Notes under the pieces: generated by a model
Databases searched by the model: none
The model's input: only the letters and a program-made list of their open reading frames with translations
What the model was told of the DNA's origin: nothing
NCBI GenBank assembly: GCA_002104905.1
Contig: MCFE01000126.1
Location: forward strand, 96,814 to 160,813
Origin: Basidiobolus meristosporus CBS 931.73
Lineage: Eukaryota; Fungi; Basidiobolomycota
Length of the DNA stretch: 64,000 nucleotides
Direction: 5' to 3'
In this document: in pieces, positions 1-64,000 of the stretch
Position numbering within the stretch: the first letter of the stretch is position 1
Layout: each line of letters begins with the position of its first letter
Position numbers and translations under genes: made by a program

Positions 1-1439
1 CTGTGGTCTTTACAATACATCAAATGCTGTCTGAGAGCTTCATGGCTTGCTACAATAGCCACACAGTCTTTTTCTCTTGTTGAATCAAAGTAGTCTTGTC
101 CACATTGCAAACAGTTTGACATGCAACAACATATTGCTATTATGTCACTTTTTTGCCAATAGTTATGCAAGCTAATGACAGTTTTGTATTTGAGACATTG
201 CACTGGTGTGAGTGTAAGAGTCAATGATGAACTGCCACTGTAAGCAATGTAGAGAGCTTGAAACAAGCAGAAATCAAGCATCAGGTTGCCTACAGAGTGC
301 CAGCAAGGAACAAGCAGGCCAAAACAGTTGCATCAGAGCAGCATTCATCAAGGAGTAAACATAGTTTAATACAAGTACACAAAGTGTCAGTGAACAACCT
401 AGCAGTGATAAAGGAAGAGTTAATGGGAAAAAGTACACTCAAGCCAGAGACAGTGAAGTGTGAGGAAAAGCTCTAGTTCTTTCCAGTTGACACTGTAAGC
501 CCAGTCCAGACTGACTCTTATCATAGCTCAACAGAATGACAACAAGAAAACAGCTGTTTCCAAAAAAGTCGGAAGCAAAGCCAGTTGAGCATTACTCTTG
601 TGAGGTAGATAAGTTTGCAGAGGTAGGCAATTTGTCTACCACAGCCTCCACATTTACCATTGTTGACAGAGTGGAGATCCCACTGACATACAAAGTAAGA
701 ATGTCAAGAATTCAAAAGGTTGTTACAATGCCTATCAGTGGAATTTTGGAACATTAATAGGCACTCCAAGAGGTTGCAGCACTTCTTCAAGGGCAGTGCT
801 CATGAAAATGTACATGAATATTACAGGGACTTATTGCCAAGACTGGTAAATGAGGTGCTAGACCTTGCAGTGCTGGCTGAAGAACTCAATGTAAGGTAAC
901 CAGTGAATGAACAGCTGTATAAAGGTGTATGGTTCCTGCTAAAGTCATGGAAACAGAGCATTATAGCAGATATTCTTATTGGGTGATGTATTTGTAGGTA
1001 GTTACTTATGGATTCTGGGGATAGGCTTGATGTTAGAGTAGGGTGTATGGACTTGTATAGGCAAATATAATTATAATTGAGAAACAACTGAAGTTTTGAC
1101 AGAAATAAATCAATTTGTGTGCATGAAAAGTAAGAGAAACAGTTGGGTCAGGAAGCTAAGGAGTGTGAAAATAAGGCAATAGCCAATCAATGCACCAGTG
1201 TAGAATGTGGTAGAGTGTCTGGGTCCAGAAAGTGAGAAAGCCAGCAGCAGAACCAATCAAAAGCCACTTTTGTATTCTTGTGATGCAAAATTTTGACTAA
1301 ATTTTTTGTGAAATTTGGGGTGCAATTATTTTTGGAAGATCTTTGCATGGTGTCCTGATGGGATCAATACCTGTTATTCACGGGTCTTGAAATCTGTGAT
1401 GGCCTTTTGATGGGATCATCACAATGATTTTTCATAGGG
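1..1439 (-). mobile_element. Degenerate CACTA/CMC (EnSpm-like) DNA transposon end
   Basis: Ends in TTTTCATAGGG (1439), the reverse complement of the CCCTATGAAAA terminus seen at 56306 and on the MITEs. About 540-1439 is repeated at about 17770-18988. Minus-strand Cys-rich remnants near 60-200 resemble a CACTA transposase N-terminus. Confidence 0.45.
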
Positions 1440-1599
1440 AAAGTAGAAAAGGAGTCTTTGTAGGCTATTGTGAAGACACTAAAGGGTAGAGAGTATATGA
1501 TGGCAAAATGTATCAGCTGATCAAGTGTAGAGATACTATATTTGACAAGAACTCAGATTATTGATCCACCGCAATCATTGGCTGCTGACTGATGATGCA

Positions 1600-3347
1600 A
1601 TTACCACAAATGAAAAAGACTCCTACCTAATACCTACAGATACAGAAGAAAATTTGACTAGTTCCAGGCCAGAACCAACTATTGCAGCTAGGTAATCCAC
1701 TAGAGTAAGAAAGGCCCCTGAATCTTAGAAGTAGACATCCAATGACCATGAAGAGGCTTATCTTGCCTTATGAGCCAAGCTTTGCACAATCTGGAACTGG
1801 CAATGCACAATCCAGCTGCTACCATGTGACAATAAGCCATACAGGAGTAGTACCAACCACTGATCCAGGTAAAAACATGGGAACTGGTAGATTTACAAAA
1901 TGGGCAAAAGTCGTAAGGATTTAGATGAGACTACAAGATCAATATAACTGCAAAAGTACTCTCAATTAGCAAAAAGCTAGATTGGTGGCTCAATGCTATT
2001 GCCAGATCCAGGGACTAGACTTAAGGAAACATTGGCCCTTGTAGCCAAGTTCACTTCTGTTGGGAAAGTTCTGGCCATTGCAGCTGTACACAAGCTAGAT
2101 CTACACCAAATGGACATCTATCAGCCTTGCTGCATTGGGTATCTGCCAGAAACTATATATATGTAGCAACCAGAAGGTTCTAGCCAATCCAAAAGGCCCC
2201 TGTAAGATGTACACATCTAGAAATTTGTTGTGTGGACTTATGTAGGCACCTAGAGCTTGGCATAACAAGATAGAAGCATATGTAGAGGAGACTAGGTTCC
2301 TTTGCAGCACTGCGGATCACATTATATGTATGAAACCACTTAAATAGGCAATGATTGTTCTGGTACTTTGTGTGGGCAGCCTAGCTATAGCTACAAGAGA
2401 CCAGGATGCACTTGGATAAATCAGATCTTTTCAGAGAATATGTGATGAGAGACCATATAAAGTTAAGCTGATTTCTTAGAATTGAATTTAAATCTGGCAT
2501 ACCTACATAAAATATTGCACAGAGATGGTCCAAGTATTTTGGGACTATTTTTAGGTGCTTGTTAATGAAAAATTATAAGCCTGCAACAGCCCCCATGAAC
2601 AAGAATCTAGAACTGAGCAAATCTCAGTCAGTTTTGGATGAAAACAGCTTAAATATGGACCAAATCTTTACCTATTAATTGAATGGCTGGTAGTCTCATA
2701 TAGTTGATGGTTCCTGCAAGTCTATATATTGCAGTGGCAGTAGAAATATGTAGTCAACTTATGCAAATTGTGGATCTGATCAAATTATAGCAGTCAAGCA
2801 AATATTCAGATATCTACAAGATACCATATAATGTGGTATTAGAATACCCTGGAGCAGCTAATAGGCAAAGACATGATGGTTATTGTGATTCAGATTGGGG
2901 TGGGGATCTGATTGTTATATGCTCCATAACAAGTATATGTTTCTATATGGTGGTGCAGCAATCACCTGGAATTGCAAGAAACAAGTAACTGTGGCCTACT
3001 CTACAACTGAAACAGAGTATATGGCTGCATGTCAAGCAACTAAGGAGGCTGCATGATTATAAAAGCTATGCAACAATATGTGCTTAAATTTGAATGAACC
3101 AACATGTATTTACAAGGATAATCAAAGTTGTATTTCATCTGCTAGGAATACTGCCAATAATGCAGAACTAAGCATACAGATGTATAGCACCACTTTGTGA
3201 TGGAAGCTATATAAGAAACTTTGTAGAGTTGCTTTACTTCCCAACTGACAGAATGGTGGCAGATATATTGACAACATTACCAGCTAGGACACAGTCTGTG
3301 AGTCTCAAAGAGATATTATGATTAAAAATTATTCAGGTGATCAGGAG
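1600..3347 (+). mobile_element. Highly degenerate Ty1/copia pol (RT-RNase H) remnant
   Basis: Broken KARLVA-like, DSDWGGD-like and STTETEY-like copia motifs. A purine tract is followed by TGTTG at 3348 (possible 3' LTR start). Confidence 0.6.
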
Positions 3348-3829
3348 TGTTGAAATATTGGCCTATTTAGTATCATTTGGCAGCTAAAGATTTACATAAC
3401 AATTCTGGACTAGTCTCAGGCATTGTATGATTATATACAGTTCTATCATAGCCTCTCTCTTCCAGATCCATATCCATAGTTACTCCCACTAGTCAAGATC
3501 AAATTATCACTTTTACTAACATTGTGTACTAACCTTGAAACTGTTAAAGAATACTCCTGAATGTTGAGAACACTCTTTACTTAGTGTTGCAGTTCTATTG
3601 CCTCTACAAAGGTATAAATACAGAACTTCTTTATAGATGAACAACAGTTCAGCTATTTTCATTATTTCTTGATGAGCTCCTTATATCCAAAGTACTTCTT
3701 AAATTGTCACATGCCTTGAGCTACATTTGCCTAATATCTGATGTTATTCCTTAGAAATAAACTAAATAGCCCAAACAAGACCATCATAATATTGGCTGAA
3801 GTTCAAGTTCCAAGCTGCTGGTACTACAG

Positions 3830-4600
3830 TGGTGTCCCAACAAGATCTTCACGTCTGATCTGGATTGGATCCAACTACAAAATTAAATTATTTTTGACAG
3901 AGTCTGAGAGTACCCAGCCACTGTTTAGAGATGAATTCCCCTAAGACAGAAGTACTAAGACTATTACCCTAAGCCAGTCTAAGTATACTCAAGGAGAACT
4001 TAAGAATGACCAAATGGAAGACTTTGGACCAGCAGCTACCCTAATAGAGGCAAACCTTAATTTAATCAAATTTCAACTAAATCAAGTCTGCTTGGTGCCA
4101 TCCAAAAGTCAGAATTCTCTTAACAATCTATGGCTGAGAGTCTGATGTATATACTGCTTGTAACATGTGCCAATATCTTGTATTCTGTGGGAGATGTCAG
4201 CTAGCATAATCAGAACTATGAATCTGAACATATTGCAGCAGTTAAGCAGATTTCTACACACTTTAAAGGAACTGCTAATATCTGTATACAATTTACCTAT
4301 AAGGATTCAGAACAGGTCTTGATGAAAACTCTGATGCTGACTGGGAACAAGATTTAGTAGACAGTAGATCCACCACTGGATATAACTTTCTTTACCTTAA
4401 AGGAGCAGTTCTATGGAATTCAAGAGAGCAACCAACCATAATACTTTCTGCCACAGGGCAGAGTGTATGGCAGGCTATGAAGCAACAAGAAAAGCATTGT
4501 GGATCAGAAAGCACTTCAAAGATTGATGCTTATGCCAAAATATGACTATCACTTTATTTAAGTGTAATCATGGATGTATTTAATTTGGTAGAAAACTTTC
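3830..4600 (+). mobile_element. Degenerate copia RT/RNase H fragment
   Basis: Nucleotide similarity by eye to the reverse complement of the 6847-8064 RT-RNase H ORF (for example gatgctgactggg and agatccaccactgga). Confidence 0.6.
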
Positions 4601-6486
4601 CCTTCAGCCAAAAGTATCTTGGGCTATGAGGTTTTCCAAAAATATTTGAAAATCAATATTTAGTGCGTGCTAGTTAGTAATATAAACATGTTCCAGACAG
4701 CTCAGAACTCTTTTCTCTCAACCAAAATAAAATCTCCCACAAAAAGCTAAGCATATAAATGACCAAGTTATTTAATACAAGTTTATTATATAAAATACCC
4801 CAAATGTCTCTAACTCTTCCAATCTTACATACCTCACACTACCATTTAAAATACTGTATTTGCTTACTCAAATCAACATCCAACTTTCCATGCAGGAAAT
4901 TGGTGTGGTCAAAGTTTGTAATTTCATCTGAATATTCTACTAACTTAGCTGCTAGATGATTACCATCAAATCTCATAGAATACTGACCAAATTTCTTGTT
5001 GGGATTTACTTATAGTATCTTCACCACAAAGCAGGTACCCAGAACATAAGAATTCTCAAAGTTATCCAAGCAGCCCCAAGCTTTACACACATGTTTGTAG
5101 GACCTTCCTAAATCTACTCTATATGCTTATCATACTAAGACCATGTCAAAGTGTCAATACTACTTTTACATTCAATTAATCATTAAGTGAAACCCATATA
5201 ATCTACTTGTCCTGCCAAGTACTTCCAATGCTTCCAAGACTCTTGAAATAGATTATAAAGCCTAAGCTGTCACTCTCTTCAATGTCTACTACCACTATTA
5301 CTGGAACTCTTACCTCTGTCAAAAAGCTGGATGGATCTGATTTCTAAGTGTAGAAGAGGAAGATGAAGATACTGCTACAAGAGAGTGGCCTCTAAGATAT
5401 TGTCATGGGAGAGGAATGCCCTCCCTGAAATGTGGCAGAGGAAGCCTTAGAGCACCAGATGAAAGAAGAATGTATCTATAACTGCATGTGCCTTAATGTT
5501 AAAGACAAATTGCTAATTCAATGCTGAAAAGTAAAGAATGCCTGGAAGGAACTAGAAGACACCTGCCAGTCATCCTCATCTGCTGCAAAAATGTAACTTT
5601 GACAAATATTTTCTACTACAAATATTCTACTAGGAGCAGAATTGCAAATTCCAATCAACAGATTAACCCTGTTGGTTGTTGAGATTTGATCTGTGGGTGT
5701 ACCAACCAGTAATGAGGATATGATAGTAATAGCTCTGAGTAGCCTTTCAGACAGGGATCAGGGCCTTGTAGCAGTCCCAGAGTCCATAACTGAAGATATG
5801 ACCTTAGATTAAGCATATGAAAGGTTCCTGGAGGAAGAATAAAAAATAAAGTGCTAATCAGAAGAGAGAAGAAAATGCCTCAGTAAGCAATGATAACTAC
5901 CAAAGAAGATACTAAAGACCCCTGAAACAAAGCAGCCACCTGTTTGTAACCGCTGCAAAAAAAGGACACACAGCTGACTAATGCCTCAAAAAGAGTGATA
6001 AGCAGCCCAAAAAGCCTTAATATGAAAATGCTGCAACAACTGAAGATACACTCATCATATTGGCACTATATATGACCACAAGCAATGATTCCTCAGTGTG
6101 TTAAGCTGACTGTGGATTATCTCAACACTGTGCACACAAAAAGGAGCATCTACTCAATATCAAGAAATTCAAAAAAACAACAAGGCTCTCATCTGTGACA
6201 ATAGAATACTTGATGCAGTTGGAGAAGTAACTATCCATGTAAGCCTTAGAAACAGTGAAGGAAGCCACATACCTACCTTCCAAAAAGTATACTATACACC
6301 AGAAATAGCCAAGGACATACTATCTGTAAGCAACGCTACTGCAGAAGGACTTTGTTTCAGCTTTGACACTACTGGAGGCAGGATCACTGATTAAAATGGT
6401 GCCTATGTTGCTTTGAGTATCAGATATCAGAGTCTGCACAGGTTGAATTATATTTCATCATATCTGGAAGCCAGTATACTTAACTC

Positions 6487-9400
6487 TGTTGTAAGAGTCT
6501 TGGAGATATTGGAAGTGATTGGGAGAACAAGTAGATTATGTGGTTTTCACTTAATGATTTATTGAATGTAAGGTAGTATTTTTACTTTTACATGGTCTTG
6601 GCATAGCAAACACTTAAAATAGGTTACAGAAGGTCCCAAGAACATGTGTGCAAAGTTTGGGGCTGTTTGGACAACTTTGAGAATTTTCATGTTCTTGGTA
6701 CCTGGTATTTTGGTGAAAATATTCCAAGTAAATCCCAACAAGGAATTTGGTCAGTATTCTCTAGGATTTGAAGGTGAATGATCTAAGTGACTAAGTTAGG
6801 TGAATATTTAGGTGGAAATACAAATTTTTACAACGCTCCCACTCAGCTAAATGTTCTTACTGACTAGTCCTAATTTTGACCTAAGATATTCAAACTTGTC
6901 TCTAGCTAATGGTTTGGTAAATATGTCTGCAATCATTTCATCTGTAGGACAGTAAACTAAGCTAACTAAGTTATTGTCTATAGCTTCACGTATGAAATGA
7001 TGTCTAATATCTATGTGCATTGTTCTAGCATGAAAAGTTGGATTTCTACCTAATTGTATACATCCTTGATTATCTTGAAATAAAGTAATAGGTGTTTTTT
7101 GGCATAGGCCTAAATCTGTAAAAAGTTTTCTTAACCACATTGCTTCTTTTGTAGCTTCACAGGCTGCCATATACTCTGCCTCTGTGGTGGAAAGTATTAC
7201 GGTTGGTTGCTTTCTTGAATTCCATGATATTGCTCCTTTACAGTAAAGAAAGGTGTATCCTGTGGTGGATCTTCTGTCTTCTAAATTTTGTCCCCAATCA
7301 GCATCAGAGTATCCCATAAGATCCTGTTCTGAATCCTTATAAGAGTATCTTAGGCAGATATCAGCAGTTCCTTTTAGGTATCTAAAAATCTGCTTAACTG
7401 CTGCAATATGATCAGATCCATAGTTCAGATTATGTTGGCTGACAACTCCCACTGAATATGAGATATCTGGACGTGTTCCAAGCATGATATACATCAGACT
7501 GCCAACCATAGATTGATAAGGAAAGTCAGGGCTTTCAGATGGCACCAACCTCACTTGATTTGGTTGAGTTTTGACCAAGTTAAGGTTTGTCTCCATTGGG
7601 GTAGCTGCCAGTTTACAGTCTTTCATTTGGTACTTCTTTAGTATATCTTGAATATACTTGGATTGGCTTAGGGTGATAGTCTGGGTACTTCTGTCTATGG
7701 AGAGCTTAATTCCTAAGTAGTAACTAAGTTCTCCTAGATCGGACATCTTGAACTCCTTAGATAGGCTAGATTTAGTCTCTTCCAATGTTTCAAGGTTATT
7801 GGGGGCTATAATAAGATCATCCCCATATAGAGCTAATAGAGCTGGATTTGCTCTATCTGGCTTATAGTATATACTATAATCAGCATTACTTCTTTTGAAA
7901 CTCAGGGATTCCAAATAAGAATCTATCTTGCAATTCCAGGTTCTCAGTGATTGTTTGAGACCATATAGTGACTTTTTAAGCTTGCAGACCAAATGGGGAT
8001 TATCTTGGTCAACAAACCCATCAGGCTGGTCCATATACACGTCCTCATCAAGTTTTCTATTCAAAATGCAGTTTTTACATCCATTTGATGAATAAAAAAC
8101 TTATATTTGGCTGCAAAAGCCAATATTAATCTGATGGAATTAAACTTGGCTACCAGTGCAAAGGTCTCAGTATAGTCAAGTCCTTTTGTTTGAGAGTATC
8201 CTTTGGCTAAAAGTCGTGCTTTGTATCTTTCAATTGCACCATCAGCCTTGTATTTTGTCTTGAAGATCCATCTGTATATAATTGATTTTTGGTTGATTGG
8301 TAATTTGACTAAGTCCCAAGTTTGATTTTCCATCAGGGCCTGATTTTCCTCAGTCATTGCAGATCTCCAAAACTATGTCTGGGGGCTATTTAGGGCCTCT
8401 TTTACAGTCTATGGTTCATCAATATGGACTGTATAGGCATAGGCTAAGTTTGTACCCTCATTGATATAGTAATTTGGGCTATTTCTTGTCTGATTGGATC
8501 TCCAGGCTTTTGATACTGGAATGGTCACTTCTGGGATATTCCTGGGCACTGATTCTGGCTGAACCATGGTTATAGAGTCCTCTGGAGTGAAAAAATTTTC
8601 ATTGTTTTGCTCTGATTCAATCCTGACAATTGGTGGACTTGAGATCAAATTTTTGTCATCATCTGATGTCATTTTTTGTGAGAATTTTGAATTTTCATCA
8701 AACAACACATCCCTGGACTTGATCAGCTTCTTTGCTTTGGTATTGTAGAGTCTGTATGTCTTACTCTCATTGCAGTAGCCCAAAAATATGCATTTTACAC
8801 TTTTCGGCTCAAATTTTGACTGATTTCCAGCCAGTTTTTTGGCATATGCTGTACACCCAAATATTCTTAGATGTTTTGCATTTGGTCTGGATCCATATCA
8901 TGCTGCAAATAGAGTAGAATCACAAAGTATTCTATTATAACTCCTATTTTTAAGGTATACAGCAGTGGCAACTGATTCTGCCCAAAAATCATAAGATAAT
9001 TTTTGATCATGAATCATAGATCTTGCTATATCAATTATTGATCTGTTAGCTTGTTCTGCTACTCTACTTTGCTGTGGGGAGTATGGTACAGTAGTCTCTT
9101 GCTTTATCCCATGAATTTTGCAGATGTGGATGAAGAGTTTTGAGGTATATTCTCCACCATTGTCAGAGCGTATTTTCTTGATTTTTCACCAGCTTCTCTC
9201 TCCACCATGGCTTTAAACTCCCTGAGCTTAAACAGAGCTTCTTCCTTTCTCTCCATGAAGTAGACCCATGTGTATCTTGTATAATCATCAATAAAAGTGA
9301 TTAAATACTTCATCCCACCTAAGGATAAACTTTGCATAGGTCCACACAGATCTGAGTGAGTTAGATCTAATTTTTTCTTAGTTTTGATTAGTCCAGAGAT

Positions 9401-9504
9401 CTTGAACGGTTGTCTGGCTTGTTTCCCATATATGCAGGCTTCACAGTGCTCCAAATTGGCTGGGGGATCAATTTTCACTCCAGAAATTAGCTGATCTTTG
9501 ATCA
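6487..9504 (-). mobile_element. 3' half of a Ty1/copia element (integrase, RT, RNase H, 3' LTR 6487-6835)
   Basis: ORFs 9104-9505 (HSDLCGPM, FIDDYTR), 8409-8783, 8061-8357 (KARLLAKGYSQ, QMDVKTAF) and 6847-8064 (LYGDDL, YSDADWG, STTEAEY, HIDIRHHF). PPT GAGTGGGAG lies directly before the LTR. Confidence 0.92.
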
Positions 9505-10847
9505 TTTGGAGTAAAAGTTGATCCCCCTGCTAGTTTGAAGCACTAAAGAGCCTGCACAGAGTGGAAAAAAGTCACACAACCATTCAAGAGTTTGGGTTAA
9601 TCAAAACTCAGAGTAAATTAGATCAAATTCACTCAGATCTGTGTGGACCTATGCAAACTTTATCTTTAGGCAGGATGAAGTATTTAATTACATTTATTGA
9701 TGATTATACTAGGCACACATGGGTCTACTTCATAAAAAGAATGGAAGAAGCTCTGTCTAAGCTTAGGGAGCTCAAAACCATGGTGTAGAGTGAAATCTGA
9801 AAAATCAAGAAAATATACTCTGACAATGATGGGGAATATAGCTCAATATTCTACATCCACTTCTGCAAAACTCATAGCATAAAGCAAGAGAGCACTGTAT
9901 CATAATCTTCACAGCAGAATGCAGTGGCAGAACATCTAAGCAGATCAATAATTCATATGGCCAGTTTGATGATCTGCGATCAGAAATTATCCTATTATTT
10001 TGGGCAGTATCAGTTGCCACAGCTGTATACCTTAGAAGTAGGAGTTAAAACAGAGTACTCTGTAATTCTACCACATCTGAAGTGTAGTATGGATACATAC
10101 CAAGTGCAAAATGTCTAAGTGTATTTGGGTGTATATCATATGCTAAGATACTGTCTGAAAATCAGTGAAAACTTGATCCAAAAAGTGTAAGATCCATATC
10201 TTAGGCTACTATGGTGAATGTAAAGCATACAAACTCAAAAATACCAAAGAAAAGAAGCTGATAAGGCTCACAAATGTGTTGCTTATTAATTTTTAAATCA
10301 TTTATAAGAAATTCAATTCAATGATAGCATAAATCTGATCCCAAGTCCATGGAATCTGTGCAGAAGAATGAGAGTTCTTTTACTCCAGAGGACTCTACAA
10401 CTATGGTTCATTCTGAATCAGTGCCCTGGAATATTCCAGAAGTGATCATCCTAGTATCATAAACCAGGAGATCCAACTGGACTACAAATATCCCTACTCA
10501 AAGACTTGAACCCTCAAGCTTAAAAGGCTACCTGGTCTAAAAGGATTGAGTTTACCAATTTCTCTAAGTAGGCACATTACTCCCCCCACAAGTAGGGTGA
10601 TCCAATCCTTTCCCCTCTCCCACTATGCTTTCCCCATTAGGGGGGTCAAATTGCCTTGGTGGATCCCTCCAGATTGTCAGGACTGGTAGGTCCAGTTCTA
10701 TTAGCTCTACATGATGACCAGTTTTACTATAGCCACCAACAATCAAGAAACCATGGAAGAGACTAAATCCAGCCTAAATGCAGAGTTTAACATGTCCAAT
10801 CAGGAAAACTGAGTTACTACCTATGAATTAAGCTCTAGACAGACTAC

Positions 10848-11187
10848 TGTTGTAAAAATTCATATTTCCACCTAAATATTCACCTAACTTAGTCACTTAG
10901 ATCATTACCTTCAGATCCTAGAAAACACTGACTAAACTCCTTGATGGGATTTACAAAGAACATTTTCACCAAAATACCAGGTACCCAGAACATGCAATTG
11001 CTGAAAGTTGTCCAAACAGCCCCAAACTCTGCACACATGTTCTTGGGACCTTCCTTAATCTACTCTATGTGCTTGTTATGCCAAGACCATGTAAAAGTAT
11101 GGATACTACTATTAAATTCAATAAATCATTAAGTGAAAACCACACAATCTATTTATCACTTACAGAATCTCCAAGACTCTTACAACA
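10848..11187 (+). mobile_element. Solo copia LTR, 340 bp, with 5-bp TSD ACTAC
   Basis: TGTTGTAA...TTACAACA termini. ACTAC at 10843-10847 and 11188-11192. Similar to the other LTR copies. Confidence 0.9.
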
Positions 11188-12614
11188 ACTACTACCCTAC
11201 ACCAGTCCATGTATATTCAAGAAATACTTAGGAAGTATCAAATGAAAGACTGTAGACTGGCTGCTACCTAATGGAGACAAACCTCACTTAGACAAAACTC
11301 AGCTAGAGGCAGAGTATATGGCAGCCTGTGAGGCTACAAAAAAAGCAATGTGGTTAAGAAAGCTTTTTACAGATGTAGGTCTATGTCAAGAAATGCCTAT
11401 TACTTTATTTCAAGATAATCAAGGATGTATAAAATTAGGTAGAAATTCAACTTTTCATGCTAGAACTAAGCACAAAGATATTAGACATCATTTCATACAT
11501 GAAACTATAGAGAATATCTTAGTTAGCTTAGTTTACTGACCTTCAGATGAAATGATTGCAGACAATTTTACCAAGCCATTAGCTAGAGACAAATTTGAAT
11601 ATCTTAGTTCAAACTTAGGACTAGTCAGTTTGAACACTTAGCTGAGTGGGAGTGCTGTAAAAGTTCAAATTTCCACCTAATATTCACCTAACTTAGTCAC
11701 TTAGATCATTACCTTCAAATCCTAGAGAATACTGACCAAATTCCATGCCAGGATTTATTTAGAATATTTTTACCAAAATACCAGGTACCCAGAACATGAA
11801 GATTCTCAAGGTTGTCCTCAGAGCCCCAAACTTTGCATGCATGCTCTTGGGAGCTTCCAAAATCTATTCTACATGTTTGCTATGCCAAGAACATGTAAAA
11901 AATATTTAACTACTGTTATATTTGGTAAGTCATTGGGTACAAAACACATAATATACTTACTCTCCCATTGACTTCAAATGCATCTGAGACACTTACAGCA
12001 TTTAGGAGGGCATTCTACTCCTATAGGAACATCCCAAAGACCTCTTTCCTATGGCAGCAGCATTATCTTTACCCTCCCAACTTATTAGTCAGATTCCTCT
12101 AACTTTTCAGCAGAGAAAAACTCTAGTAATAGCAGTGGTGGTGGACAACTTTGAGAGATTTCATCTTCTGGTGCCTGATGTTTGGCAAACATATTGTAAG
12201 TAAAGCTCAACAATGATTTGGTCAGAATTCTCTAAGATTTGTGGGTTAATATCCCAGTGACAATGCTTAGTGGATATTTAGGTGTAATTATAAGCTTTGA
12301 AATTCAGGGATGTACTGTTTATTAAAAATTCAAAACTTCACACCAAAGTTGTTCAGCAATGACAAAAATTCAATTCCAAGTACACATAAATTTGTGATAT
12401 ATTCAGTGTGGCACAACAAAAATTCTTTCTTTCCAGAGGACTCTACAGCCCAGGTTTAGCATGAAACAACACCTTAGAAGATCCCAGAAGTTATCATTAC
12501 AGTATCACCAAGCAGGAGAACCAGCTAGATAACAAATAGCCTAAGTTGCTATATTATCAAGAGTACCTAGCTATGCCTATTCAGTCCAAATTGATGATCA
12601 CAAGAACGTAAAGT

Positions 12615-15600
12615 TGTTGTAAAAGTCTTGGAGATTCTGTAAGTGATAAATAGATTATGTGGTTTACACTAAGTCACTCTCTATAGCTTCACATATGAAA
12701 TGATGTCTAATATCTATGTGCTTAGTTCTAGCATGATAAGGTGGATTTTGGCCAGTTGTATACATCCACAATTATCTTGAAATAAAGTCACAGGCATTTT
12801 CTGACATAAGCCCAAATCTAAAGAAAGCTTCCTTAACCACATTGTTTCTTTTGTAGCTTCACAGGCTGCCATATATGCTGCCTCTATGGCAGAAAGTGCT
12901 CAGGTTGATTGCTTTCTTGAATTCCATGATATTGCTCCTTTACAGTAATGAAAGGTGTATCCTGTGGTGGATCTTCTGTCTTCCAAATTTTGTCCCAATC
13001 AGCATCAGAGTATCCCACAATATCCTATTCTGAGTTCTTATAAGTGAATCTTAAGCAGATATCAGCAGCACCTTTTAGGTATCTAAAAATTCACTTTACT
13101 GCTGCAATACAATCAGATCCATAGTTCTGATTATGCTGGCTCACAACTCCCACTGAATATGAGATATCTGGACATGCTCCAAGCATGATATATATCAGAC
13201 TGCTGACCACTGCAGCTGTGGTCAATAGTTACAAACACAGAAAAGTATCTTTGCCTGTACACAAACAAACTTGGGAAAGAATCAAACATAATAAAAGATA
13301 CCTACTCATAGTATTCATCACAAGTAGTGCCTCCAAGATCATTTGGCTGTCAGCGTGGTTTCCTGGGAGTATCCTGTGGTCTGGGGTTGGAAGTTCAGGT
13401 AGCAGCAGGTAGCAGTGATCACACTAATCAACAAGTTGGTATATTGATAAAAGGAATGATAATTTATTGCTGACAGATTGCCTCCCTTGTATACTTTTCT
13501 CACTGGCAAAGTGATTACTAATCATGGTGTTCCAGAAGGTTCTTGTGGCCAAATAGAGATCTTAATGACATCAGAATGGGCTAAGAATATTCTAAGTAGG
13601 TGCAGGAAGGTTGTAAGAGGTACAGCACACCCAACCAATCAGGGATTAGTATTCTTAAACCTATGTAACATAGGGATACCATATATAATATGAAAGTGGT
13701 AGGGATGGTGATGCAGCTTGGTCATGTGTTACAGCTACTGACACAGGTACCTACGTAATAGAGAAGCACTTACATCAAGTAATCTTACATAAAGTGAGCA
13801 AACACATATGCATTAAGATAAGCAGGTGGGATAGTCAGCCAGCTTATGGGATAGCACTGATCAAGAAAGACAAATGGGATAAAACTAACATAATTGTAGT
13901 AAAAAAATAGAGTGGTAGAAAATATGGGAATGAGCACATCTGTCAGTGGGTGTCACTGTTACCCCACAACAGTGGCTATTATAAGACCATCCCCATATAG
14001 AGCTAATAGAGCTGGATTTGCTCTATCTGGCTTATAGTGTATACTATAGTCAGCATTACTCCTTTTGAAACTCAAAAATTCCAAACAAGAGTATATTATG
14101 CAATTCCAGGTTTGTGGTAATTGTTTGAGTCCATATAGACTTTTTAAGCTTGCAGACCAAATGGGAATTATCTTGGTCAACAAATCCATCAGGCTGGTCC
14201 ATTTACATATCCTCATCAGGTTCTCTACTCAAAGATGCAGTTTTTACATCCATTTGATTAATAAAAATTATATTGGGCTGCAATAGCCAATATTAATCTG
14301 ATGGAATTGAGCTTGGTTACCAGTGCAAAGGTCTCAGTAGGATCAAGCCCTTTTGTTGGAGGGTTTCCTTTGGCTGCAGGTCTTGCTTTGTATCTTACAA
14401 TTGTACCATCAGTCTTGTATTTTGTTGCTAAGATCCATCTGCATCCAATTGATTTTAGGTTGATTAGTAATTTGACCAAGTCCCAGCTTTGATTTTCCAT
14501 CAGGGCCTGGTATTCATTAGTCATTGCAGATCTCCAAAACTTTGTCTGAGGGCTATTTAGGGCCTCTTCTACAGTCTGGGGCTTATCAATATGTACTGAC
14601 TAGGCATAGGCTAAGTTTGTAACCTCATTGATATAGTAATTTGGACTATTTCTTGTCCAATAGGATCTCCTTGCATTTGATACTGGAATGATCACTTTTG
14701 GGATATACCTGGGCACTGCTTCAAGCTGAATCATGGCTGTAGAGTCCTCTAGAGTGAAAAACCTTTGTTTTTTTGCACTGATTCAATCCTGACAATTAGT
14801 GGACTTGGGATCAGATTTTTGTCATCATCTGATGTTGTGTTTTGTGAAAATTTGCTTTTTCATCAAACCGCGCATCCCTGGACTTGATTAGCTATGTTAC
14901 TTTGGTATTGTAGAGTCTGTATTCTTCAATTGCATTGAAATAGCCCAAAAATATGCATTTTACACTTTCTGGCTCAAATTTTGCCTGAATTCCAGGCAGT
15001 TTCTTGGCATAAGCTGTACACCCAAATATTCTTAGATGCTTGGCACTTGGTCTGTATCCATACCATGCTTCAAATGGAGTAGAATCACAAAGTATTCTGT
15101 TATAAATCCTATTTCTACGGTGTACAACTGTGGCAACTGATTCCGCCCAAAAATCATGGGATAATATCTGATCATGGATCATAGATCTTGCCATATTATT
15201 TATTGATTTCTTTGCATGTTCTGCTACTCCATTCTGATGAGGGGAGTATGGTAAAGTAGTCTATAGCTTTATCCTGAGAATTTTGTAGAAGTGGAATGAA
15301 CGGGTTTGTGGTATATTCTCCACCATTGTCAGAGCGTATTTTCTGATTTTTTCATCAGTTTCTCTCTCTGCCATGGCTTTAAACTCCCTGAGCTTAGATA
15401 AAGCTTCTTTCTCTCTATGAAGTAGAACCATGTGTATCTTGTATTATTGTCAATAAAAGTCATCAAATATTTCATCTTGCTTAAGGTTAAATTCTGAATA
15501 GGTCCAGACAGATCTGAGTGAATTTGATCTAATTTTGTCTTAGTTTTGATTGACCCAGAACTCTTGAATGGTTGTCTGGCTTGTTTCTCATATATGCAGG

Positions 15601-17300
15601 CTCCACATTGCTCTAAATTAGCTGGGGGAGCAATTTTTACACTGGGAATTATCTGGACTCTGATCATTTTGCACAAATAATCAAAATTGATGTGTCCAAA
15701 TCTCCTGTACCAATGCATTGGTGTTTCTTCACTCAAGTTACTTATATTGGCTTCCAGATATGATGGCATATAAGTTAACTTAAGAAGATTCTGATCTCTG
15801 ATACCTAAAGCAATATGAGCACCATTCTGATCAGAGATCCTGCCTCCAGAATTGTCAGAGCTAAAGCTGAGTCCTTCTGCTGTTGCCTTGCTTACAGACA
15901 GTAGGTTCCTGGCAATTTCTGGTTCATAGAGTACTTCTTTGAGGGTCAGTGTATGGCTTCCCTCACTGCTTCTATGGTTTACTTGGATAGTTCCTTCTCC
16001 CACTGCATCAAGTGTTTTATTGTCACTCATGAAAACTTTCTCAATTGGAATATCTTAATATTGGGTAAAAAGATACTTTTTGGTGTGTAAAGTGTTGAGA
16101 TGCTCCAGAGTCAATACATCAAATCTGCAAATCCTTATTTGTGGTCAAATTTAGTGCAAATATTAATAGCCTATCTTCAGTTGTTGCAGCATTTTCATAG
16201 TCAGGCTTTTTTTGAAGACTATCTCTCTATTTAAAGCACCAGTCTGATGTATGTCCTTTCCTTTTGCAGTAGTTGCACACCAGGTTGCTATTGCCTTGAA
16301 AAGGTCTTGGGTATCTTCTTTGTAGGTTATCATTGCTTATTAGAGCACTCTCTTCTTCCTTCATATTGGCACTTGATTTTCTTAATTTTCATCCGGGAGA
16401 CTTCTGAATATGAAATTTAAGGTCAAATCTTCAGTTCTGGACTCTAGGGCTGATACAAGGCCTGGAAACCTGTCTGTAAGGCTATCTGGGATGGCTACTA
16501 TCACATTTTCATCAGTTGCTGGTATGCCCACATATTCCATCTCATTCACCAGCAGGGTAACTCTGTCTATTAAACTTTGCATTTCTTATCCTGGCAGCAT
16601 CTCTGTAGTAAAGAATTCTTGTCTGGGCTACATTTACTTAGCAGCTGAACATGACTGGTTGATGTCTTCTAATGCCTTAGCAGTATTCTTTGCTGCTTTT
16701 GCTCTTGAGCATTGAATCAGCTACTTGTCTTTGACATTAAGGCAAATGCAGTTAAAGGCACTTTGTTCTTTCTTTTGATACTTTAAAAATTCTTCTCCCA
16801 CATTTTTAGAAGGGCATTATTCTCCCATGACACCAAAGGCCTCTTTCTTGTAGAAGCATCTTTATCCTACCTTCCACACTTGGTAGCTAAGGCCATCCAA
16901 TTTTTGAGCAAAGGGAACAGTTCCAGTAAAAGCAGTAGTCAAAACTGCAGAGAGTGACAGCTTGGGGCTCAAAGCCTTCCATAAGAGTCTTGGTGATAAT
17001 GGAAGTGTTGTATCCAAGAGAAAAGTGTAGTAAAACTCTTGAATGAGTTAGCTGGACCTATGTGACAACTAAGTGCAGAATCTTAGAATTATCATGAGGG
17101 ACATAAATATTAGCAGAGAGGTTCTGGTCTATTATTGGTCTTATATCTAGCTGAGTTGGGCTATTAAGGCGACAGAGTAGGTTTGCTATGTGGGCTAGGC
17201 TTGGTGTTCTTCAGAGTGCTAGATATGCTAAGCTTGAGTAGAAAGTAGAACAGATTTGTTGAATTCTTAATTTTGTTGAGACACACACTAAACAATAAGG
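12615..17300 (-). mobile_element. Degenerate Ty1/copia element (gag, protease, integrase, RT, RNase H)
   Basis: ORF fragments 16382-16582 (gag), 15329-16030 (protease/GAG-pre-integrase), 14892-15194 (integrase), 14258-14524 and 13959-14216 (RT). PBS-like sequence at 16961-16977. A 58-bp LTR end at 12615-12672 is fused to RNase H. Right boundary approximate. Confidence 0.8.
13211..13971 (-). mobile_element. About 760-bp LTR-like repeat (second family) inserted in copia RT
   Basis: TG...CA termini on the minus strand. Inverted homologue at 20729-21488. No TSD, and about 300 bp of host RT is missing at the site. Confidence 0.6.
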
Positions 17301-17796
17301 TTCAGTAAACTTTATTTATACTTTTCTGATTGAGTTGCATTGGTAAGTGCCAAGAGACTGGACTAATTGAAATCTGTTGGGGTGTTCATAGGTGCATAAG
17401 ATAAATAAAAAACTGCATCATTAATCAGCTGATGTCTTGGCAACTGCTAAGTGGTTGGATAAATCTCAGATGACTAATCACTTGGAATGGCTTAGCAGAT
17501 CAGTTGAGGATGTAATGACCACATGAAAGTTGATCAGGTGTGACAGCTAAAAATAGATTCTGAGAAGTGATAAACTCAACCAGAACAGGGATTAGTTATG
17601 CTTGGGTTAGGGAAAATCAGTTAGGGTACTAGATTTTCTAACAGAGTGAAATTGGCCAAGTTTTAAACATTGATGCATAACAGGAAGTGATTGGGAGGAC
17701 AAGAAGATTATGTGGTTTTAACTGAAGTCCTGAACAGTCCAAATCCCATCACAGCTAATAAGAATTACCAACAAGGAAACAGCTGCTTTCATAAAA

Positions 17797-18116
17797 CACT
17801 AAGAAAAAAATTGAGAAAAGGCCAGCAAAATACCATCATAGTGTCAGCTGAATTCCAAGTTTCTCAAAATTGACAACTCTCAATATCTCTGTTCTTAGCC
17901 AATGGGCAGGCAAGTAAACAAGTTCTCCAGGTGGAGACTAGGCAAACTAGAATCCATGCCAAATTTGGTAATTGGCTGCCCATTACTTCCATCAAAGATG
18001 GCATTTAATATTTTGAACCTGAAACACCAGCTCAATACCAGCAAAATACCATTAGAATACCAGCAGAATAACAGCTAAAAATCATGTGAGTTCCAAGTTT
18101 GAGATTTTTCATAGGG
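17797..18116. mobile_element. 320-bp CACTA-type MITE
   Basis: CACTAAGAAAAA...TTTTTCATAGGG termini, AAA flanks on both sides, subterminal AATACCAGC repeats. It interrupts sequence that is contiguous at about 541-580. Homologue at 43731-44050. Confidence 0.75.
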
Positions 18117-18988
18117 AAAAGTTGGAAATGGAGCCAGCTGAGCTACACTCCAGTGAGGTAAATGAGTTTGCAGAGAAGGGCAATTTGTCTACCATAGCCT
18201 CCACATCATCATTGTTGACAAAGTGGAGACCCAACCAACAGACAAAGTAACAACTTCTAGAACTCCAAAGGTTATTATACTGCCATCAGTGGAATTTTGG
18301 AACATTAATAGGCTTACCAAGAGGTTGCAGCACTTCTTCAACAGCAGTGCTCATGAAAATATACTTGAATACTACAAGGATTTATTGCAAAGACTGGCAC
18401 ATGAAGTGCTAGACCTTGCAGTGCTGGCTGATGACCAGGATGTATGGGAACCAGTGAATTAACAGTGGCACAAAGCTGTAGGGCTCCTGCCAAAGTCATG
18501 AAAGCAGAGTGTTAGGGCTGAAATACTTATTGAGTGGTGGAATTTAACCAAGTTACTTGTTGAGTGTGAGATTGGGCATAATGTGAGTGTAGGGTATAGG
18601 GACTTGTATAGGTCAATACAATTGGCAACTGAGGTACAACTGAAGTGTCAATGGAAATAAATCAGCTTGTATGCATGAAAAGCAAGAGAAACAGTTGAGT
18701 CAGGAAGTAAGGGGTGTGAAAAAGAAGCAATTGCCAATCAATGCACACAGACTTAGGAGGTGATAGAGTGTCTGCAATCAGAAAGTGAGAAAATTGGCAG
18801 AGAACCAATCAAATGCAACTTTTGGATTGTTGTAATGACAAATTTGGACCAAGTTTGTTGTGAAATCTGGGATGAATTATTTTTTGAGTGTTTGCACAGT
18901 GTTCTGATGGGATCAATACCTCTTAGTCACTGGACTTTAATTTTGTGACAGCTTTTTGACAGGATCATTACAATAACTTTCCATAGGG
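18117..18988 (-). mobile_element. Second copy of the CACTA/CMC end seen at 540-1439
   Basis: Colinear similarity to about 565-1439. Ends in TTTCCATAGGG. Confidence 0.55.
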
Positions 18989-18999
18989 AGCTACTAAAA

Positions 19000-19980
19000 A
19001 TCAATTGAATGTCAATGGGTTAGCAAGGCAATGTACAAGGCTGATGGTATATATGAAAGATATGAAGTAAGACTAGTGACCAAAGAATACTCTGAAACCA
19101 AAGGACTGGACTACATGGAAACCTTTGCACTGGTAGCCAAGTATAATTCCAACAAGCTACTATTGGCTATCACTGCTTGATATTAGTTTTGTATTCATCA
19201 AGTGGATATAATGACAGCATTTTGAATAGGGAACTTGATGAGCACAAGTACATGAACAAACCTGATGGGTTTGTTGGCCCAGACAGTCCCCATTTGTTCT
19301 GCAAGCATGAAAGATATTTATATGATCTTAAGAAATCCAAAGAACCTGGAGCTGCAAGATAGATTCAATTAAAAGTCCATGAGTCTCCATAGATTTGCTG
19401 GTGACCTCAGTATCTACTATATGCCAGATAGTGCAAGCTCATCTTTATTAGCTCTATATGTGGGTGATCTTATTATAGCCATTCATAACTCAATAATGTT
19501 GGAAGAGACCAAATCCAGCCCATCTAAGGAGCTCAAGATGTCAAATCTAGGACCGCTTAGTTACAACTTACAGACAGAGCTCTCCATAGATAGTGGTACC
19601 CAGACCATCACTTCAAGCCAGTCCTAATGTATTCAAAATATATGTGTTAAATTTGTGATTGCACCTATATATATTCATCAAGTCTAGTTATTAAGATTAT
19701 TGCCTACAAGACTTAGAGAATTCTGAGCAAATCCATTGTTGGGATTTAAACCAAATATTTTAACTAATACATCAGGTACCCAGGTAATGGAATTTGTCAA
19801 GGTTGGGGATTTTTAAACAACTTTGAGAATGATCATAATCTGGGTACCTGATAATTTGGTTAAAATATTCTAAGTAAATCCCTACTAGAAATTTGGTCAG
19901 GACAGAATGCTAATCAAACAATAAGATCTATATGAATAAGTTGGCATGAATATTTTGGTGACAACTTAATAATTACAACA
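19000..19980. mobile_element. Copia RT fragment (+) followed by fused plus and minus LTR fragments
   Basis: RT remnants (ggactggactacatggaaacctttgca). LTR pieces at about 19690-19980 end in TTACAACA followed by CTCCCACT (PPT reverse complement). Confidence 0.55.
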
Positions 19981-20728
19981 CTCCCACTTAACAAAACACT
20001 CATGAACATAAATACAAATTGAGAGTGTGCAAGCTGTAATAAATGTATAAGATATAACAGTGTTACATACTGGACTAATGTACTATCAAAAGTATATGCA
20101 TTTATGTTGAACTTAATTGAACAAGAAACTTGTAATTCAGAGTGCATATCTACTTAATAGTATGCCTAAGAATCAGAATGATTTGATCAGAATACTAATC
20201 ATTAGCTTTGATCAGTTTTACAGGCTTGAATAATAATCTCAGTTTAATTGTCAGATTGTAATAATAATACATAGCCTCTGGGCTATCCAATGCTTCTTAT
20301 TTGAGCAAAGCAGATCCACTTTTGGTAAAGTTTAGGTTTTGTCATTTATGGTGGATCTGGAGTTTCCTTATTTCTGGGCAAAAGTCTAACTCTTTTAGTC
20401 AGCTCTACTGTATGTCCGTATTAGGCTCAGGGACAGTTACTTCCATCACATAGACTCTATATGAGGTAAAAGAAATGACCTATATTGGATCAAGCTAAGG
20501 TTTTGTCATTTACGCCTGATACAGATTATCTTCATTTTATGGCATTACAGCACATACAACATGGCCAAAAAAATAAAGTTTTTTTGCTCAACTCTGAGCT
20601 GGGATGGCTTGTTCCCACTTGAATCACATCTGTTTAGTGATGCAGTACCACAAAAAAGATCTAGAGTGGTCATCTTTGTCTTCCTTAAGTAGAATCAACT
20701 CTCTATGGACTGATTACTTCATTTACAG

Positions 20729-21488
20729 TGTAGTGGGATCACAGAGACACCCACTGACAGATGTGCTCATTCCCATATTTTCTACTTCCCTATTTCTCTA
20801 CTACACTTATTTTAGTTTTATCCCATTTGTCTTACCTGATCAGTGCTATCCCATAGGCTGGGTGACAATCACACCTGCTTACCGTATTGCATAAGTTATC
20901 CCTCACTTTATGTAAGATTACTAGCTGTAAGTGCTTCTATATTAGGCCACTACCTGCACCAGTACCCATGACACATGATCAACCCATGTCACCATCCCTA
21001 CCATTTCCATACCATATATGGTATCCCTATGTTACACAGGCTTCAGAGTACTGGTTCCTGATTGGTTGGATGTACTGTGCCTGTTAGAACCTTCTGGCAC
21101 CTACTTAGAATACTCTTAGCTCATTCTGATGTCATTAAGATTTCTATTGATCTCCAGAACCTTCTGGAACACCATGATTAGTAATCACTTAGTCAGTGAG
21201 AAAAGTATATATGGGAGGCAATCCCTCAACAATAAATCATCTTCCCTTTTATCAATATACCAACATGTTGATTAGTGTGATAACTGCTACCTGCTGCTAC
21301 CTGAACTTCCAACCCCAGACCACAGGACACTCCCAGGAAACCATGCTGACAGCCAACTGACCTTGGAGGCACTACTTGTGAAGAATACTTAGAGTAAGTA
21401 CCTATTATTATATTTCATTCTTTCCCAAGTTTGTTTGTGTACAGGCAAAGATACTTTTCTGTCTTTGTAACTATTGACCTTGGCTGCA
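20729..21488 (+). mobile_element. About 760-bp LTR-like repeat (second family)
   Basis: TGTAGTGGG...GCTGCA. Reverse complement homologue of 13211-13971. Confidence 0.6.
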
Positions 21489-21799
21489 TTCTTATCAAGT
21501 CCCTGCTGGTGGAGTTTACAGTTGTTTGACTTTGGAAGCTTTAGTACATTGTCATCTCAAAGGACACTGAACCCAGCACATATTATTGTTAAGACACCAA
21601 CTAAGTTGGGGATTGTAGCTCAATAGTTTTCCCTTGACAAGCTTGTGGCTTTGTTCCCCATCACATTAGATTAGAGACAGAACCCAAGTATTCCTAGCAA
21701 GCTTTTGCCAGAGGTTATTGCACCCAGTTAACACCCCACACACAAAACACTTAAGAGGTGTTGGACATATCTCTCCCTTGGACTTATACACCATCACAA

Positions 21800-23300
21800 C
21801 AGTAGATTTAAAGTCCATTTGCTTCTTGATATACCCAGATTGGTATCAGAAAGTACCATAGGTTGTTTGGTAGCTATTTTTAGGGTGTTTTTACTGATTT
21901 GGATTGATACAGCTGCTTTTGTCTTATCAGAATACACTTGTAGAGTAGAAACTAGAGCTTTTCTGGAAGTGAGATTCTCCTCAACCAGAGCTTTGATTAT
22001 CCTTATTCTCCTGATAGTTATTTTCAACCTTGAGCTCAATTTGCAAGGCTAGCTGATCTTCTAGTGTCTTCAGAGTCCATAAAAATCATCTGGTTGATCC
22101 TTGCACCTTTTTCTATCAGCTCCATAGGCAGCAGACATCAAGACTTCTGCTTTAGCTAATCTGCTCAATATATACTATAATATCTGAAAGATCTTATTGA
22201 AGTTTCAAGGCTCTTCTGGGGTTTCTGGCTTAAGAGCTTTGTTTAAAAGGCTCCATGGAACATATCTGCATTCCCCAATAGTCCAAATATAGCATACATA
22301 GGCTTTGGCTCCATTAGGGAAGTACCCTAGTTTGCAGTAGCTGTATTTTCCCATTTTTCTTCTATTTCTTTTCCTGCCAATAATCCAAGGGAAAATCCTT
22401 TTGTAGGATGGTTCTGGACCTTCTTACAGGTGAGACCACAGTGTGGTTGAGCATAGAAGACCTCATGACATCATTGGTCCAGAATATTTAACTATTTGAG
22501 TGTGGTATAGTGAAAATTGGCATCCACTTAGAACAATCATAACTTCTGATAGAGTTGACCAAATTTGATCAAATAAGCTGCATTTGAAAGCTAGTTGCAT
22601 CAGTGCTTTGGTATCAGACTCTAATATATCCGCTTTTGAGTGGCAGAGCTTAGCAGTGACTTGACCAATCACAATTCTCTTGATCTGATACAAAGAATCA
22701 AATGTTACCTAGTGTTTTCTCCCACTGTAATAAGTGATACACATCTAGCAGCTATAAAGTACTGTGTTATCTTGTGTTTGACTTCTAGTTGTATACTGGC
22801 CAACTATTGCTTGGTTGTATACTCCAGTTAGGCTTGAAATTATTTGCTTCACTCTTTCTGGCTGGTGGTGGAATCTACTTAAGTTAATTTTGCTAAATTT
22901 GTATAATACTTTCTCCCACTGTTTTGAGACTTAAGCAGAGAGATAGCATGTCTAACAGCTCCATATTTAGCTCCTGGTACATTGGTGTCAGTATCCAAAC
23001 ACTTGATACAAATATAGCATTCCTCCATTGGACTGTGTAGCACATATCTGTACTCCAGGTGGATTAATGTGTATTATATATCATTGGGATCCTTAAAGTT
23101 CAGGGAGCTTGTTTCTGGGATCTTTTTCTATTAATTGGTAGTCCAAAATGGTGGTTAACAGCTCCAGTATTTGTGTTCTCAGCCTTATTTTGGGTGGCAA
23201 CAGATATGGTAAAATCTTCCTCTGGCAATCATTCAATAATGATCTAAGTTTTTTGTGGGAATTCAGGATAATATCCTATCTAAAAGCTTATCTAACAGTC
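21800..23300 (-). mobile_element. Possible decayed DIRS/Ngaro-like RT-RNase H
   Basis: Minus-strand translation near 22870-23000 gives KYGAVRHAISLLKSQNSGRKYYTNLAKL, resembling the DIRS RT stretch before AKxDL. VYSDKTKAAVSI (ORF 21794-22039) resembles RNase H SDN. Very degraded. Confidence 0.3.
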
Positions 23301-23663
23301 AATTGAGGTCATATGAATACATATAGCAATATATTTCATTGTAGGTCTGGACCCTCAATTGCTGGAATTATGCAATCTTCTTCAGCAGTGGTAGAGCACC
23401 AACATATTATATATCTTGACATACTTACATGTCAGCATGATGGACTCTCCTTCATAACTAGCTTGAGTAGTTACTGAATGAGTCTTTTGATGGCAAGGCC
23501 TTCTTGTCCACAGCAATATCCTCATGAACATAGTCCTTTTAGCAGCAGTAGTCATCTTTAACTTTAGCAGAGCAATAGTGCAGAATGTCTTTCTCCAGAC
23601 TAGCAGAAAAGGATCCAAGGCAAAGTAGATACCTAGAGGACAGCAAGCTTGGGGCTTGTAGCC

Positions 23664-24011
23664 TGTCTCAATATTCTGAGAGGTATTGGAAGTGATGTGG
23701 AGAACTAGAGGATTTACATATTTTTCACCTGTGGATTTATTGATCAAAAGTATGGTATTTATACTTTTGATAAAGTAGAGCAGACAAACTTGTAGGGTTT
23801 GTTATGAAAGCTCCCAAGAATATGTGTGCAAAGTTTGGGGGCTCTGGGACAACTTTGAGAAAGCTCATAATCTTGGTACCTGGTAATTTGGTGAAGATAA
23901 TCTAAGTAAATCCCCACAAGAAATTTGGTCAGGACAGAATACTAGTCAAAGAATAAGATCTATGTGACTAAGTTAGCATGAATATTTAGGTGACAACTTA
24001 ATAATTACAAC
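23664..24011 (-). mobile_element. Copia 5' LTR (348 bp) with PBS-like site at about 23645-23663; truncated plus-strand LTR follows at 24012-24315
   Basis: Similar to the other LTR copies. Ends TTACAACA at 24011. The minus strand reads AGGCTACAAGCCCC next to it. Confidence 0.7.
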
Positions 24012-25345
24012 AGCTTAGTCACTTATATCTTAGTCCACAATTCTTAAAGTGCTCTGCCCTGATTTCCTGTTGGGATTTACCAAGAACATTCACCAAGTAT
24101 TAGGTACCCAGGAGATGAAAAACCCCAATGCTGTCCAAAAAGCCCCAAGCTTTGCACTTATGCTCTTGGGTCCTTCCCAAGCATATTCTACAGGTTTGAT
24201 TTGCTAAGATCATGTAAGACCATGATTACCACTATTATATTGAATTAATCATTGAGTAAGAATCACATGATCTACTTGTCCCAATCACTTCCATCAACTT
24301 CAAAACTCCGACAACTAAATATCCTTGTTATTATTGTGGGGCTTGTACTGGCCTATGCCCTTACTTCTGACTTGCCGAAAGGCGATTGAGCATCTTGAGG
24401 CTCAGGAGCTTGCGTGAAGTTTGAGGGATATTACAAAAGACTGAGTAAACCGGATGTATTCATTTGATCTTCACCTAGTGATATGCTGACTGGTGTGGTT
24501 GTGTCGATAAATCTCCAAGGTCTTGGAATGGCAGACATGTAGAATCAGTTGATGCAAATATTTCGGTGTAATCCGAAATCCACCACGTATCCATCCGGTG
24601 GCTCAAAGTCCCAGCCGAGTAGACACCGCTGCGTGTGAGTGTTCCGGAGTTCAAGCACATTTATTGCCTGACCCGTAGGTATAGGACGTCAAGTAAAGTA
24701 TGCGTCCGTTATTTTCCGGTCTTTGCATGATCGGTGGTACTTGCCTGGCGCCCGATCACGGTAGTAGGAGGATGTTCAAGTCAGCGTGGATCAAGTGTTG
24801 CAAACCATTCACGAGTTATCTCGGTATCCTAACGATGTGCATACTGTGGAATCCCCTCCGACGACCAACGAATCCTGGGCTTGTAGTCCGGGTGATCGAG
24901 GCCGAACAGAGTCGCTCTGTGCAGAAGTACTTCTCCTTGGGTTTCTTTCGCCTCAACTCGCTAACAAGCATGAATCTGTCCACCGCAGTCCAGGATCCAT
25001 GCCATCCGCATATAGCCATCCACATATAGAACTGAACCCTAGAAATCCCACGCCTTGGACTTCCTACTGGTGCTTGCTCGACTAACCAAAACATACCATT
25101 CAGGACCAGATAGGTGAGGCCGATTGGTGGACCAAGTGTCCACGTCCGTTCATTGGAGGGGGAGAATTTTTTCGGCGGCTCTTCGGGGGGAACCAATGAT
25201 AGATGGTTTATGTGGATGTGGATGGTTTATTTGTCTAGTATAATCACAACGGGTGGGTATGGCGGTATCTTAATACATTTAGTGGTGATAGTGGCGGCGG
25301 CGGTGACGGTTGGAGACAGGGACGAGGGGATGTACAGGTGGGAAG

Positions 25346-26458
25346 TTAGCCGGAGAATTGCCACCATTCGGCACGCACGGGGGTGACCCCGGAGTCGATC
25401 AAGGCCTGCTCCTTCTTGACCTCGGCCTCGGACTTGAATCCGTGGGGGTTGGTCTTCTGCCAGCGCCAGAGATCCTCGCACATGTCGTTGAGGTCGCGTT
25501 CAGCCTTCCAGTGAAGCTCCTTGGCAGCGAGGGCGGGATCGGCCACGACGCTACCGACATCTCCAGCTCTGCGCTCCACGATCTTGTAGGGCAACTCGCG
25601 GCCCACCACCTTGGACATCGCCTTGCACATGTCCAATACAGAGTACCCGTTCCCGGTACCCAGGTTGTAGATGACGCAGCCTGGGTTCTGGGTCAAGCGC
25701 TCCAGAGCGGCGATATGGCCCAGAGCCAAATCCACCACGTGGATGTAATCGCGTACACCGGTACCGTCCGGGGTTTCGTAGTCCCCGCCGAAGACCTTGA
25801 GATAGGGCAAACGGCCTACGGCAACCTGGGAGATGTAGGGCATGAGGTTGTTGGGGATTCCCTGGGGATCTTCACCGATTCTGCCGCTGCGATGGGCACC
25901 CACGGGGTTGAAGTAGCGGAGGAGGGCAGCGTTCATGGTTGGGTCAGCCTTGTAAGCGTCGGTGATGATCTCCTCAATGTAGAGCTTGGTACGGCCGTAG
26001 GCGTTGGTGCAGCCGGTTCTGCATCCCTCGTGCAAGGGGAGGACCTCTGGGTCACCGTAGACGGTGGCAGAAGAGGAGAACACGATGTCGGTGACCTTGA
26101 ATTCCTGCATCAAACTCAGCAAGACCAAGGTGGACATGATGTTGTTGTGGTAGTAGGTCAAGGGGATGATGGCGGATTCGCCGACCGCCTTGTAGCCGGC
26201 AAAGTGGATGACTGCGGAGAACTCGTACTTCTCGAAGACCTTCTTGAAGTTCTCCCGGTCGCAGCAATCCACCTTGTGGAAGGGGATATCCTTACCGGTG
26301 ATCTCTTCTACTCGACGCAGAGACTCGGAAGAGGAGTTGCACAGGTTGTCAACGACCACCACCTTGTAGCCCCTCTGGAGCATCTCCAGCACGGTGTGAC
26401 TACCGATGTACCCGGCACCACCGGTAATGAGAACATACTTTTGCTGATCGGCACCCAT
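25346..26458 (-). CDS. GAL10: UDP-glucose 4-epimerase (epimerase domain only, no mutarotase fusion), 370 aa
   Basis: LITGGAGYIGSH, HFAGYKAVGES, FSSSATVYG, YGRTK, LLRYFNPVGAH, PNNLMPY and GTGVRDYIHVVDLA motifs. Intronless. Confidence 0.97.
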   Translation of the reverse strand: MGADQQKYVLITGGAGYIGSHTVLEMLQRGYKVVVVDNLCNSSSESLRRVEEITGKDIPFHKVDCCDRENFKKVFEKYEFSAVIHFAGYKAVGESAIIPLTYYHNNIMSTLVLLSLMQEFKVTDIVFSSSATVYGDPEVLPLHEGCRTGCTNAYGRTKLYIEEIITDAYKADPTMNAALLRYFNPVGAHRSGRIGEDPQGIPNNLMPYISQVAVGRLPYLKVFGGDYETPDGTGVRDYIHVVDLALGHIAALERLTQNPGCVIYNLGTGNGYSVLDMCKAMSKVVGRELPYKIVERRAGDVGSVVADPALAAKELHWKAERDLNDMCEDLWRWQKTNPHGFKSEAEVKKEQALIDSGVTPVRAEWWQFSG

Positions 26459-27216
26459 GTTTGTTGCTATGCGCTTTTTTGATGGCTCGGGGGGAGATTC
26501 GGTGGGTATTTATATGCGCGACGAATACTCTGGATTTGGCGCGGTCGCTGGTGAAAACGGAATCTCTCCAGGGAACGACACCCCTATCTCCAGAAGCGCC
26601 GTCCAGATTTGGCAGGTGGTGCAAATTTGCGCCAAGAATGGAATCCGCTCGCAGCACCGCCAGTGGCTTGCACCATGGACGTGTAAGCAGATGGATAGAT
26701 GGTTTTAACCTCGATTGCCATTCACAGACGACGAAGTTCCGCGGGCCACTGAATGGGCCTGCTGGTGACTTTTGGATATATCGAAGAGACGGATTGGGAA
26801 GCCGCGGCACCAAAAATGGGATTGTTATGGATAGGGGTAGGGTTGCTCGTAGCTAATGGTTGATTTCGTCAAGGCCTGGAAGGGGAACGCTAGGTTCCCT
26901 CCAAAGCATACGGATTGGAATTACGTAGATGTCTACGTGGTGGCCTGCCTCCATAACAGGCTTGATTCATCCAAATCTGCACCCGATATGCCAATTTGAC
27001 CATGTTCGTCAGTATCGGAAGGGACCGCATTCGGCCAACAGCGACGGGGATTAGGTTCTATTGAATCCATGGATTTAGGCTTATTTCGATCGCTCTGCAT
27101 TGCCTTGGATACCCAGATTGGTCATGGGCCGCCACTGACAAGCCTCAATCATGACGGAGACATATAAAAATGGTTACCTCTCCGAAGATCCCAACAGAAA
27201 CCCACTTCCCAGAATC

Positions 27217-28816
27217 ATGTCTCAAGATTTCGTACCAGTCGCCCACTCTGTCGCAGAGATCTATGCTCAATCCAGAGTGGACCACGAGATGTAAGTGGCG
27301 GCCTCCGGTCTTGTCGCCATCTCTGCTAGTTGCTAACCGGAAATTTTCTAGGTCCCGGTATCGCGCCTTGGTCGACCGCTTCAAGTCGATCTACGGCTTC
27401 GAGCCCGAGTTTGTCGCCCGTTCCCCAGGTCGCGTGAACATCATTGGTGAACACATCGATTATGCCGGCTTCCCCGTCTTTCCCATGGCTGTGGACCGGG
27501 ACTGCTTGATCGCCGTTGCCACCACCGCCACCGACTGCAAGGTTCGTGTCGCCAACACCAACTCCGCCAAATACCCCAACCGCGAGTTTGAATACAACAG
27601 CGATGACATCGTCTTCATCGATGACACCATCCACGAATGGACCAACTACTTCAAGGCCGGCTACAAGGGAATGCTAGAGAACCTCAAGATGAAGGAGACC
27701 CCAGCCGGCATGTTCTGCCTGATGGACGGGTCCGTTCCATCCGGCGCTGGAATGTCCAGCTCCTCCGCCTTCGTCTGTGCCTCCGCCATCGCCACCATGA
27801 CTGCGAACAAGAAGCAGCTCACCAAGACGGACATCGTTCAGATCTCCATTGCCTCCGAGAGATATGTGGGTGTCAATGGTGGTGGCATGGACCAGACCGC
27901 ATCGGTCATGTCGAACGCCGATTCGGCCACCTTCATCGAATTCCAACCCAAATTCCGCACCACCCCCGTCAAATTCCCCTCCACCAACCCCTCCATTTCC
28001 TTTGTCGTCGCTAACACGTTGGTAACGGCCGATAAGGTGGTCTCAGGCCCTGTTTGCTACAATCTCCGTGTTGTTGAGACCAGAGTGGGGGCCAAGATGT
28101 TGGCCAAGGGATTGAAGCTGGAGGACGAAGCCATCGGCACCTATAAGGAAGTGATGGACGCCTACTTCCGCACCCAGCAAGAGCCTGAATACTCCACTGA
28201 GACTGAACAGTGGATCCATCGGTTGACGAAGATGCTCGAATTGGTTGATCTGCACATCACCAAGCGTCAAGGGTACACCAAGCAGGAGATGGCCCAAGAG
28301 ATCGGTTTGACCGAGCAGGAGCTCCACGACCGCTTTATGTCCAAGTTCCCGGTCCGCGCCGACCTCTTCCAAATCTACACCCGTGCCGTCCACGTCTACT
28401 CCGAATCCCTCAGAGTGGTCAAGTTCCGGGACATCTGCGAAAGCAATAGATCCGAGGTGATCGATAGCGAGGCTATTTTGCGCCAACTTGGCGAGCTCAT
28501 GAACGAGAGCCAGTACTCCTGCCGCGACAACTTCAACTGCTCCTGCCCCGAGCTTGAGGAGTTGACCACCGTTTGCCGCAAGGCTGGTGCTTACGGTTCG
28601 CGGTTGACTGGTGCCGGTTGGGGAGGCTGTACCGTCTCCATGGTCCCAGAAGACAAGGTCGAGTCATTCATCGAAACTGTGAAGAATGAATACTTCCGAC
28701 AGAAATTCCCCGACTTCTCCGAAGAGCAACTCGACTCCATCATCTTCTCCTCCCGACCATCCAGCGGAGCGTTCATCTACAAGAAGCATGCTGCCGTGAA
28801 CCCCATCGGAGGATAA
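27217..28816 (+). CDS. GAL1: Galactokinase, 2 exons (27217-27290, 27352-28816), 512 aa
   Basis: GRVNIIGEHIDY, PSGAGMSSS, GGGMDQ and GSRLTGAGWGG motifs. A 61-nt intron GTAAGT...GCTAAC...TAG restores the frame from ATG 27217. Confidence 0.95.
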
Positions 28817-29060
28817 ATGGCCTTCATCAATCATCATTCGCAATGTATCCATAGTAGTTTCATCACCCAAATCGATCTATTCTCAATAAATCTCTTCCAA
28901 TAACAAGCCACCCTAATCCCTGGATTTTATTAATACCCACCAATTGTCGATTCGGCCATCATGCTCCGAAGGTACACACACCTGGCCAGTCAGGTCTCAC
29001 GTCCTCATTCCAGACCAACGCACCTACGAAAGCTGGCTGAGTGGAGCGCGATGCTAATTA

Positions 29061-29149
29061 AAGCGAAGAGGCAACTTCCAAAACCAACCGAAGCAAAGAG
29101 GCAACTTCCAAAACCAACCGAGGCAAAGAGGCAACTTCCAAAACCAACC
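29061..29149 (+). repeat. 30-bp tandem repeat x3
   Basis: (AAGCAAAGAGGCAACTTCCAAAACCAACCG)-like unit three times. Confidence 0.9.
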
Positions 29150-29527
29150 ATGCCCATGTGGAGAAACCGATGACAAACATGTCGATCCTTCTGGATGGAT
29201 CGATTTGGCTTAATCCGGATGAACTCTGCGTCAAGTAGGGTTGTCTTTGTGTAAGACCTTGACAGTGCCCAGATCGTTCGTCGGGTAAGGGAAATTCTGT
29301 GATTTCTGCTTCTTGGAGACCAAGTTCCCCCTAGTTTCTGAGCAATCGAAGCATCCCCAACTCAGTCACTTGACACTTCTCGGTGATTTGCAAGTTGGTT
29401 GAAGGGTTGATTGGATAGCATGGCGTGGATGACACTGACCACCTATCTATCCCCCATCAGTTCCTGCTAATGTTGAGTATATATTCGCTTAGGTGGTGGG
29501 GATCCGACGCCTCACTTATTCTGACAA

Positions 29528-29630
29528 CATACCTTTACACACCTTTACACACCTTTACACACCTTTCCACTCCCCCACACCCACTTGCACACCTTTGAAC
29601 ACCTTTCCACTCCCCCACACCCACCTACAC
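29528..29630 (+). repeat. ACACCTTT(AC)/CCACTCCCCCACAC micro-repeats upstream of the GDP-mannose pyrophosphorylase gene
   Basis: ACACCTTTAC three times, plus a duplicated ACACCTTTCCACTCCCCCACACCCAC. Confidence 0.75.
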
Positions 29631-29650
29631 ACGCCCTCACCCCTACAACC

Positions 29651-30983
29651 ATGAAAGCACTGATTCTAGTCGGAGGTGAAACCCGAGTTCCTCTAACCTC
29701 CCTTGACTGCGCCACTCACCCATTTCCTTGCAGGTTTCGGTACTCGTCTTCGTCCTCTTACCCTCACTGTGCCCAAGCCTCTAGTGGAGTTCGCCAACAG
29801 GCCTATGATTCTCCACCAGATCGAGGCCTTGGCTCAGGTAAGCCGATTCGTTCGGACGACCCTCCACTTGAACCCAGTCACTGAAGAAGAGTCTCCATGT
29901 AGGCCGGAGTGACCGACATAGTGCTGGCGGTGAACTATCGCCCGAAGACCATGGTGTCCGTGCTCGAGAAATACGAAAAGGAGTACGGGGTGAAGATCAC
30001 CTTCTCTGTGGAGCACGAGCCCTTGGGCACCGGTAAGTGGGTCTGTATGCTCTTGGCTGGCCTGTGTATTCACCTCAGGAATAGCTGGCCCCTTGGCGCT
30101 TGCCAAAGACCTCCTAGGCCGGGACGACACCCCGTTCTTCGTGTTGAACAGCGACATCATATGCGACTATCCCTTTGAGCAGCTGCGCGATTTCCATCGT
30201 CGCCATGGCGGAGAAGGCACCATCGTCGTGACCAAAGTGGACGAGCCTTCCAAGTACGGGGTCGTGGTGAATCACGCGGGGTACTCCACTATCGAGCGCT
30301 TCGTTGAGAAACCCGCGGAGTTCGTCTCCAACAAGATCAATGCCGGGCTGTACATCTTCAGCCCCAAGGTTTTGGAACGTATCGAGGTAAGCAACAGTCA
30401 GGCAGTCCGACCGTGGCCCTTTCGATCACCTGACCTCTCCTCATCACCCTAGCTGAAGCCCACCTCCATCGAGAAGGAGGTCTTCCCCAGGATGGCGGCT
30501 GACTCCCAACTGCACTCCTTTGACTTGGACGGATTCTGGATGGACGTCGGTCAACCGAAGGATTTCCTCACCGGCACCTGTCTCTACCTTTCTCACCTAT
30601 CGAAGCGGAACCCCGAGAGCCTGGCACCCGCCTCAGAGCCGTATGTCAATGGCGGGAATGTCCTGGTCCATCCCAGCGCCAAGATTGGCCAGGGCTGCAA
30701 GATAGGGCCCAACGTGGTGATCGGTCCTAACACTGTGATAGGGGACGGAGTGCGTTTGCAACGATGCGTGCTGCTTGAAGGGGCCAGGGTAAAGGACAAC
30801 GCTTGGATCAAAAGTGCCATCATAGGCTGGCACTCGGTTGTAGGCAAGTGGTGCCGTCTAGAAGGGGTTACCGTACTTGGAGACGACGTTAACATCAGCG
30901 ACGAGATTTATGTTAACGGCGGCGCCGTTCTTCCTCATAAAGGCATCAACGCCAACGTGCTAGAGCCTCAGATCATCATGTAA
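29651..30983 (+). CDS. PSA1: Mannose-1-phosphate guanylyltransferase (GDP-mannose pyrophosphorylase), 5 exons
   Basis: MKALILVGG|[34 protein letters not shown] and a C-terminal hexapeptide repeat. Introns 29676-29733, 29838-29902, 30033-30084 and 30387-30452, all GT-AG. Confidence 0.96.
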
Positions 30984-31158
30984 TTTGACCGAATGTCCGT
31001 ATCCCCCCTCCCACATCAGCCCTCTTCGCTTACAACCAATTGTCCTATGTAACCGTTCAGGAGCCACATGTATATTAGTCACCCATCCCCATCCTTATCC
31101 CGATGCCGATATCTAACCCCACCCGTTTGTAATAAAGCAGTACCGTATCGAGGCTCGT

Positions 31159-31515
31159 TTATTTATAAAGCCTGTAGGCAGCAAGCGCGATGAAGCCTAG
31201 GGAGGGAAAAGACTCGAAATTAGCCAAGCGAGCGTTGGAGCAGGAAGTAGACACTGGACAGTACCTAGACCAATCAGCCTCAAGTTGGTGCGTCTTCTCA
31301 CCAAAGAGGGGTCAAGCTTTGAGGCCTCATGGATGAGATAGCCACCTACACCGGTGAACGCAACGGCACCGGTCAACTTGCACGGCAAACAGTCTTCGTA
31401 CACCACCTTCACCTTCGTCTGGGTCTGGTCGTCCTGAGTCACAAACAAGTCACACACGTCAACCAAGCGCCCTCAAGAAATCACCACCTATCCCACTTAC
31501 TTTCGAGTCGGACAT
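31159..31515 (-). CDS. Small membrane protein, DUF4536/DMAC1-like, 3 exons (31515-31501, 31433-31265, 31196-31159)
   Basis: Spliced product MSDSKDDQ...EDCLPCKLTGAVAFTGVGGYLI...LIGLGFIALAAYRLYK, with DCxxC plus two hydrophobic segments. Both introns are GT-AG and in frame. Confidence 0.7.
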
Positions 31516-31929
31516 TTCTCCACGAAGAATCCAAGCCCACGCAACCTCGCCCAGCAGAAATTTCACCGAAAAAAAAATGGTGGCCAACGAAGCAGACAGA
31601 TGATTCGCTGGAACCCGACCACTCTAGATCTCCATGGATGGAGTGGTTTGATGGTGCCACCAGTCCCATGGACACGAAAATTCCTCGATGTTTTTCGTAC
31701 GTGAATGGGCGAATTTGTTTTCGTGTCGGCTATCGCCAGGGTAGTGGTTGGCTGGACACCCCCAGTCGCCGGATTCCATTGGTCGAGACAATGTTTACGC
31801 TTGGGGGCCCGGGGGTATATGAGAGGAATTGTGGGTTATCAAAGGGATATTTCATATATCTCGAAGCCTCTCTGCCCGACCCTCCTGTCTGAAACCCCTC
31901 CACCCTCATCTTATTCCCTCACCTACACA

Positions 31930-33528
31930 ATGGGACTCACTGAAAAGTCTTACGAAGCCGAAGTGGACGGATACAATCAAGTCTTCTTGGGTAGCACCGA
32001 GGAGCAGTGGGACAAGCGGCGCGATGCCATCAACAACCTCCGATCCTCGCTGAAGGAAGCGGTGACGTTGCGCAACTTCATCCCCGTCTGTTTCATCGTC
32101 TCCACTCAGATCATCGAGTGCATCAAGAGCGAACGCACCCAGCTCTGCAATTTGGCCATGGACTACGTCGAGGAGATCGCCAAGTATGCCAAATCGGAGT
32201 TCGACCCTCTGGCCGAGTACTACCTGGCCAGCATCCTGAGAAACTGCGGACGTACCAACAAGATCGTCAGACTCAAGGCAGGCAACTGCTTGGCCTCGAT
32301 CATGTCGAACGCTGGGCCCACCAGCTGGTTCGTCAAAATGCTGAACGAGAAGTCCCACGAGAACAAGGACATCCGCGTTCACGTGGCCAAAGCGCTTAGC
32401 GCCGTGCTCAAGGACGGCCACGACATCGCCCATTTCGTCGTCCCTATCGAAGAGGCCATCTCAGTCTCCATCGCCGACGCCTCTCCGGAGGTCCGAGAGT
32501 TCGGCATGCAGTCCTACCGGGAGTTCTTCCAAAGATTCCCCGACAGGGAGCAGTCGTTCCGTGGTAAATTGGACATCAGCACCCTGAAAACCCTGGAAAA
32601 ACTCCAGGCCCGCCAGGCCTCCGCCGCCAACAAGAAGAGCCAGCGTCCAGGGATCGCCGAGCTGAAGCGTCAGATGAAAGCCAAGATGATGGCCAGTGCA
32701 CCAGCCAGTGATGTGATAATCGTCGCTGATCAACCTGAATCTGCTCCCATTGAGCCAGCCGCTCAAGAACAACCGCAACAAGATCCCGAGAACAAACCCG
32801 AACCCGAAGTCGCCAACGTTGCTGATGTCTCCACTGCCCCTGTTGAGAGATCTGAGCCTAGACCCCCCTCCCCTCCGAAGGTTGCACCTCTTTGCAACAA
32901 AGTTCCCACCAATGGACCCAGAAGAGCACCTGTTCAGGTGAAGCGTGCAGTCAAGCCACAACCTCCCACAGCAAGACCCTTGGAGGTGAAGACCAATACT
33001 GCATTGTTGTCAAAGCAAACACCCAGCCTACGTAGAACCAACCTCACCATGACTGGTGGTGCCCAGCGAGTGTTGAAGCCGGTGGAGCCCCTGAAGAAGA
33101 AACAACTGATTGGCGATTTGAAGAAAGGATCGATTCCCGCCAAAGCACCCTTGCAATCACAAAACCGCACGGTCAGGAATCCAATGGTGAAGCCTGCCAT
33201 CACCCAGCCTACGGCCAAGGTCAACAGCGGCATGCCCACCCCCAACTCCAAGCGTACCTTGAATATCAACAAAACCGAACTGCCCAAACGGTCCCTCTCC
33301 TCCCTCTCGGAACCCATCAACAATGACAACACCAAGCTGCCCAAGCCCACCCGGTTCAACGCGTCCAACTTTTCGAGACCAACCGCCTCGTCCAACGCCC
33401 GACTAGTTGCCACCACCAGCGAAACCCTCAAACGCAAGGAAACCATCGCCCGAGGCCTCTCGGTCAACGGGAAGCCAAGAAAAACCATCGGGACCACCGG
33501 ACCCCTCAGGGTGCTACGCAGCAATTGA
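31930..33528 (+). CDS. CLASP N-terminal (TOG/HEAT) domain protein with low-complexity P/K/S-rich tail
   Basis: EEQWDKRRDAI, SERTQL, ADASPEVRE HEAT-type motifs of CLASP_N. Likely ATG 31930; the ORF-track start at 31705 has atypical upstream sequence. Confidence 0.75.
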   Translation: MGLTEKSYEAEVDGYNQVFLGSTEEQWDKRRDAINNLRSSLKEAVTLRNFIPVCFIVSTQIIECIKSERTQLCNLAMDYVEEIAKYAKSEFDPLAEYYLASILRNCGRTNKIVRLKAGNCLASIMSNAGPTSWFVKMLNEKSHENKDIRVHVAKALSAVLKDGHDIAHFVVPIEEAISVSIADASPEVREFGMQSYREFFQRFPDREQSFRGKLDISTLKTLEKLQARQASAANKKSQRPGIAELKRQMKAKMMASAPASDVIIVADQPESAPIEPAAQEQPQQDPENKPEPEVANVADVSTAPVERSEPRPPSPPKVAPLCNKVPTNGPRRAPVQVKRAVKPQPPTARPLEVKTNTALLSKQTPSLRRTNLTMTGGAQRVLKPVEPLKKKQLIGDLKKGSIPAKAPLQSQNRTVRNPMVKPAITQPTAKVNSGMPTPNSKRTLNINKTELPKRSLSSLSEPINNDNTKLPKPTRFNASNFSRPTASSNARLVATTSETLKRKETIARGLSVNGKPRKTIGTTGPLRVLRSN

Positions 33529-33741
33529 TTTGTTGGGATGAACGGGACGAGTAATCGGATGGTGATTTTGTATAGTTTCCAATGTAATATAGTATCAAAA
33601 TAAATTATTTCTTTAGTCGATTGAAATCATTCCCAATCCCGCTTGGACCAGCTTGGACCAATGAATCATCCTTTCGAACAGATCCCTTTCATCTAGCGTG
33701 CAGGGAGGATTTCCATCTTCGCTAGGTACCTTTCTTTCACG

Positions 33742-36700
33742 ATGGAGACCGAGTTGACGCAACTGCACAATGTGCTCAACGGTCTGCCCACCATGTCAAA
33801 GGGGATTGTAGATAGCACTAGACATGAGAAGGTTTTCTCTTACATTCAAGGAAATATTACCAAGTACGGGGATGCGTTATATGAAGTGCTAGAAAAGTGG
33901 AACGTTGTCGATACACTATCCGTAAGTTTCCTCCCCCTTCAGAGCCCGCTTGGGTGTTCCCTATGTTGCTTCGAGAGAACAAACCTGTATTGACCGAGTT
34001 GGAAACTAGCGTTGCTTCGAAGAAAACCAGGACTTTCGAGTGACCTCCATAGGTTTGAGGGTCATTGGGCAGCTGATTGACTCGTTGGTGGCCAATCGGG
34101 AGACGCTGTTGGAGAAACTGTTCGCGGACACGAGTGTGTTTACCCAGTTGTGGGAGAGGTTGATTGGGTCGGAGGTGGCTTTACTTCGTTTCGCCTCCAT
34201 GGAATGCCTGAAGAGTCTGGTGAAAAGTAGACTCGGCGCTAGCTGGTGGGCTTTGCACTGTACTTGGGTTTGCGGAAGGGAATTTTGATTATTGATGGGC
34301 TTTTCTTTAGGTTGAACTCTTCGATCGAGTTCCCGGAGATCTTTAGCAACTTGTTATACGACTCAAGTAGCTACGTAAGTGGTTTCCACATATCTCGTGA
34401 TAGGTCGTCATGCTGAACTAGTGGTGCTTATTGTATAGGTTGTCTCCAGCAGCTGCGAGTTTTTCATTTACCTGGTCACCCTTCCGGACACACCGGGCTG
34501 GTCGGATGTTCACGAGGAGCTTCTAGGAAACCTTATCAGCTCCATGAAGCTACTTGCCAACTTGTCGGATATTACCAACCCCAATGGCTCGGTTCACAAC
34601 CGCGTATGCGAGTTGGAATTGATCTGGTCGTTGGTCCACTCAAAGCACCCGCGTTCGTTGAAGTTACTGCACGATCATAAAATGGTAGACTCGATGCAAC
34701 GCGCGATTAGCTACGACCATACTCATCTCCCTTTTTTCAATGCCTAGTTGATGAATATATACGCCCTGCACGGCGATGCAAACAGGGTGATTCAAACGAG
34801 GGCCAACGAGATCCTCAGCACCGTGTTCGAATGGGTGCCATATCCTTTGACATTGCTTGGACCCGCTGACACGTTCGAGCACACCACCAACCAGCAGCTT
34901 CAGTTACAACAGAGTAAGCATGTTCCCACTGGAATCCACATGAATCAACCGCTTATTTCTACGGACAGCCTTTGAATACAGCCTGGCGCACGTCGTGCTA
35001 CCTTTGTTACTGTCGCCAGAAAGCTTCAAGCCACTAGCAGCCATCAGTGTTCTGGACTCGATGGGGAAGCTTGTTCCACGAGATGAAATTCACCGAAGGA
35101 AAATGGGCCAGAGCCTTATAGAAGTCCTGGTTTTCCTGCTTTCTTTGGCGTCGAATCAGACAGACGAGGTAGTGGTGGATTGTCTTACTGCCGACCAGCT
35201 GTTGGAGATCGAACAGAAGGTGGGGCTGCAGCCTAGTCGTTCTCCATCACATGCCTACTAACAGCGTTCATTGTCAGCTGCATGAGCAGTTCGCAAAGGG
35301 AGTTCGGGTAAATACCAATCGTAAGGCTATCGTCCTGAGAACACTGCTGGTTCTTCTCTCTGTCATCAAGAGCGAGCACAACACACTTCAGGTATGGTGG
35401 CAGTATGGTCATTTCGAACGAATCTACAATGACCGGGACATTTCTAGTCCGTAGACTTGATAGACCACTGTTTACATACATTGTCGAATTCAACATTCAA
35501 CCAAGATCAGCGGATTCTGAAGAATGGACTGGCCCTGTTGCATCAACTGTTCGAGCATTTGGAGGAGCAGATCGATGATCAAAAGCTCACCAAGGTATGC
35601 CATATGCTCTAGACTGGCCATGTGAGCCAGTATACTGATGCTTCAGTCATCTCAGGTGTTGAATGAATTGCTGAGCATTCTGAATAACCCGGGATTGTCT
35701 TGTCATGGAGTGAGGCTGCTTCTGGATACATTCAAACATTTCTTGAATACACCAGCCATCGGTCGGGCCGTGTTGAACGTGGGGATTGTGGTGTAGTGTT
35801 AGCACGAGTTTGGGGCCAGCGTTAACTCCGGATTTTCTTCACTAGAGCGTTGGCGAGAGACTGTCTGACGTGTTGGAGAGTAAGTGCTATGACATGAACT
35901 GGGATGTGCGTGATACGGTGCTGGAATTCTTTGGAGAGCTGTTCAATGAGGTAGGCATGACGAGCAGCGCCGGGTGATCCCCCTGAAACTAACGATCCGC
36001 GCAGAATTGCCAGCATGGAATTGAGTTGATCCTCTCGTTTAAGTTGTTGAAAATGGTCATGGAGAAAGTGGCGGATGCCGAGTCGTACGTTCGTGCCTCT
36101 GCCGTACAGACGCTTGGGGTACGTGGATCTGGTCTGGGCTTACTCTTTGCATCTCATCTGACGGGAATTTAGGCTGCAGTGAAGAACCAGAGCGGATGGT
36201 CCGATTTGCATTTGCATGATGGGATCCGCAATCTACTAGGGAAAATGCCCGACCTTCTGTGTGACACCGAAGCATTTGTCAGAAGGGCGGTTTTCGATCT
36301 GATCACGTGCTTGATCAGCTCAAGACAGTATACGCGACTGTTCTTCTCGAGTGAAGCGGGGGAAGAGCCAATCCTGAGGTGAGAAAGCTTGTGAATGTCC
36401 ACCGACCATTCTCTTTAACCATCTCTCATAAGCCACGGGTTGCTGATGAGGCTACTCGACGATTGCGATTGGGAGGTTAGAGTCCGCGGAGTCAAATTCC
36501 TGTACGAGTTGTGGATGGTCAGCTGGAACGAACAAGAATACCGGAACAAACGCGAGTCCTCTGCAGCAGTCAACTGGTTCTTCAACGTGAAAGCTGACGA
36601 GTTGCTGCTAGCGACGGTTGGTTCGGGAGCGATTCATGGTGCTTTGTTCTGATGTACTGACCGGTATCCCTTCTAGATTGAGGATTCGTCTAGATTGGTT

Positions 36701-36976
36701 CGTGGGGAGAGCCTCTCGGCAATCCGCAAGATACTCAAGACCTCTGCGGGCACCGGTACCCTTCAGGGAGGGAAGAGAGATATTCAAGACACACAGGAGT
36801 TGGCGCACGACCAATTCTTGGAGAAGTTACGGAAGATCGACCTGGTCAGGTTGGAAGAATCCGTCGAGGTTGAGCATTTGTATAAAGAAGCCTTAGAGAA
36901 TGACTCGGTTGATAATGAGACTATGATGGAGACCGACCAGCCAAACATCGGAAACAACATCCTGGAATGCTATTGA
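33742..36976 (+). CDS. Multi-exon ARM/HEAT protein, BRAT1-like
   Basis: N-terminal VDSTRHEKV, WDMRDTVLEF, CDTEAFVRRAV, DDCDWEVRV and a C-terminal ILECY* resemble BRAT1 (terminal xCY). Many short GT-AG introns; exon structure not fully resolved. Confidence 0.6.
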
Positions 36977-37274
36977 TTCTTTAGGCAATAAAATCACCTT
37001 GTTGTTGGCCAGCTAATCAGTTAAAATGAGTAATATAATCAGGAAATGCATGGAGATCGGTTAGGATTCTGACTGATTAGCCCACACGTCTAATGGCTCT
37101 TACCCGACCAGCCATTCACCTGGATCCAATCAATTTTTTGCTCCCATTGCTAATGCACGATTGAAAGTTTTCGTAGGAATTTTCATTGAAATTCGCTTTG
37201 TTAAAGAGAGGTTAACCTAAGCTGGTACGGTGTGAACCCTTATCTCTCGTTTCCACCACAGTTCTCTTTTCACC

Positions 37275-40200
37275 ATGACTGATAGTAGTAAGGTATTTGG
37301 GCGAGATTGGTTCGGCTCAGGAGTGGGTTATAAGTGTACTGATTTTCCTGCGTGTCTAGTCTCAGTGGTCACAGATCGTTCCCGATTCGGCCTCGGCTGG
37401 GGAGATATTGGCGATGGTGCAGATTTTCAACGACTGCTTTCGAGCAAGAACAGATGCTTGGAGTAAGAGGATGCTGATTGACCCCTTTGTTACCCCACGG
37501 AATCCATTAACGCGGTTTTTTGTAGACATCTTGCAAGGCTCCGAAGCAAAGTTTTCCTCCTTTTTTACACGCGTCCTTACGCTTGCCCTTCCAAAGCACA
37601 AGGGAGACGATATCGAGGTGCGCAAGGAGGCTTTGATCTTTCTCATAAACTGCTTTCAAAGTCTGGAGAATCCCACCATTAGAGCCGAATGCATGAGGTA
37701 GCCCTCCCTCAAAGTTAGTCTATCTCTCAAGGCCCATCTAATCACCAGCCAAACCCTACTTTGTAGAATCGCTTCGTTGTCGATCTGGAATTGCGTGGCT
37801 TCCCCTGTACGCCGTGAGGCGGAATTCAAATCGGTTCCTCAATTGAAGAAGTTCTGGAGACACCTGGAGAAGAAATTCAACGCCGCCGGTAAGAACTGAT
37901 CGGAGCTAGCTTCTGCTCGGGTGACAACTAACACCATGTTTTGGCAAAGATGATGCCACAAAGGAGCGTCTCAGTTTCGATAGGAAGTGGCTTTCGAACC
38001 TTTTGGCCGGGTTCGTAGATATCTTAGACTCCATCCCCGAAGAAGGGGAAGGTAAGCATCACCAAGGGCACTCCTCCATTCCCCTCGAGACGACTAATCC
38101 TGCTTTCAAGTCTCTATCCACTCCGTATCATACTGCGAGCGTTTCCTTGAGTTCCTGATTGATTTAGAAGCACAACTCCCAACCCGAAGATATTTCAATA
38201 CTCTTCTAGACGATCATAATATTGTGGTTTCGTGTACCCTTTCGGCATTAGCACATAGACCTGACTGGTACTTCATCCTCGATAACTTCCCTCCAAGTGA
38301 TGTGTGTACTAACGCGTAAATGGCCCATGTAGCACCCGATTCCAACAGCTGTTGAATATGCTCAAATTCTACTCACGATTCGAGATTAACGATCAAACAG
38401 GTTCGGCCTTGACGGATAGCGAGATGACCGACTTGCATTCCAAAAGACTGCTGGAGCTTCAGGTGCGCTTTTCCCCAATCCCCCCAATCTCCATGAACCC
38501 CTGCCAACATGTTGTTTTTGTAGCGAGTTGCCTTCTCCTCGTTCCAAAGCCAGCTGAGCCCCCTGGCCCTGGCGAACATTGGTGCCATCGAGCGTAGAGT
38601 GGACCTTGAAAGGCACTTTGACAAACTCTCCGACGAAGAGTTGATTCGTCTGTGCCAGATTCTTGGGCTCCGCACCCAAAAGGTGAACAAGGACGGCGAG
38701 AACGTTTCGCGGAAATTCCTGATAGAGATCCTTGTTTCGCGATACGAAAAGAGAACGAGTCAGATAGACGCAGTGAATGCCATGCCACTCTATCCCGATG
38801 AAAATCTCCTCTTCGACGAACATCTGGAACAGACGGAATCCTACACCGGAAATGAGGTGCTGCCCCTTCCCAAGCTGAACCTCCAATTTCTGACCATTCA
38901 CGACTACCTGCTACGCAACTTCAATCTGTTTCGTCTCGAGTCCGCCTACGAGATCCGACAAGATATCGAGGATGCCGTCAAAAGACTGGCCCCCAAATTA
39001 ATCTTCCCCGAGCGAACGACCGAATTCACTGGATGGGCCAGGATGGCTATTCCTATCGAGACATTCAGCATCGTGGATGTGGAAAAGCCTAATCTTGGGG
39101 AGAAGAAGCCGGCCAAGGTGGCGGCCGACGTGACGTTCAACATCAGTCGCTATACCCCCTCGATACGTGATGAATGGAGCTCTCTTCGTCAGCATGATAT
39201 CCTGTTCCTGCTGACATTGCAGGCAACCAAGGAGTCCCACGCAAAGTACGAGGCCGGGAAGTCGTTCAAGCAGCACTTCGGATTGAAATATGTTCGTGGC
39301 TGTGAGGTCTCGGCCATTCTTGGCCAAGACGGCAAACCGGTCGATGAGTTCATGGACCCAGAGGCCAAGCAGGAATTCTTGGAGGCGAAGACGCGTACAA
39401 TCCGTGTGATGCTGGACCCCAACCAGTACCAAGCAGACATCGACCGCTTCTCGGCCAAGAAGGGGGAGGATGTTCACGAAACGTTCAACGTATTGTTACG
39501 CCGGAATCCCAAAGAAAACAACTTCAAGGGGATCTTGGAGACGGTGCGTGATCTTATGCAAAGCGAGCTGGTCGTGCCTGACTGGTTGCACGACATCTTC
39601 CTGGGATACGGAGACCCTAGCAGCGCCCACTATACCAACATGCCCAACACCCCCAAATCCATTGATTTCCGAGACACGTTCCTCGACTATGCCCATGTCA
39701 AAGAGTCGTTCCAGGACAAGGAGGTTGTTCCTGCGGAGAATTTCGTTGAGCCTGTGTCTCCACCACACGTGATTGAATTCCCGCAGGCTCCACCGAAAAT
39801 CAAATCCGGCACCAAAAGAAAGGCGCCCGAGGAGAGCCAGCAGGTGGACGGCGACCAGAACAAGCTTGTTGTTAGCACGTACACCCTTCCTAACATGGGC
39901 CCCTACCCCTTCAACGTGCCGAATAAGAATCAGATTCGATTCACACCTTCTCAAGTGGAGGCCATCAAGGCAGGCACCAACCCTGGCTTGAGCCTGATTG
40001 TCGGCCCCCCGGGAACCGGCAAAACCGATGTTGCGGTCCAGATCATCGCCAATCTTTACCACAACTTCCCCAACCAACGTATCCTGCTGGTTACTCACAG
40101 CAACCAGGCGCTGAACCAGCTCTTCGAGAAGATCATTGCTCTCGATGTTGACGAGCGACACTTGCTTCGCCTGGGCCACGGTGAGGAAGAGCTGGACACG

Positions 40201-41694
40201 GAGGAGAGTTTTGGCAAATACGGAAGAGTCAACTCGTTCTTGGAGAAACGACTCAGCCTCCTAAGTGAGGTCGACCGCATGGCCAAGTCGCTCCAGCTTA
40301 CGGGGGATCACGGGTATACTTGCGAGACCGCCGGGTACTTCTATCTATATCACATCCTGTCCCGGTGGGAGCCATTCATTGATCGCATGCAGAGTCTTGA
40401 GGGCGATCAGGCACTGGTCCAGACCATTGTGGACGAGTTCCCGTTCACCATGTACTTCGCCAACGCCCCGCAGCCTTTGTTTCCCGAGGCGGCCACTTTT
40501 GAAGAGGCCCTGGAGATTGCCCAAGGGTGCTTCAGACACATCAAGAACCTATTCACACAACTAGAAGAGATCCGTGCTTTCGAGCTGCTTCGTACTGGCT
40601 ATGACCGTTCGAACTACCTGCTCACCAAAGAGGCCAAGATTATCGCCATGACATGCACACATGCGGCGCTGAAGCGTCGGGAGCTAGTCTCGCTCGGATT
40701 CAAGTACGACAACATCGTCATGGAGGAAGCGGCGCAAATCCTGGAGGTGGAGACGTTCATCCCCCTGCTCCTTCAGGACTCAGAAGAGGGGCGGTCGCGG
40801 TTGAAGCGGGTGATCATGATTGGTGATCACAACCAGTTACCGCCGGTGGTCCAAAACGTGGGATTCCAGCAGTACAGCAATATGGAGCAGAGTCTGTTCA
40901 CCAGATTTGTTAGGCTTGGGGTGCCCACGGTGGATCTGGATGCCCAAGGTCGTGCCAGGCCCTCCATCGCCGAGCTGTTCAACTGGAGATACAAGAAGCT
41001 CGGCAACCTCCCCATAGTTGCCCAGAAGCAGGAGTACCAGCTTGCCAACGCCGGCTTCACCTACGACTACCAACTGGTCAACGTCGATGCGTACGAAGGC
41101 TCCGGGGAAACGGAGCCCACCAAGTATTTCTATCAGAACCTGGGCGAGGCCGAGTACGCGGTGGCCATATTCCAGTACATGCGTCTGCTAGGCTACCCTG
41201 CCGAGAAGATCTCCATTCTGACCACCTACAACGGGCAGAAGGCGTTGATCGAGGATGTGTTGAGGGTGAGATGCTCGTGGAACCCCATGTTCGGCAAGCC
41301 AGCCAAGGTCAGCACAGTCGACAAGTACCAGGGCCAACAAAATGACTACGTGATCCTGTCCCTGGTTCGTACGAAATCCGTTGGACACATCAAGGACGTT
41401 CGACGCCTGATTGTGGCGATGTCTCGTGCCCGTCTCGGACTCTACGTCCTCTGCAGAAAATCGCTCTTCGAGAACTGCGAGCCGTTGGCCGAGGTGTTCA
41501 GCAAGTTCGCCCAGCGACCAGACAAGCTCAGCCTGGAAATCAACGAAAAGTGGCCCTCCGCACGCCCGCTGGAGGACACAGGCAAGCCGTTCCTGATCAA
41601 CGACGTTACCCACATGGGAGCGTATGTCCACCAAATGACTCAAGAGCAGGTGGAGCATGCGAAAAAGGCCGACCAAATGGACGAAACACAGTGA
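37275..41694 (+). CDS. AQR: Intron-binding spliceosomal helicase Aquarius (AQR/Cwf11), multi-exon
   Basis: [66 protein letters not shown]. The 5' exons are less certain. Confidence 0.95.
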
Positions 41695-41777
41695 ATTTCC
41701 TATCTTTTACTCAATAAATGTATATATAAGATACCCCGGTTTATATTATATTTTTATGTTCTCTACTATAATACAGC

Positions 41778-42836
41778 TCACTGTTCTATTCCAAATACGC
41801 AATCTCTAGCTTTGTGGCCAGGCTCCAGACAGTGATGACAGTGGTCATGGTCGAAGCGGCACACGTCCATCTTTCCGCATCCCTGGGCATCGTAATTGTG
41901 TGGTCTACAGATTGGCTCCCCGGAGGGTGAAAGACGGACTGGGTAGCGTAAAGGCTTACGGACAAAGTTCTCGGACCGAGCGCGCAAAAACCATGGCTCA
42001 GCCAATGGCGTATGAGGGTCGGCACATCCAAGTAAGAAGGAAGAAAACCACTCGGACGATACACGGCCTGCCATCTTGGCGCTGGCGGTGGGGGTAAGCT
42101 GAGGTAGGGCGAGGGCGAACAAGGCCTCGTTCTTCACAATGATGGTTTCTACTCGAGGTAATAGGAACTTCATCACCTTCACAACGCTTTCCACATCTCT
42201 GTTACCTCCGATATCTACAAACGCCACATTGATCTTGTGCTCCGATATGAGGGTTTGTACCCGCCCAGGATTATGAAGAACGTCCAGACACTCAAATATG
42301 CAGTGTGGAAAGCGTTTTCGAGACTCCACAAACAGGGTAGGTGAGGTTTCTAACCCAACAACCGTACCACAATGCTGAGACAATATGTCTGTGCATATAC
42401 CATATGAGGAGCCGATTTCTAATACATTGTCTGTTTGAAGGATTTGTGCGCGAGCCAGACGACGATACTCGGTAGTGTGCGGGCACAAGATAATGGTTGC
42501 CGGTGAGTTCGGGGCCGCTCTAGGAAATACAGGCGATAGCCGACAAGGATTCACCTGGTAAGTGGAGTCGTCAGAGTGATACCTAACCTGTACTCTATCC
42601 TGAGCCACTTGGTCTTCAGTAGAAGAGATCACGGTAGCGCGTCCAGTGTTCTTATCGGAACGCAACATGACAAAAACTTCGTCGCCTGGGCCGAAGGAAT
42701 AAGCAAGAGGGGAATCCTGGGTAGGGGCAGAGCCTGGATTCGGAGGAGAGAATAAAAATAAACTAGGGATAGGCTCATCTTGCGAAGCAGATGACGAATG
42801 GTCAGCGTTAGGAGCAACAGGCGGAGTAGAAGTCAT
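41778..42836 (-). CDS. SH3/KOW-like + SAM-dependent methyltransferase-like + C-terminal CCCH/CCHC zinc-finger protein
   Basis: Intronless ORF. VLEIGSSYG motif I, GLET motif II, VAFVDIGGNR. C-terminal C-x9-C-x5-C-x3-H then C-x2-C-x4-H-x4-C. First ATG at 42836. Confidence 0.65.
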   Translation of the reverse strand: MTSTPPVAPNADHSSSASQDEPIPSLFLFSPPNPGSAPTQDSPLAYSFGPGDEVFVMLRSDKNTGRATVISSTEDQVAQDRVQVRYHSDDSTYQVNPCRLSPVFPRAAPNSPATIILCPHTTEYRRLARAQILQTDNVLEIGSSYGICTDILSQHCGTVVGLETSPTLFVESRKRFPHCIFECLDVLHNPGRVQTLISEHKINVAFVDIGGNRDVESVVKVMKFLLPRVETIIVKNEALFALALPQLTPTASAKMAGRVSSEWFSSFLLGCADPHTPLAEPWFLRARSENFVRKPLRYPVRLSPSGEPICRPHNYDAQGCGKMDVCRFDHDHCHHCLEPGHKARDCVFGIEQ

Positions 42837-43730
42837 ACTGTATCTATTATTCCAAGTCGGAAAATGCTCCAAAATGAACTATAATATGTAGCAATATTTG
42901 AGCACTTTTTTTTACTAGCGAAAATCACAAATGCTCGAGGTGGTCCAAATTTATAGAAATCTCAAATCTTGTTGCTGTTAATTTGATCATTGTTCCAATC
43001 TTGATGTTCCCTTGTTCAGCAACTAGGATAATTACTAGAGGCACAACTAAATGCTGGTAAAGGAGGTAGGTATAGATTAAAACTATTTATATAAAAGGGG
43101 TCTCCCATATGCAGTATGGTTATATATTCTTGTTGATACTAGACAAGACCAAATACGGGATCTCTAGGATATAACTGTATTGAATCTACTCATTGCTACA
43201 TATACATATCTGGTCTGTAGAGGACTGTAGACTATCTGATTGCCAGGCTTCAGAGATTTTACTGCAGTGCAACTCCCAATATACAGTACTCAATGGCTTA
43301 GACTAGAAATAGCTGACTACCTTTTTCCTGAGAAATTCCTCTGATATGTTTGTGAGCGCCCATATTAGTATGAGGCTATTACACACTACTATAAACATTG
43401 CACCATTGATTGACTCATTTGTTGGGGAGTGATATGTCAGTTGGGAATACAAATAATTAGGCCTTGAAATATCTACAGTTTGCTAGCTTAGCACACAGTA
43501 ATATGCTGAAAGTAGAAATGAGAACCAGGAAGTTAATTGAAGTGCCTAGATGCATACATCTTGAGGATTCATTGGGTGGGGATATAGCACTTATACATCT
43601 CAGTACACTCAGGGAATAGAATGGTAAGAGCTCCTGGAATAAGGTCCCAGGAAGCTGTGTACAAAGATTGGGGTCCTTTGGACTAGATCCAAGATTCTGT
43701 AAATACTGTGCAAGATAAAATTCCAAGTAA

Positions 43731-44050
43731 CCCTCAGAAAAAAAATTAAGAAAAGGCTAGCAGAATACATTCAGAATATCAGCTGAATTCCAACTTTTGC
43801 AGAAGTGACAACTCTCAGTATTTGAGGTACTGGCTTCACAGCAAACAAGCAGACATCCGTTCCAGGGGCAGACTAGGCCAACTAGCATTCATACCAAATT
43901 TGGTAATCAGCTACTCATTACTTCCACCAAAAATTGCAACTGATAATTTGAAGAGAAACGCCAGCGAAATACTATCAGAATACCAGCTGAATACCAGCTG
44001 AATACCAGCTAAAAATCTAACGAATTCCAGCTTTGAGATATTTCATAGGG
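43731..44050. mobile_element. 320-bp CACTA-type MITE with 3-bp TSD TAA
   Basis: TAA-CCCTCAGAAAAA...ATTTCATAGGG-TAA, subterminal AATACCAGC repeats. Homologue of 17797-18116. Confidence 0.8.
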
Positions 44051-44393
44051 TAAATTAACATCAATTCATATTAAAATGCTATATCTAGGATATATGCACC
44101 ACTGGGTGCTAGACCAACTATTTACAACAGTTTACTGAACTCACCTTTTGGCCAACGGATTACTAAGACTAGCACTTCAGGAGGTATTGCCAAAAGTAAA
44201 GAACCAGTCTTTCTCCGGGCCATACAGTGAAAAGACGCTATATTTCGTATTACAACGGGTGACATCTTTCTAGTCCTGGACCATAACGGTTGAAATTTGC
44301 TTGAATCGAATCGAATATTTATTTCTAAAATGATCAGATACGCACGAGTTGATATTCATCCAGTAAATACCAATTTGGAATTAGCCGAGCTAA

Positions 44394-44933
44394 TTACTGG
44401 TGCCAGAGAAATGAGACCCCATTGCCGGTATAGAAGTTGCCGTAGGATGTGGTGTAGGTACCCCCTTGTCCATTGAACTTGTAGTTCCAGTTGCTTGTGT
44501 ATACGCTGCCGTCATTGTTGATGCGCTCCACCACCGCAACGTGGCCAGTCGAGCCGCAGCCCTGGTAGCCTGGCTGGATGACAATGATGGAGGGGACTCG
44601 TGGCTGACTGGACACCACCCACCCATTGACATTGCGAGCACTGGATGGCCAGGTGCGAGCATCGCCCCACCACTGGGTGTGCTGACAGGTCAGCTCGTAG
44701 TAGCGAGCGTCGGCCCAGTCGGTGCACTGGCCATTGTTGAATCGGAACTGGCGAGAGCACGAGGCCAGCACCGAGATGTTGGAGAGCTTGCTTGGTGTGC
44801 CAGACACCTCGGTTTGATTCAGCCGAGCAGAGTTGGAGGGCACGGCTTGAGTCGGTAGAGCCTCGGTTGATGTGGCCAGGAAGGCAGTGGCGGCAGCGAA
44901 TAGATAGGTCAGAGTGGAGGTCAACTTCACCAT
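44394..44933 (-). CDS. Secreted CHAP-domain protein (putative peptidoglycan amidase/endopeptidase), copy 1
   Basis: Hydrophobic signal peptide. NGQCTDWA (catalytic Cys), WWGDARTW, GHVAVVE (catalytic His). 179 aa, intronless. Confidence 0.88.
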   Translation of the reverse strand: MVKLTSTLTYLFAAATAFLATSTEALPTQAVPSNSARLNQTEVSGTPSKLSNISVLASCSRQFRFNNGQCTDWADARYYELTCQHTQWWGDARTWPSSARNVNGWVVSSQPRVPSIIVIQPGYQGCGSTGHVAVVERINNDGSVYTSNWNYKFNGQGGTYTTSYGNFYTGNGVSFLWHQ

Positions 44934-46378
44934 GTTTGTAAGTGTATCAGAATGAATTCTAAGTGATAAGTATCAACTGGGTGCGACTGGGTCTTTTATA
45001 GAATTCGCCTGATGAGTGGTATCGATGCTTCAGCCACTGTGATTGACATTGGGCCACTCCATCCAATAGTATAATGTGTTTGACCAGTTCCAACAAATCA
45101 TAACACGCCAAAGTCATTTAACCGGCTATGGATACATCAATTAAACAGCAACGGAGTCAGCATCCATACCAACTCCCACTTGGGTCCAGGCTAATCTGAA
45201 CATTCGTTCACACTCACATGGAATCAAGCGACCGCATTAAGTAATGACCGTGGTTGCATTCAAAAAGGAAGTGTTGATGTTCTTGGTGTGGTTTCCATAA
45301 AAGTTGAATTGTAATAAGTGGCCCACGCTTCACTCCACTCCATTGATATGCTCAGCTCAATTCGATCTTAGCATTCAATCCAATCGCGAGTCCGGATCTT
45401 AATCAATTGCTGGCATGTATCACAGTGCACTGGCAAATGATGACTCAAGGTAGGGTATTGTAGATAGAGATGCCCTTGTGTGGAGGAGCAACAAGAGGAT
45501 CCAATAGCTATTAGTAGGGTATATCAGGATGAATTCTATATGATATGCATCTATGGAGCGCGTCTTGAAAAGTGATTCGCACACAGGTTGCTATCAGTTT
45601 GACCCCGGCTAACAGTACTGATGTCATTACGTAAGATCATTTAGCCGGCTATAGCCTTAGCTACAACTTATCAACCAAGAAGAAATGGAATTGCTGTTCT
45701 ACCAACTTTCGCTTGGGTATAGGTTTATGTTCCCTCATCTGAATTCTCATTAGAATTTGCATGGAATTACCCATTAAGAAATGACCGTGGTTGCACTTAA
45801 CAAGGAAGTGTCGATGTTCTGGGTACGGTTTCCATATAAGGGGCTTAGTAGTAATCGGCCCACGTTTCGTTCCACGCTACCTCTGAACCAGTAAGCTTAC
45901 CCTTACAACCGATATGTACAGATCATTTCGATCTGGTATTCAATCCAATCGCGAGGCAGGATCTAAATTAATTACTAGCACGTATCACAGTACAATAGCA
46001 AATGATCTTTTAGGGTAGATTATTGAACAATACTCTCATATGGATCCAGAGTCATCGAACAGTAGCAACATGATCCAATACCCTTCCACAATGATTTCAC
46101 ATGTAGAGTTTATGGAAATAGACAAAGCTTACTGGCGTTTGGTTTCAGTAGCTTAATAATTGAAAGCATTTCTATTACTAGTGTTGAGGTTGGATGCTTT
46201 TAGGAAAGTGTATCATGTAGATATGAGGCTCGATCTCACTTAAAAGAAGCCCAGTGCGATTCCTATGATGACTATTTATTACCAAAATAAATATAAAATA
46301 ATCTAGAAGTGGATATTCATCCAGTAAATATCCTATCGAGCTGGTGTAAACTGGGTTTGTTGGCAGGGGCCAAAATAA

Positions 46379-46918
46379 TTATTGGTGCCAGAGGAATGAG
46401 ACACCATTACCAGTATAGAAGTTGCCATAAGAGGTGGTGTAGGTACCCCCTTGTCCATTGAACTTGTAGTTCCAGTTGCTTGTGTATACGCTGCCGTCAT
46501 TGTTGATGCGCTCCACCACCGCAACGTGGCCAGTCGAGCCGCAGCCCTGGTAGCCTGGCTGGATGACAATGATGGAGGGGACTCGTGGTTGACTGGACAC
46601 CACCCACCCATTGACATTGCGAGCACTGGATGGCCAGGTGCGAGCATCACCCCACCACTGGGTGTGCTGGCAGGTCAGCTCGTAGTAGCGAGCGTCGGCC
46701 CAGTCGGTGCACTGGCCATTGTTGAATCGGAACTGGCGAGAGCACGAGGCCAGCACCGAGATGTTGGAGAGCTTGCTTGGTGTGCCAGACACCTCGGTTT
46801 GATTCAACTGAGCTGAGTTGGAGGGCACGGCTTGAGTCGGTAGAGCCTCGGTTGAGGTGGCCAGGAAGGCAGTGGCGGCAACGAATAGATAGGTCAGAGT
46901 GGAGGTCAACTTCACCAT
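46379..46918 (-). CDS. Secreted CHAP-domain protein, copy 2
   Basis: Same motifs; near-identical to copy 1. Confidence 0.88.
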   Translation of the reverse strand: MVKLTSTLTYLFVAATAFLATSTEALPTQAVPSNSAQLNQTEVSGTPSKLSNISVLASCSRQFRFNNGQCTDWADARYYELTCQHTQWWGDARTWPSSARNVNGWVVSSQPRVPSIIVIQPGYQGCGSTGHVAVVERINNDGSVYTSNWNYKFNGQGGTYTTSYGNFYTGNGVSFLWHQ

Positions 46919-48191
46919 GTTTGTAAGTGTATCAGAATGAATTCTAAGTGGTGAGTATCAACCGGGTGCGTACTGGGTCTTATATAGAGTTCACCATTCT
47001 TTTAACCATTAAAATTGTTATCAGCTGGACTCTTGGCACCTGTTCCACTGATATAGCGTGTTTGACCAGCGCCAACAAATCAAAGCACGCACAGGTCTTT
47101 TGGCCGGCTATAGATGCATCAAAAAGTCACTAACCAAACAGTAATAGTGTCAGTGTCCATACTAACTCCCGCTTGGATGATATTCTCTCATCTGGATTTC
47201 CATCTGCATTCAAAAAGAGTGTTGACACCATTTCCATAAAAGTCGATGTGTAATAAGTGGCCGAAGTTTTGTTCCATTTAATCTCTGTACCAGTGCGCTT
47301 ACCCTTCCAACCGCTATTTTCCGTTCATCTCGATCACACTATCCAATGGCAAGTCCAGATCGAAATCAAGTCCTGGCAAATGATTGCTCAAGGCAAAGTA
47401 TTGATGAATATCGGTCTAGAGTCATTGAGGAATAGCTATAGAATCAAATTGCCTCCCAAAATGGTTTCATTGGGTCAGTGAAGCATGGAGTTTGAGCGAA
47501 ACCACGCTAAGCCCGCTGGTGCTCAGTTATCGTAGTTACATTCGTTTATGTATGACCAATCACGTTGCCAAGAGAAAAAAAACTGAAAGGTTTGATGACT
47601 ATAGGAATGTATTCATTGAAAATGTGCGCTTTTACTTCGTTAAAACACTCTAAACAACAAGGAAACTAAAACATGATGATCCTTGATTTATTGAACATCA
47701 CCCACCAATTGATCTTGTGAGAAATTAATAACCTTGATTGTTCTCTTGATGTATTCTGATCTGCTCAAGTTACCAGCTTGTAATGAGCAGAAGTGCGAAG
47801 CTGATAAAACATGAAATCATCGCAATTGTATAAGTATTGCCGTTGGCTTGAAATATGGTTGCTAGGACTGTGATCGAAAGAGAATCTTTACTCTTGACAA
47901 CATATGTGGCTGGGCTCTAGTTATTGCTGTTCCTTCATTCCCAAATTACAAGAGTTAACTGTTTTGAGGATGGAATATTTTCACTCATTGTGGCTTTCAA
48001 TGATTAGAATTAGAGACGATGGCACAATATTTAGAATAGAGAAATTTCTGACATAAAATTTATTGAATTTAATAAGCGAGAAACAAGGCAGCTTCAATTT
48101 CATTATAGTAGCAATAGCATCCACATTTCTAAAGTGAATATCTGTCCGGCAAATATCCAGTTTACCCATTCAACTTATAAGGTCATAGCAT

Positions 48192-48731
48192 TCATTGATG
48201 CCAGAGGAAAGAAACTCCGTTACCGGTATAGAAGTTGCCATAAGAGGTGGTGTAGGTACCCCCTTGTCCATTGAACTTGTAGTTCCAGTTGCTTGTGTAT
48301 ACGCTACCGTCATTGTTGATGCGCTCCACCACCGCAACGTGGCCAGTCGAGCCGCAGCCCTGGTAGCCTGGCTGGATGACAATGATGGAGGGGACTCGTG
48401 GTTGACTGGACACCACCCACCCATTGACATTGCGAGCACTGGATGGCCAGGTGCGAGCATCACCCCACCACTGGGTGTGCTGGCAGGTCAGCTCGTAGTA
48501 GCGAGCGTCGGCCCAGTCGGTGCACTGGCCATTGTTGAATCGGAACTGGCGAGAGCACGAGGCCAGCACCGAGATGTTGGAGAGCTTGCTTGGTGTGCCA
48601 GACACCTCGGTTTGATTCAGCTGAGCAGAGTTGGAGGGCACGGCTTGAGTCGGTAGAGCCTCGGTTGAGGTGGCCAGGAAGGCGGTGGCGGCAACGAATA
48701 GATAGGTCAGAGTGGAGGTCAACTTCACCAT
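48192..48731 (-). CDS. Secreted CHAP-domain protein, copy 3
   Basis: Same motifs; protein identical to copy 2 in the ORF track. Confidence 0.88.
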   Translation of the reverse strand: MVKLTSTLTYLFVAATAFLATSTEALPTQAVPSNSAQLNQTEVSGTPSKLSNISVLASCSRQFRFNNGQCTDWADARYYELTCQHTQWWGDARTWPSSARNVNGWVVSSQPRVPSIIVIQPGYQGCGSTGHVAVVERINNDGSVYTSNWNYKFNGQGGTYTTSYGNFYTGNGVSFLWHQ

Positions 48732-49636
48732 GTTTGTAAGTGTATCAGAATGAATTCTAAGTGATAAGTATCAACTGGGTGCGACTGGGTCTTTTATAGA
48801 GTTGGCCGGATGGGTCTAGCATTGCTTACATACTGCTTTATCCACTGAAATTGTTATTAGATTAACTCAAAGCGTTCCGATCCAATGGTATGGCATGTTT
48901 GACCAGCTATAAAAAATCATTACGAGCAATCCAATTAGCCAGCTATGGATACCGCTACAAGAAATCAAGTAAACTGTAACGGAGCTAGCTACCATGTTAA
49001 CTCCCACTTGGATTTGGCCCAATCTTCTCACATTTGAATTTGCATGGAATCCAGTGACCGCATTAGGAAATGACCGTGGTTACATTAAAAAAGGAAGTAT
49101 CGACGTTCTTGATACGATTTCCAAAAAAGTCAATTTGTAATAAGTGACCCACATTTCGTTCCATTCTCTCTCTGAGTGATTGAGCTTACTCTTACAACCG
49201 ATAAGCCCAGTCTGTTTCGATCTAAGTGTTCAATCCAATCGCAAGTCTGGATCTTAATCAATAGTTGGCATGTGCTACGGTTAAATGGCGAATAATATTT
49301 CAAGGTAGAGTATTACCGAATGACATGCTCTCATATAGCTCTAGAGTCATCGAAGGGGAATACTAAGACCCATGAGCTTCTCAGTATTTCCATTGGTCAA
49401 GAATTATGTGGTAGACTTGTGGAGTTTGTACGAAAAATACACAAAACCCAGATTGTATATTCATAACCATGAGTCTATTGAAAATGCGGGATGCTCAAAT
49501 AAGTCAACTAGTACTGTTTTTAATGATGTTTTTTATTGCCAGAATCAATGTGAAATACTCTAAAAGTGGATATTCATCCAGTAAATATCCTATCGAGCTG
49601 GCCTTGGTTGGCTTTTGTCGGCAGAAACCAAAACAA

Positions 49637-50176
49637 TTACTGATACCAGAGGAAAGAAACCCCATTACCGGTATAGAAGTTGCCATAAGAGGTGGTGTAG
49701 GTACCCCCTTGTCCATTGAACTTGTAGTTCCAGTTGCTTGTGTATACGCTGCCATCATTGTTGATGCGCTCCACCACCGCAACGTGGCCAGTCGAGCCGC
49801 AGCCCTGGTAGCCTGGCTGGATGACAATGATGGAGGGGACTCGTGGCTGACTGGACACCACCCACCCATTGATATTGCGAGCACTGGATGGCCAGGTGCG
49901 CGCATCGCCCCACCACTGGGTGTGCTGGCAGGTCAGCTCGTAGTAGCGAGCGTCGGCCCAGTCGGTGCACTGGCCATTGTTGAATCGGAACTGGCGAGAG
50001 CACGAGGCCAGCACCGAGATGTTGGAGAGCTTGCTTGGTGTGCCAGACACCTCGGTTTGATTCAGCTGAGCAGAGTTGGAGGGCACGGCTTGAGTCGGTA
50101 GAGCCTCGGTTGAGGTCGCCAGGAAGGCAGTGGCGGCAGCGAATAGATAGGTCAGAGTGGAGGTCAACTTCACCAT
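49637..50176 (-). CDS. Secreted CHAP-domain protein, copy 4
   Basis: Same motifs; ends FLWYQ. Confidence 0.88.
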   Translation of the reverse strand: MVKLTSTLTYLFAAATAFLATSTEALPTQAVPSNSAQLNQTEVSGTPSKLSNISVLASCSRQFRFNNGQCTDWADARYYELTCQHTQWWGDARTWPSSARNINGWVVSSQPRVPSIIVIQPGYQGCGSTGHVAVVERINNDGSVYTSNWNYKFNGQGGTYTTSYGNFYTGNGVSFLWYQ

Positions 50177-51235
50177 GTTTGTAAGTGTATCAGAATGAAT
50201 TCTAAGTGATGAGTATCAACCGGGTGCGTATTGGGTCTTATATAGAACTTGCCAGAAGCGCCTAGTATCACTGACCCACTGCTTTAGCCACTGGTATTGG
50301 AGTGAGCACCATCAGACCCAATGGTATAATGAGTGTGACTAATTTCAACAGGTGATGGCATACTCAAGTCGTATATCGTGGTATGTATTCAAGTAAAAGA
50401 TTGCAATGGGTTATCACTGAAGTAGCGGTTGCTAGGCTTGGATGTGGGCTATTGTTTCCTCATATGGAATCTCTGTCGCTTTTACATGGAATCAAGTGAC
50501 CGCATTAAGGAATGGTTGTCGTTACATTCAAAAAGGAAGTACCAATGTTCTTGGTACGATTTCCATAAAAGTCGATTTTTAATAAGTGCATTCCACTCCG
50601 TCTCTGTACTATTATTCCTACCCTTACAACCGATATGTCCAGTCTATTTCGATCTCAGTATTGGATTCAATTGCGAGGCCGAATCATAATCAAAATATTG
50701 GCACGTAACATGGTTTATTCACCAATGAGGACCTAGAATAGAGTATTATTAAATAAGATCTTCCAGTATGGTTCTAGAGTCTTTCAGGGGTAAATGACAG
50801 ATCCAGAAGCCGAAATAGATAAGGTTAATCTATATTATTTGGATGGGACATACCAAAAGCTTATGAGTACTTAATTTCAGTAGCTCGAAAGCTGTAAAGT
50901 ATAACTAATTAGATCATAAATTTTTTGAAAGATTAGATTGGCCAAAAATTGGACAGTAGTAAGTGGTGTTCTATTGCTTACGCATAAACTTATTTCAATC
51001 AATGTGAGTTGAAGTTGAGGAGCGTAGAATAGGTTGACTGCCACTAATAAATGTATGTATTTTAAGTTGGATGAAGCGAGCTTACTGAGTTGGATGCCCT
51101 GAATGTAAGTTTTATTTGCGAGGTGCTCTCTTTATTGCCAGAATAAACATGAAATGATCGAAAAGGGGATATTTACCCAGTAAATATTCTATTGAGCTAA
51201 TCTAAGTGGCTTTTCATCAGAAGCAGTCATGACAT

Positions 51236-51775
51236 TCATTGGTGCCAGAGGAATGAGACCCCATTACCAGTATAGAAGTTGCCATAAGAGGTGGTGTAGG
51301 TACCCCCTTGTCCATTGAACTTGTAGTTCCAGTTGCTTGTGTATACGCTGCCATCATTGTTGATGCGCTCCACCACCGCAACGTGGCCAGTCGAGCCGCA
51401 GCCCTGGTAGCCTGGCTGGATGACAATGATGGAGGGGACTCGTGGTTGACTGGACACCACCCACCCATTGACATTGCGAGCACTGGATGGCCAGGTGCGA
51501 GCATCGCCCCACCACTGGGTGTGCTGGCAGGTCAGCTCGTAGTAGCGAGCGTCGGCCCAGTCGGTGCACTGGCCATTGTTGAATCGGAACTGGCGAGAGC
51601 ACGAGGCCAGCACCGAGATGTTGGAGAGCTTGCTTGATGTGCCAGATACTTCGGTTTGATTCAACTGAGCTGAGTTGGAGGGCACAACTTGAGTCGGTAG
51701 AGCCTCGGTTGAGGTGGCCAGGAAGGCAGTGGCGGCAGCGAATAGATAGGTCAGAGTGGAGGTCAATTTCACCAT
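51236..51775 (-). CDS. Secreted CHAP-domain protein, copy 5
   Basis: Same motifs; upstream flank unrelated to the other four copies. Confidence 0.88.
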   Translation of the reverse strand: MVKLTSTLTYLFAAATAFLATSTEALPTQVVPSNSAQLNQTEVSGTSSKLSNISVLASCSRQFRFNNGQCTDWADARYYELTCQHTQWWGDARTWPSSARNVNGWVVSSQPRVPSIIVIQPGYQGCGSTGHVAVVERINNDGSVYTSNWNYKFNGQGGTYTTSYGNFYTGNGVSFLWHQ

Positions 51776-53492
51776 TTTTTGAATCTCAGAGATTGTTGGA
51801 TGCTGATTTTGAGGTGATAAAAGCTTTTATAACCTGGAGTGGAATGCATCTCTCTCTGACCGACTTTAGCCGTTTTAAATACAGATGTCCAATGGCACCG
51901 TACAGATACATAGCGGGCCGAGTCATTATACCTCTAGTAATACTTCTAACTAATATGGTAGGGCTCGAGGTTTACTGCGAGTAAGTTTAATATACTAAAT
52001 CTGGAGATGTATCCTTGCGATTAACTCAACAAATCAGAATTACTATGCTCACAGCTTATAACTGATAATTCGTGCTACAAACAATGTCCTAAAGATCAAC
52101 AAGTTACATAATAGCAGTCAGCATGCATTATGGTGTTTTTTCTATTAATGTACTTAAGACCCATGGTAGCTTGCTAGTATTCTTTTCTTTTCCCGATCTG
52201 GAATACTATGCAGTATTGTACTTCGCTTCCAACGAATGACAATATAAGCCCCGCAGCTGTTTTAAAGATTCGAATTGCCATCTCGGATTTTCCACAAAAT
52301 GAATCCCAAAAACACTAGATTCCGATTTAACAGTAAGACAAGACTAAAAGCTAACTTCGCTGAATTGAGCATATATCTCTAAAGCGGAAGGTCCCGGGTT
52401 CCCTTAGAAACTTTCTACTTACATTTGTAGTGATCATTACGAGGGATACGTTACTTTCGAGATCTCGCAGCCAGAATGGCTTCGATTTGCTTGTAATGTT
52501 AGAGTACTTTCGCTTACCACTATTATTATCATAAACCCTTTGTGAACTCCATTTCATTATATACTTACTTTGTGTTGTGAGTGCTGACGCCAGAAGAAAG
52601 AGCCCTCGTTGCCAGTGCTACTAATTACAAGAGCCAATCTATTCAGATAACTCCATCGTTTCCGACAGTAAGGAATGCTCCACGAGAATTGTATTCTATG
52701 GTACAGATATCCTCTTCCATCACTATTATTAACTACCTTGCTTTAGTTACTTTATTTCGCTCAAGATATTGCTTGATATTTATCACACGTTGTTTGGCTA
52801 AACTGATATGGAAAGCGAGTGGATGCCAAATATGGAAAGATTAATAATAGCCACGCCTCACATAATTGGAGGTTTGTACCACATTCTTTCAATCCTCAAT
52901 AATCCAATCACCGATTAGAATCTTGGCACGGTCCTGGCAAATCGATTTTCAGAAGAAAGCTCGTACAGGCCACTGCTTTAGAGCTTACAGGATCCTGGAT
53001 TGGTTGCAAAGTCAAGTTGCTACTACCGATGCTATCAAGATACTACCGGCCAGAGTTTGCGCAGATACTTCCAATTCTGTGTATGGATAGTTACTGTCCA
53101 ACCAATCGTACAAAACGCTACCTTTCCATTGCACACCAACCGTTGTTGTTCTATTGTGTATGCAAACTTGCTGGCAACAGAGGGGCTATTTGTGTTGAAG
53201 TGACTGGAGGATATGGCATCTTCCTCATTGAATATACTCTACGCTCCCAAGTAGCAGAAAGCATATTAGCAGGATAGTACACAGAAGTACCCAATCATCG
53301 CGAACAGTTCACTAATTACTTTTTATATATGAATTGGTTCAGCTCCACTACAATTGCATTACTTTCCATAAGTACCTATCCAATTGATCATTTCCCAACC
53401 AAAACGTCATAATCACGGGTTTATATCAAAGGAACGCACCGTAAATACCCTTTGAACCTAAGAGGTCAAGAGGAGCAGCTGCTTTACGATAG

Positions 53493-55111
53493 TCATTTCT
53501 CCGGAGTACCGAACTTCTCTTTGGTGATAGTATAGGTGAGGAGCATTTCACCTTCGGATCGGAGCTTCATGGTGTGGGTTCCGACCTCCCATTCAGTGAA
53601 ATTGCCATTCACGATGGTACTGTCAAAACCGCCATTCCAGGTATCGTCGTCGATAAAGTTCAAATAAAGTGAGAAGGGTGGCGAGACGTCATCAGCCAAG
53701 TCAGTGAACACCGTTGCCTTTGGTGATTTGATGAAGTTCACGTCTTGTCCCGCCCTGATGGATTGATATCTGGGCTTCTCAACCGACCAGATGTACTGTC
53801 CATTCAGCACGATGTCGCCCCAAGCCTCCGCGGTGTCATCGCTCGCGGGCTCCGCGGGATCGATTAGTTTTAAAGAGACGATCTTGAAAGTCCACTTGTA
53901 GCCACGGCGAACGGGATGGCAGGCCTTGATGGTGTATTTGGTGGTCTCGCTGACGGCCGCAAGGTTTCCATTAGCGATGCTACGAAGGGTATAGGAAATG
54001 GGGACGTAGGTTTCCAAAGTAGATTCCTGACTAAAGAAGGAGTTAAGGTTTCCGTCCCGAATCAGATTGATGGCAGCCTCTCGGTTACCACCGATAACAG
54101 CGACGCTAATTTTCGATTCGCTAAGAAGCTTCTGATGTTTGATATCGAGATTGCTGTCAACTCCCAGCTTCAGACCATTGTAGGAGGCCTGGATGGTTGC
54201 GCGTATATCCGAAGAGCTAGCAGAAGAGGTTACCGAGTAAAGCAATACACGCCCGTAGCTAATGCTGGACACAAAGATTGGAAGGTTGTCGGGTCCAAGT
54301 CGACCAAAGCGTATTTGTTCCTTCAAATCCTGCATGGTGAATTGGCTGTTAAAGAAGTCAGCAGGGGTTTTAGGCATTGCGACATCCACGGTGAATGCTT
54401 TCTCGACGAAGTATGCGGCAATGGTATTTTCGGTGTAGTTGCGTTGAGTGTCTAGGGCGGTCTTTGCTTGGAATGCCAAGTACTTGGCGCCAAAACCCAG
54501 GTTTAATGCAGCTGATTCGGCAGAGTTGACCTCGACTGTTTTGTAATGAATATTAGCTCCGGGCCTGTATCCACCGGACTTGGCATGAGACACTAAACCC
54601 GCAATTGCATCACGGACAGCTCTGCGCAAGAAGTTAATTATCAAAAGGCAGAGATGGCAATATACAGGCTTACTTACCCAGAGTCAGGTTTGCAGATGGA
54701 AGATGAGCTCTTTCCATTCAAGAAGTCCACCGTAATCTTCTGTTCGTTGCGATCCCCAATGGGAAGAGGCTTGAATCCTCCTACGCCATCCACATATCCT
54801 TTGCCTTGAAGGAGAGCACCTAACCAGAAGGCATCTGATCCAGTACCAAAAGTTACCAGCTCCTTGGGGGTGTCTGTCAATGTGATGTCCTGGACCGAAC
54901 ATTCAAGCTGAACGCTTCCCATGGAGGCCTCTTGACTTTTAACATCCCCTTTGATGGTGTCCGATGATTGAACGTTAGCAAACTTATCCCAGTCTGGCAA
55001 GGTGGCAAAGTAGTCATTGATTTGGCTACGGTCCGAAGGCAAATCGACGGGAGCAGCGTTCACCTTCAAAGCAGTCAGAAAAAGAAGAGAGATGGCAGAG
55101 AACTTTAACAT
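53493..55111 (-). CDS. Secreted thiol-activated/cholesterol-dependent cytolysin-like (CDC-like) protein, 2 exons (55111-54678, 54621-53493), 520 aa
   Basis: Signal peptide. FWLGALLQG, AYFVEKAFTV, PIFVSSISYGRVLLY, VIGG and VPISYTLR are CDC pore-forming core motifs. A 56-nt intron GTAAGT...TTAAC...CAG (54677-54622) joins the two track ORFs in frame (PDSG|AVRDAI). Confidence 0.85.
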
Positions 55112-56305
55112 TTGGAATACTACCGAGAAGCAGTGAGGTCGGCCATCTTTTATCTATCGTTTCGTCACTTATTTGTCATTATAAGGTGCTGGTCAAAGCT
55201 CTCTTAATATCAACTACCAAAGATGGCTAATGAAGTCCATAGAGTGTATCCTGGTTGAAGTGGTCGCACTCACCGGAGGGCTTGTATTTCTATTCTAGGG
55301 ATTGTTGCTTGCTCGAATGCAAATCTCTGCACCCACAGATTGTATGTGGTCCAGACGGAATTCCGTGCATGTTTATTTCATAAGTAAATTAGTGCTTATG
55401 CATGCACACTAATTCATGCCTTTTGAATGGCCCAAGGAGGCGTCATGAAAGCCGTAAAGATGGATGCAAAGTCCAAATTCTGTAATACCAAGGATGATAT
55501 CACGTACTAGAGCTTCAAAGAACATTGGCTATTATCAATAAGGTTTATGCTCGTCATATCCGGGATACATTACAGTAGAGCGAACAATTAATGGAAGTTG
55601 CGTTGGAAATAAGTTGGATTTTATTGTCATCATGCCTAGTATTTGATTGCATTCACTGGAACTAACACTCTGTGTTTGTGGAGGATCGTCAAGATGGAGG
55701 ACGGTCGGGTGATCTTGCCGTAACAGAGAGTTGAAAACCAAGCAAATAGATATTGAGTACTCATACAGGGTCACACACATATTCATTGATGTAGTAGTCA
55801 GGAAATCTTGCAAATTAGCCCAATTGGTGCTCTGGGCTTATATAACATGCTGATTATCTGATACCATATTAAGAAACGACTGTTGATATTGCCAGGGTGG
55901 CTGTTTTCATGTTGTCTCAGTGAAAAAATGCCTTTTGAATTTCCTATAGTTTGGCTCATTTCAAAGAGAACGACCAAAATTTAATTTTTAAAACTGCTTG
56001 GGACTACCATCAGTCTACTACTTGAATGGGCAGGGCATGATGAGCCATGGTACCAAGAATTTCAGTATTTACATTTGCACAAAGACAAACATGGAATTGG
56101 AGTAGCAATGGTGTAATCAAGAAATACTGGTCCCAGAATCACTGTTGTAACAATTGCACACACCATTTAGTGCAATTAGATACATTGCTGTATATATTCA
56201 GGAATCATTATAATGTGGTTCCAATGTCAATAGTTGTATTAGCTCAAATGTTTAGATTAATTCAAGCCTTGTCACATTATTGATTGATTTCAAACCACTC
56301 TTAAT

Positions 56306-58310
56306 CCCTATGAAAAATAATTTGGTCCTGCAGGTGGATCCTATCTGGTTCAGCCATCAGGATCCTGTTTGGAGACCATCATAATATCAGCAGCTTGGGA
56401 TTAGTGACCCGCTTAACAATTTTATGACAGGATCACAATGGCATTTGGCTAATTTTACTGCCAAATAAAGTCAAAAAACTTGATGGGGTTTATTGGTGCT
56501 GCATCAATAGTTGCGTGGCATTGTTGCAGTCTTCAAGCCTCTGATGGCATTATTACGGCAGTATTACAGCCTACAGCTAGTTCTGTATAATGCTACCATA
56601 CCAATTTACCAAATGGTATTTCCTTTTTCTACCTCCCCTTGTGCAACTCATATATTCCACTGTAGATTCACCCCACTTTATTTGCTTACCCACTACCACC
56701 TTGGGTATTCCACATATAGTTTGAATCAACAAAACCATGGCCTCCTGCTTACTAACCTCTACAAACACACACACCTGCCACAATTGACATACTCCTATCA
56801 CCTCAACTTTATGGCTTTTTAGTGTGATACTTACAAAGTTGCCATATACCTTGTACTGCCAGTAACATATATATCTTGCAAACATATGCTTGGATGCCAC
56901 CACTTCTGCCATAAATACCTCCTGAATATCTGCAAAGAGCTTTTTGGTATTTAGTCAATATATTCCTTCTCCCTGCTGGATTCTAGTCCCCCTTATGGGT
57001 GCCCTCTGGCTCTTGTTTGTATGAATTCCATATTTAATGGTGTAGAAGTTGGCTTGCAGCCAAGAGAAGCCCAGCATACATTGGTAGGGCTTTCCTAATA
57101 AAAGTTAGTTGCTTGTTGCACCCAACCCAACTTTGCATTACTTAACTGATTGCCCACACATTGGGGCTGCTTAGCTTCTTAATTCCATAGGTATAGGTGT
57201 CTACACATGTACATCAGTCCTCAGTATTTTCCAACTCTTCCTAGCTGTCCTCCATGTACCAACTCATCACATCCATCATGGACTTAAAGGTATTATATTC
57301 TTGATGAGATTGGGATATGGTAGTACCTGCAACTTGACTTGTCTTCCTATCTTCTCACACATCTGCTCCATAGGAAACTCCCAAAAGGTGAAGCAAGGGC
57401 CAATATTCTCCACACACCAAGCAAGATAGAGTAAAGAATGGATACAGTAGCAACAGAGATCTACACCTTCAGCTTGATGTTTGTAGTATAGCTGCTCAAA
57501 TCCTGTTACAAACTCCTTGCATAACAGCTGTAGATGTGTCAAGTTGGCATTAGTGATCCGCTTCTGGATAAATATTCCTACAATGTCCACATATGACCCC
57601 CAATGCTTCCAATGTACTCTTGGTAGGAATGGCTCAGAATGCTACCTGAATAAATAAATATCCAGCTCATCCAGTCTTTGCATTTGTATTGTTGCATATG
57701 CATATGAGTATTGATTGGAGCCTGTGAGAAGTACTTACATGAGCAGATGCTCTGTAACATCTTGCCAATTCTTTCAAATTCCTCTGGTATATCAATGGGC
57801 TCATTTAGCTTGAAATGCCCCATTTAAAACTTAATCATCAGCATAGGGATATTGTTGAAAAGCAAATGCATGCTCTCAGTGGAAAGCTTTTGCTCCAACA
57901 GATACCCTCTATCTTAAGTATCTCTGGTTTCTGATTGATTCCATATTCTGGCTGATGGCTTATAGCTTGCCCACTTTGCTGCAATTGCATGCTGACTTCC
58001 GTACAATCTCTCTGTGAGAAGATGATGTTCTTAGTGTTGGTGTTTGGGTAATAATAATTTGTGTGATTCACGGGGTAATCCTCTGGATCTCATACATCCA
58101 ACAGCAAAACTGTCCATTGTACCCAGAAAAGCCAGCTATTTTGCCAATGGCTGGGATATCTCCAATGCAGATAATGATATGCACTTTGACATGACAACCA
58201 TTTACTGTTATCCTGCTGGAAAGCATACAAAATTCATCCAGCAATGGATACAGGTAGCTATCCAGGTTGGATGGTGATTTAAGCCCAGATACCAATAAGA
58301 CTGCCATCAG
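56306..58310 (-). mobile_element. Degenerate CACTA/CMC transposon, transposase 3' part and terminus
   Basis: GLKSPSNLDSYLYPLLDEF (Transposase_21-like) and HSLLYLAWCVENIGPCFTFWEFPMEQ (DUF4218-like). Terminus CCCTATGAAAAA at 56306. Confidence 0.7.
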
Positions 58311-58688
58311 ATTTTGTTATGAATAGACACAAGGCAGGAGAGTAGAGCTAGGCAAGGCAGGACCAGGAAAGGACTTAGGTGTGGATCAACAAGGCAAGGC
58401 GGATTTCCAAGGCAAGGCTGTTTATTCAAGACCTGTGTTTATCAGACTGAGGAATACATAAGGGGGGGATAGGACTATATATACTTTTTGGCAATATGGA
58501 TGCCAAGAGATATTGGCTAATACTGATGGGGTTCTGAGGTGAAGCACAGTAAGTGTGCCAGGATAGATATATACTAAAGAATGGACTATAATATCACATG
58601 GGGATATGTTAGGGGTCAGCTGATCATGTGATATGTAATTACCATATTTGGTGTTTGATTACATAAGCTCCAAAGGGGAGCTTCCATT

Positions 58689-58700
58689 TTAGGGTTAGGG
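58689..58700 (+). repeat. Telomeric repeat seed (TTAGGG)2
   Basis: TTAGGGTTAGGG directly abutting the SINE-like element A tail. Confidence 0.7.
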
Positions 58701-59220
58701 GAGGAAAGTCACCAAGTGGTGAAATCTTTATTTACTTATGACAAGTATCTAAAGAAGCCAAGTTAATCTGAAGTTATTCCTAGAAAGCTAGGTCTGAGAG
58801 ATATCTTCCTAGTAAGCCAGGTCTAAAAGTTGAGAAGCTGAGTGGTACTATATTTCCTAGTTAGCTAGGTCTGAGAGAGGTTTCCTGGAAAGCCAGGCCT
58901 GAGAAGTGAGAATCTGAATATATCTGAGCTAAGTTATACTGGTTTGCGGTAGCTGAATTGTGGCCGGAATGGCCAGTAGACTGGGGGAACTGAGATGAGT
59001 TTCTGGGCGATCACTGGCCAAATTTACTAGGCAAATCTGGCCAATTAGCATTTCAAGGATTTCAGCCAATCAGAGCCCTTACTTTGCCCGATGGTTGATC
59101 AAGCCATCTCCCAATGAGCACACATCAATTTATAAATCAAATTTTGTTGGATCCAGGATTTGAACCCACAACCATGGGTATGGAAGGGTTAGGGATAACC
59201 ACAAGGCTAAGTGTTCTTGG
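58701..59220 (-). mobile_element. 520-bp tRNA-headed SINE-like element, copy A
   Basis: Minus strand: A-box-like TAGCCTTGTGG (59209-59199) and B-box GGTTCAAATCC (59166-59156), 32 nt apart. The 3' tail is shared with the LINE 3' UTR. Flanked by TTAGGG on both sides. Confidence 0.75.
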
Positions 59221-59249
59221 TTAGGGGAGGGAAAGTCACCACTTAGGGG

Positions 59250-59769
59250 GAGGAAAGTCACCAAGTGGTGAAATCTTTATTTACTTATGACAAGTATCTA
59301 AAGAAGCCAAGTTAATCTGAAGTTATTCCTAGAAAGCTAGGTCTGAGAGATATCTTCCTGGTAAGTCAGGTCTGAGAGTTGAGAAGCTGAGTGGTACTAT
59401 ATTTCCTAGTTAGCTAGGTCTGAGAGAGGTTTCCTGGAAAGCCAGGCCTGAGAAGTGAGAATCTGAATATATCTGAGCTAAGTTATACTGGTTTGCGGTA
59501 GCTGAATTGTGGCCGGAATGGCCAGTAGACTGGGGGAACTGAGAGGAATTTCTGGGCGATCACTAGCCAAATTTACTAGGCAAATCTGGCCAATTAGCAT
59601 TTCAAGGATTTCAGCCAATCAGAGCCTTTACTTTGCCCGATGGTTGATCAAGCCATCTCCCAATGAGCACACATCAATTTATTAATCAAATTTTGCTGGA
59701 TCCAGGATTTGAACCCACAACCATGGGTATGGAAGGGTTAGGGATAACCACAAGGCTAAGTGTTCTTGG
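59250..59769 (-). mobile_element. 520-bp tRNA-headed SINE-like element, copy B
   Basis: About 10 substitutions versus copy A by eye; same boxes and tail; flanked by TTAGGG. Confidence 0.75.
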
Positions 59770-59811
59770 TTAGGGTTAGGGTTAGGGTTAGGGTTAGGGT
59801 TAGGGTTAGGG
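59770..59811 (+). repeat. Telomeric repeat tract (TTAGGG)7
   Basis: Seven perfect TTAGGG units. Confidence 0.97.
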
Positions 59812-59869
59812 GGGGAGACAGTCACCAACAGGTGAAATCTTTATTTCAGTTGAAACAAAGAAGCCAGTG

Positions 59870-62623
59870 CTACTGTTGTAGCTTTGATACAAGAGTGTGT
59901 AGCTGAGGGGAATTTGTAGGTAAGTTAATAAGAAGTGATGATAGCTCTTCAGTGCTCAAGACACTGTTCAGTGGGAAGGGGGGTAGCAAGAGAGGTAAGA
60001 ATGACTTGTGAACAACATTAATGAGGGGAATGTGATAAGGATTGATATTCATCATAAAGGGAGTGTGCTGCTGCAGATATTGCTGCCAAAGGTCTGTCAA
60101 GTACTTCAGGTAGGCCAGCTTGGGTTTTTCTGACTGCAGAATATAGTGAGCAAACTTCTTGACTTCAGGATCTCCAAGTATAGTTCTCCAGCAGGAGTCA
60201 GGTGTTGTGTGGTGTGTTCTCTTCCAGGCCTTAATCAGTGGGTTGTTGCAGTTGTGAAGTCTGAGGTATAATCTGGTTCTAAGGTAGAGAAGTCTGATCT
60301 TATAGGGCATAAACCCAAAAGCACCAAGAATAGCATGTCTGTAGGGGCATTCAGGCAAATGAGGCACCAAGGAGGTAATGCACCATACTGCAAACTTGTC
60401 AAGCTTAGTGCAGTCTCTAGAAGTAAGAGAGAGAAGTGGTAAGCCAAATTCCAGGACAGGGAAGACAAACTGCTTGAGTAGAAGGAGGCAGCTGGGAGCT
60501 GAAGTTGTAGGAGGAGTAACAGCCAGTAGCTTGTGGAGTGCCTGTCTTGCCAGGATAATTCTCTTCTTCAGATGTGCTCCAGAGTCTAGTCCAGTAGGAA
60601 GGAAAGGAAAGCCAAGATATGTAGCAGAAACCTGAGCAGGTAGAGTGGAGTTCTCCAAGTTGATAGGAGAGCCCAAAGGTACTGTCTTTGCAATGGAGAG
60701 CTGGAGATTATTCTTCTGCAGATACTGCTGGATGGTCTGGGAGTCTTGTTGCACATTGGAGGAGGATATTCTGATGTCATCAGCAAAGAGAGTAACCAGG
60801 CAGTCAGCTGAGAGTCTTGGGAAATCATTCAGGAAGATGGCAAACAGTATAGGACCAAGCACAGAGCCTTGAACCACTCCATTAGGAACTGAGAACACAG
60901 CTGATTGCTCACTTGGGTGCAGAATTCTTGCTTGTGGATCCAGAAACAGAGACCTGACAAGGAGGGTGAGAGAGGTACTGGAGAAGCATTGCAACTTGGA
61001 CCAAAGCAGATTTCTGTCAACTGAATCAAAGGCCTTAGTAATATCAAACAGAACAGAGGGATACTTGCACTGGAGAGAGTGATCTTGGCTAAGTATGACT
61101 GCATATTCCAAGGAGAGGCCAGGAACAAAGCCAAACTGTGCAGGATGAAACTTGAGGGAGTCAGAGTAGAGCTCCTGAGCAAGCAGAAGCTCAAACACCT
61201 TTCTGCAGGTGGGCAGCAGAGATATTGGCCTGTAGGAGCTAGGATCCAGGTGCTTTCCTTTACCCTTGTACAGTGGCAGAACATTTGCAAAGGACCATTC
61301 CTCAGGAGTAGAAAGCTGGGCTGAGTATTGCTGAAACAGTTGAAGCAGAAGTGCAGACATGGCCTTGGTACTAGTCTTCAGAAGCTCATAAGAGATTGTG
61401 TCCACACCTGGAGCAGTAGAGTTGGGAAGCCTCTTGAGCACATTATGGATTCTCCTTTGATCAAGTGCAAGTGGGATGGGCAGAGTCTTGAAGTCAGGAT
61501 GAAAGCCAGGAGTTGAGTACTGCTTTGTAGAGAAGAAGATGTTAGCCAGCTGTTCTGTTGAAGGTAACTTCCTGGAAGAGGGCCTCATTGCCCTGTAGAG
61601 TCTTGATACTGTTCTTGTTATAGAGTTGGAAGATTGCAGAGGCAAAGAACTCATAATATGATCCCAGAGCTGAGTATGCAGAGTGTGGTGAATTGCCTTG
61701 GAGTGGTGTATTGCTGTCAGGAGGAGTTTCTCTGTTTTTGGGTTAGGGAAACTCAGGTAGCTTTGTTGCAGGGCTGAAACAATGGATTCCCATTTTCTTG
61801 AGGTAACAGCAGTAGTCTTGCATGGCAGTGAGAGGGAGGCAGACACCAGAATCAGATGCTTCACAAAGAGCCAGGCATAGTTGAGATCATCTGGCAGAGA
61901 AAGTAGCAAACTGGCAAGCTTCAAGTAGTTCCCAAAGTCTTTCTTCTGATTCTTGGTAGCTTTGTGGGTGAGCACAGTAAGTTTTGGCAGCTTCTTCTTC
62001 ACAACTGGTTGCATAGAAAGGGACCAGGCTGGATGGTCAGAGGCTCTCAAGGATCCTAGCTCAGCTCCAGAGAATTGCTTAACTTCATTCACAAAGTAGA
62101 GGGCAGCAGCAGAAGGGCAGATCCAGTCAACACATCTTTTCTCAGATTGAGCACCTAGTGCTAGCAGGTGGCTTTCTCTCAGGAAGTTCAGTAGGAATGT
62201 AGACCTTGGCTTCATTCTTGCAGTCAGAGTAGTCTTGTTCTCAGGATGGGGAATGTTGAGATCTCCAAGCAAGATAACAGGTGTTGATATAGATTGTTGG
62301 TATTGCTGAACCTTCTGGCATATAACTTGCACTTCTTGAAGGGCAAGACTTGGAGGCAGATAGCAGAGCACCAGACTGATAGTTGGCAACTGGAGAGCAG
62401 CACAGTAAGGGGAGTAAAGAGGAACACAGAGCTGAGGAGTATTGATGGTAGAAGAGATGAAGCAGATAGAGGAGGTATTCTTTGTTCTAGGAGTAGAAAA
62501 GCAATATAGATTAGTCAAAAGTATAGAGGGTAGCTGGACATCAATCAAACACAGGAGGGAAAATCTTGAAAGAAGTCTCTCTAGAGTTGGTCTTGATGGC
62601 TGTATGCTGTTGCAGTTAAGCAA
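59870..62623 (-). CDS. LINE ORF2: AP-endonuclease + reverse transcriptase, 917 codons, uninterrupted
   Basis: APE motifs LNCN, YLPP, GDLN, VDWI, SDH. RT motifs APGVD, YRPISLL, QFGF, DITKAFDSVD, GVVQGSVLGP, LFADD, YLG. No ATG at the start. Confidence 0.92.
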   Translation of the reverse strand: MLNCNSIQPSRPTLERLLSRFSLLCLIDVQLPSILLTNLYCFSTPRTKNTSSICFISSTINTPQLCVPLYSPYCAALQLPTISLVLCYLPPSLALQEVQVICQKVQQYQQSISTPVILLGDLNIPHPENKTTLTARMKPRSTFLLNFLRESHLLALGAQSEKRCVDWICPSAAALYFVNEVKQFSGAELGSLRASDHPAWSLSMQPVVKKKLPKLTVLTHKATKNQKKDFGNYLKLASLLLSLPDDLNYAWLFVKHLILVSASLSLPCKTTAVTSRKWESIVSALQQSYLSFPNPKTEKLLLTAIHHSKAIHHTLHTQLWDHIMSSLPLQSSNSITRTVSRLYRAMRPSSRKLPSTEQLANIFFSTKQYSTPGFHPDFKTLPIPLALDQRRIHNVLKRLPNSTAPGVDTISYELLKTSTKAMSALLLQLFQQYSAQLSTPEEWSFANVLPLYKGKGKHLDPSSYRPISLLPTCRKVFELLLAQELYSDSLKFHPAQFGFVPGLSLEYAVILSQDHSLQCKYPSVLFDITKAFDSVDRNLLWSKLQCFSSTSLTLLVRSLFLDPQARILHPSEQSAVFSVPNGVVQGSVLGPILFAIFLNDFPRLSADCLVTLFADDIRISSSNVQQDSQTIQQYLQKNNLQLSIAKTVPLGSPINLENSTLPAQVSATYLGFPFLPTGLDSGAHLKKRIILARQALHKLLAVTPPTTSAPSCLLLLKQFVFPVLEFGLPLLSLTSRDCTKLDKFAVWCITSLVPHLPECPYRHAILGAFGFMPYKIRLLYLRTRLYLRLHNCNNPLIKAWKRTHHTTPDSCWRTILGDPEVKKFAHYILQSEKPKLAYLKYLTDLWQQYLQQHTPFMMNINPYHIPLINVVHKSFLPLLLPPFPLNSVLSTEELSSLLINLPTNSPQLHTLVSKLQQ

Positions 62624-62638
62624 CAGAACTTCAGGTAG

Positions 62639-63957
62639 TCAGGCAGAGGTTGTAGCTTCTTCAGAGGCAGCATTGATAATGTGACCTGCAGAGTCCCAGA
62701 GCTCTTCAAATGGTGCATCACTTAAGTCAGCAAGGAGAGAAATGGCATGATTCTTGAGGAAGTATGCCACATCATAGGAGGGGGCTTGTCTCTTGATGGC
62801 AGCAAAGAAAGACAGAATGGCAACATGGGCTGGAGGCTTGTTGAACAGTAGAGAGTCAGAGGATTCAGATTCTTCAGGCACTATCTTGAAGTCAGTTTTC
62901 AGCCAGTTAAGGTTCTTCTCCACAAAGGTAACAAATGGGTCAGCAATGTTTTGGTCTAGGATAACCTCCAGAATCTTCCCTTTTCTCCAGGCCAGGTTGA
63001 CAATTCTTGAGAGCTGAATATTGCATGCCTTGAGTGCTTTCCTGATGTTGGAAATGGGAGTCCAGGGAACTTGCTTCAAGTACACCACAGTCCAGGTAGA
63101 AGCTGGTGGTAGGTTTGCTGGGGGCTTGTAAGTCCTTCTGTGTTGCAATGGAGCTGCAGTAGTCAGATTGGAGTCCACATTCTCAGTAGAAGGTTTTCTT
63201 GATGTGTCTTGCTGAATGGTACTGGAGCTGGATGTGCTGATAATTCTTGCTAGAACCTTGCCTGCATAAGTCTGAGGTATAGCTGAGGTGACTGTAGAGG
63301 TGGTGGCAGCTGGTGCAGGTGGAGAGGCAGAGACTGAAGCAGGAACTGAGGTCACCTGGGAGAAGGCAGTGGAAGCAGGTTTTCTGGGAGGAACAGAGTT
63401 CACTATCCAGTTGTTCTGTAAAGCACTGGAGTAGCTTTTCTGTGGAACAGGATCTTGCTCTTGAACAGGAACAGAAGCAGGAGGCTGGGGCTGAGCAGTA
63501 GTGGTAAGGCAGTGGCACTCCAAGGAAGCTTTTTGCAAGGCATCTCTGGCAGTTTTCAGGGCAGTATTGGCTTCATTCTTGAGCTTCTTGCATTGGGCAT
63601 CCAGTCTCTTGTTTTCAATAGCCAGGGCATGTATTGGCAGCCTCTAATATCAGCAATTCTCTTCTCAATTGCAAGGAATCTCTGAAGAAATGCATCAGTA
63701 GAAGTGCTGGCATCTGGGAGAGCAGTGGCAGGAATAGAGTCCATTGACAGTGGGCTTCTTGGAGGCAAGGAAAGTGGACTGGCAGATTCAGGCACAAAAG
63801 GAGATATCCTGGCAGGAGGAGAAGGAGTATCCAAGGCAGTAACAGAGGCAATTCTTGTTGGTGAAGCAGCAGCAGGGGAGGCAAGCCTGTTCAGAAACTG
63901 GGCAGGAGAGAGTGCTTGAGGAGAGGGAGTCTTCAGCTTGCCAAGCATGTCTTCCAT
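62639..63957 (-). pseudogene. LINE ORF1 (P/S/A-rich, coiled coil), apparently with two +1 frameshifts near 63648 and 63632
   Basis: ORFs 63556-63957 and 62639-63538 join into a continuous heptad (EKRIAD-LEAAN-HALAIENKRLDAQCKKLKNE) if two single bases are removed. Confidence 0.6.
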
Positions 63958-64000
63958 CAGAGTGATACCAATATTCCTGGTGCATTTGCAGAGAAAAGTA

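Follow-up and report, generated by a model that had tools for sequence, protein, structure and literature searches.

Independently acquired CHAP hydrolase and CDC-like genes, probably neighbours by chance in one subtelomere of Basidiobolus meristosporus

Related systems

Horizontally acquired peptidoglycan hydrolases include the domesticated amidase effectors of ticks and mites and the NlpC/P60 enzymes of Trichomonas; Saprolegnia reportedly has CHAP proteins as well, which may offer a further comparison. Wall hydrolases can also cooperate with pore formers, classically where the complement membrane attack complex (MAC) lets lysozyme reach peptidoglycan. Among bacterial pore formers, the CDC-like proteins (CDCLs) with proven antibacterial action have long and short components, are protease-activated and are paired with an immunity lipoprotein (PMC11169675). 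Evans et al. 2020 (PMC7527733) already counted three proteins of B. meristosporus CBS 931.73 among the putative CDCLs. Basidiobolus is known to have taken up many bacterial genes, a subject treated mostly in connection with secondary metabolism (PMC7466969); two papers on horizontal transfer in Basidiobolus and early fungi leave CHAP and cytolysins unmentioned, and we found no publication naming CHAP in Basidiobolus.

The locus described here, in a 64-kb window (the whole stretch of DNA that was analysed), adds two candidate proteins with which the fungus might deal with neighbouring cells: an arrayed CHAP family and a CDCL with a predicted C2-like domain (Table 1). Our account, which we consider probable as a whole, is one of independent acquisition and expansion, with the two families chance neighbours, CHAP a wall enzyme and the CDCL a C2-like pore former.

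Table 1. Features of the CHAP and CDCL locus and its flanks, in window positions
Feature	Position	Strand	Evidence and remarks
Unclassified dispersed repeat	43729..44054	.	Centromere-side bound of array; 76% copy at 17795-18120
CHAP copy 1	44394..44933	-	ORF, translation; Pfam CHAP E 2.6e-15; 179 aa, intron-less, signal-peptide-like N-terminus
CHAP copy 2	46379..46918	-	ORF, Pfam; protein identical to copy 3
CHAP copy 3	48192..48731	-	ORF, Pfam CHAP match
CHAP copy 4	49637..50176	-	ORF, Pfam CHAP match
CHAP copy 5	51236..51775	-	ORF, Pfam CHAP match; promoter unlike copies 1-4
CDCL exon 2	53493..54621	-	Rest of D1-D3 pore-forming module; 145-aa C2-like (predicted) C-terminal domain
CDCL intron	54622..54677	-	56 nt, GTAAGT...CAG, spliceosomal, phase 2; agrees with public protein P0050
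CDCL exon 1	54678..55111	-	Matches N-termini of paralogues P0051-P0053; signal-peptide-like start MLKFSAISLLFLTALKVNA
Decayed ORFs	56306..58310	-	ORF 58068-58307 with sub-threshold Transposase_21/tnp2 match
Telomeric units and SINE-like copies	58689..59811	+	First TTAGGG units, two SINE-like copies, then (TTAGGG)7
Telomere-associated LINE ORF	59870..62623	-	Endonuclease and reverse transcriptase

The CHAP array and its family

The five CHAP copies, all 179 aa and intron-less, lie head-to-tail on the same strand as the CDCL gene. Each scores 57.1-57.3 bits for Pfam CHAP (PF05257, peptidase C51), where the cut-off is 26 bits, and the N-terminus, read by eye, has the n-h-c pattern of a signal peptide (MVK...AFLATSTEA/LP). 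C70 and H131 align to C57 and H109 in the solved CHAP 2k3a. Across the family the catalytic Cys is kept in 97 of 102 members and the His in 102 of 103; As polar third residue, the family has Asn or Asp at His+17, where 2k3a has Glu, and Asn at His+19. Proteins of the window copies are 98-99% identical, and the spacers between them are 75-84% alike or unalignable; upstream of copy 5, homology to copies 1-4 stops 4 nt 5' of the ATG. All five copies are intact, active-site Cys and His included, and with pairwise dN/dS of 0-0.13 at dS 0.06-0.15 they are under strong purifying selection.

We read the array as a tandem amplification, five-fold and confined to this species, of a gene for a single-domain secreted enzyme; it may raise the extracellular dose. 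The enzyme would cut stem peptides or amide bonds of bacterial peptidoglycan. Bacteria near the hyphae, in gut contents, dung and soil, would thereby be lysed or digested, whether to suppress competitors, to feed the fungus, or both. If CHAP enzymes do lyse bacteria, they could account in part for the persistence of Basidiobolus in herptile guts and provide a source of small lytic enzymes.

In the CHAP tree, 46 of 46 fungal rows fall in a single clade (SH-aLRT 97), to which Thermogemmatispora, Tengunoibacter and Dictyobacter come closest among the named bacteria; the tree indicates descent of the fungal family from a single transfer, with a Ktedonobacteria-like donor. Within the fungal clade, the five window copies group together, with a gene from the same contig as their sister. 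Tandem arrays are the usual setting of the family. Three other arrays were examined, one of 2 genes, one of at least 9 and one of 6-7; one of the three adjoins the same telomere LINE as is found in the window, and one lies next to a sugar transporter and a GH18 chitinase.

Like the acquired hydrolases of other eukaryotes, Basidiobolus CHAP combines a bacterial papain-like wall hydrolase with a eukaryotic signal peptide, and in both cases the gene was retained under selection and duplicated in a bacteria-associated eukaryote. Unlike the tick, mite and Trichomonas enzymes, it is a different superfamily member, nearest to Ktedonobacteria, and its expansion is unusually large (more than 45 genes across two species, in arrays of 5 to at least 9). 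Large arrayed families of this sort are typical of secreted enzymes that serve digestion or are driven by dosage, and the CHAP proteins might not be weapons at all: they could work on fragments of peptidoglycan, either to feed the fungus or to dampen the host's immune sensing of bacterial wall fragments, with the array serving bulk output. The chitinase and transporter beside one array would suit such a role. Sequence, however, does not separate live-cell lysis from the digestion of wall debris, and a small CHAP enzyme that consists of this domain alone, with no wall-binding module, is capable of either; we regard a purely non-weapon role as rather unlikely.

The CDC-like gene

The window CDCL gene has a single intron and a product of 520 aa. 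For searches, the exons were used one by one, along with the public proteins P0050 and P0051. The score of exon 2 for Pfam Thiol_cytolysin (PF01289; cut-off 25 bits) is 83.9 bits, and the predicted fold matches vaginolysin, perfringolysin O and pneumolysin (Foldseek E ~1e-23). As in CHAP, an n-h-c signal-peptide pattern (MLK...TALKVNA/AP) can be read by eye at the N-terminus. The gene has Thiol_cytolysin and fold in common with these classical cholesterol-dependent cytolysins (CDCs) but no alignable domain 4: alignments to solved CDCs end at residue 365-376, the last 145 aa have no match to Thiol_cytolysin_C or any other Pfam family, and no undecapeptide-like string was found in the translation. 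A CDC sensu stricto was rejected on the unalignable domain 4 and on a C-terminal fold search that led to C2 domains; because the CDC-type domain 4 is lacking, the label "cholesterol-type cytolysin" is inaccurate.

With the CDCLs of Evans 2020 and Abrahamsen 2024 (PMC7527733, PMC11169675), the gene shares the D1-D3 fold, the YGR motif and the glycine pair. The motif F/Y-F/Y-Xn-YGR is present as YF...SYGR and the glycine pair in IGGN; G258, R259, G312 and G313 are invariant in the CDCL alignment, and the C-terminal domains of the homologues are unrelated to one another. As judged from these comparisons, the window pore former is a CDCL, with the CDC D1-D3 module and a divergent, non-cholesterol C-terminal domain. 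It is a single gene with no short partner nearby, unlike the two-component CDCLs of the Bacteroidota type, and no second CDCL match was found within the 64-kb window. More than one match occurs in 10 of 80 bacterial loci, mostly as a separate CDCL gene nearby.

A model of the C-terminal domain (pLDDT 80, built on an 8-sequence alignment) predicts a C2-like beta-sandwich with acidic loops. Compared with VIA, the model matches the C2 domain 3w56 at Z 10.5 and the perforin C2 domain at Z 9.6 and 8.6, and C2 domains dominate its Foldseek and Atlas match lists. Acidic clusters D24/D31/D32 and D94-D96/D103 lie in the predicted loops between strands 1-2 and 6-7. Profile searches of PDB and Pfam gave no sequence-level C2 match for this domain. 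In perforin and the complement MAC, a membrane-binding domain, C2 or another, comes after the MACPF pore module, an order that the window CDCL, whose pore module is of the MACPF/CDC superfold, would share through its predicted C2-like part; unlike perforin, it has no sequence similarity to C2 domains and no EGF linker.

The secreted protein would pair a D1-D3 module for oligomerisation and beta-barrel formation with the predicted C2-like sandwich where CDCs carry their cholesterol-binding domain 4. Binding would be to phospholipid and Ca2+-dependent, followed by ring assembly and pore insertion. We infer pore formation and C2-like lipid binding for the CDCL, and enzymatic activity for CHAP.

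The CDCLs are a rare three-copy family in B. meristosporus, and the paralogues (dS 0.93, omega 0.05) are under strong purifying selection. The CDCL tree places a Basidiobolus clade (support 100) beside Deinococcus aquatilis and Armatimonas-type proteins. Because this is a FastTree tree with long branches, the donor is named only as "not Ktedonobacteria".

The target of such a pore could also be eukaryotic. The D1-D3 module of the window CDCL is far nearer in sequence to true CDCs, which attack eukaryotic cells (vaginolysin, phmmer E 1e-18), than to the E. anophelis CDCL, whose long chains 8g33 and 6xd4 match at E ~0.005 and whose short chain 8g32 matches at E 1.2e-08. Together with the perforin module order of the predicted C2-like C-terminus and the single-component gene, this would suit a perforin-like protein aimed at host gut epithelium, protists, nematodes or insects and unrelated to the bacteria-directed CHAP; the CDCL would then be a candidate virulence factor in a fungus that occasionally infects humans. 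We treat this as a tentative possibility. The protein lacks the cholesterol-recognition domain, the C2 assignment is a structural prediction only, and the bacterial relatives belong to free-living Deinococcota, Gemmatimonadota, Bacteroidota and other groups. Those non-CDC relatives that have been tested act against bacteria and show no activity on eukaryotic cells (PMC11169675).

Chance neighbours or a cluster

The stop codon of the CDCL gene lies 1717 bp from the ATG of CHAP copy 5. A preliminary description of this DNA saw five adjacent, co-oriented CHAP genes beside a co-oriented CDC-like gene, all secreted and set in a subtelomere, and the minus-strand ORFs, the Pfam scores above cut-off, the signal-peptide-like N-termini on both protein types (by eye) and the TTAGGG units with a telomere-associated LINE alongside bear this out. 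It further proposed a bacteria-derived weapon set. The bacterial part of that proposal stands, since the trees indicate that both families are bacterial in origin; the dedicated set does not, given separate transfers from different lineages and unlike duplication ages (dS 0.06-0.15 among the CHAP copies versus 0.93 between the CDCL paralogues). Nor did the linkage recur at the fungal and bacterial loci examined, a comparison that the same description had suggested. CHAP is absent from the four other fungal CDCL loci examined: the paralogue P0051 sits 6.6 kb from a true terminal telomere without CHAP, and the B. ranarum CDCLs adjoin ATP-synt_E. At 80 bacterial CDCL loci (1.15 Mb), neither tblastn nor a profile HMM gave any CHAP match, and a CDCL gene is absent from all three other CHAP arrays examined. 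In the whole comparison, which took in 5 CDCL loci from fungi and 80 from bacteria as well as 4 CHAP arrays, the adjacency occurs at this locus only.

Co-oriented, secreted-looking products and related Bacteroidota CDCLs that kill bacteria (PMC11169675) do make functional pairing possible. In a binary antibacterial module, CHAP would thin the Gram-positive wall and the CDCL would then perforate the cytoplasmic membrane; in the alternative, Gram-negative order, the pore would open the outer membrane and the 15-kDa hydrolase would reach peptidoglycan, compare MAC and lysozyme. Purifying selection on both families would fit such a module, as would the dense gut bacteria of the Basidiobolus habitat (PMC7466969) and the large outer-membrane pores of the Bacteroidota CDCLs, which pass proteins up to ~125 kDa (PMC11169675). 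A predicted C2-like lipid binder needs exposed phospholipid, and a wall hydrolase could expose that of a Gram-positive cell. Against the module stand the uniqueness of the linkage and the unlike donors and duplication ages. The proven antibacterial CDCLs also differ, as the locus has neither a CDCL-short partner nor any sign of protease activation. No promoter 8-mer common to CHAP and CDCL was found, which is weak negative evidence, and the promoter of copy 5, the CHAP gene nearest to the CDCL, differs from those of copies 1-4. We hold the binary module to be quite improbable; its complement-and-lysozyme-like form, in which a perforin-style CDCL and high-dosage CHAP potentiate each other against gut bacteria, is very doubtful, and for the window genes the likeness to MAC-lysozyme cooperation is one of analogy only.

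Because the donors differ and the adjacency occurs only here, the genes look like chance neighbours, each with its own promoter and with no shared control element seen. Two bacteria-derived families of secreted proteins would have been acquired and expanded independently and have come to lie together in one subtelomere. We find the adjacency best explained by subtelomeric accumulation of both families. Against chance, a 1.7-kb gap between a rare three-copy family and the CHAP array is improbable under random placement in a large genome. Two of the three CDCL genes and two of the four CHAP arrays examined are subtelomeric, few loci to carry an argument from enrichment; the second such array sits in another subtelomere, without a CDCL gene.

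Flanking repeats and the telomeric side

The preliminary description placed CACTA elements on both sides of the genes. On the left, the interval holds only a dispersed repeat, in which CACTA termini and a transposase were looked for and neither was found; a related piece lies at 8974-9076 of a second locus, L001. On the right, support is weak. There the tnp2 match of ORF 58068-58307 (E 1.6e-5, 24.6 bits) lies under the cut-off of 28.6, and because of it a degraded CACTA-type transposon is plausible for the interval of decayed ORFs; an inverted-repeat scan and a motif search for CACTA terminal inverted repeats gave nothing above chance.

Beyond these ORFs, 3578 bp separate the CDCL ATG from the first telomeric unit (TTAGGGTTAGGG, position 58689), matching the 3.6 kb first reported. 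The SINE-like copies (58695-59226 and 59243-59775) are 98% identical and lead into (TTAGGG)7 at 59768-59811. The window LINE is 98-99% identical to copies under a true terminal telomere in L001.

CHAP array in the window

The preliminary description had five CHAP genes (wall-hydrolase type) and a CDC-like gene (CDCL) lying adjacent and co-oriented, and the ORFs and exons mapped on the minus strand bear this out (see the table), with CDCL on the higher-coordinate side of the array and separated from CHAP5 by 1717 bp. Each CHAP copy scores 57 bits against Pfam CHAP (cut-off 26), the five proteins are 98-99% identical (CHAP2 and CHAP3 being the same in protein), and they cluster with entries of the B. 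meristosporus CBS 931.73 assembly. DNA identity is 93-97% in coding sequence, versus spacers that are 75-84% identical or unalignable, and the coding differences are nearly all synonymous. Given pairwise dS of 0.06-0.15, the amplification is not brand new, while the near-absence of non-synonymous change (dN/dS 0-0.13) shows that purifying selection maintains all five copies. In alignments with solved CHAP domains, Cys70 and His131 fall on the catalytic residues, and both are kept across the family, in which His+17 is Asn or Asp and His+19 is Asn. Both the CHAP and CDCL proteins have a signal-peptide-like start, as read by eye.

A 75-bp TATA-containing promoter is common to CHAP1-CHAP4, and CHAP5 has a different one. 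In CHAP5, the copy nearest CDCL, homology to the other copies stops 4 nt upstream of the ATG; in the adjoining stretch (window 51776-51900) the 75-bp promoter has been lost and another TATA-like sequence takes its place.

Coordinates of CHAP and CDCL features in the window, and CHAP arrays at other Basidiobolus loci
Feature	Location	Strand	Description
CHAP1	44394-44933	minus	179-aa ORF, Pfam CHAP
CHAP2	46379-46918	minus	179-aa ORF, Pfam CHAP
CHAP3	48192-48731	minus	179-aa ORF, Pfam CHAP
CHAP4	49637-50176	minus	179-aa ORF, Pfam CHAP
CHAP5	51236-51775	minus	179-aa ORF, Pfam CHAP
CDCL exon 2	54621-53493	minus	Pfam Thiol_cytolysin, 83.9 bits (cut-off 25)
CDCL intron	54677-54622	minus	56 nt, GTAAGT...CAG
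CDCL exon 1	55111-54678	minus	
CHAP array of two genes	MCFE01000126.1 (locus L005)		beside probable HGT-derived NRPS
CHAP array of at least nine genes	MCFE01000226.1		
CHAP array of six or seven genes	MCFE01000090.1 (locus L007, 4491-6496 and 8220-17011)		array plus LINE copies

CDCL and its predicted C2-like domain

The neighbouring gene had been called a cytolysin-like pore former. The protein is a CDCL with a predicted C2-like C-terminal domain and not a cholesterol-dependent cytolysin. Several observations lead to this assignment. Foldseek pairs the predicted fold with CDCs at E about 1e-23 and with the E. anophelis CDCL at about 1e-14, and the YF...YGR motif and GG pair are present; similarity to solved CDCs ends at residue 365-376 in every case; and the C-terminal domain, modelled alone (pLDDT 80), resembles C2 domains. 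For the last 145 residues, Pfam and PDB sequence searches gave no match. Structural comparison by VIA places the C-terminal model at Z 10.5 against 3w56 and Z 9.6 against the C2 domain of perforin, the Foldseek top rows down to rank 39 are all C2 domains, and the Atlas rows are mostly C2-domain families. In two loops, acidic residues form clusters (D94-D96 and D103 among them) that are partly invariant in Deinococcus relatives; by this model they would sit at the positions of C2 calcium-binding loops. With a C-terminal domain that is C2-like by predicted structure, the order of modules recalls that of perforin.

Over the part compared, the window protein and ORX97792.1 (publicly annotated "Perfringolysin") show 100% identity. 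That public model has 510 aa, starts MFFEALVNAAP and is without a signal peptide. When translation begins at the ATG at 55111, the ORF instead reads MLKFSAISLLFLTALKVNA and then AP, in agreement with paralogues P0051-P0053 (exon 1, 54678-55111); the 5' end of ORX97792.1 thus looks mis-annotated, and the full product would be 520 aa long. In B. meristosporus the paralogues are P0051 (91%) and P0054, and in B. ranarum they are P0052 and P0053; accessions ORX65373 and ORX80278 belong to paralogues of the window gene. Evans et al. 2020 (PMC7527733) had earlier recorded three putative CDCLs in strain CBS 931.73. Exon 2 of the window gene and that of P0051 differ by dS 0.93 with omega 0.05, pointing to an old duplication in which both copies are constrained. 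The CDCL genes have been published before; what is new is how large the CHAP family is and that it forms arrays, together with the predicted C2-like domain.

Subtelomeric setting

Housekeeping genes (galactokinase, GMPPB, CLASP, Aquarius) occupy 24-42 kb of the window. Beyond CDCL come decayed ORFs, then the first TTAGGG units at 58689, two SINE-like copies, (TTAGGG)7 at 59768-59811 and a LINE ORF. A 98-99% identical copy of this LINE lies directly under the terminal (CCCTAA)n tract of contig MCFE01001143.1, so that the subtelomeric setting originally proposed is well supported. The CACTA elements said to flank the array fared unevenly: on the right, one decayed ORF has a sub-threshold tnp2 transposase match; the left candidate was rejected as a dispersed repeat only; and no CACTA termini were found at the flanks of the array in the window.

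The end of MCFE01001143.1 (1-8463) is a true chromosome end, with (CCCTAA)n at 1-223, a stack of the window's LINE and then the P0051 gene, oriented relative to the telomere as window CDCL is. Downstream of this gene, after 500 bp, comes a fragment of the repeat (17817-17920 family) that borders the array in the window. GC content in the window steps from 37-38% at 1-24000 (repeat-rich, with decayed elements) to 48-54% at 24001-42000 (housekeeping genes), and is 40-47% from 42 kb to the window end.

Separate bacterial origins

The suggestion of bacterial origin holds for both families, with different nearest relatives. When 1.8 billion representatives were searched exhaustively, the best CHAP matches were all Basidiobolus; behind them, with 50-62% identity across the domain, ranked Ktedonobacteria (Thermogemmatispora, Tengunoibacter, Dictyobacter) and unnamed metagenome proteins. 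One clade (maximum-likelihood tree, SH-aLRT 97) holds all 46 fungal rows, 45 from Basidiobolus and one from the fly pathogen Entomophthora muscae. The latter (KAJ9049577.1, 314 aa) sits on a long branch within the clade, which hints at a transfer possibly older than the Basidiobolus/Entomophthorales split, or at a second transfer. Because the tree contains many B. meristosporus/B. ranarum pairs, most duplication is older than those species. CHAP1-CHAP5 form a private clade whose sister gene lies on the same contig at a distance of more than 50 kb. The family typically occurs in tandem arrays; next to the array on MCFE01000090.1 are copies of the telomere-associated LINE that are 93-96% identical to the window's, and this array is therefore a second subtelomeric one.

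The Basidiobolus CDCL clade (FastTree, support 100, long stem) falls beside Deinococcus aquatilis and Armatimonas-type proteins. Since neither this tree nor the 80 CDCL loci recovered from 185,579 prokaryotic genomes gave any pointer to Ktedonobacteria as donor, the two families arrived separately. Weak similarity to the fungal C-terminal domain appears in Deinococcus proteins only (E 1.5e-5 and 0.002). The CDCLs of D. yunweiensis (plasmid pDYP1) and D. rufus, one of the two thus plasmid-borne, are the only bacterial relatives aligning nearly end to end (residues 21-504), the C2-like domain weakly.

Linkage and possible synergy

Although the original observation is mostly correct and its features are real, comparison lends no support to the two-step antibacterial island built on them. 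Linkage in related genomes and putative donors was one of the proposed checks, and among the loci examined CHAP-CDCL adjacency occurs only in the window. The flanks retrieved for four other fungal CDCL loci contain no CHAP gene (one of these loci is a 15.6-kb chromosome-end contig covered in full, and at two others, from B. ranarum, ATP-synt_E is the neighbour), three other CHAP arrays have no CDCL, and neither tblastn nor a profile HMM detected CHAP in the 1.15 Mb surrounding the 80 bacterial CDCL genes. Duplication ages of the two families differ about ten-fold, and their promoters have no 8-mer in common. Though the sample is small, two CDCL genes out of three and two CHAP arrays out of the four examined are subtelomeric, and enrichment of both families near chromosome ends suffices to account for a single coincidence; a dedicated module is improbable.

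Synergy is nonetheless conceivable. The CHAP proteins would be secreted bacteriolytic or wall-digesting enzymes, their dose presumably raised by amplification, and the C2-like domain of CDCL may bind exposed phospholipid before large beta-barrel pores form. The wall might be opened first on Gram-positive bacteria, or an outer-membrane pore might come first on Gram-negative bacteria. MAC with lysozyme is one parallel for the latter order. Bacteroides CDCL pores, which let 125-kDa proteins through (PMC11169675), offer another. For the pore former, a target on eukaryotic cells is no less likely than one on bacteria.

CHAP genes also meet another bacteria-derived function elsewhere on MCFE01000126.1 (160,813 bp), the contig to which the window belongs, a second such juxtaposition. 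In locus L005 (1-10547; about 31-42 kb in record positions), two further CHAP genes, 181 and 169 aa long, directly adjoin a gene of 8462 aa. Judged by a neighbouring locus tag, it is taken to be JGI model 349800, which is listed as an HGT-derived NRPS (PMC7466969).

Follow-up and report, generated by a model that had tools for sequence, protein, structure and literature searches.

The closest described relatives of the proteins considered here are membrane-anchored CHAP proteins of Ktedonobacteria (Thermogemmatispora P0036, Tengunoibacter P0046, and Ktedonobacteraceae P0169), the domain of which is 50–61% identical to that of the fungal proteins and shares with it the motifs GQCT...GHVAVVE...TSNWN. 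The bacterial proteins are 300–360 aa long, with a long cytoplasmic N terminus, one transmembrane helix, and a linker, and some also carry a fused Ser/Thr kinase (P0182), whereas in the fungal ones the domain is preceded only by a short leader and a linker. The CHAP domains of Staphylococcus saprophyticus (2k3a), S. aureus (5t1q), phage K LysK (CHAPK, 4csh), and the phi812 hub (9eum) have the same fold and the same Cys–His core, but their identity to the fungal protein is only 17–29% in structural alignments, and the third catalytic residue, Glu in 2k3a, is Asn148 in the fungal proteins. The staphylococcal and phage enzymes usually come with SH3b, amidase, or glucosaminidase partner domains.

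Peptidoglycan hydrolases of other kinds have been domesticated by eukaryotes, the tick Dae2 among them. Further cases are the NlpC/P60 enzymes of Trichomonas vaginalis, of bacterial origin (PMC6299479), and the GH25 lysozymes found across domains (PMC4241558). All three follow the logic proposed here, in which a eukaryote obtains a bacterial wall-degrading enzyme by horizontal gene transfer (HGT), equips it with a signal for secretion, duplicates the gene, and turns it against bacteria; they nevertheless belong to other enzyme families with other donors, and their activity was shown experimentally, whereas that of the fungal CHAPs is predicted. The oomycete Saprolegnia parasitica has seven secreted CHAP genes for which HGT was proposed (PMC3681718). 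It is a eukaryote associated with aquatic animals, and as in Basidiobolus its secreted CHAPs have expanded and are proposed to derive from bacteria. Alongside them, S. parasitica has an acquired family of pore-forming toxins, HlyE (PMC3681718), the counterpart in Basidiobolus being a cytolysin-like gene. It belongs, however, to a different eukaryotic supergroup, and no oomycete proteins were present among the approximately 25 named of the 150 best library representatives; the oomycete and fungal acquisitions were likely independent. Full-text literature searches turned up no publication that mentions CHAP or PF05257 for Basidiobolus or Entomophthorales.

The tandem array and its genomic setting

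The window, a stretch of 64,000 nucleotides, contains five intact ORFs of exactly 179 aa each, arranged head to tail on the minus strand across positions 44394–51775. Copy 1 (44394–44933) is identical to the public gene model P0324 and matches Pfam CHAP at E = 2.6e-15; copy 2 (46379–46918; P0323) served as the query for homologue searches; copy 3 (48192–48731) encodes the same protein as copy 2 and so corresponds to P0323 as well; and copies 4 (49637–50176) and 5 (51236–51775) correspond to P0325 and P0001, respectively. Public models thus already exist for all five genes, and because the ORFs are uninterrupted and identical to these 179-aa models, the genes are intronless, as the initial annotation had described them. 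Protein identity among the copies is 98–99%, and copies 2 and 3 differ at 11 nucleotides, 10 of these being within-codon synonymous changes. A tblastn search revealed no sixth copy or remnant within the window. The AT-rich spacer between copies 1 and 2 (44934–46378) has a GC content of 0.41 and the remaining ones (46919–48191, 48732–49636, and 50177–51235) of 0.38–0.39; the four are unequal in length and sequence, with a mean pairwise identity of approximately 0.35–0.55 over most of the spacers. Antisense ORFs within the CHAP genes (e.g., 49469–50101 on the plus strand) were set aside as by-products of the GC-rich coding strand.

The genes flanking the array are eukaryotic, among them Aquarius, CLASP, galactokinase (GalK), and copia and LINE reverse transcriptases, and the array proteins and a neighboring protein map to a contig of Basidiobolus meristosporus CBS 931.73, which agrees with the fungal genome proposed at the outset. 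In a comparison of MCFE01000126.1 31315–51861 with the window, the overlap was limited to repeats. It is exceedingly improbable that the array represents an assembly chimera, contamination, or an over-expanded repeat, a suspicion for which nothing speaks beyond the general risk of draft assemblies: fungal genes with introns lie 1.5 kb from the array on the same uninterrupted sequence, the four spacers have differing lengths and sequences, the copies differ at 34 sites, mainly synonymous, and paralogues occur on many other contigs as well as in an independent B. ranarum assembly. We therefore reject the contig chimerism that the initial annotation had named as a way in which its reading could fail.

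Every copy has a TATA[AT]AAG motif located −56 to −68 from the ATG. In copy 1, a motif scan placed the TATA-like sequence TATAAAAG at 44993–45000 (minus strand), 67 nt upstream of the ATG, and the equivalents of copies 2–5 at 46979–46986, 48791–48798, 50237–50244, and 51824–51831 on the same strand. Copies 1–4 are near-identical from about −75 up to the ATG, and copy 5 is the first in the direction of transcription, with the region upstream of it falling outside the repeat. Downstream, AATAAA polyadenylation-like hexamers, recognized by motif only, lie at +71 to +128 across the five copies: at 44318–44323 (minus strand), 71 nt past the stop codon, for copy 1, and at 46275–46280, 48059–48064, 49532–49537, and 51131–51136 (minus strand) for copies 2–5. 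The array is adjoined by a gene for a "perfringolysin"-like pore-former of bacterial type. This secreted thiol-activated-cytolysin-like gene (53493–55111, minus strand) lies outside the array and is given as context; it was searched exon by exon, its two exon ORFs being 54674–55111 and 53493–54644, and gave a match to Pfam PF01289 (E = 1e-23) as well as homologues, its full length being that of the public 510-aa model "Perfringolysin" P0301.

The amplification claimed in the initial annotation is real and the copies are under purifying selection, with pairwise dS of 0.06–0.15 and dN/dS of 0.03–0.13. Their identity is 88–100% over most of the CDS, with 27 of the 34 variable sites falling within its first 180 or last 90 nt. 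The high identity ends near the CDS edges and, of 66 informative site pairs, 35 are incompatible under the four-gamete test, which together point to gene conversion. The sequence statistics show that the array is held near-uniform by purifying selection and by gene conversion confined to the coding region. A uniform array would raise the dose of one enzyme, and the initial suggestion that the copies serve dosage may be correct.

Protein features and proposed function

The identification of the proteins as CHAP enzymes is secure. The Pfam domain PF05257 matches residues 65–148 with 57.1 bits (E = 2.6e-15) against a curated cut-off of 26 bits, and the catalytic residues are intact, the Cys (GQCTDWA, Cys70) and His (GHVAVVE, His131) motifs noted initially being present in all five copies. 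Profile matches to solved CHAP domains gave E-values of 1.9e-19 for 2k3a and 1.4e-18 for 5t1q, and Cys70 and His131 align with GQCT and GHVA of both. The TSNWN motif aligns with SEMN of 2k3a and supplies the third polar residue, with Asn two residues on, expected of a CHAP domain. In an alignment of 23 fungal and bacterial sequences, Cys70, His131, and Asn150 are invariant; at position 148, Asn gives way to Asp or His in some paralogues. Nearly all fungal members examined retain the C/H/N(D,H)/N pattern. The AlphaFold model has pLDDT above 90 in the CHAP domain and places Cys70 inside a helix (69–82) and His131 at the start of a strand (131–138). When it was compared with the PDB using Foldseek, the 13 best matches were all CHAP-domain protein chains (E 4.6e-6 to 4.8e-4), including 5t1q, 9eum, 2k3a, and LysK CHAPK 4csh, in keeping with a papain-like alpha+beta fold.

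The N terminus, MVKLTSTLTYLFAAATAFLATSTEA/LP, has a hydrophobic core (Kyte–Doolittle up to 2.1) in an A-x-A-like cleavage context and is modeled by AlphaFold as a lone helix (5–21). It resembles a signal peptide, as initially noted, and the array proteins are probably secreted. The pre-protein would enter the ER by means of this leader, with cleavage probably after Ala25, and a linker of ~35 aa, rich in Ser, Thr, Asn, and Pro and with two N-glycosylation sequons, would bear the 120-aa papain-like domain. Within it, Cys70 would act as the nucleophile, His131 as the base, and Asn148/Asn150 as orienting residues. The bond cut by the enzyme would be an amide or peptide bond within the peptidoglycan of bacteria, in either the stem or the cross-bridge. 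As fungi themselves have no peptidoglycan, the target is likely bacterial, and the enzymes would likely serve the lysis or digestion of bacteria met in gut, dung, and litter. From these features we infer antibacterial peptidoglycan hydrolysis by the array enzymes.

The enzymes might instead have a role other than killing bacteria: trimming of peptidoglycan fragments so that host immune sensing is blunted, or cleavage of another gamma-glutamyl or amide substrate, derived from a host, an insect, or a fungus. Many lytic CHAP enzymes carry a wall-binding module, and a Pfam search recognized none, such as LysM or SH3b, in the array proteins; the family also persists in the obligate insect pathogens Entomophthora and Massospora, and the CHAP superfamily includes non-peptidoglycan amidases (Foldseek ranks 22–46), among them the Gsp amidase, a weak structural match. 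On the other hand, the solved structures closest in both sequence and fold all belong to peptidoglycan hydrolases from Gram-positive bacteria and their phages, and the sister proteins in bacteria, extracytoplasmic and anchored in the membrane, have the source label "surface antigen." On balance, we regard a non-killing role as unlikely and prefer an antibacterial one.

Origin and spread of the family

The five-copy array is just one of several similar runs; the CHAP family of B. meristosporus comprises at least 45 gene models, many of them with consecutive accession numbers. The fungal relatives that were named belong to Entomophthora muscae, Massospora cicadina, and Conidiobolus coronatus. 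Six distant library representatives (P0174, P0176, P0217, P0254, P0283, and P0235) make up a clade in which the CHAP domain is N-terminal. Outside the fungi, the nearest relatives all belong to Ktedonobacteria (Chloroflexota). The 77 best loci among 185,579 prokaryote genomes were all from Ktedonobacteria or Chloroflexota, in a scan using family-specific peptide patterns and hence biased towards the closest family, and the top 120 matches of a profile word search were without exception Ktedonobacteria-like metagenome proteins. A phage search gave six weak matches, used solely as outgroups.

For the careful tree, we used a mixture model on 116 alignment columns and rooted it with an outgroup of Bifidobacterium, Lactococcus, Staphylococcus, Enterococcus, Calothrix, and two phages. 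In this phylogeny against bacterial CHAPs, which the initial annotation had proposed as a check, fungi and Ktedonobacteria split from the CHAPs of other phyla at 100/100. The outgroup-rooted tree places the fungal clade approximately eight nodes deep within the bacterial diversity, with weak backbone support (43–83), and a topology in which all the bacteria form one sister clade was not rejected by an AU test (P = 0.39); for that reason, it is the distribution of the family that we use to argue for the direction of transfer. The horizontal acquisition claimed initially stands insofar as a bacterial origin of the family is well supported, by the 50–61% identity to Ktedonobacteria and the 100/100 split, and fails insofar as it implied a recent or private event, the family being shared with Entomophthorales. 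The CHAPs of Basidiobolus, Entomophthora, Massospora, and Conidiobolus form one clade (95/90), recovered in 96% of the bootstrap trees. Nesting among long-standing eukaryotic homologues, named at the outset as grounds for refutation, thus holds in part: such homologues exist in fungi, but their ancestry is bacterial. By these trees, the CHAP genes are long-standing fungal genes of bacterial ancestry, and the acquisition looks old and common to Basidiobolus and Entomophthorales.

A recent transfer from gut bacteria into Basidiobolus alone, followed by rapid amplification, would fit with the 806 HGT candidates reported for the B. meristosporus genome by Tabima et al. (2020), mostly intronless and many attributed to gut-associated bacteria (PMC7466969), and with the lack of introns in the five copies. 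It is largely refuted by the shared fungal clade, by the best bacterial identity of merely 61%, over the domain only, and by the base composition, GC3 being 0.68–0.72 in the array genes and 0.68–0.79 in the adjacent housekeeping genes Aquarius, CLASP, and GalK. The nearest bacteria are, moreover, soil and geothermal Ktedonobacteria and not Proteobacteria, Firmicutes, or Bacteroidetes, and we hold such a recent event to be very unlikely.

More plausible, though still rather unlikely in our judgment, is that the family was gained more than once, either separately from closely related Ktedonobacteria-like donors or by passage between fungal lineages, and the shared family would therefore be uninformative on common ancestry. 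The Entomophthorales sequences are on long branches (0.99–1.42) in an alignment of just 116 columns, a quick tree left the fungal groups unresolved on its backbone, and within fungal phylogeny the position of Basidiobolus has been called "rogue" (PMC9391592). Against multiple gains stand the single fungal clade of the mixture-model tree and the FastTree analysis of 310 rows, where the joint fungal clade appeared again with a support of 94. A single entry into the common ancestor of Basidiobolales and Entomophthorales is the most likely course. The ancestral protein would have been a membrane-anchored CHAP cell-wall enzyme of a Ktedonobacteria-like Chloroflexota; after entry, the codon composition of the gene would have become fungal, TATA-like and AATAAA motifs and a leader resembling a signal peptide would have been gained, and repeated tandem expansion would have followed.

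As the joint best explanation, we consider it probable that the array arose when one member of a large Basidiobolus family of secreted CHAP cysteine amidohydrolases (MEROPS peptidase family C51), itself of Ktedonobacteria-like origin, was amplified locally in tandem, that it is used against bacteria, and is kept uniform by conversion. A bolder account is tentative and somewhat doubtful: that one ancient transfer of a Ktedonobacteria CHAP into the ancestor of Basidiobolales and Entomophthorales gave rise to the at least 45 conversion-homogenized tandem genes as a high-dose bacteriolytic arsenal, possibly together with adjacent bacterial-type pore-formers, that shapes the herptile gut microbiome.

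Basidiobolus lives among the dense bacterial communities of amphibian and reptile guts and reportedly influences them. A large, conserved, and apparently secreted family of wall hydrolases is a testable candidate for how the fungus attacks or feeds on bacteria. The arrays offer a clean case of concerted evolution restricted to coding sequence, and the enzymes, being small, single-domain, and adapted to a eukaryote, may be of practical interest as lysins. The apparent donor, a group of mycelial Chloroflexi, is unusual. Among the named relatives, the family is limited to Basidiobolus and Entomophthorales and may serve as independent evidence on a contested node in fungal phylogeny; a single ancient transfer, if true, would be a rare genomic change tying the "rogue" Basidiobolus to the insect-destroying fungi.

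The CHAP array and its proteins

We identified five open reading frames of 179 aa on the reverse strand (copies 1 to 5 at 44394-44933, 46379-46918, 48192-48731, 49637-50176, and 51236-51775). A repeat search recovered all five in register, their starts lying 1985, 1813, 1445, and 1599 bp apart, and window-wide tblastn found no sixth copy or remnant. The proteins are 98-99% identical, only 6 alignment columns being variable, and match Pfam CHAP (PF05257) with E=2.6e-15 and 57 bits versus a cut-off of 26; all five contain the motifs GQCTDWA and GHVAVVE with the predicted catalytic Cys70 and His131. The open reading frames, Pfam match, and alignment thus bear out the five genes as initially annotated. 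They are already represented in NCBI, UniRef, and EukProt as hypothetical or "Peptidase C51 domain-containing" proteins, the four distinct sequences being identical to the public models P0324, P0323 (copies 2 and 3), P0325, and P0001.

The window also encodes Aquarius, CLASP, galactokinase, a GalE-type epimerase, and copia-type and LINE reverse transcriptases, and is therefore eukaryotic; with the identical Basidiobolus gene models, this confirms the fungal location of the array. The spacers are unequal in length (1445, 1273, 905, and 1059 bp) and AT-rich (GC 0.38-0.41 vs. 0.56-0.58 in the coding sequences), and the GC3 of the array (0.68-0.72) is indistinguishable from that of adjacent housekeeping genes (0.68-0.79). 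In a motif scan, every copy showed TATA[AT]AAG 56-68 nt 5' of the ATG and AATAAA 71-128 nt 3' of the stop, and the final ~75 nt 5' of the ATG are almost identical in copies 1-4. Because of the unequal spacers, synonymous differences, host-like GC3, and per-copy motifs, we rejected contamination, assembly over-expansion, and the contig chimerism that the initial annotation had raised against its own reading. A dispersed short repeat of 130-160 nt and 62-78% identity recurs in some spacers (45191-45320, 45728-45857, 49017-49146, and 50459-50588).

From an alignment of 23 sequences, AlphaFold2 modelled residues 70-179 with pLDDT >90; in this model, an isolated helix at the N terminus (5-21) is followed by a disordered linker (23-49), and the linker contains two N-x-S/T sequons. 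The N terminus, which runs from MVK through a hydrophobic stretch to TEA/LP, resembles a cleavable signal peptide. The top Foldseek matches in the PDB were CHAP domains only (Staphylococcus aureus amidase 5t1q, phage phi812 hub 9eum, S. saprophyticus 2k3a, LysK CHAPK 4csh, and LysGH15 4olk), glutathionylspermidine amidase matching weakly, and a profile search of PDB sequences gave 2k3a (1.9e-19) and 5t1q (1.4e-18). The catalytic residues of these two align with Cys70 and His131, and their SEMN aligns with the fungal TSNWN such that their Glu corresponds to Asn148; Asn150 is conserved. Cys70, His131, and Asn150 are invariant in the fungal and bacterial alignment, and nearly all fungal family members examined retain the catalytic pattern.

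Family expansion and probable concerted evolution

Pairs of coding sequences differ at 11-21 nucleotides, nearly all synonymous (dS 0.06-0.15, dN 0-0.01, dN/dS 0.03-0.13), which indicates strong purifying selection on all five nearly uniform copies. When the five units were aligned, mean pairwise identity was 88-100% between approximately positions -25 and +525 (counted from the ATG) and 0.69 in the 50 columns just upstream; by about 100 nt past the stop it had dropped to some 0.5-0.6, and spacers were about 0.35-0.55 identical over most of their length. Synonymous divergence within the coding sequence (~0.1) is far below that of the flanks, and most of the variable coding sites (27 of 34) fall within its first 180 nt or its final 90 nt. 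The 12 parsimony-informative sites form 66 pairs, and all four gametes occur in 35 of these, which, among five such similar sequences, is best explained by gene conversion, mainly of the coding core, on top of purifying selection.

The array is one of several similar runs and not a singular feature, as cluster look-ups revealed at least 45 CHAP gene models in B. meristosporus CBS 931.73 within the length range searched, many of which share a contig and have consecutive accessions (ORX93708-93713, ORX99940-99945, ORY01071-01073, and ORX96280-96282) and several in pairs. Two further CHAP genes, of 181 and 169 aa, lie ~40 kb into contig MCFE01000126.1; directly upstream of them is an 8462-aa gene model with no Pfam hit on record (1-7338 of stretch L078, about 31-39 kb on the contig). 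The closest relatives of the array in the tree are P0002, a paralogue recorded on the same contig, and the pair P0003/P0005, and the window clade contains no B. ranarum sequences, so the five-fold amplification appears to postdate the split between these paralogues.

Affinity with Ktedonobacteria

A single-sequence word search found ~35 clusters of Basidiobolus paralogues (52-73% identity), followed by Ktedonobacteria (Thermogemmatispora 61% and Tengunoibacter 53% over the CHAP domain) and metagenome "surface antigen" proteins. A prokaryote scan with family-specific patterns and one genome per species, which locates the closest family and not the absence of CHAP from other phyla, gave 137 relatives; 77 loci were retained, every one from Ktedonobacteria or Chloroflexota. 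HMMER with the 120-aa domain retrieved 962 representatives at E<=1e-3, 14 of them at E<=1e-30. In a FastTree phylogeny of 310 domains, all Basidiobolus sequences formed one clade (97), sister (94) to a group of ten comprising Entomophthora muscae (5), Massospora cicadina (1), Conidiobolus coronatus (1), and environmental sequences (3).

We then computed an IQ-TREE phylogeny (LG+C20 PMSF) from a short alignment of 103 rows and only 116 columns, with outgroup domains from Bifidobacterium, Lactococcus, Staphylococcus, Enterococcus, Calothrix plasmids, and two phages. The outgroup was split from the fungal and Ktedonobacteria-type sequences with 100/100, and all fungal sequences in the tree grouped together (95/90; recovered in 96% of bootstrap trees), including a Basidiobolus clade (94/88) and an Entomophthorales-type group (97/97). 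Rooted with the outgroup, the fungal clade lies about eight nodes within Ktedonobacteria, with backbone supports of only 43-83, beside the cluster representatives P0179 and P0169, the latter labelled Ktedonobacteraceae by its source; a topology uniting all the bacterial members of the family in a single clade was not rejected by an AU test (p=0.39). Judged from these sequences, the fungal family is firmly placed either within or as sister to a CHAP subfamily whose other members come from Ktedonobacteria, and the family is, as firmly, common to Basidiobolales and Entomophthorales. Of the horizontal acquisition proposed initially, the bacterial affinity stood, while the direction is not proven: bacteria to fungus is the parsimonious choice, as CHAP domains are widespread in bacterial wall enzymes and all eukaryotic members with a name assigned belong to this one fungal group. 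Given the fully ameliorated composition and the clade common to these fungi, the transfer looks old rather than a recent gain from gut bacteria. Clustering with Ktedonobacteria CHAPs is also P0182, a bacterial representative of 545 aa in which an N-terminal Ser/Thr protein kinase is fused to a C-terminal CHAP of this subfamily, an unusual architecture in donor-like bacteria.

Tabima et al. 2020 list 806 HGT candidates, mostly intronless, in the B. meristosporus genome, and their text has no mention of CHAP (PMC7466969). Full-text literature searches found no paper on CHAP genes in Basidiobolus or Entomophthorales.

Neighbourhood and putative function

The window comprises an AT-rich, retrotransposon-laden block with copia-type RT and gag/integrase fragments (1-24000, GC 0.37-0.40), a housekeeping block with GalE, GalK, CLASP, and Aquarius (24001-42000, GC 0.48-0.54), and a block with the array, a cytolysin-like gene, transposase fragments, and a LINE (42001-64000, GC 0.40-0.47). 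The thiol-activated-cytolysin-like gene, 1.7 kb from the array (53493-55111, reverse strand; exon 1 54674-55111, exon 2 within 53493-54644), is predicted to be secreted, exon 1 starting with the signal-peptide-like MLKFSAISLLFLTALKVNA. With its exons examined separately, it matched PF01289 (E=1e-23), and Pfam gave no match to the usual C-terminal domain 4. Its public model, the 510-aa "Perfringolysin" P0301, has 4 Basidiobolus paralogues at 74-91%, and its closest non-fungal relatives are bacterial (Polyangiaceae and Armatimonas, 35-40%); the gene probably represents a second acquisition of bacterial type. Farther on, a short reverse-strand ORF at 58068-58307 weakly matches Transposase_21 of the tnp2 family (E=1.6e-5, below the Pfam cut-off) and is probably a decayed DNA-transposon fragment between this gene and an APE-type LINE (59870-63538, reverse strand; a 917-aa ORF2 with RVT_1 and endonuclease domains, preceded by a 299-aa ORF). 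Seven perfect TTAGGG units (59770-59811) abut the LINE end, which suggests a telomere-associated or formerly subtelomeric setting for the array.

Eukaryotes are well known to have domesticated wall hydrolases of bacteria, tick Dae2 being one case. Others are GH25 lysozymes (PMC4241558) and Trichomonas NlpC/P60 (PMC6299479), and the oomycete Saprolegnia parasitica is reported to have an expanded, secreted CHAP family alongside an acquired HlyE pore-former family (PMC3681718). By homology, the array enzyme would act on peptidoglycan, cutting an amide or peptide bond. Since the fungus itself lacks peptidoglycan, the probable targets are foreign bacteria met in gut, dung, litter, or insect cadavers, where the enzyme would serve competition, nutrition, or hygiene. 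The enzymes might instead trim peptidoglycan fragments for immune evasion or act on a non-peptidoglycan amide substrate; both are possible at lower probability and fit the persistence of the family in obligate insect pathogens and its lack of a wall-binding domain, Pfam having detected no such module in the array protein or longer paralogues. Beyond the putative antibacterial role, the array gains interest from its Ktedonobacteria affinity, the spread of the family across Entomophthoromycotina, and the apparent restriction of concerted evolution to the coding region. Five nearly uniform copies under purifying selection, each with promoter-like and polyadenylation-like motifs, suggest selection for a large amount of a single enzyme.

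Follow-up and report, generated by a model that had tools for sequence, protein, structure and literature searches.

The gene studied here lies on the minus strand of a 64-kb window, the whole stretch of DNA that was analysed, which makes up the last 64 kb of contig MCFE01000126.1 (160 kb) in the Basidiobolus meristosporus CBS 931.73 assembly GCA_002104905.1. It reads as two exons that form a single open reading frame once a short intron is removed, with a spliced length of 434 + 1129 = 1563 nucleotides, that is, 520 codons and a stop (Table 1). Without splicing, translation of exon 1 would end at once, the first intron codon being a stop, and exon 2 lies in another frame. GenBank names the product 'Perfringolysin', which implies a cholesterol-dependent cytolysin (CDC). 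Five tandem genes for secreted CHAP proteins, of the peptidoglycan-hydrolase type, lie 1.7 kb downstream, retroelements flank the gene, and genes for Aquarius, CLASP, a galactokinase and an epimerase occupy 25-42 kb of the window, about 12 kb away. Searches were run exon by exon, and for analyses of the full length we turned to the public records P0001 (the public model of the present gene) and P0002-P0004 (a paralogue and both B. ranarum models).

Table 1. Features of the CDC-like gene and of its public model, in coordinates of the 64-kb window
Feature	Position	Strand	Remarks
Alternative first exon of public model P0001	55508..55525	-	18 nt, followed by a 444-nt intron (55507-55064), so that the leader is bypassed
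Exon 1	54678..55111	-	ATG 55111; 434 nt, 144 codons + 2 nt; codes for the leader and the first part of the CDC-type domains
Predicted secretion leader	55055..55111	-	About 19 residues; presumed cleavage site
Spliceosomal intron	54622..54677	-	56 nt, phase 2, GTAAGT...CAG
Exon 2	53493..54621	-	1129 nt: 1 nt + 375 codons + stop (53493-53495)
Pfam Thiol_cytolysin region (CDC domains 1-3)	53934..54754	-	Split by the intron
Tyr-Phe of the F/Y-F/Y-Xn-YGR signature	54408..54413	-	Read directly
Tyr-Gly-Arg of the signature	54249..54257	-	Read directly; 50 residues after YF
Glycine pair, start of the alpha-beta loop	54087..54092	-	Read directly
C-terminal beta-sandwich, putative binding domain	53496..53933	-	146 residues; not CDC domain 4

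A preliminary description of this DNA had read two open reading frames as one gene, split by a 56-nucleotide GT-AG intron with a branch-like TTAAC, and this reading holds. The TTAAC lies at positions 54637-54633, 12 nucleotides from the acceptor. Genomic DNA of two species offers five copies for comparison: three in B. meristosporus, among them the present gene, and two in B. ranarum. Of the three, the last (P0005) is cut off by the end of its contig and deviates at one position from the signature motif described below. The position and phase of the intron are identical in all five copies. The coding sequence on either side is conserved, and the intron bodies cannot be aligned. Intron lengths in the four complete copies are 56, 58, 59 and 71 nucleotides; all four introns run from GT to AG and have a GC content of 0.27-0.41 versus 0.44-0.53 in the exons (0.39 versus 0.48-0.50 in the present gene). 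Bacterial homologues, which have no intron, align colinearly and free of gaps over the exon junction. Exon 1 alone matches the CDC-like protein (CDCL) of Deinococcus yunweiensis with a BLASTP E-value of 2e-20, the match stopping two residues short of the junction, and the public spliced paralogue aligns with the same protein unbroken through it. P0001 has the identical junction between the two exons, its Pfam match spans this junction, and its residues 136-510 are 100% identical to the product of exon 2.

Selection points the same way. Calculated exon by exon with the Nei-Gojobori method, dN/dS lies between 0.01 and 0.13 for exon 1, the domain 1-3 part and the C-terminal part (0.13 for exon 1 against the B. 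meristosporus paralogue, 0.03-0.10 for the C-terminal part), and a comparison of the two Basidiobolus species finds synonymous sites saturated or nearly so. Exon 2 is held in frame under purifying selection and is therefore presumably translated after splicing. On the strength of the shared position, the gap-free bacterial homologues, the junction of P0001 and this selection, we take the 56 nucleotides to be a real spliceosomal intron, which would be removed from the transcript. Could the gene nevertheless be a decaying relic, in which the 'intron' is retained and fragments or nothing are made? The state of P0005, truncated and off the signature, is what one might expect of such decay, but four full-length copies keep both exon pieces open and dN/dS is low on both sides of the intron. 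We consider decay very improbable.

The open reading frame begins with a predicted leader, the hydropathy of which peaks at 2.16 over residues 5-15 counted from ATG 55111, and the present copy has no Cys within its first 60 residues. Both observations agree with the eukaryote-style signal peptide, devoid of a lipobox Cys, that had been proposed earlier. Some bacterial relatives carry lipobox-like leaders, and the Basidiobolus leader differs from them in the absence of this Cys. The leader type is conserved in P0002-P0004, all of which begin at the counterpart of ATG 55111. The 5' end of P0001 is doubtful by comparison: its 18-nucleotide first exon finds no support in the models of the paralogue and orthologues. 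Sequence conservation thus favours a start at ATG 55111 over the exon that begins at 55525, and a protein started there would probably be secreted by way of its leader.

The central part of the protein belongs to the CDC domains 1-3. Residues 110-364 of P0001 match positions 89-345 of the 353-position Pfam profile PF01289 (Thiol_cytolysin) with an E-value of 3e-26, and exon 2 alone reaches 2e-23. Against PDB sequences, exon 2 retrieves vaginolysin, intermedilysin, streptolysin O, perfringolysin O and further CDCs (E-values from 3.5e-14 to 6e-7, and 1e-14 to 1e-10 for vaginolysin, intermedilysin and perfringolysin O), as well as the Elizabethkingia CDCL, in its short form at 7.5e-9 and in its long form at 0.007. 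Exon 1 alone has neither a Pfam nor a PDB match, its homology being visible only against close bacterial CDCLs. Both halves of the F/Y-F/Y-Xn-YGR motif, which Evans et al. 2020 (PMC7527733) defined together with the role of the glycine pair, can be read directly in the translation. In an alignment of 34 sequences the Gly of YGR is invariant, its Tyr and Arg are conserved in at least 90% of the sequences, and the glycine pair, G312/G313, is invariant. The profile match, the PDB matches to CDCs and the motif itself bear out the CDC core with YF...YGR that the preliminary description had recognised.

The predicted structure is in line with these matches. An AlphaFold2 model of P0001 (34 relatives) has a mean pLDDT of 74.6, with values of 84-95 over most of the core. 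Searched with Foldseek, it retrieves perfringolysin O at an E-value of 4e-24, within a range of 1e-24 to 1e-19 for perfringolysin O, intermedilysin, pneumolysin and other CDCs, then the long and short CDCL structures (8g33, 6xd4 and 8g32) at 8e-16 to 1e-12, and perforin at 1e-6. The comparison with perfringolysin O and the CDCLs, which had been proposed as a check on the earlier assignment, therefore comes out in its favour, and domains 1-3 are predicted to adopt the CDC fold.

The C-terminal domain is of a different nature. PF01289 was the only Pfam family found at E<=1: neither a CDC domain-4 family nor a C2 family was detected, and nothing matched the C-terminal part. The undecapeptide and the Thr-Leu pair (as given in PMC7527733) are absent from the translation, read by eye, and CDC domain 4 does not occur among the top 50 Foldseek matches of the C-terminal domain model. 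The statement that this domain lacks the undecapeptide is thus correct, and it extends to the absence of any domain-4 profile match. These results also bear on the meaning of the GenBank name. If the protein were a true CDC that binds sterol through domain 4, as 'Perfringolysin' implies, one would understand why classical CDCs are the best matches of its domains 1-3. Such an identity is hardly credible for a protein that has neither a match to domain 4, in profile or in model, nor the undecapeptide, and that Evans et al. class as a CDCL. There being no cholesterol-binding domain, the name is misleading and CDCL is the proper reading.

Where, then, does the C-terminal domain come from? A word search with this domain matched Basidiobolus only, and a search of 1.84 billion representative proteins returned Basidiobolus and two weak matches to repeat proteins (PKD and CUB). 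We take neither of the two as homology. The PKD match is confined to the last 48 residues, and seven repeats inflate its E-value, so that a general beta-sandwich resemblance is all it reflects. Compared directly, the C-terminal part alone aligns colinearly with the Deinococcus protein at an E-value of 2e-5, and with an Armatimonas protein at 2e-4. Since the Deinococcus CDCLs align with the fungal protein from end to end, the domain came with the gene and is no fungal innovation. To judge by these alignments, it is a bacterial inheritance common to the CDCLs of Deinococcus and Armatimonadota.

Modelled separately with AlphaFold2, the domain forms an all-beta sandwich (pLDDT 69). Almost all of its top 50 Foldseek matches are C2 domains, that of perforin included, and all are weak, with E-values of 1e-3 to 2e-2 and TM scores of 0.24-0.40. 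In an alignment of the five Basidiobolus domains and eight bacterial counterparts of comparable length we found conserved acidic columns, present in 62-100% of the eight bacterial relatives and in 100% of the five Basidiobolus copies. They form two clusters, at P0001 positions 396-400 and 459-468; several Gly and Trp columns are kept as well. We take this as a lead: on its model the domain appears weakly C2-like, possibly Ca2+-dependent, and it may work like a C2 without being one.

Outside Basidiobolus, all relatives found are bacterial or metagenomic, with 23-41% identity, in keeping with the transfer from bacteria that the preliminary description had suggested. They belong to Deinococcota, Gemmatimonadota, Armatimonadota, Rhodothermales, Calditrichota, Myxococcota, Proteobacteria and others. 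When bacteria were scanned with a single genome for each species, relatives turned up at 69 loci. The best two come from Deinococcus yunweiensis, where the gene sits on plasmid pDYP1, and from D. rufus. Both match the 520-residue paralogue from residue 26 to residue 514, with 35% identity and an E-value of 1e-99, the D. yunweiensis alignment extending over 507 columns. The earlier appeal to phylogeny is upheld in one part and fails in another: the Basidiobolus copies group together as a clade in 163 of the 200 bootstrap replicates of a neighbour-joining tree, but no bacterial sister group is supported in this tree, the best neighbour standing at 24%, and no donor lineage can be named.

At the level of sequence, these comparisons show that an ancestor of Basidiobolus took up the gene from a bacterium together with its putative binding domain; over their full length, the CDCLs of Deinococcus and Armatimonadota are its nearest relatives. 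After this transfer the gene gained one spliceosomal intron, was duplicated and has remained under strong purifying selection. The transfer is older than the split of the two Basidiobolus species and older than the duplications. The locus thus presents a clean, well-documented bacteria-to-fungus transfer of a gene that appears to encode a large pore-forming toxin and that afterwards acquired an intron, was duplicated and has been kept for a long time.

A family that is overwhelmingly bacterial raises the question of contamination or of a chimeric assembly, the more so as the window has three GC zones and 203 B. meristosporus proteins were discarded as contaminants in a published screen. The gene is nonetheless at home in fungal DNA. 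It stands on a fungal contig, with Aquarius, CLASP and the other genes of that group only some 12 kb away and with retroelements on its flanks, and its exons have the GC content typical of the surrounding DNA; for these reasons we rule contamination out. A GT-AG intron common to five copies, spread over two independently assembled Basidiobolus species, and a best bacterial identity of only about 40% are equally hard to reconcile with a bacterial contaminant. Of all the alternatives that we weighed, we give this one the least credence, a negligible chance.

The gene was already annotated in GenBank, under the name 'Perfringolysin', and that it is a CDCL was already known from Evans et al. 2020, mBio (PMC7527733), who listed three CDCL genes in B. 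meristosporus CBS 931.73. The row for this species in their Figure S2 is the present protein, as can be told from N-terminal residues specific to the present copy. With the CDCLs in their sense it shares the motif, the glycine pair, the fold of domains 1-3, the lack of an undecapeptide and a divergent C-terminal domain, and we see no difference in kind. Their article does not cover the Basidiobolus intron, the B. ranarum copies, the neighbouring genes or the question of where the C-terminal domain came from, and the main texts of two works on horizontal transfer in Basidiobolus (PMC7466969; bioRxiv 10.1101/2021.12.02.471044) do not mention the gene. What we add is modest: an intron shared across species, measured selection and a doubtful 5' end in public model P0001 on the one hand, and on the other a bacterial origin of the putative binding domain, its weak likeness to C2 with conserved acidic columns, a short partner that was looked for and not found, and the CHAP array.

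In architecture, the fungal protein matches most closely the CDCLs of Deinococcus yunweiensis and D. rufus, of Armatimonadota and of Abditibacteriaceae, which correspond to it from end to end and have the acidic and the Gly/Trp columns in common with it. The genes of these bacteria are intronless, unlike that of Basidiobolus. The classical CDCs (perfringolysin O, intermedilysin, vaginolysin and pneumolysin) provide the best matches for domains 1-3 and have the same sensor motif and glycine pair; they differ in possessing domain 4 and the sterol-recognition motifs, both of which the fungal protein lacks. The spacing between YF and YGR also differs, with 50 residues in the fungal protein versus 41 in perfringolysin O (PMC7527733). 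Perforin combines a MACPF pore domain with a C-terminal C2, and the fungal protein combines the same superfold with a C-terminal sandwich that matches C2 best, but the similarity of the cores is remote (the E-value of 1e-6 given above) and the C2 likeness is weak, with no Pfam C2 match.

The CDCLs of Bacteroidota raise a more specific question. Those of Elizabethkingia (EaCDCL) and Bacteroides (BfCDCL) are cholesterol-independent and kill bacteria (PMC11169675, PMC11952106); they consist of a long and a short subunit, are activated by proteases and come with an immunity lipoprotein. Might the fungal protein be the long subunit of such a two-component, complement-like system, with its short partner encoded elsewhere? 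It belongs to the same superfamily, has structural matches among these proteins (8g33, 6xd4 and 8g32), and theirs is the only CDCL mechanism demonstrated experimentally so far. We looked for a short partner in three places and found none: the 64-kb window contains no second CDC-like open reading frame (tblastn with P0002 matches only the two exons), the Basidiobolus protein matches of 206-656 residues include no short form, and no short partner lies beside the gene of the Deinococcus relative. To the Elizabethkingia long form, moreover, the fungal protein bears no more than a marginal sequence resemblance, at the E-value of 0.007 already mentioned, and the window shows no obvious candidate for a proteolytic activation site or a cognate immunity lipoprotein. 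From these searches the fungal protein looks single-component, and a two-component system seems improbable.

The reading that we prefer, and hold to be probable, is that the gene encodes a secreted, single-chain CDCL of bacterial origin that forms beta-barrel pores, pore formation being suggested by its fold and motifs. In outline, the leader would direct the protein out of the cell, and the C-terminal beta-sandwich would use the acidic loops conserved in it to bind a non-cholesterol component of the target membrane, perhaps together with Ca2+ in the manner of C2 domains. Domains 1-3 would then assemble into a ring-shaped prepore, in which the sensor made up of YF...YGR and the glycine pair would free the two helical bundles of domain 3 to become hairpins of a large beta-barrel pore. 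The targets would be other organisms of the gut, dung or litter niche. Basidiobolus lives in the guts of amphibians and reptiles and occasionally infects people.

Which organisms these targets might be is a matter of tentative ranking. We place bacteria first, as a possibility that falls somewhat short of an even chance, and eukaryotic cells second, at roughly one chance in three. The slight preference for bacteria comes from the fact that CDCLs of Bacteroidota kill bacteria (PMC11169675) and from the five secreted CHAP genes that adjoin the locus. A counter-argument is that domains 1-3 are nearer, in sequence as in fold, to the classical CDCs, which target eukaryotes, than to the antibacterial CDCLs of Bacteroidota. 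The CHAP neighbourhood is found at one of the five Basidiobolus CDCL loci, the present one, and was not seen at the other four.

The protein could also serve the fungus's own biology, for instance in cell-wall or membrane remodelling or in spore release, and be no weapon at all. The eukaryotic MACPF family has some developmental members, and long retention under purifying selection in several copies would suit such a function. A predicted secretion leader, the preservation of all pore-sensor motifs and the adjoining genes for secreted peptidoglycan-hydrolase-type proteins fit it less well. We regard a non-toxic role as unlikely, if marginally less so than a two-component system, and retain the secreted single-chain pore-former as our reading.

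This reading can be carried further, in a form that we put forward as rather unlikely. The CDCLs of Basidiobolus, Deinococcus and Armatimonadota would constitute a separate single-component clade equipped with a C2-like module for Ca2+-dependent lipid binding, so that an architecture like that of perforin would have arisen independently in bacteria and been carried into a fungus; together with the five CHAP hydrolases, the gene would form an antibacterial island built of bacterial parts. Whatever the fate of this proposal, the inherited and weakly C2-like domain, its acidic loops, the missing short partner and the CHAP array provide a concrete, testable idea of what the clade binds. The gene of the Deinococcus relative has one further peculiarity: an upstream open frame would permit an N-terminal extension of about 180 residues.

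The gene for the CDC-like pore-former (CDCL) stands 1.7 kb from a tandem array of five CHAP-domain genes (44394-51775, reverse strand), all of them without introns and spaced at 1.4-2.0 kb. The five genes are 95-97% identical at the DNA level, and their products, which carry a leader at the N-terminus, match Pfam PF05257 (E 3e-15); the closest solved structures are those of staphylococcal CHAP amidases and peptidase C51. The array is a peptidoglycan hydrolase family of bacterial or phage type, amplified within the fungus. Between it and the housekeeping block sits a 364-residue ORF (41778-42872, reverse strand), whose Pfam matches are methyltransferase-like and weak (E about 1e-3).

Genes and transposable elements located in the window
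Feature	Position	Strand	Remarks
CHAP gene	44394-44933	-	179 residues
CHAP gene	46379-46918	-	179 residues
CHAP gene	48192-48731	-	179 residues
CHAP gene	49637-50176	-	179 residues
CHAP gene	51236-51775	-	179 residues
NAD-dependent epimerase/dehydratase	25346-26458	-	
Galactokinase	27170-28816	+	
CLASP_N protein	31705-33528	+	
Aquarius, spliceosomal helicase	38599-41694	+	
Copia-type reverse transcriptase ORF fragment	6847-8064	-	RVT_2, E 9e-41; inside 1-24000
Non-LTR retroelement	59870-63538	-	Endonuclease and reverse-transcriptase domains in 917-residue ORF

In Bacteria, the closest full-length CDCL relative is encoded on a plasmid, pDYP1 of Deinococcus yunweiensis (L006, 2434-4497), with a TPR protein gene on one side and a periplasmic-binding-protein gene on the other; no short CDCL partner was found beside it at this locus. 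Six further bacterial relatives (P0013, P0014, P0026 and P0028-P0030) combine the same domain 1-3 core with different extra modules, identified by Pfam as Laminin_G_3, Big_2 or FG-GAP/VCBS repeats. Accessory domains are thus swapped freely within this branch of the family.

The public model of the window CDCL copy, 510 residues long, opens with a first exon of 18 nt (55508-55525, reverse strand), after which a 444-nt intron (55064-55507, reverse strand) takes out the conserved leader. Models of the paralogue and orthologues are 520-525 residues long and start at the equivalent of the ATG at 55111. In B. ranarum (L003, 8190-8677; L004, 5950-6383), an ATP-synt_E gene comes after each of the two CDCL copies, a pattern that points to duplication of this locus there, either as a segment or along with the whole genome. 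The third B. meristosporus copy (MCFE01000746.1; L005, 72-1450), truncated at the contig start, is the most divergent copy (74% identity) and its signature motif is altered at one position; this copy may therefore be relaxing.

The three GC zones of the window are natural to a single fungal contig. They do not represent different sources joined together. The block with a GC content of 0.52 (24001-42000) is dense in genes and of ordinary eukaryotic content, with the epimerase/dehydratase, galactokinase, CLASP_N and Aquarius genes among them. Positions 1-24000, where GC is 0.37 over 24 kb and long ORFs are nearly absent, look like a repeat-rich transposon region, possibly degraded. In the non-LTR retroelement, a Pfam search with the 299-residue ORF ahead of the 917-residue one returned zero matches; the latter matches RVT_1 (E 9e-26), and the element lies close to the contig end.
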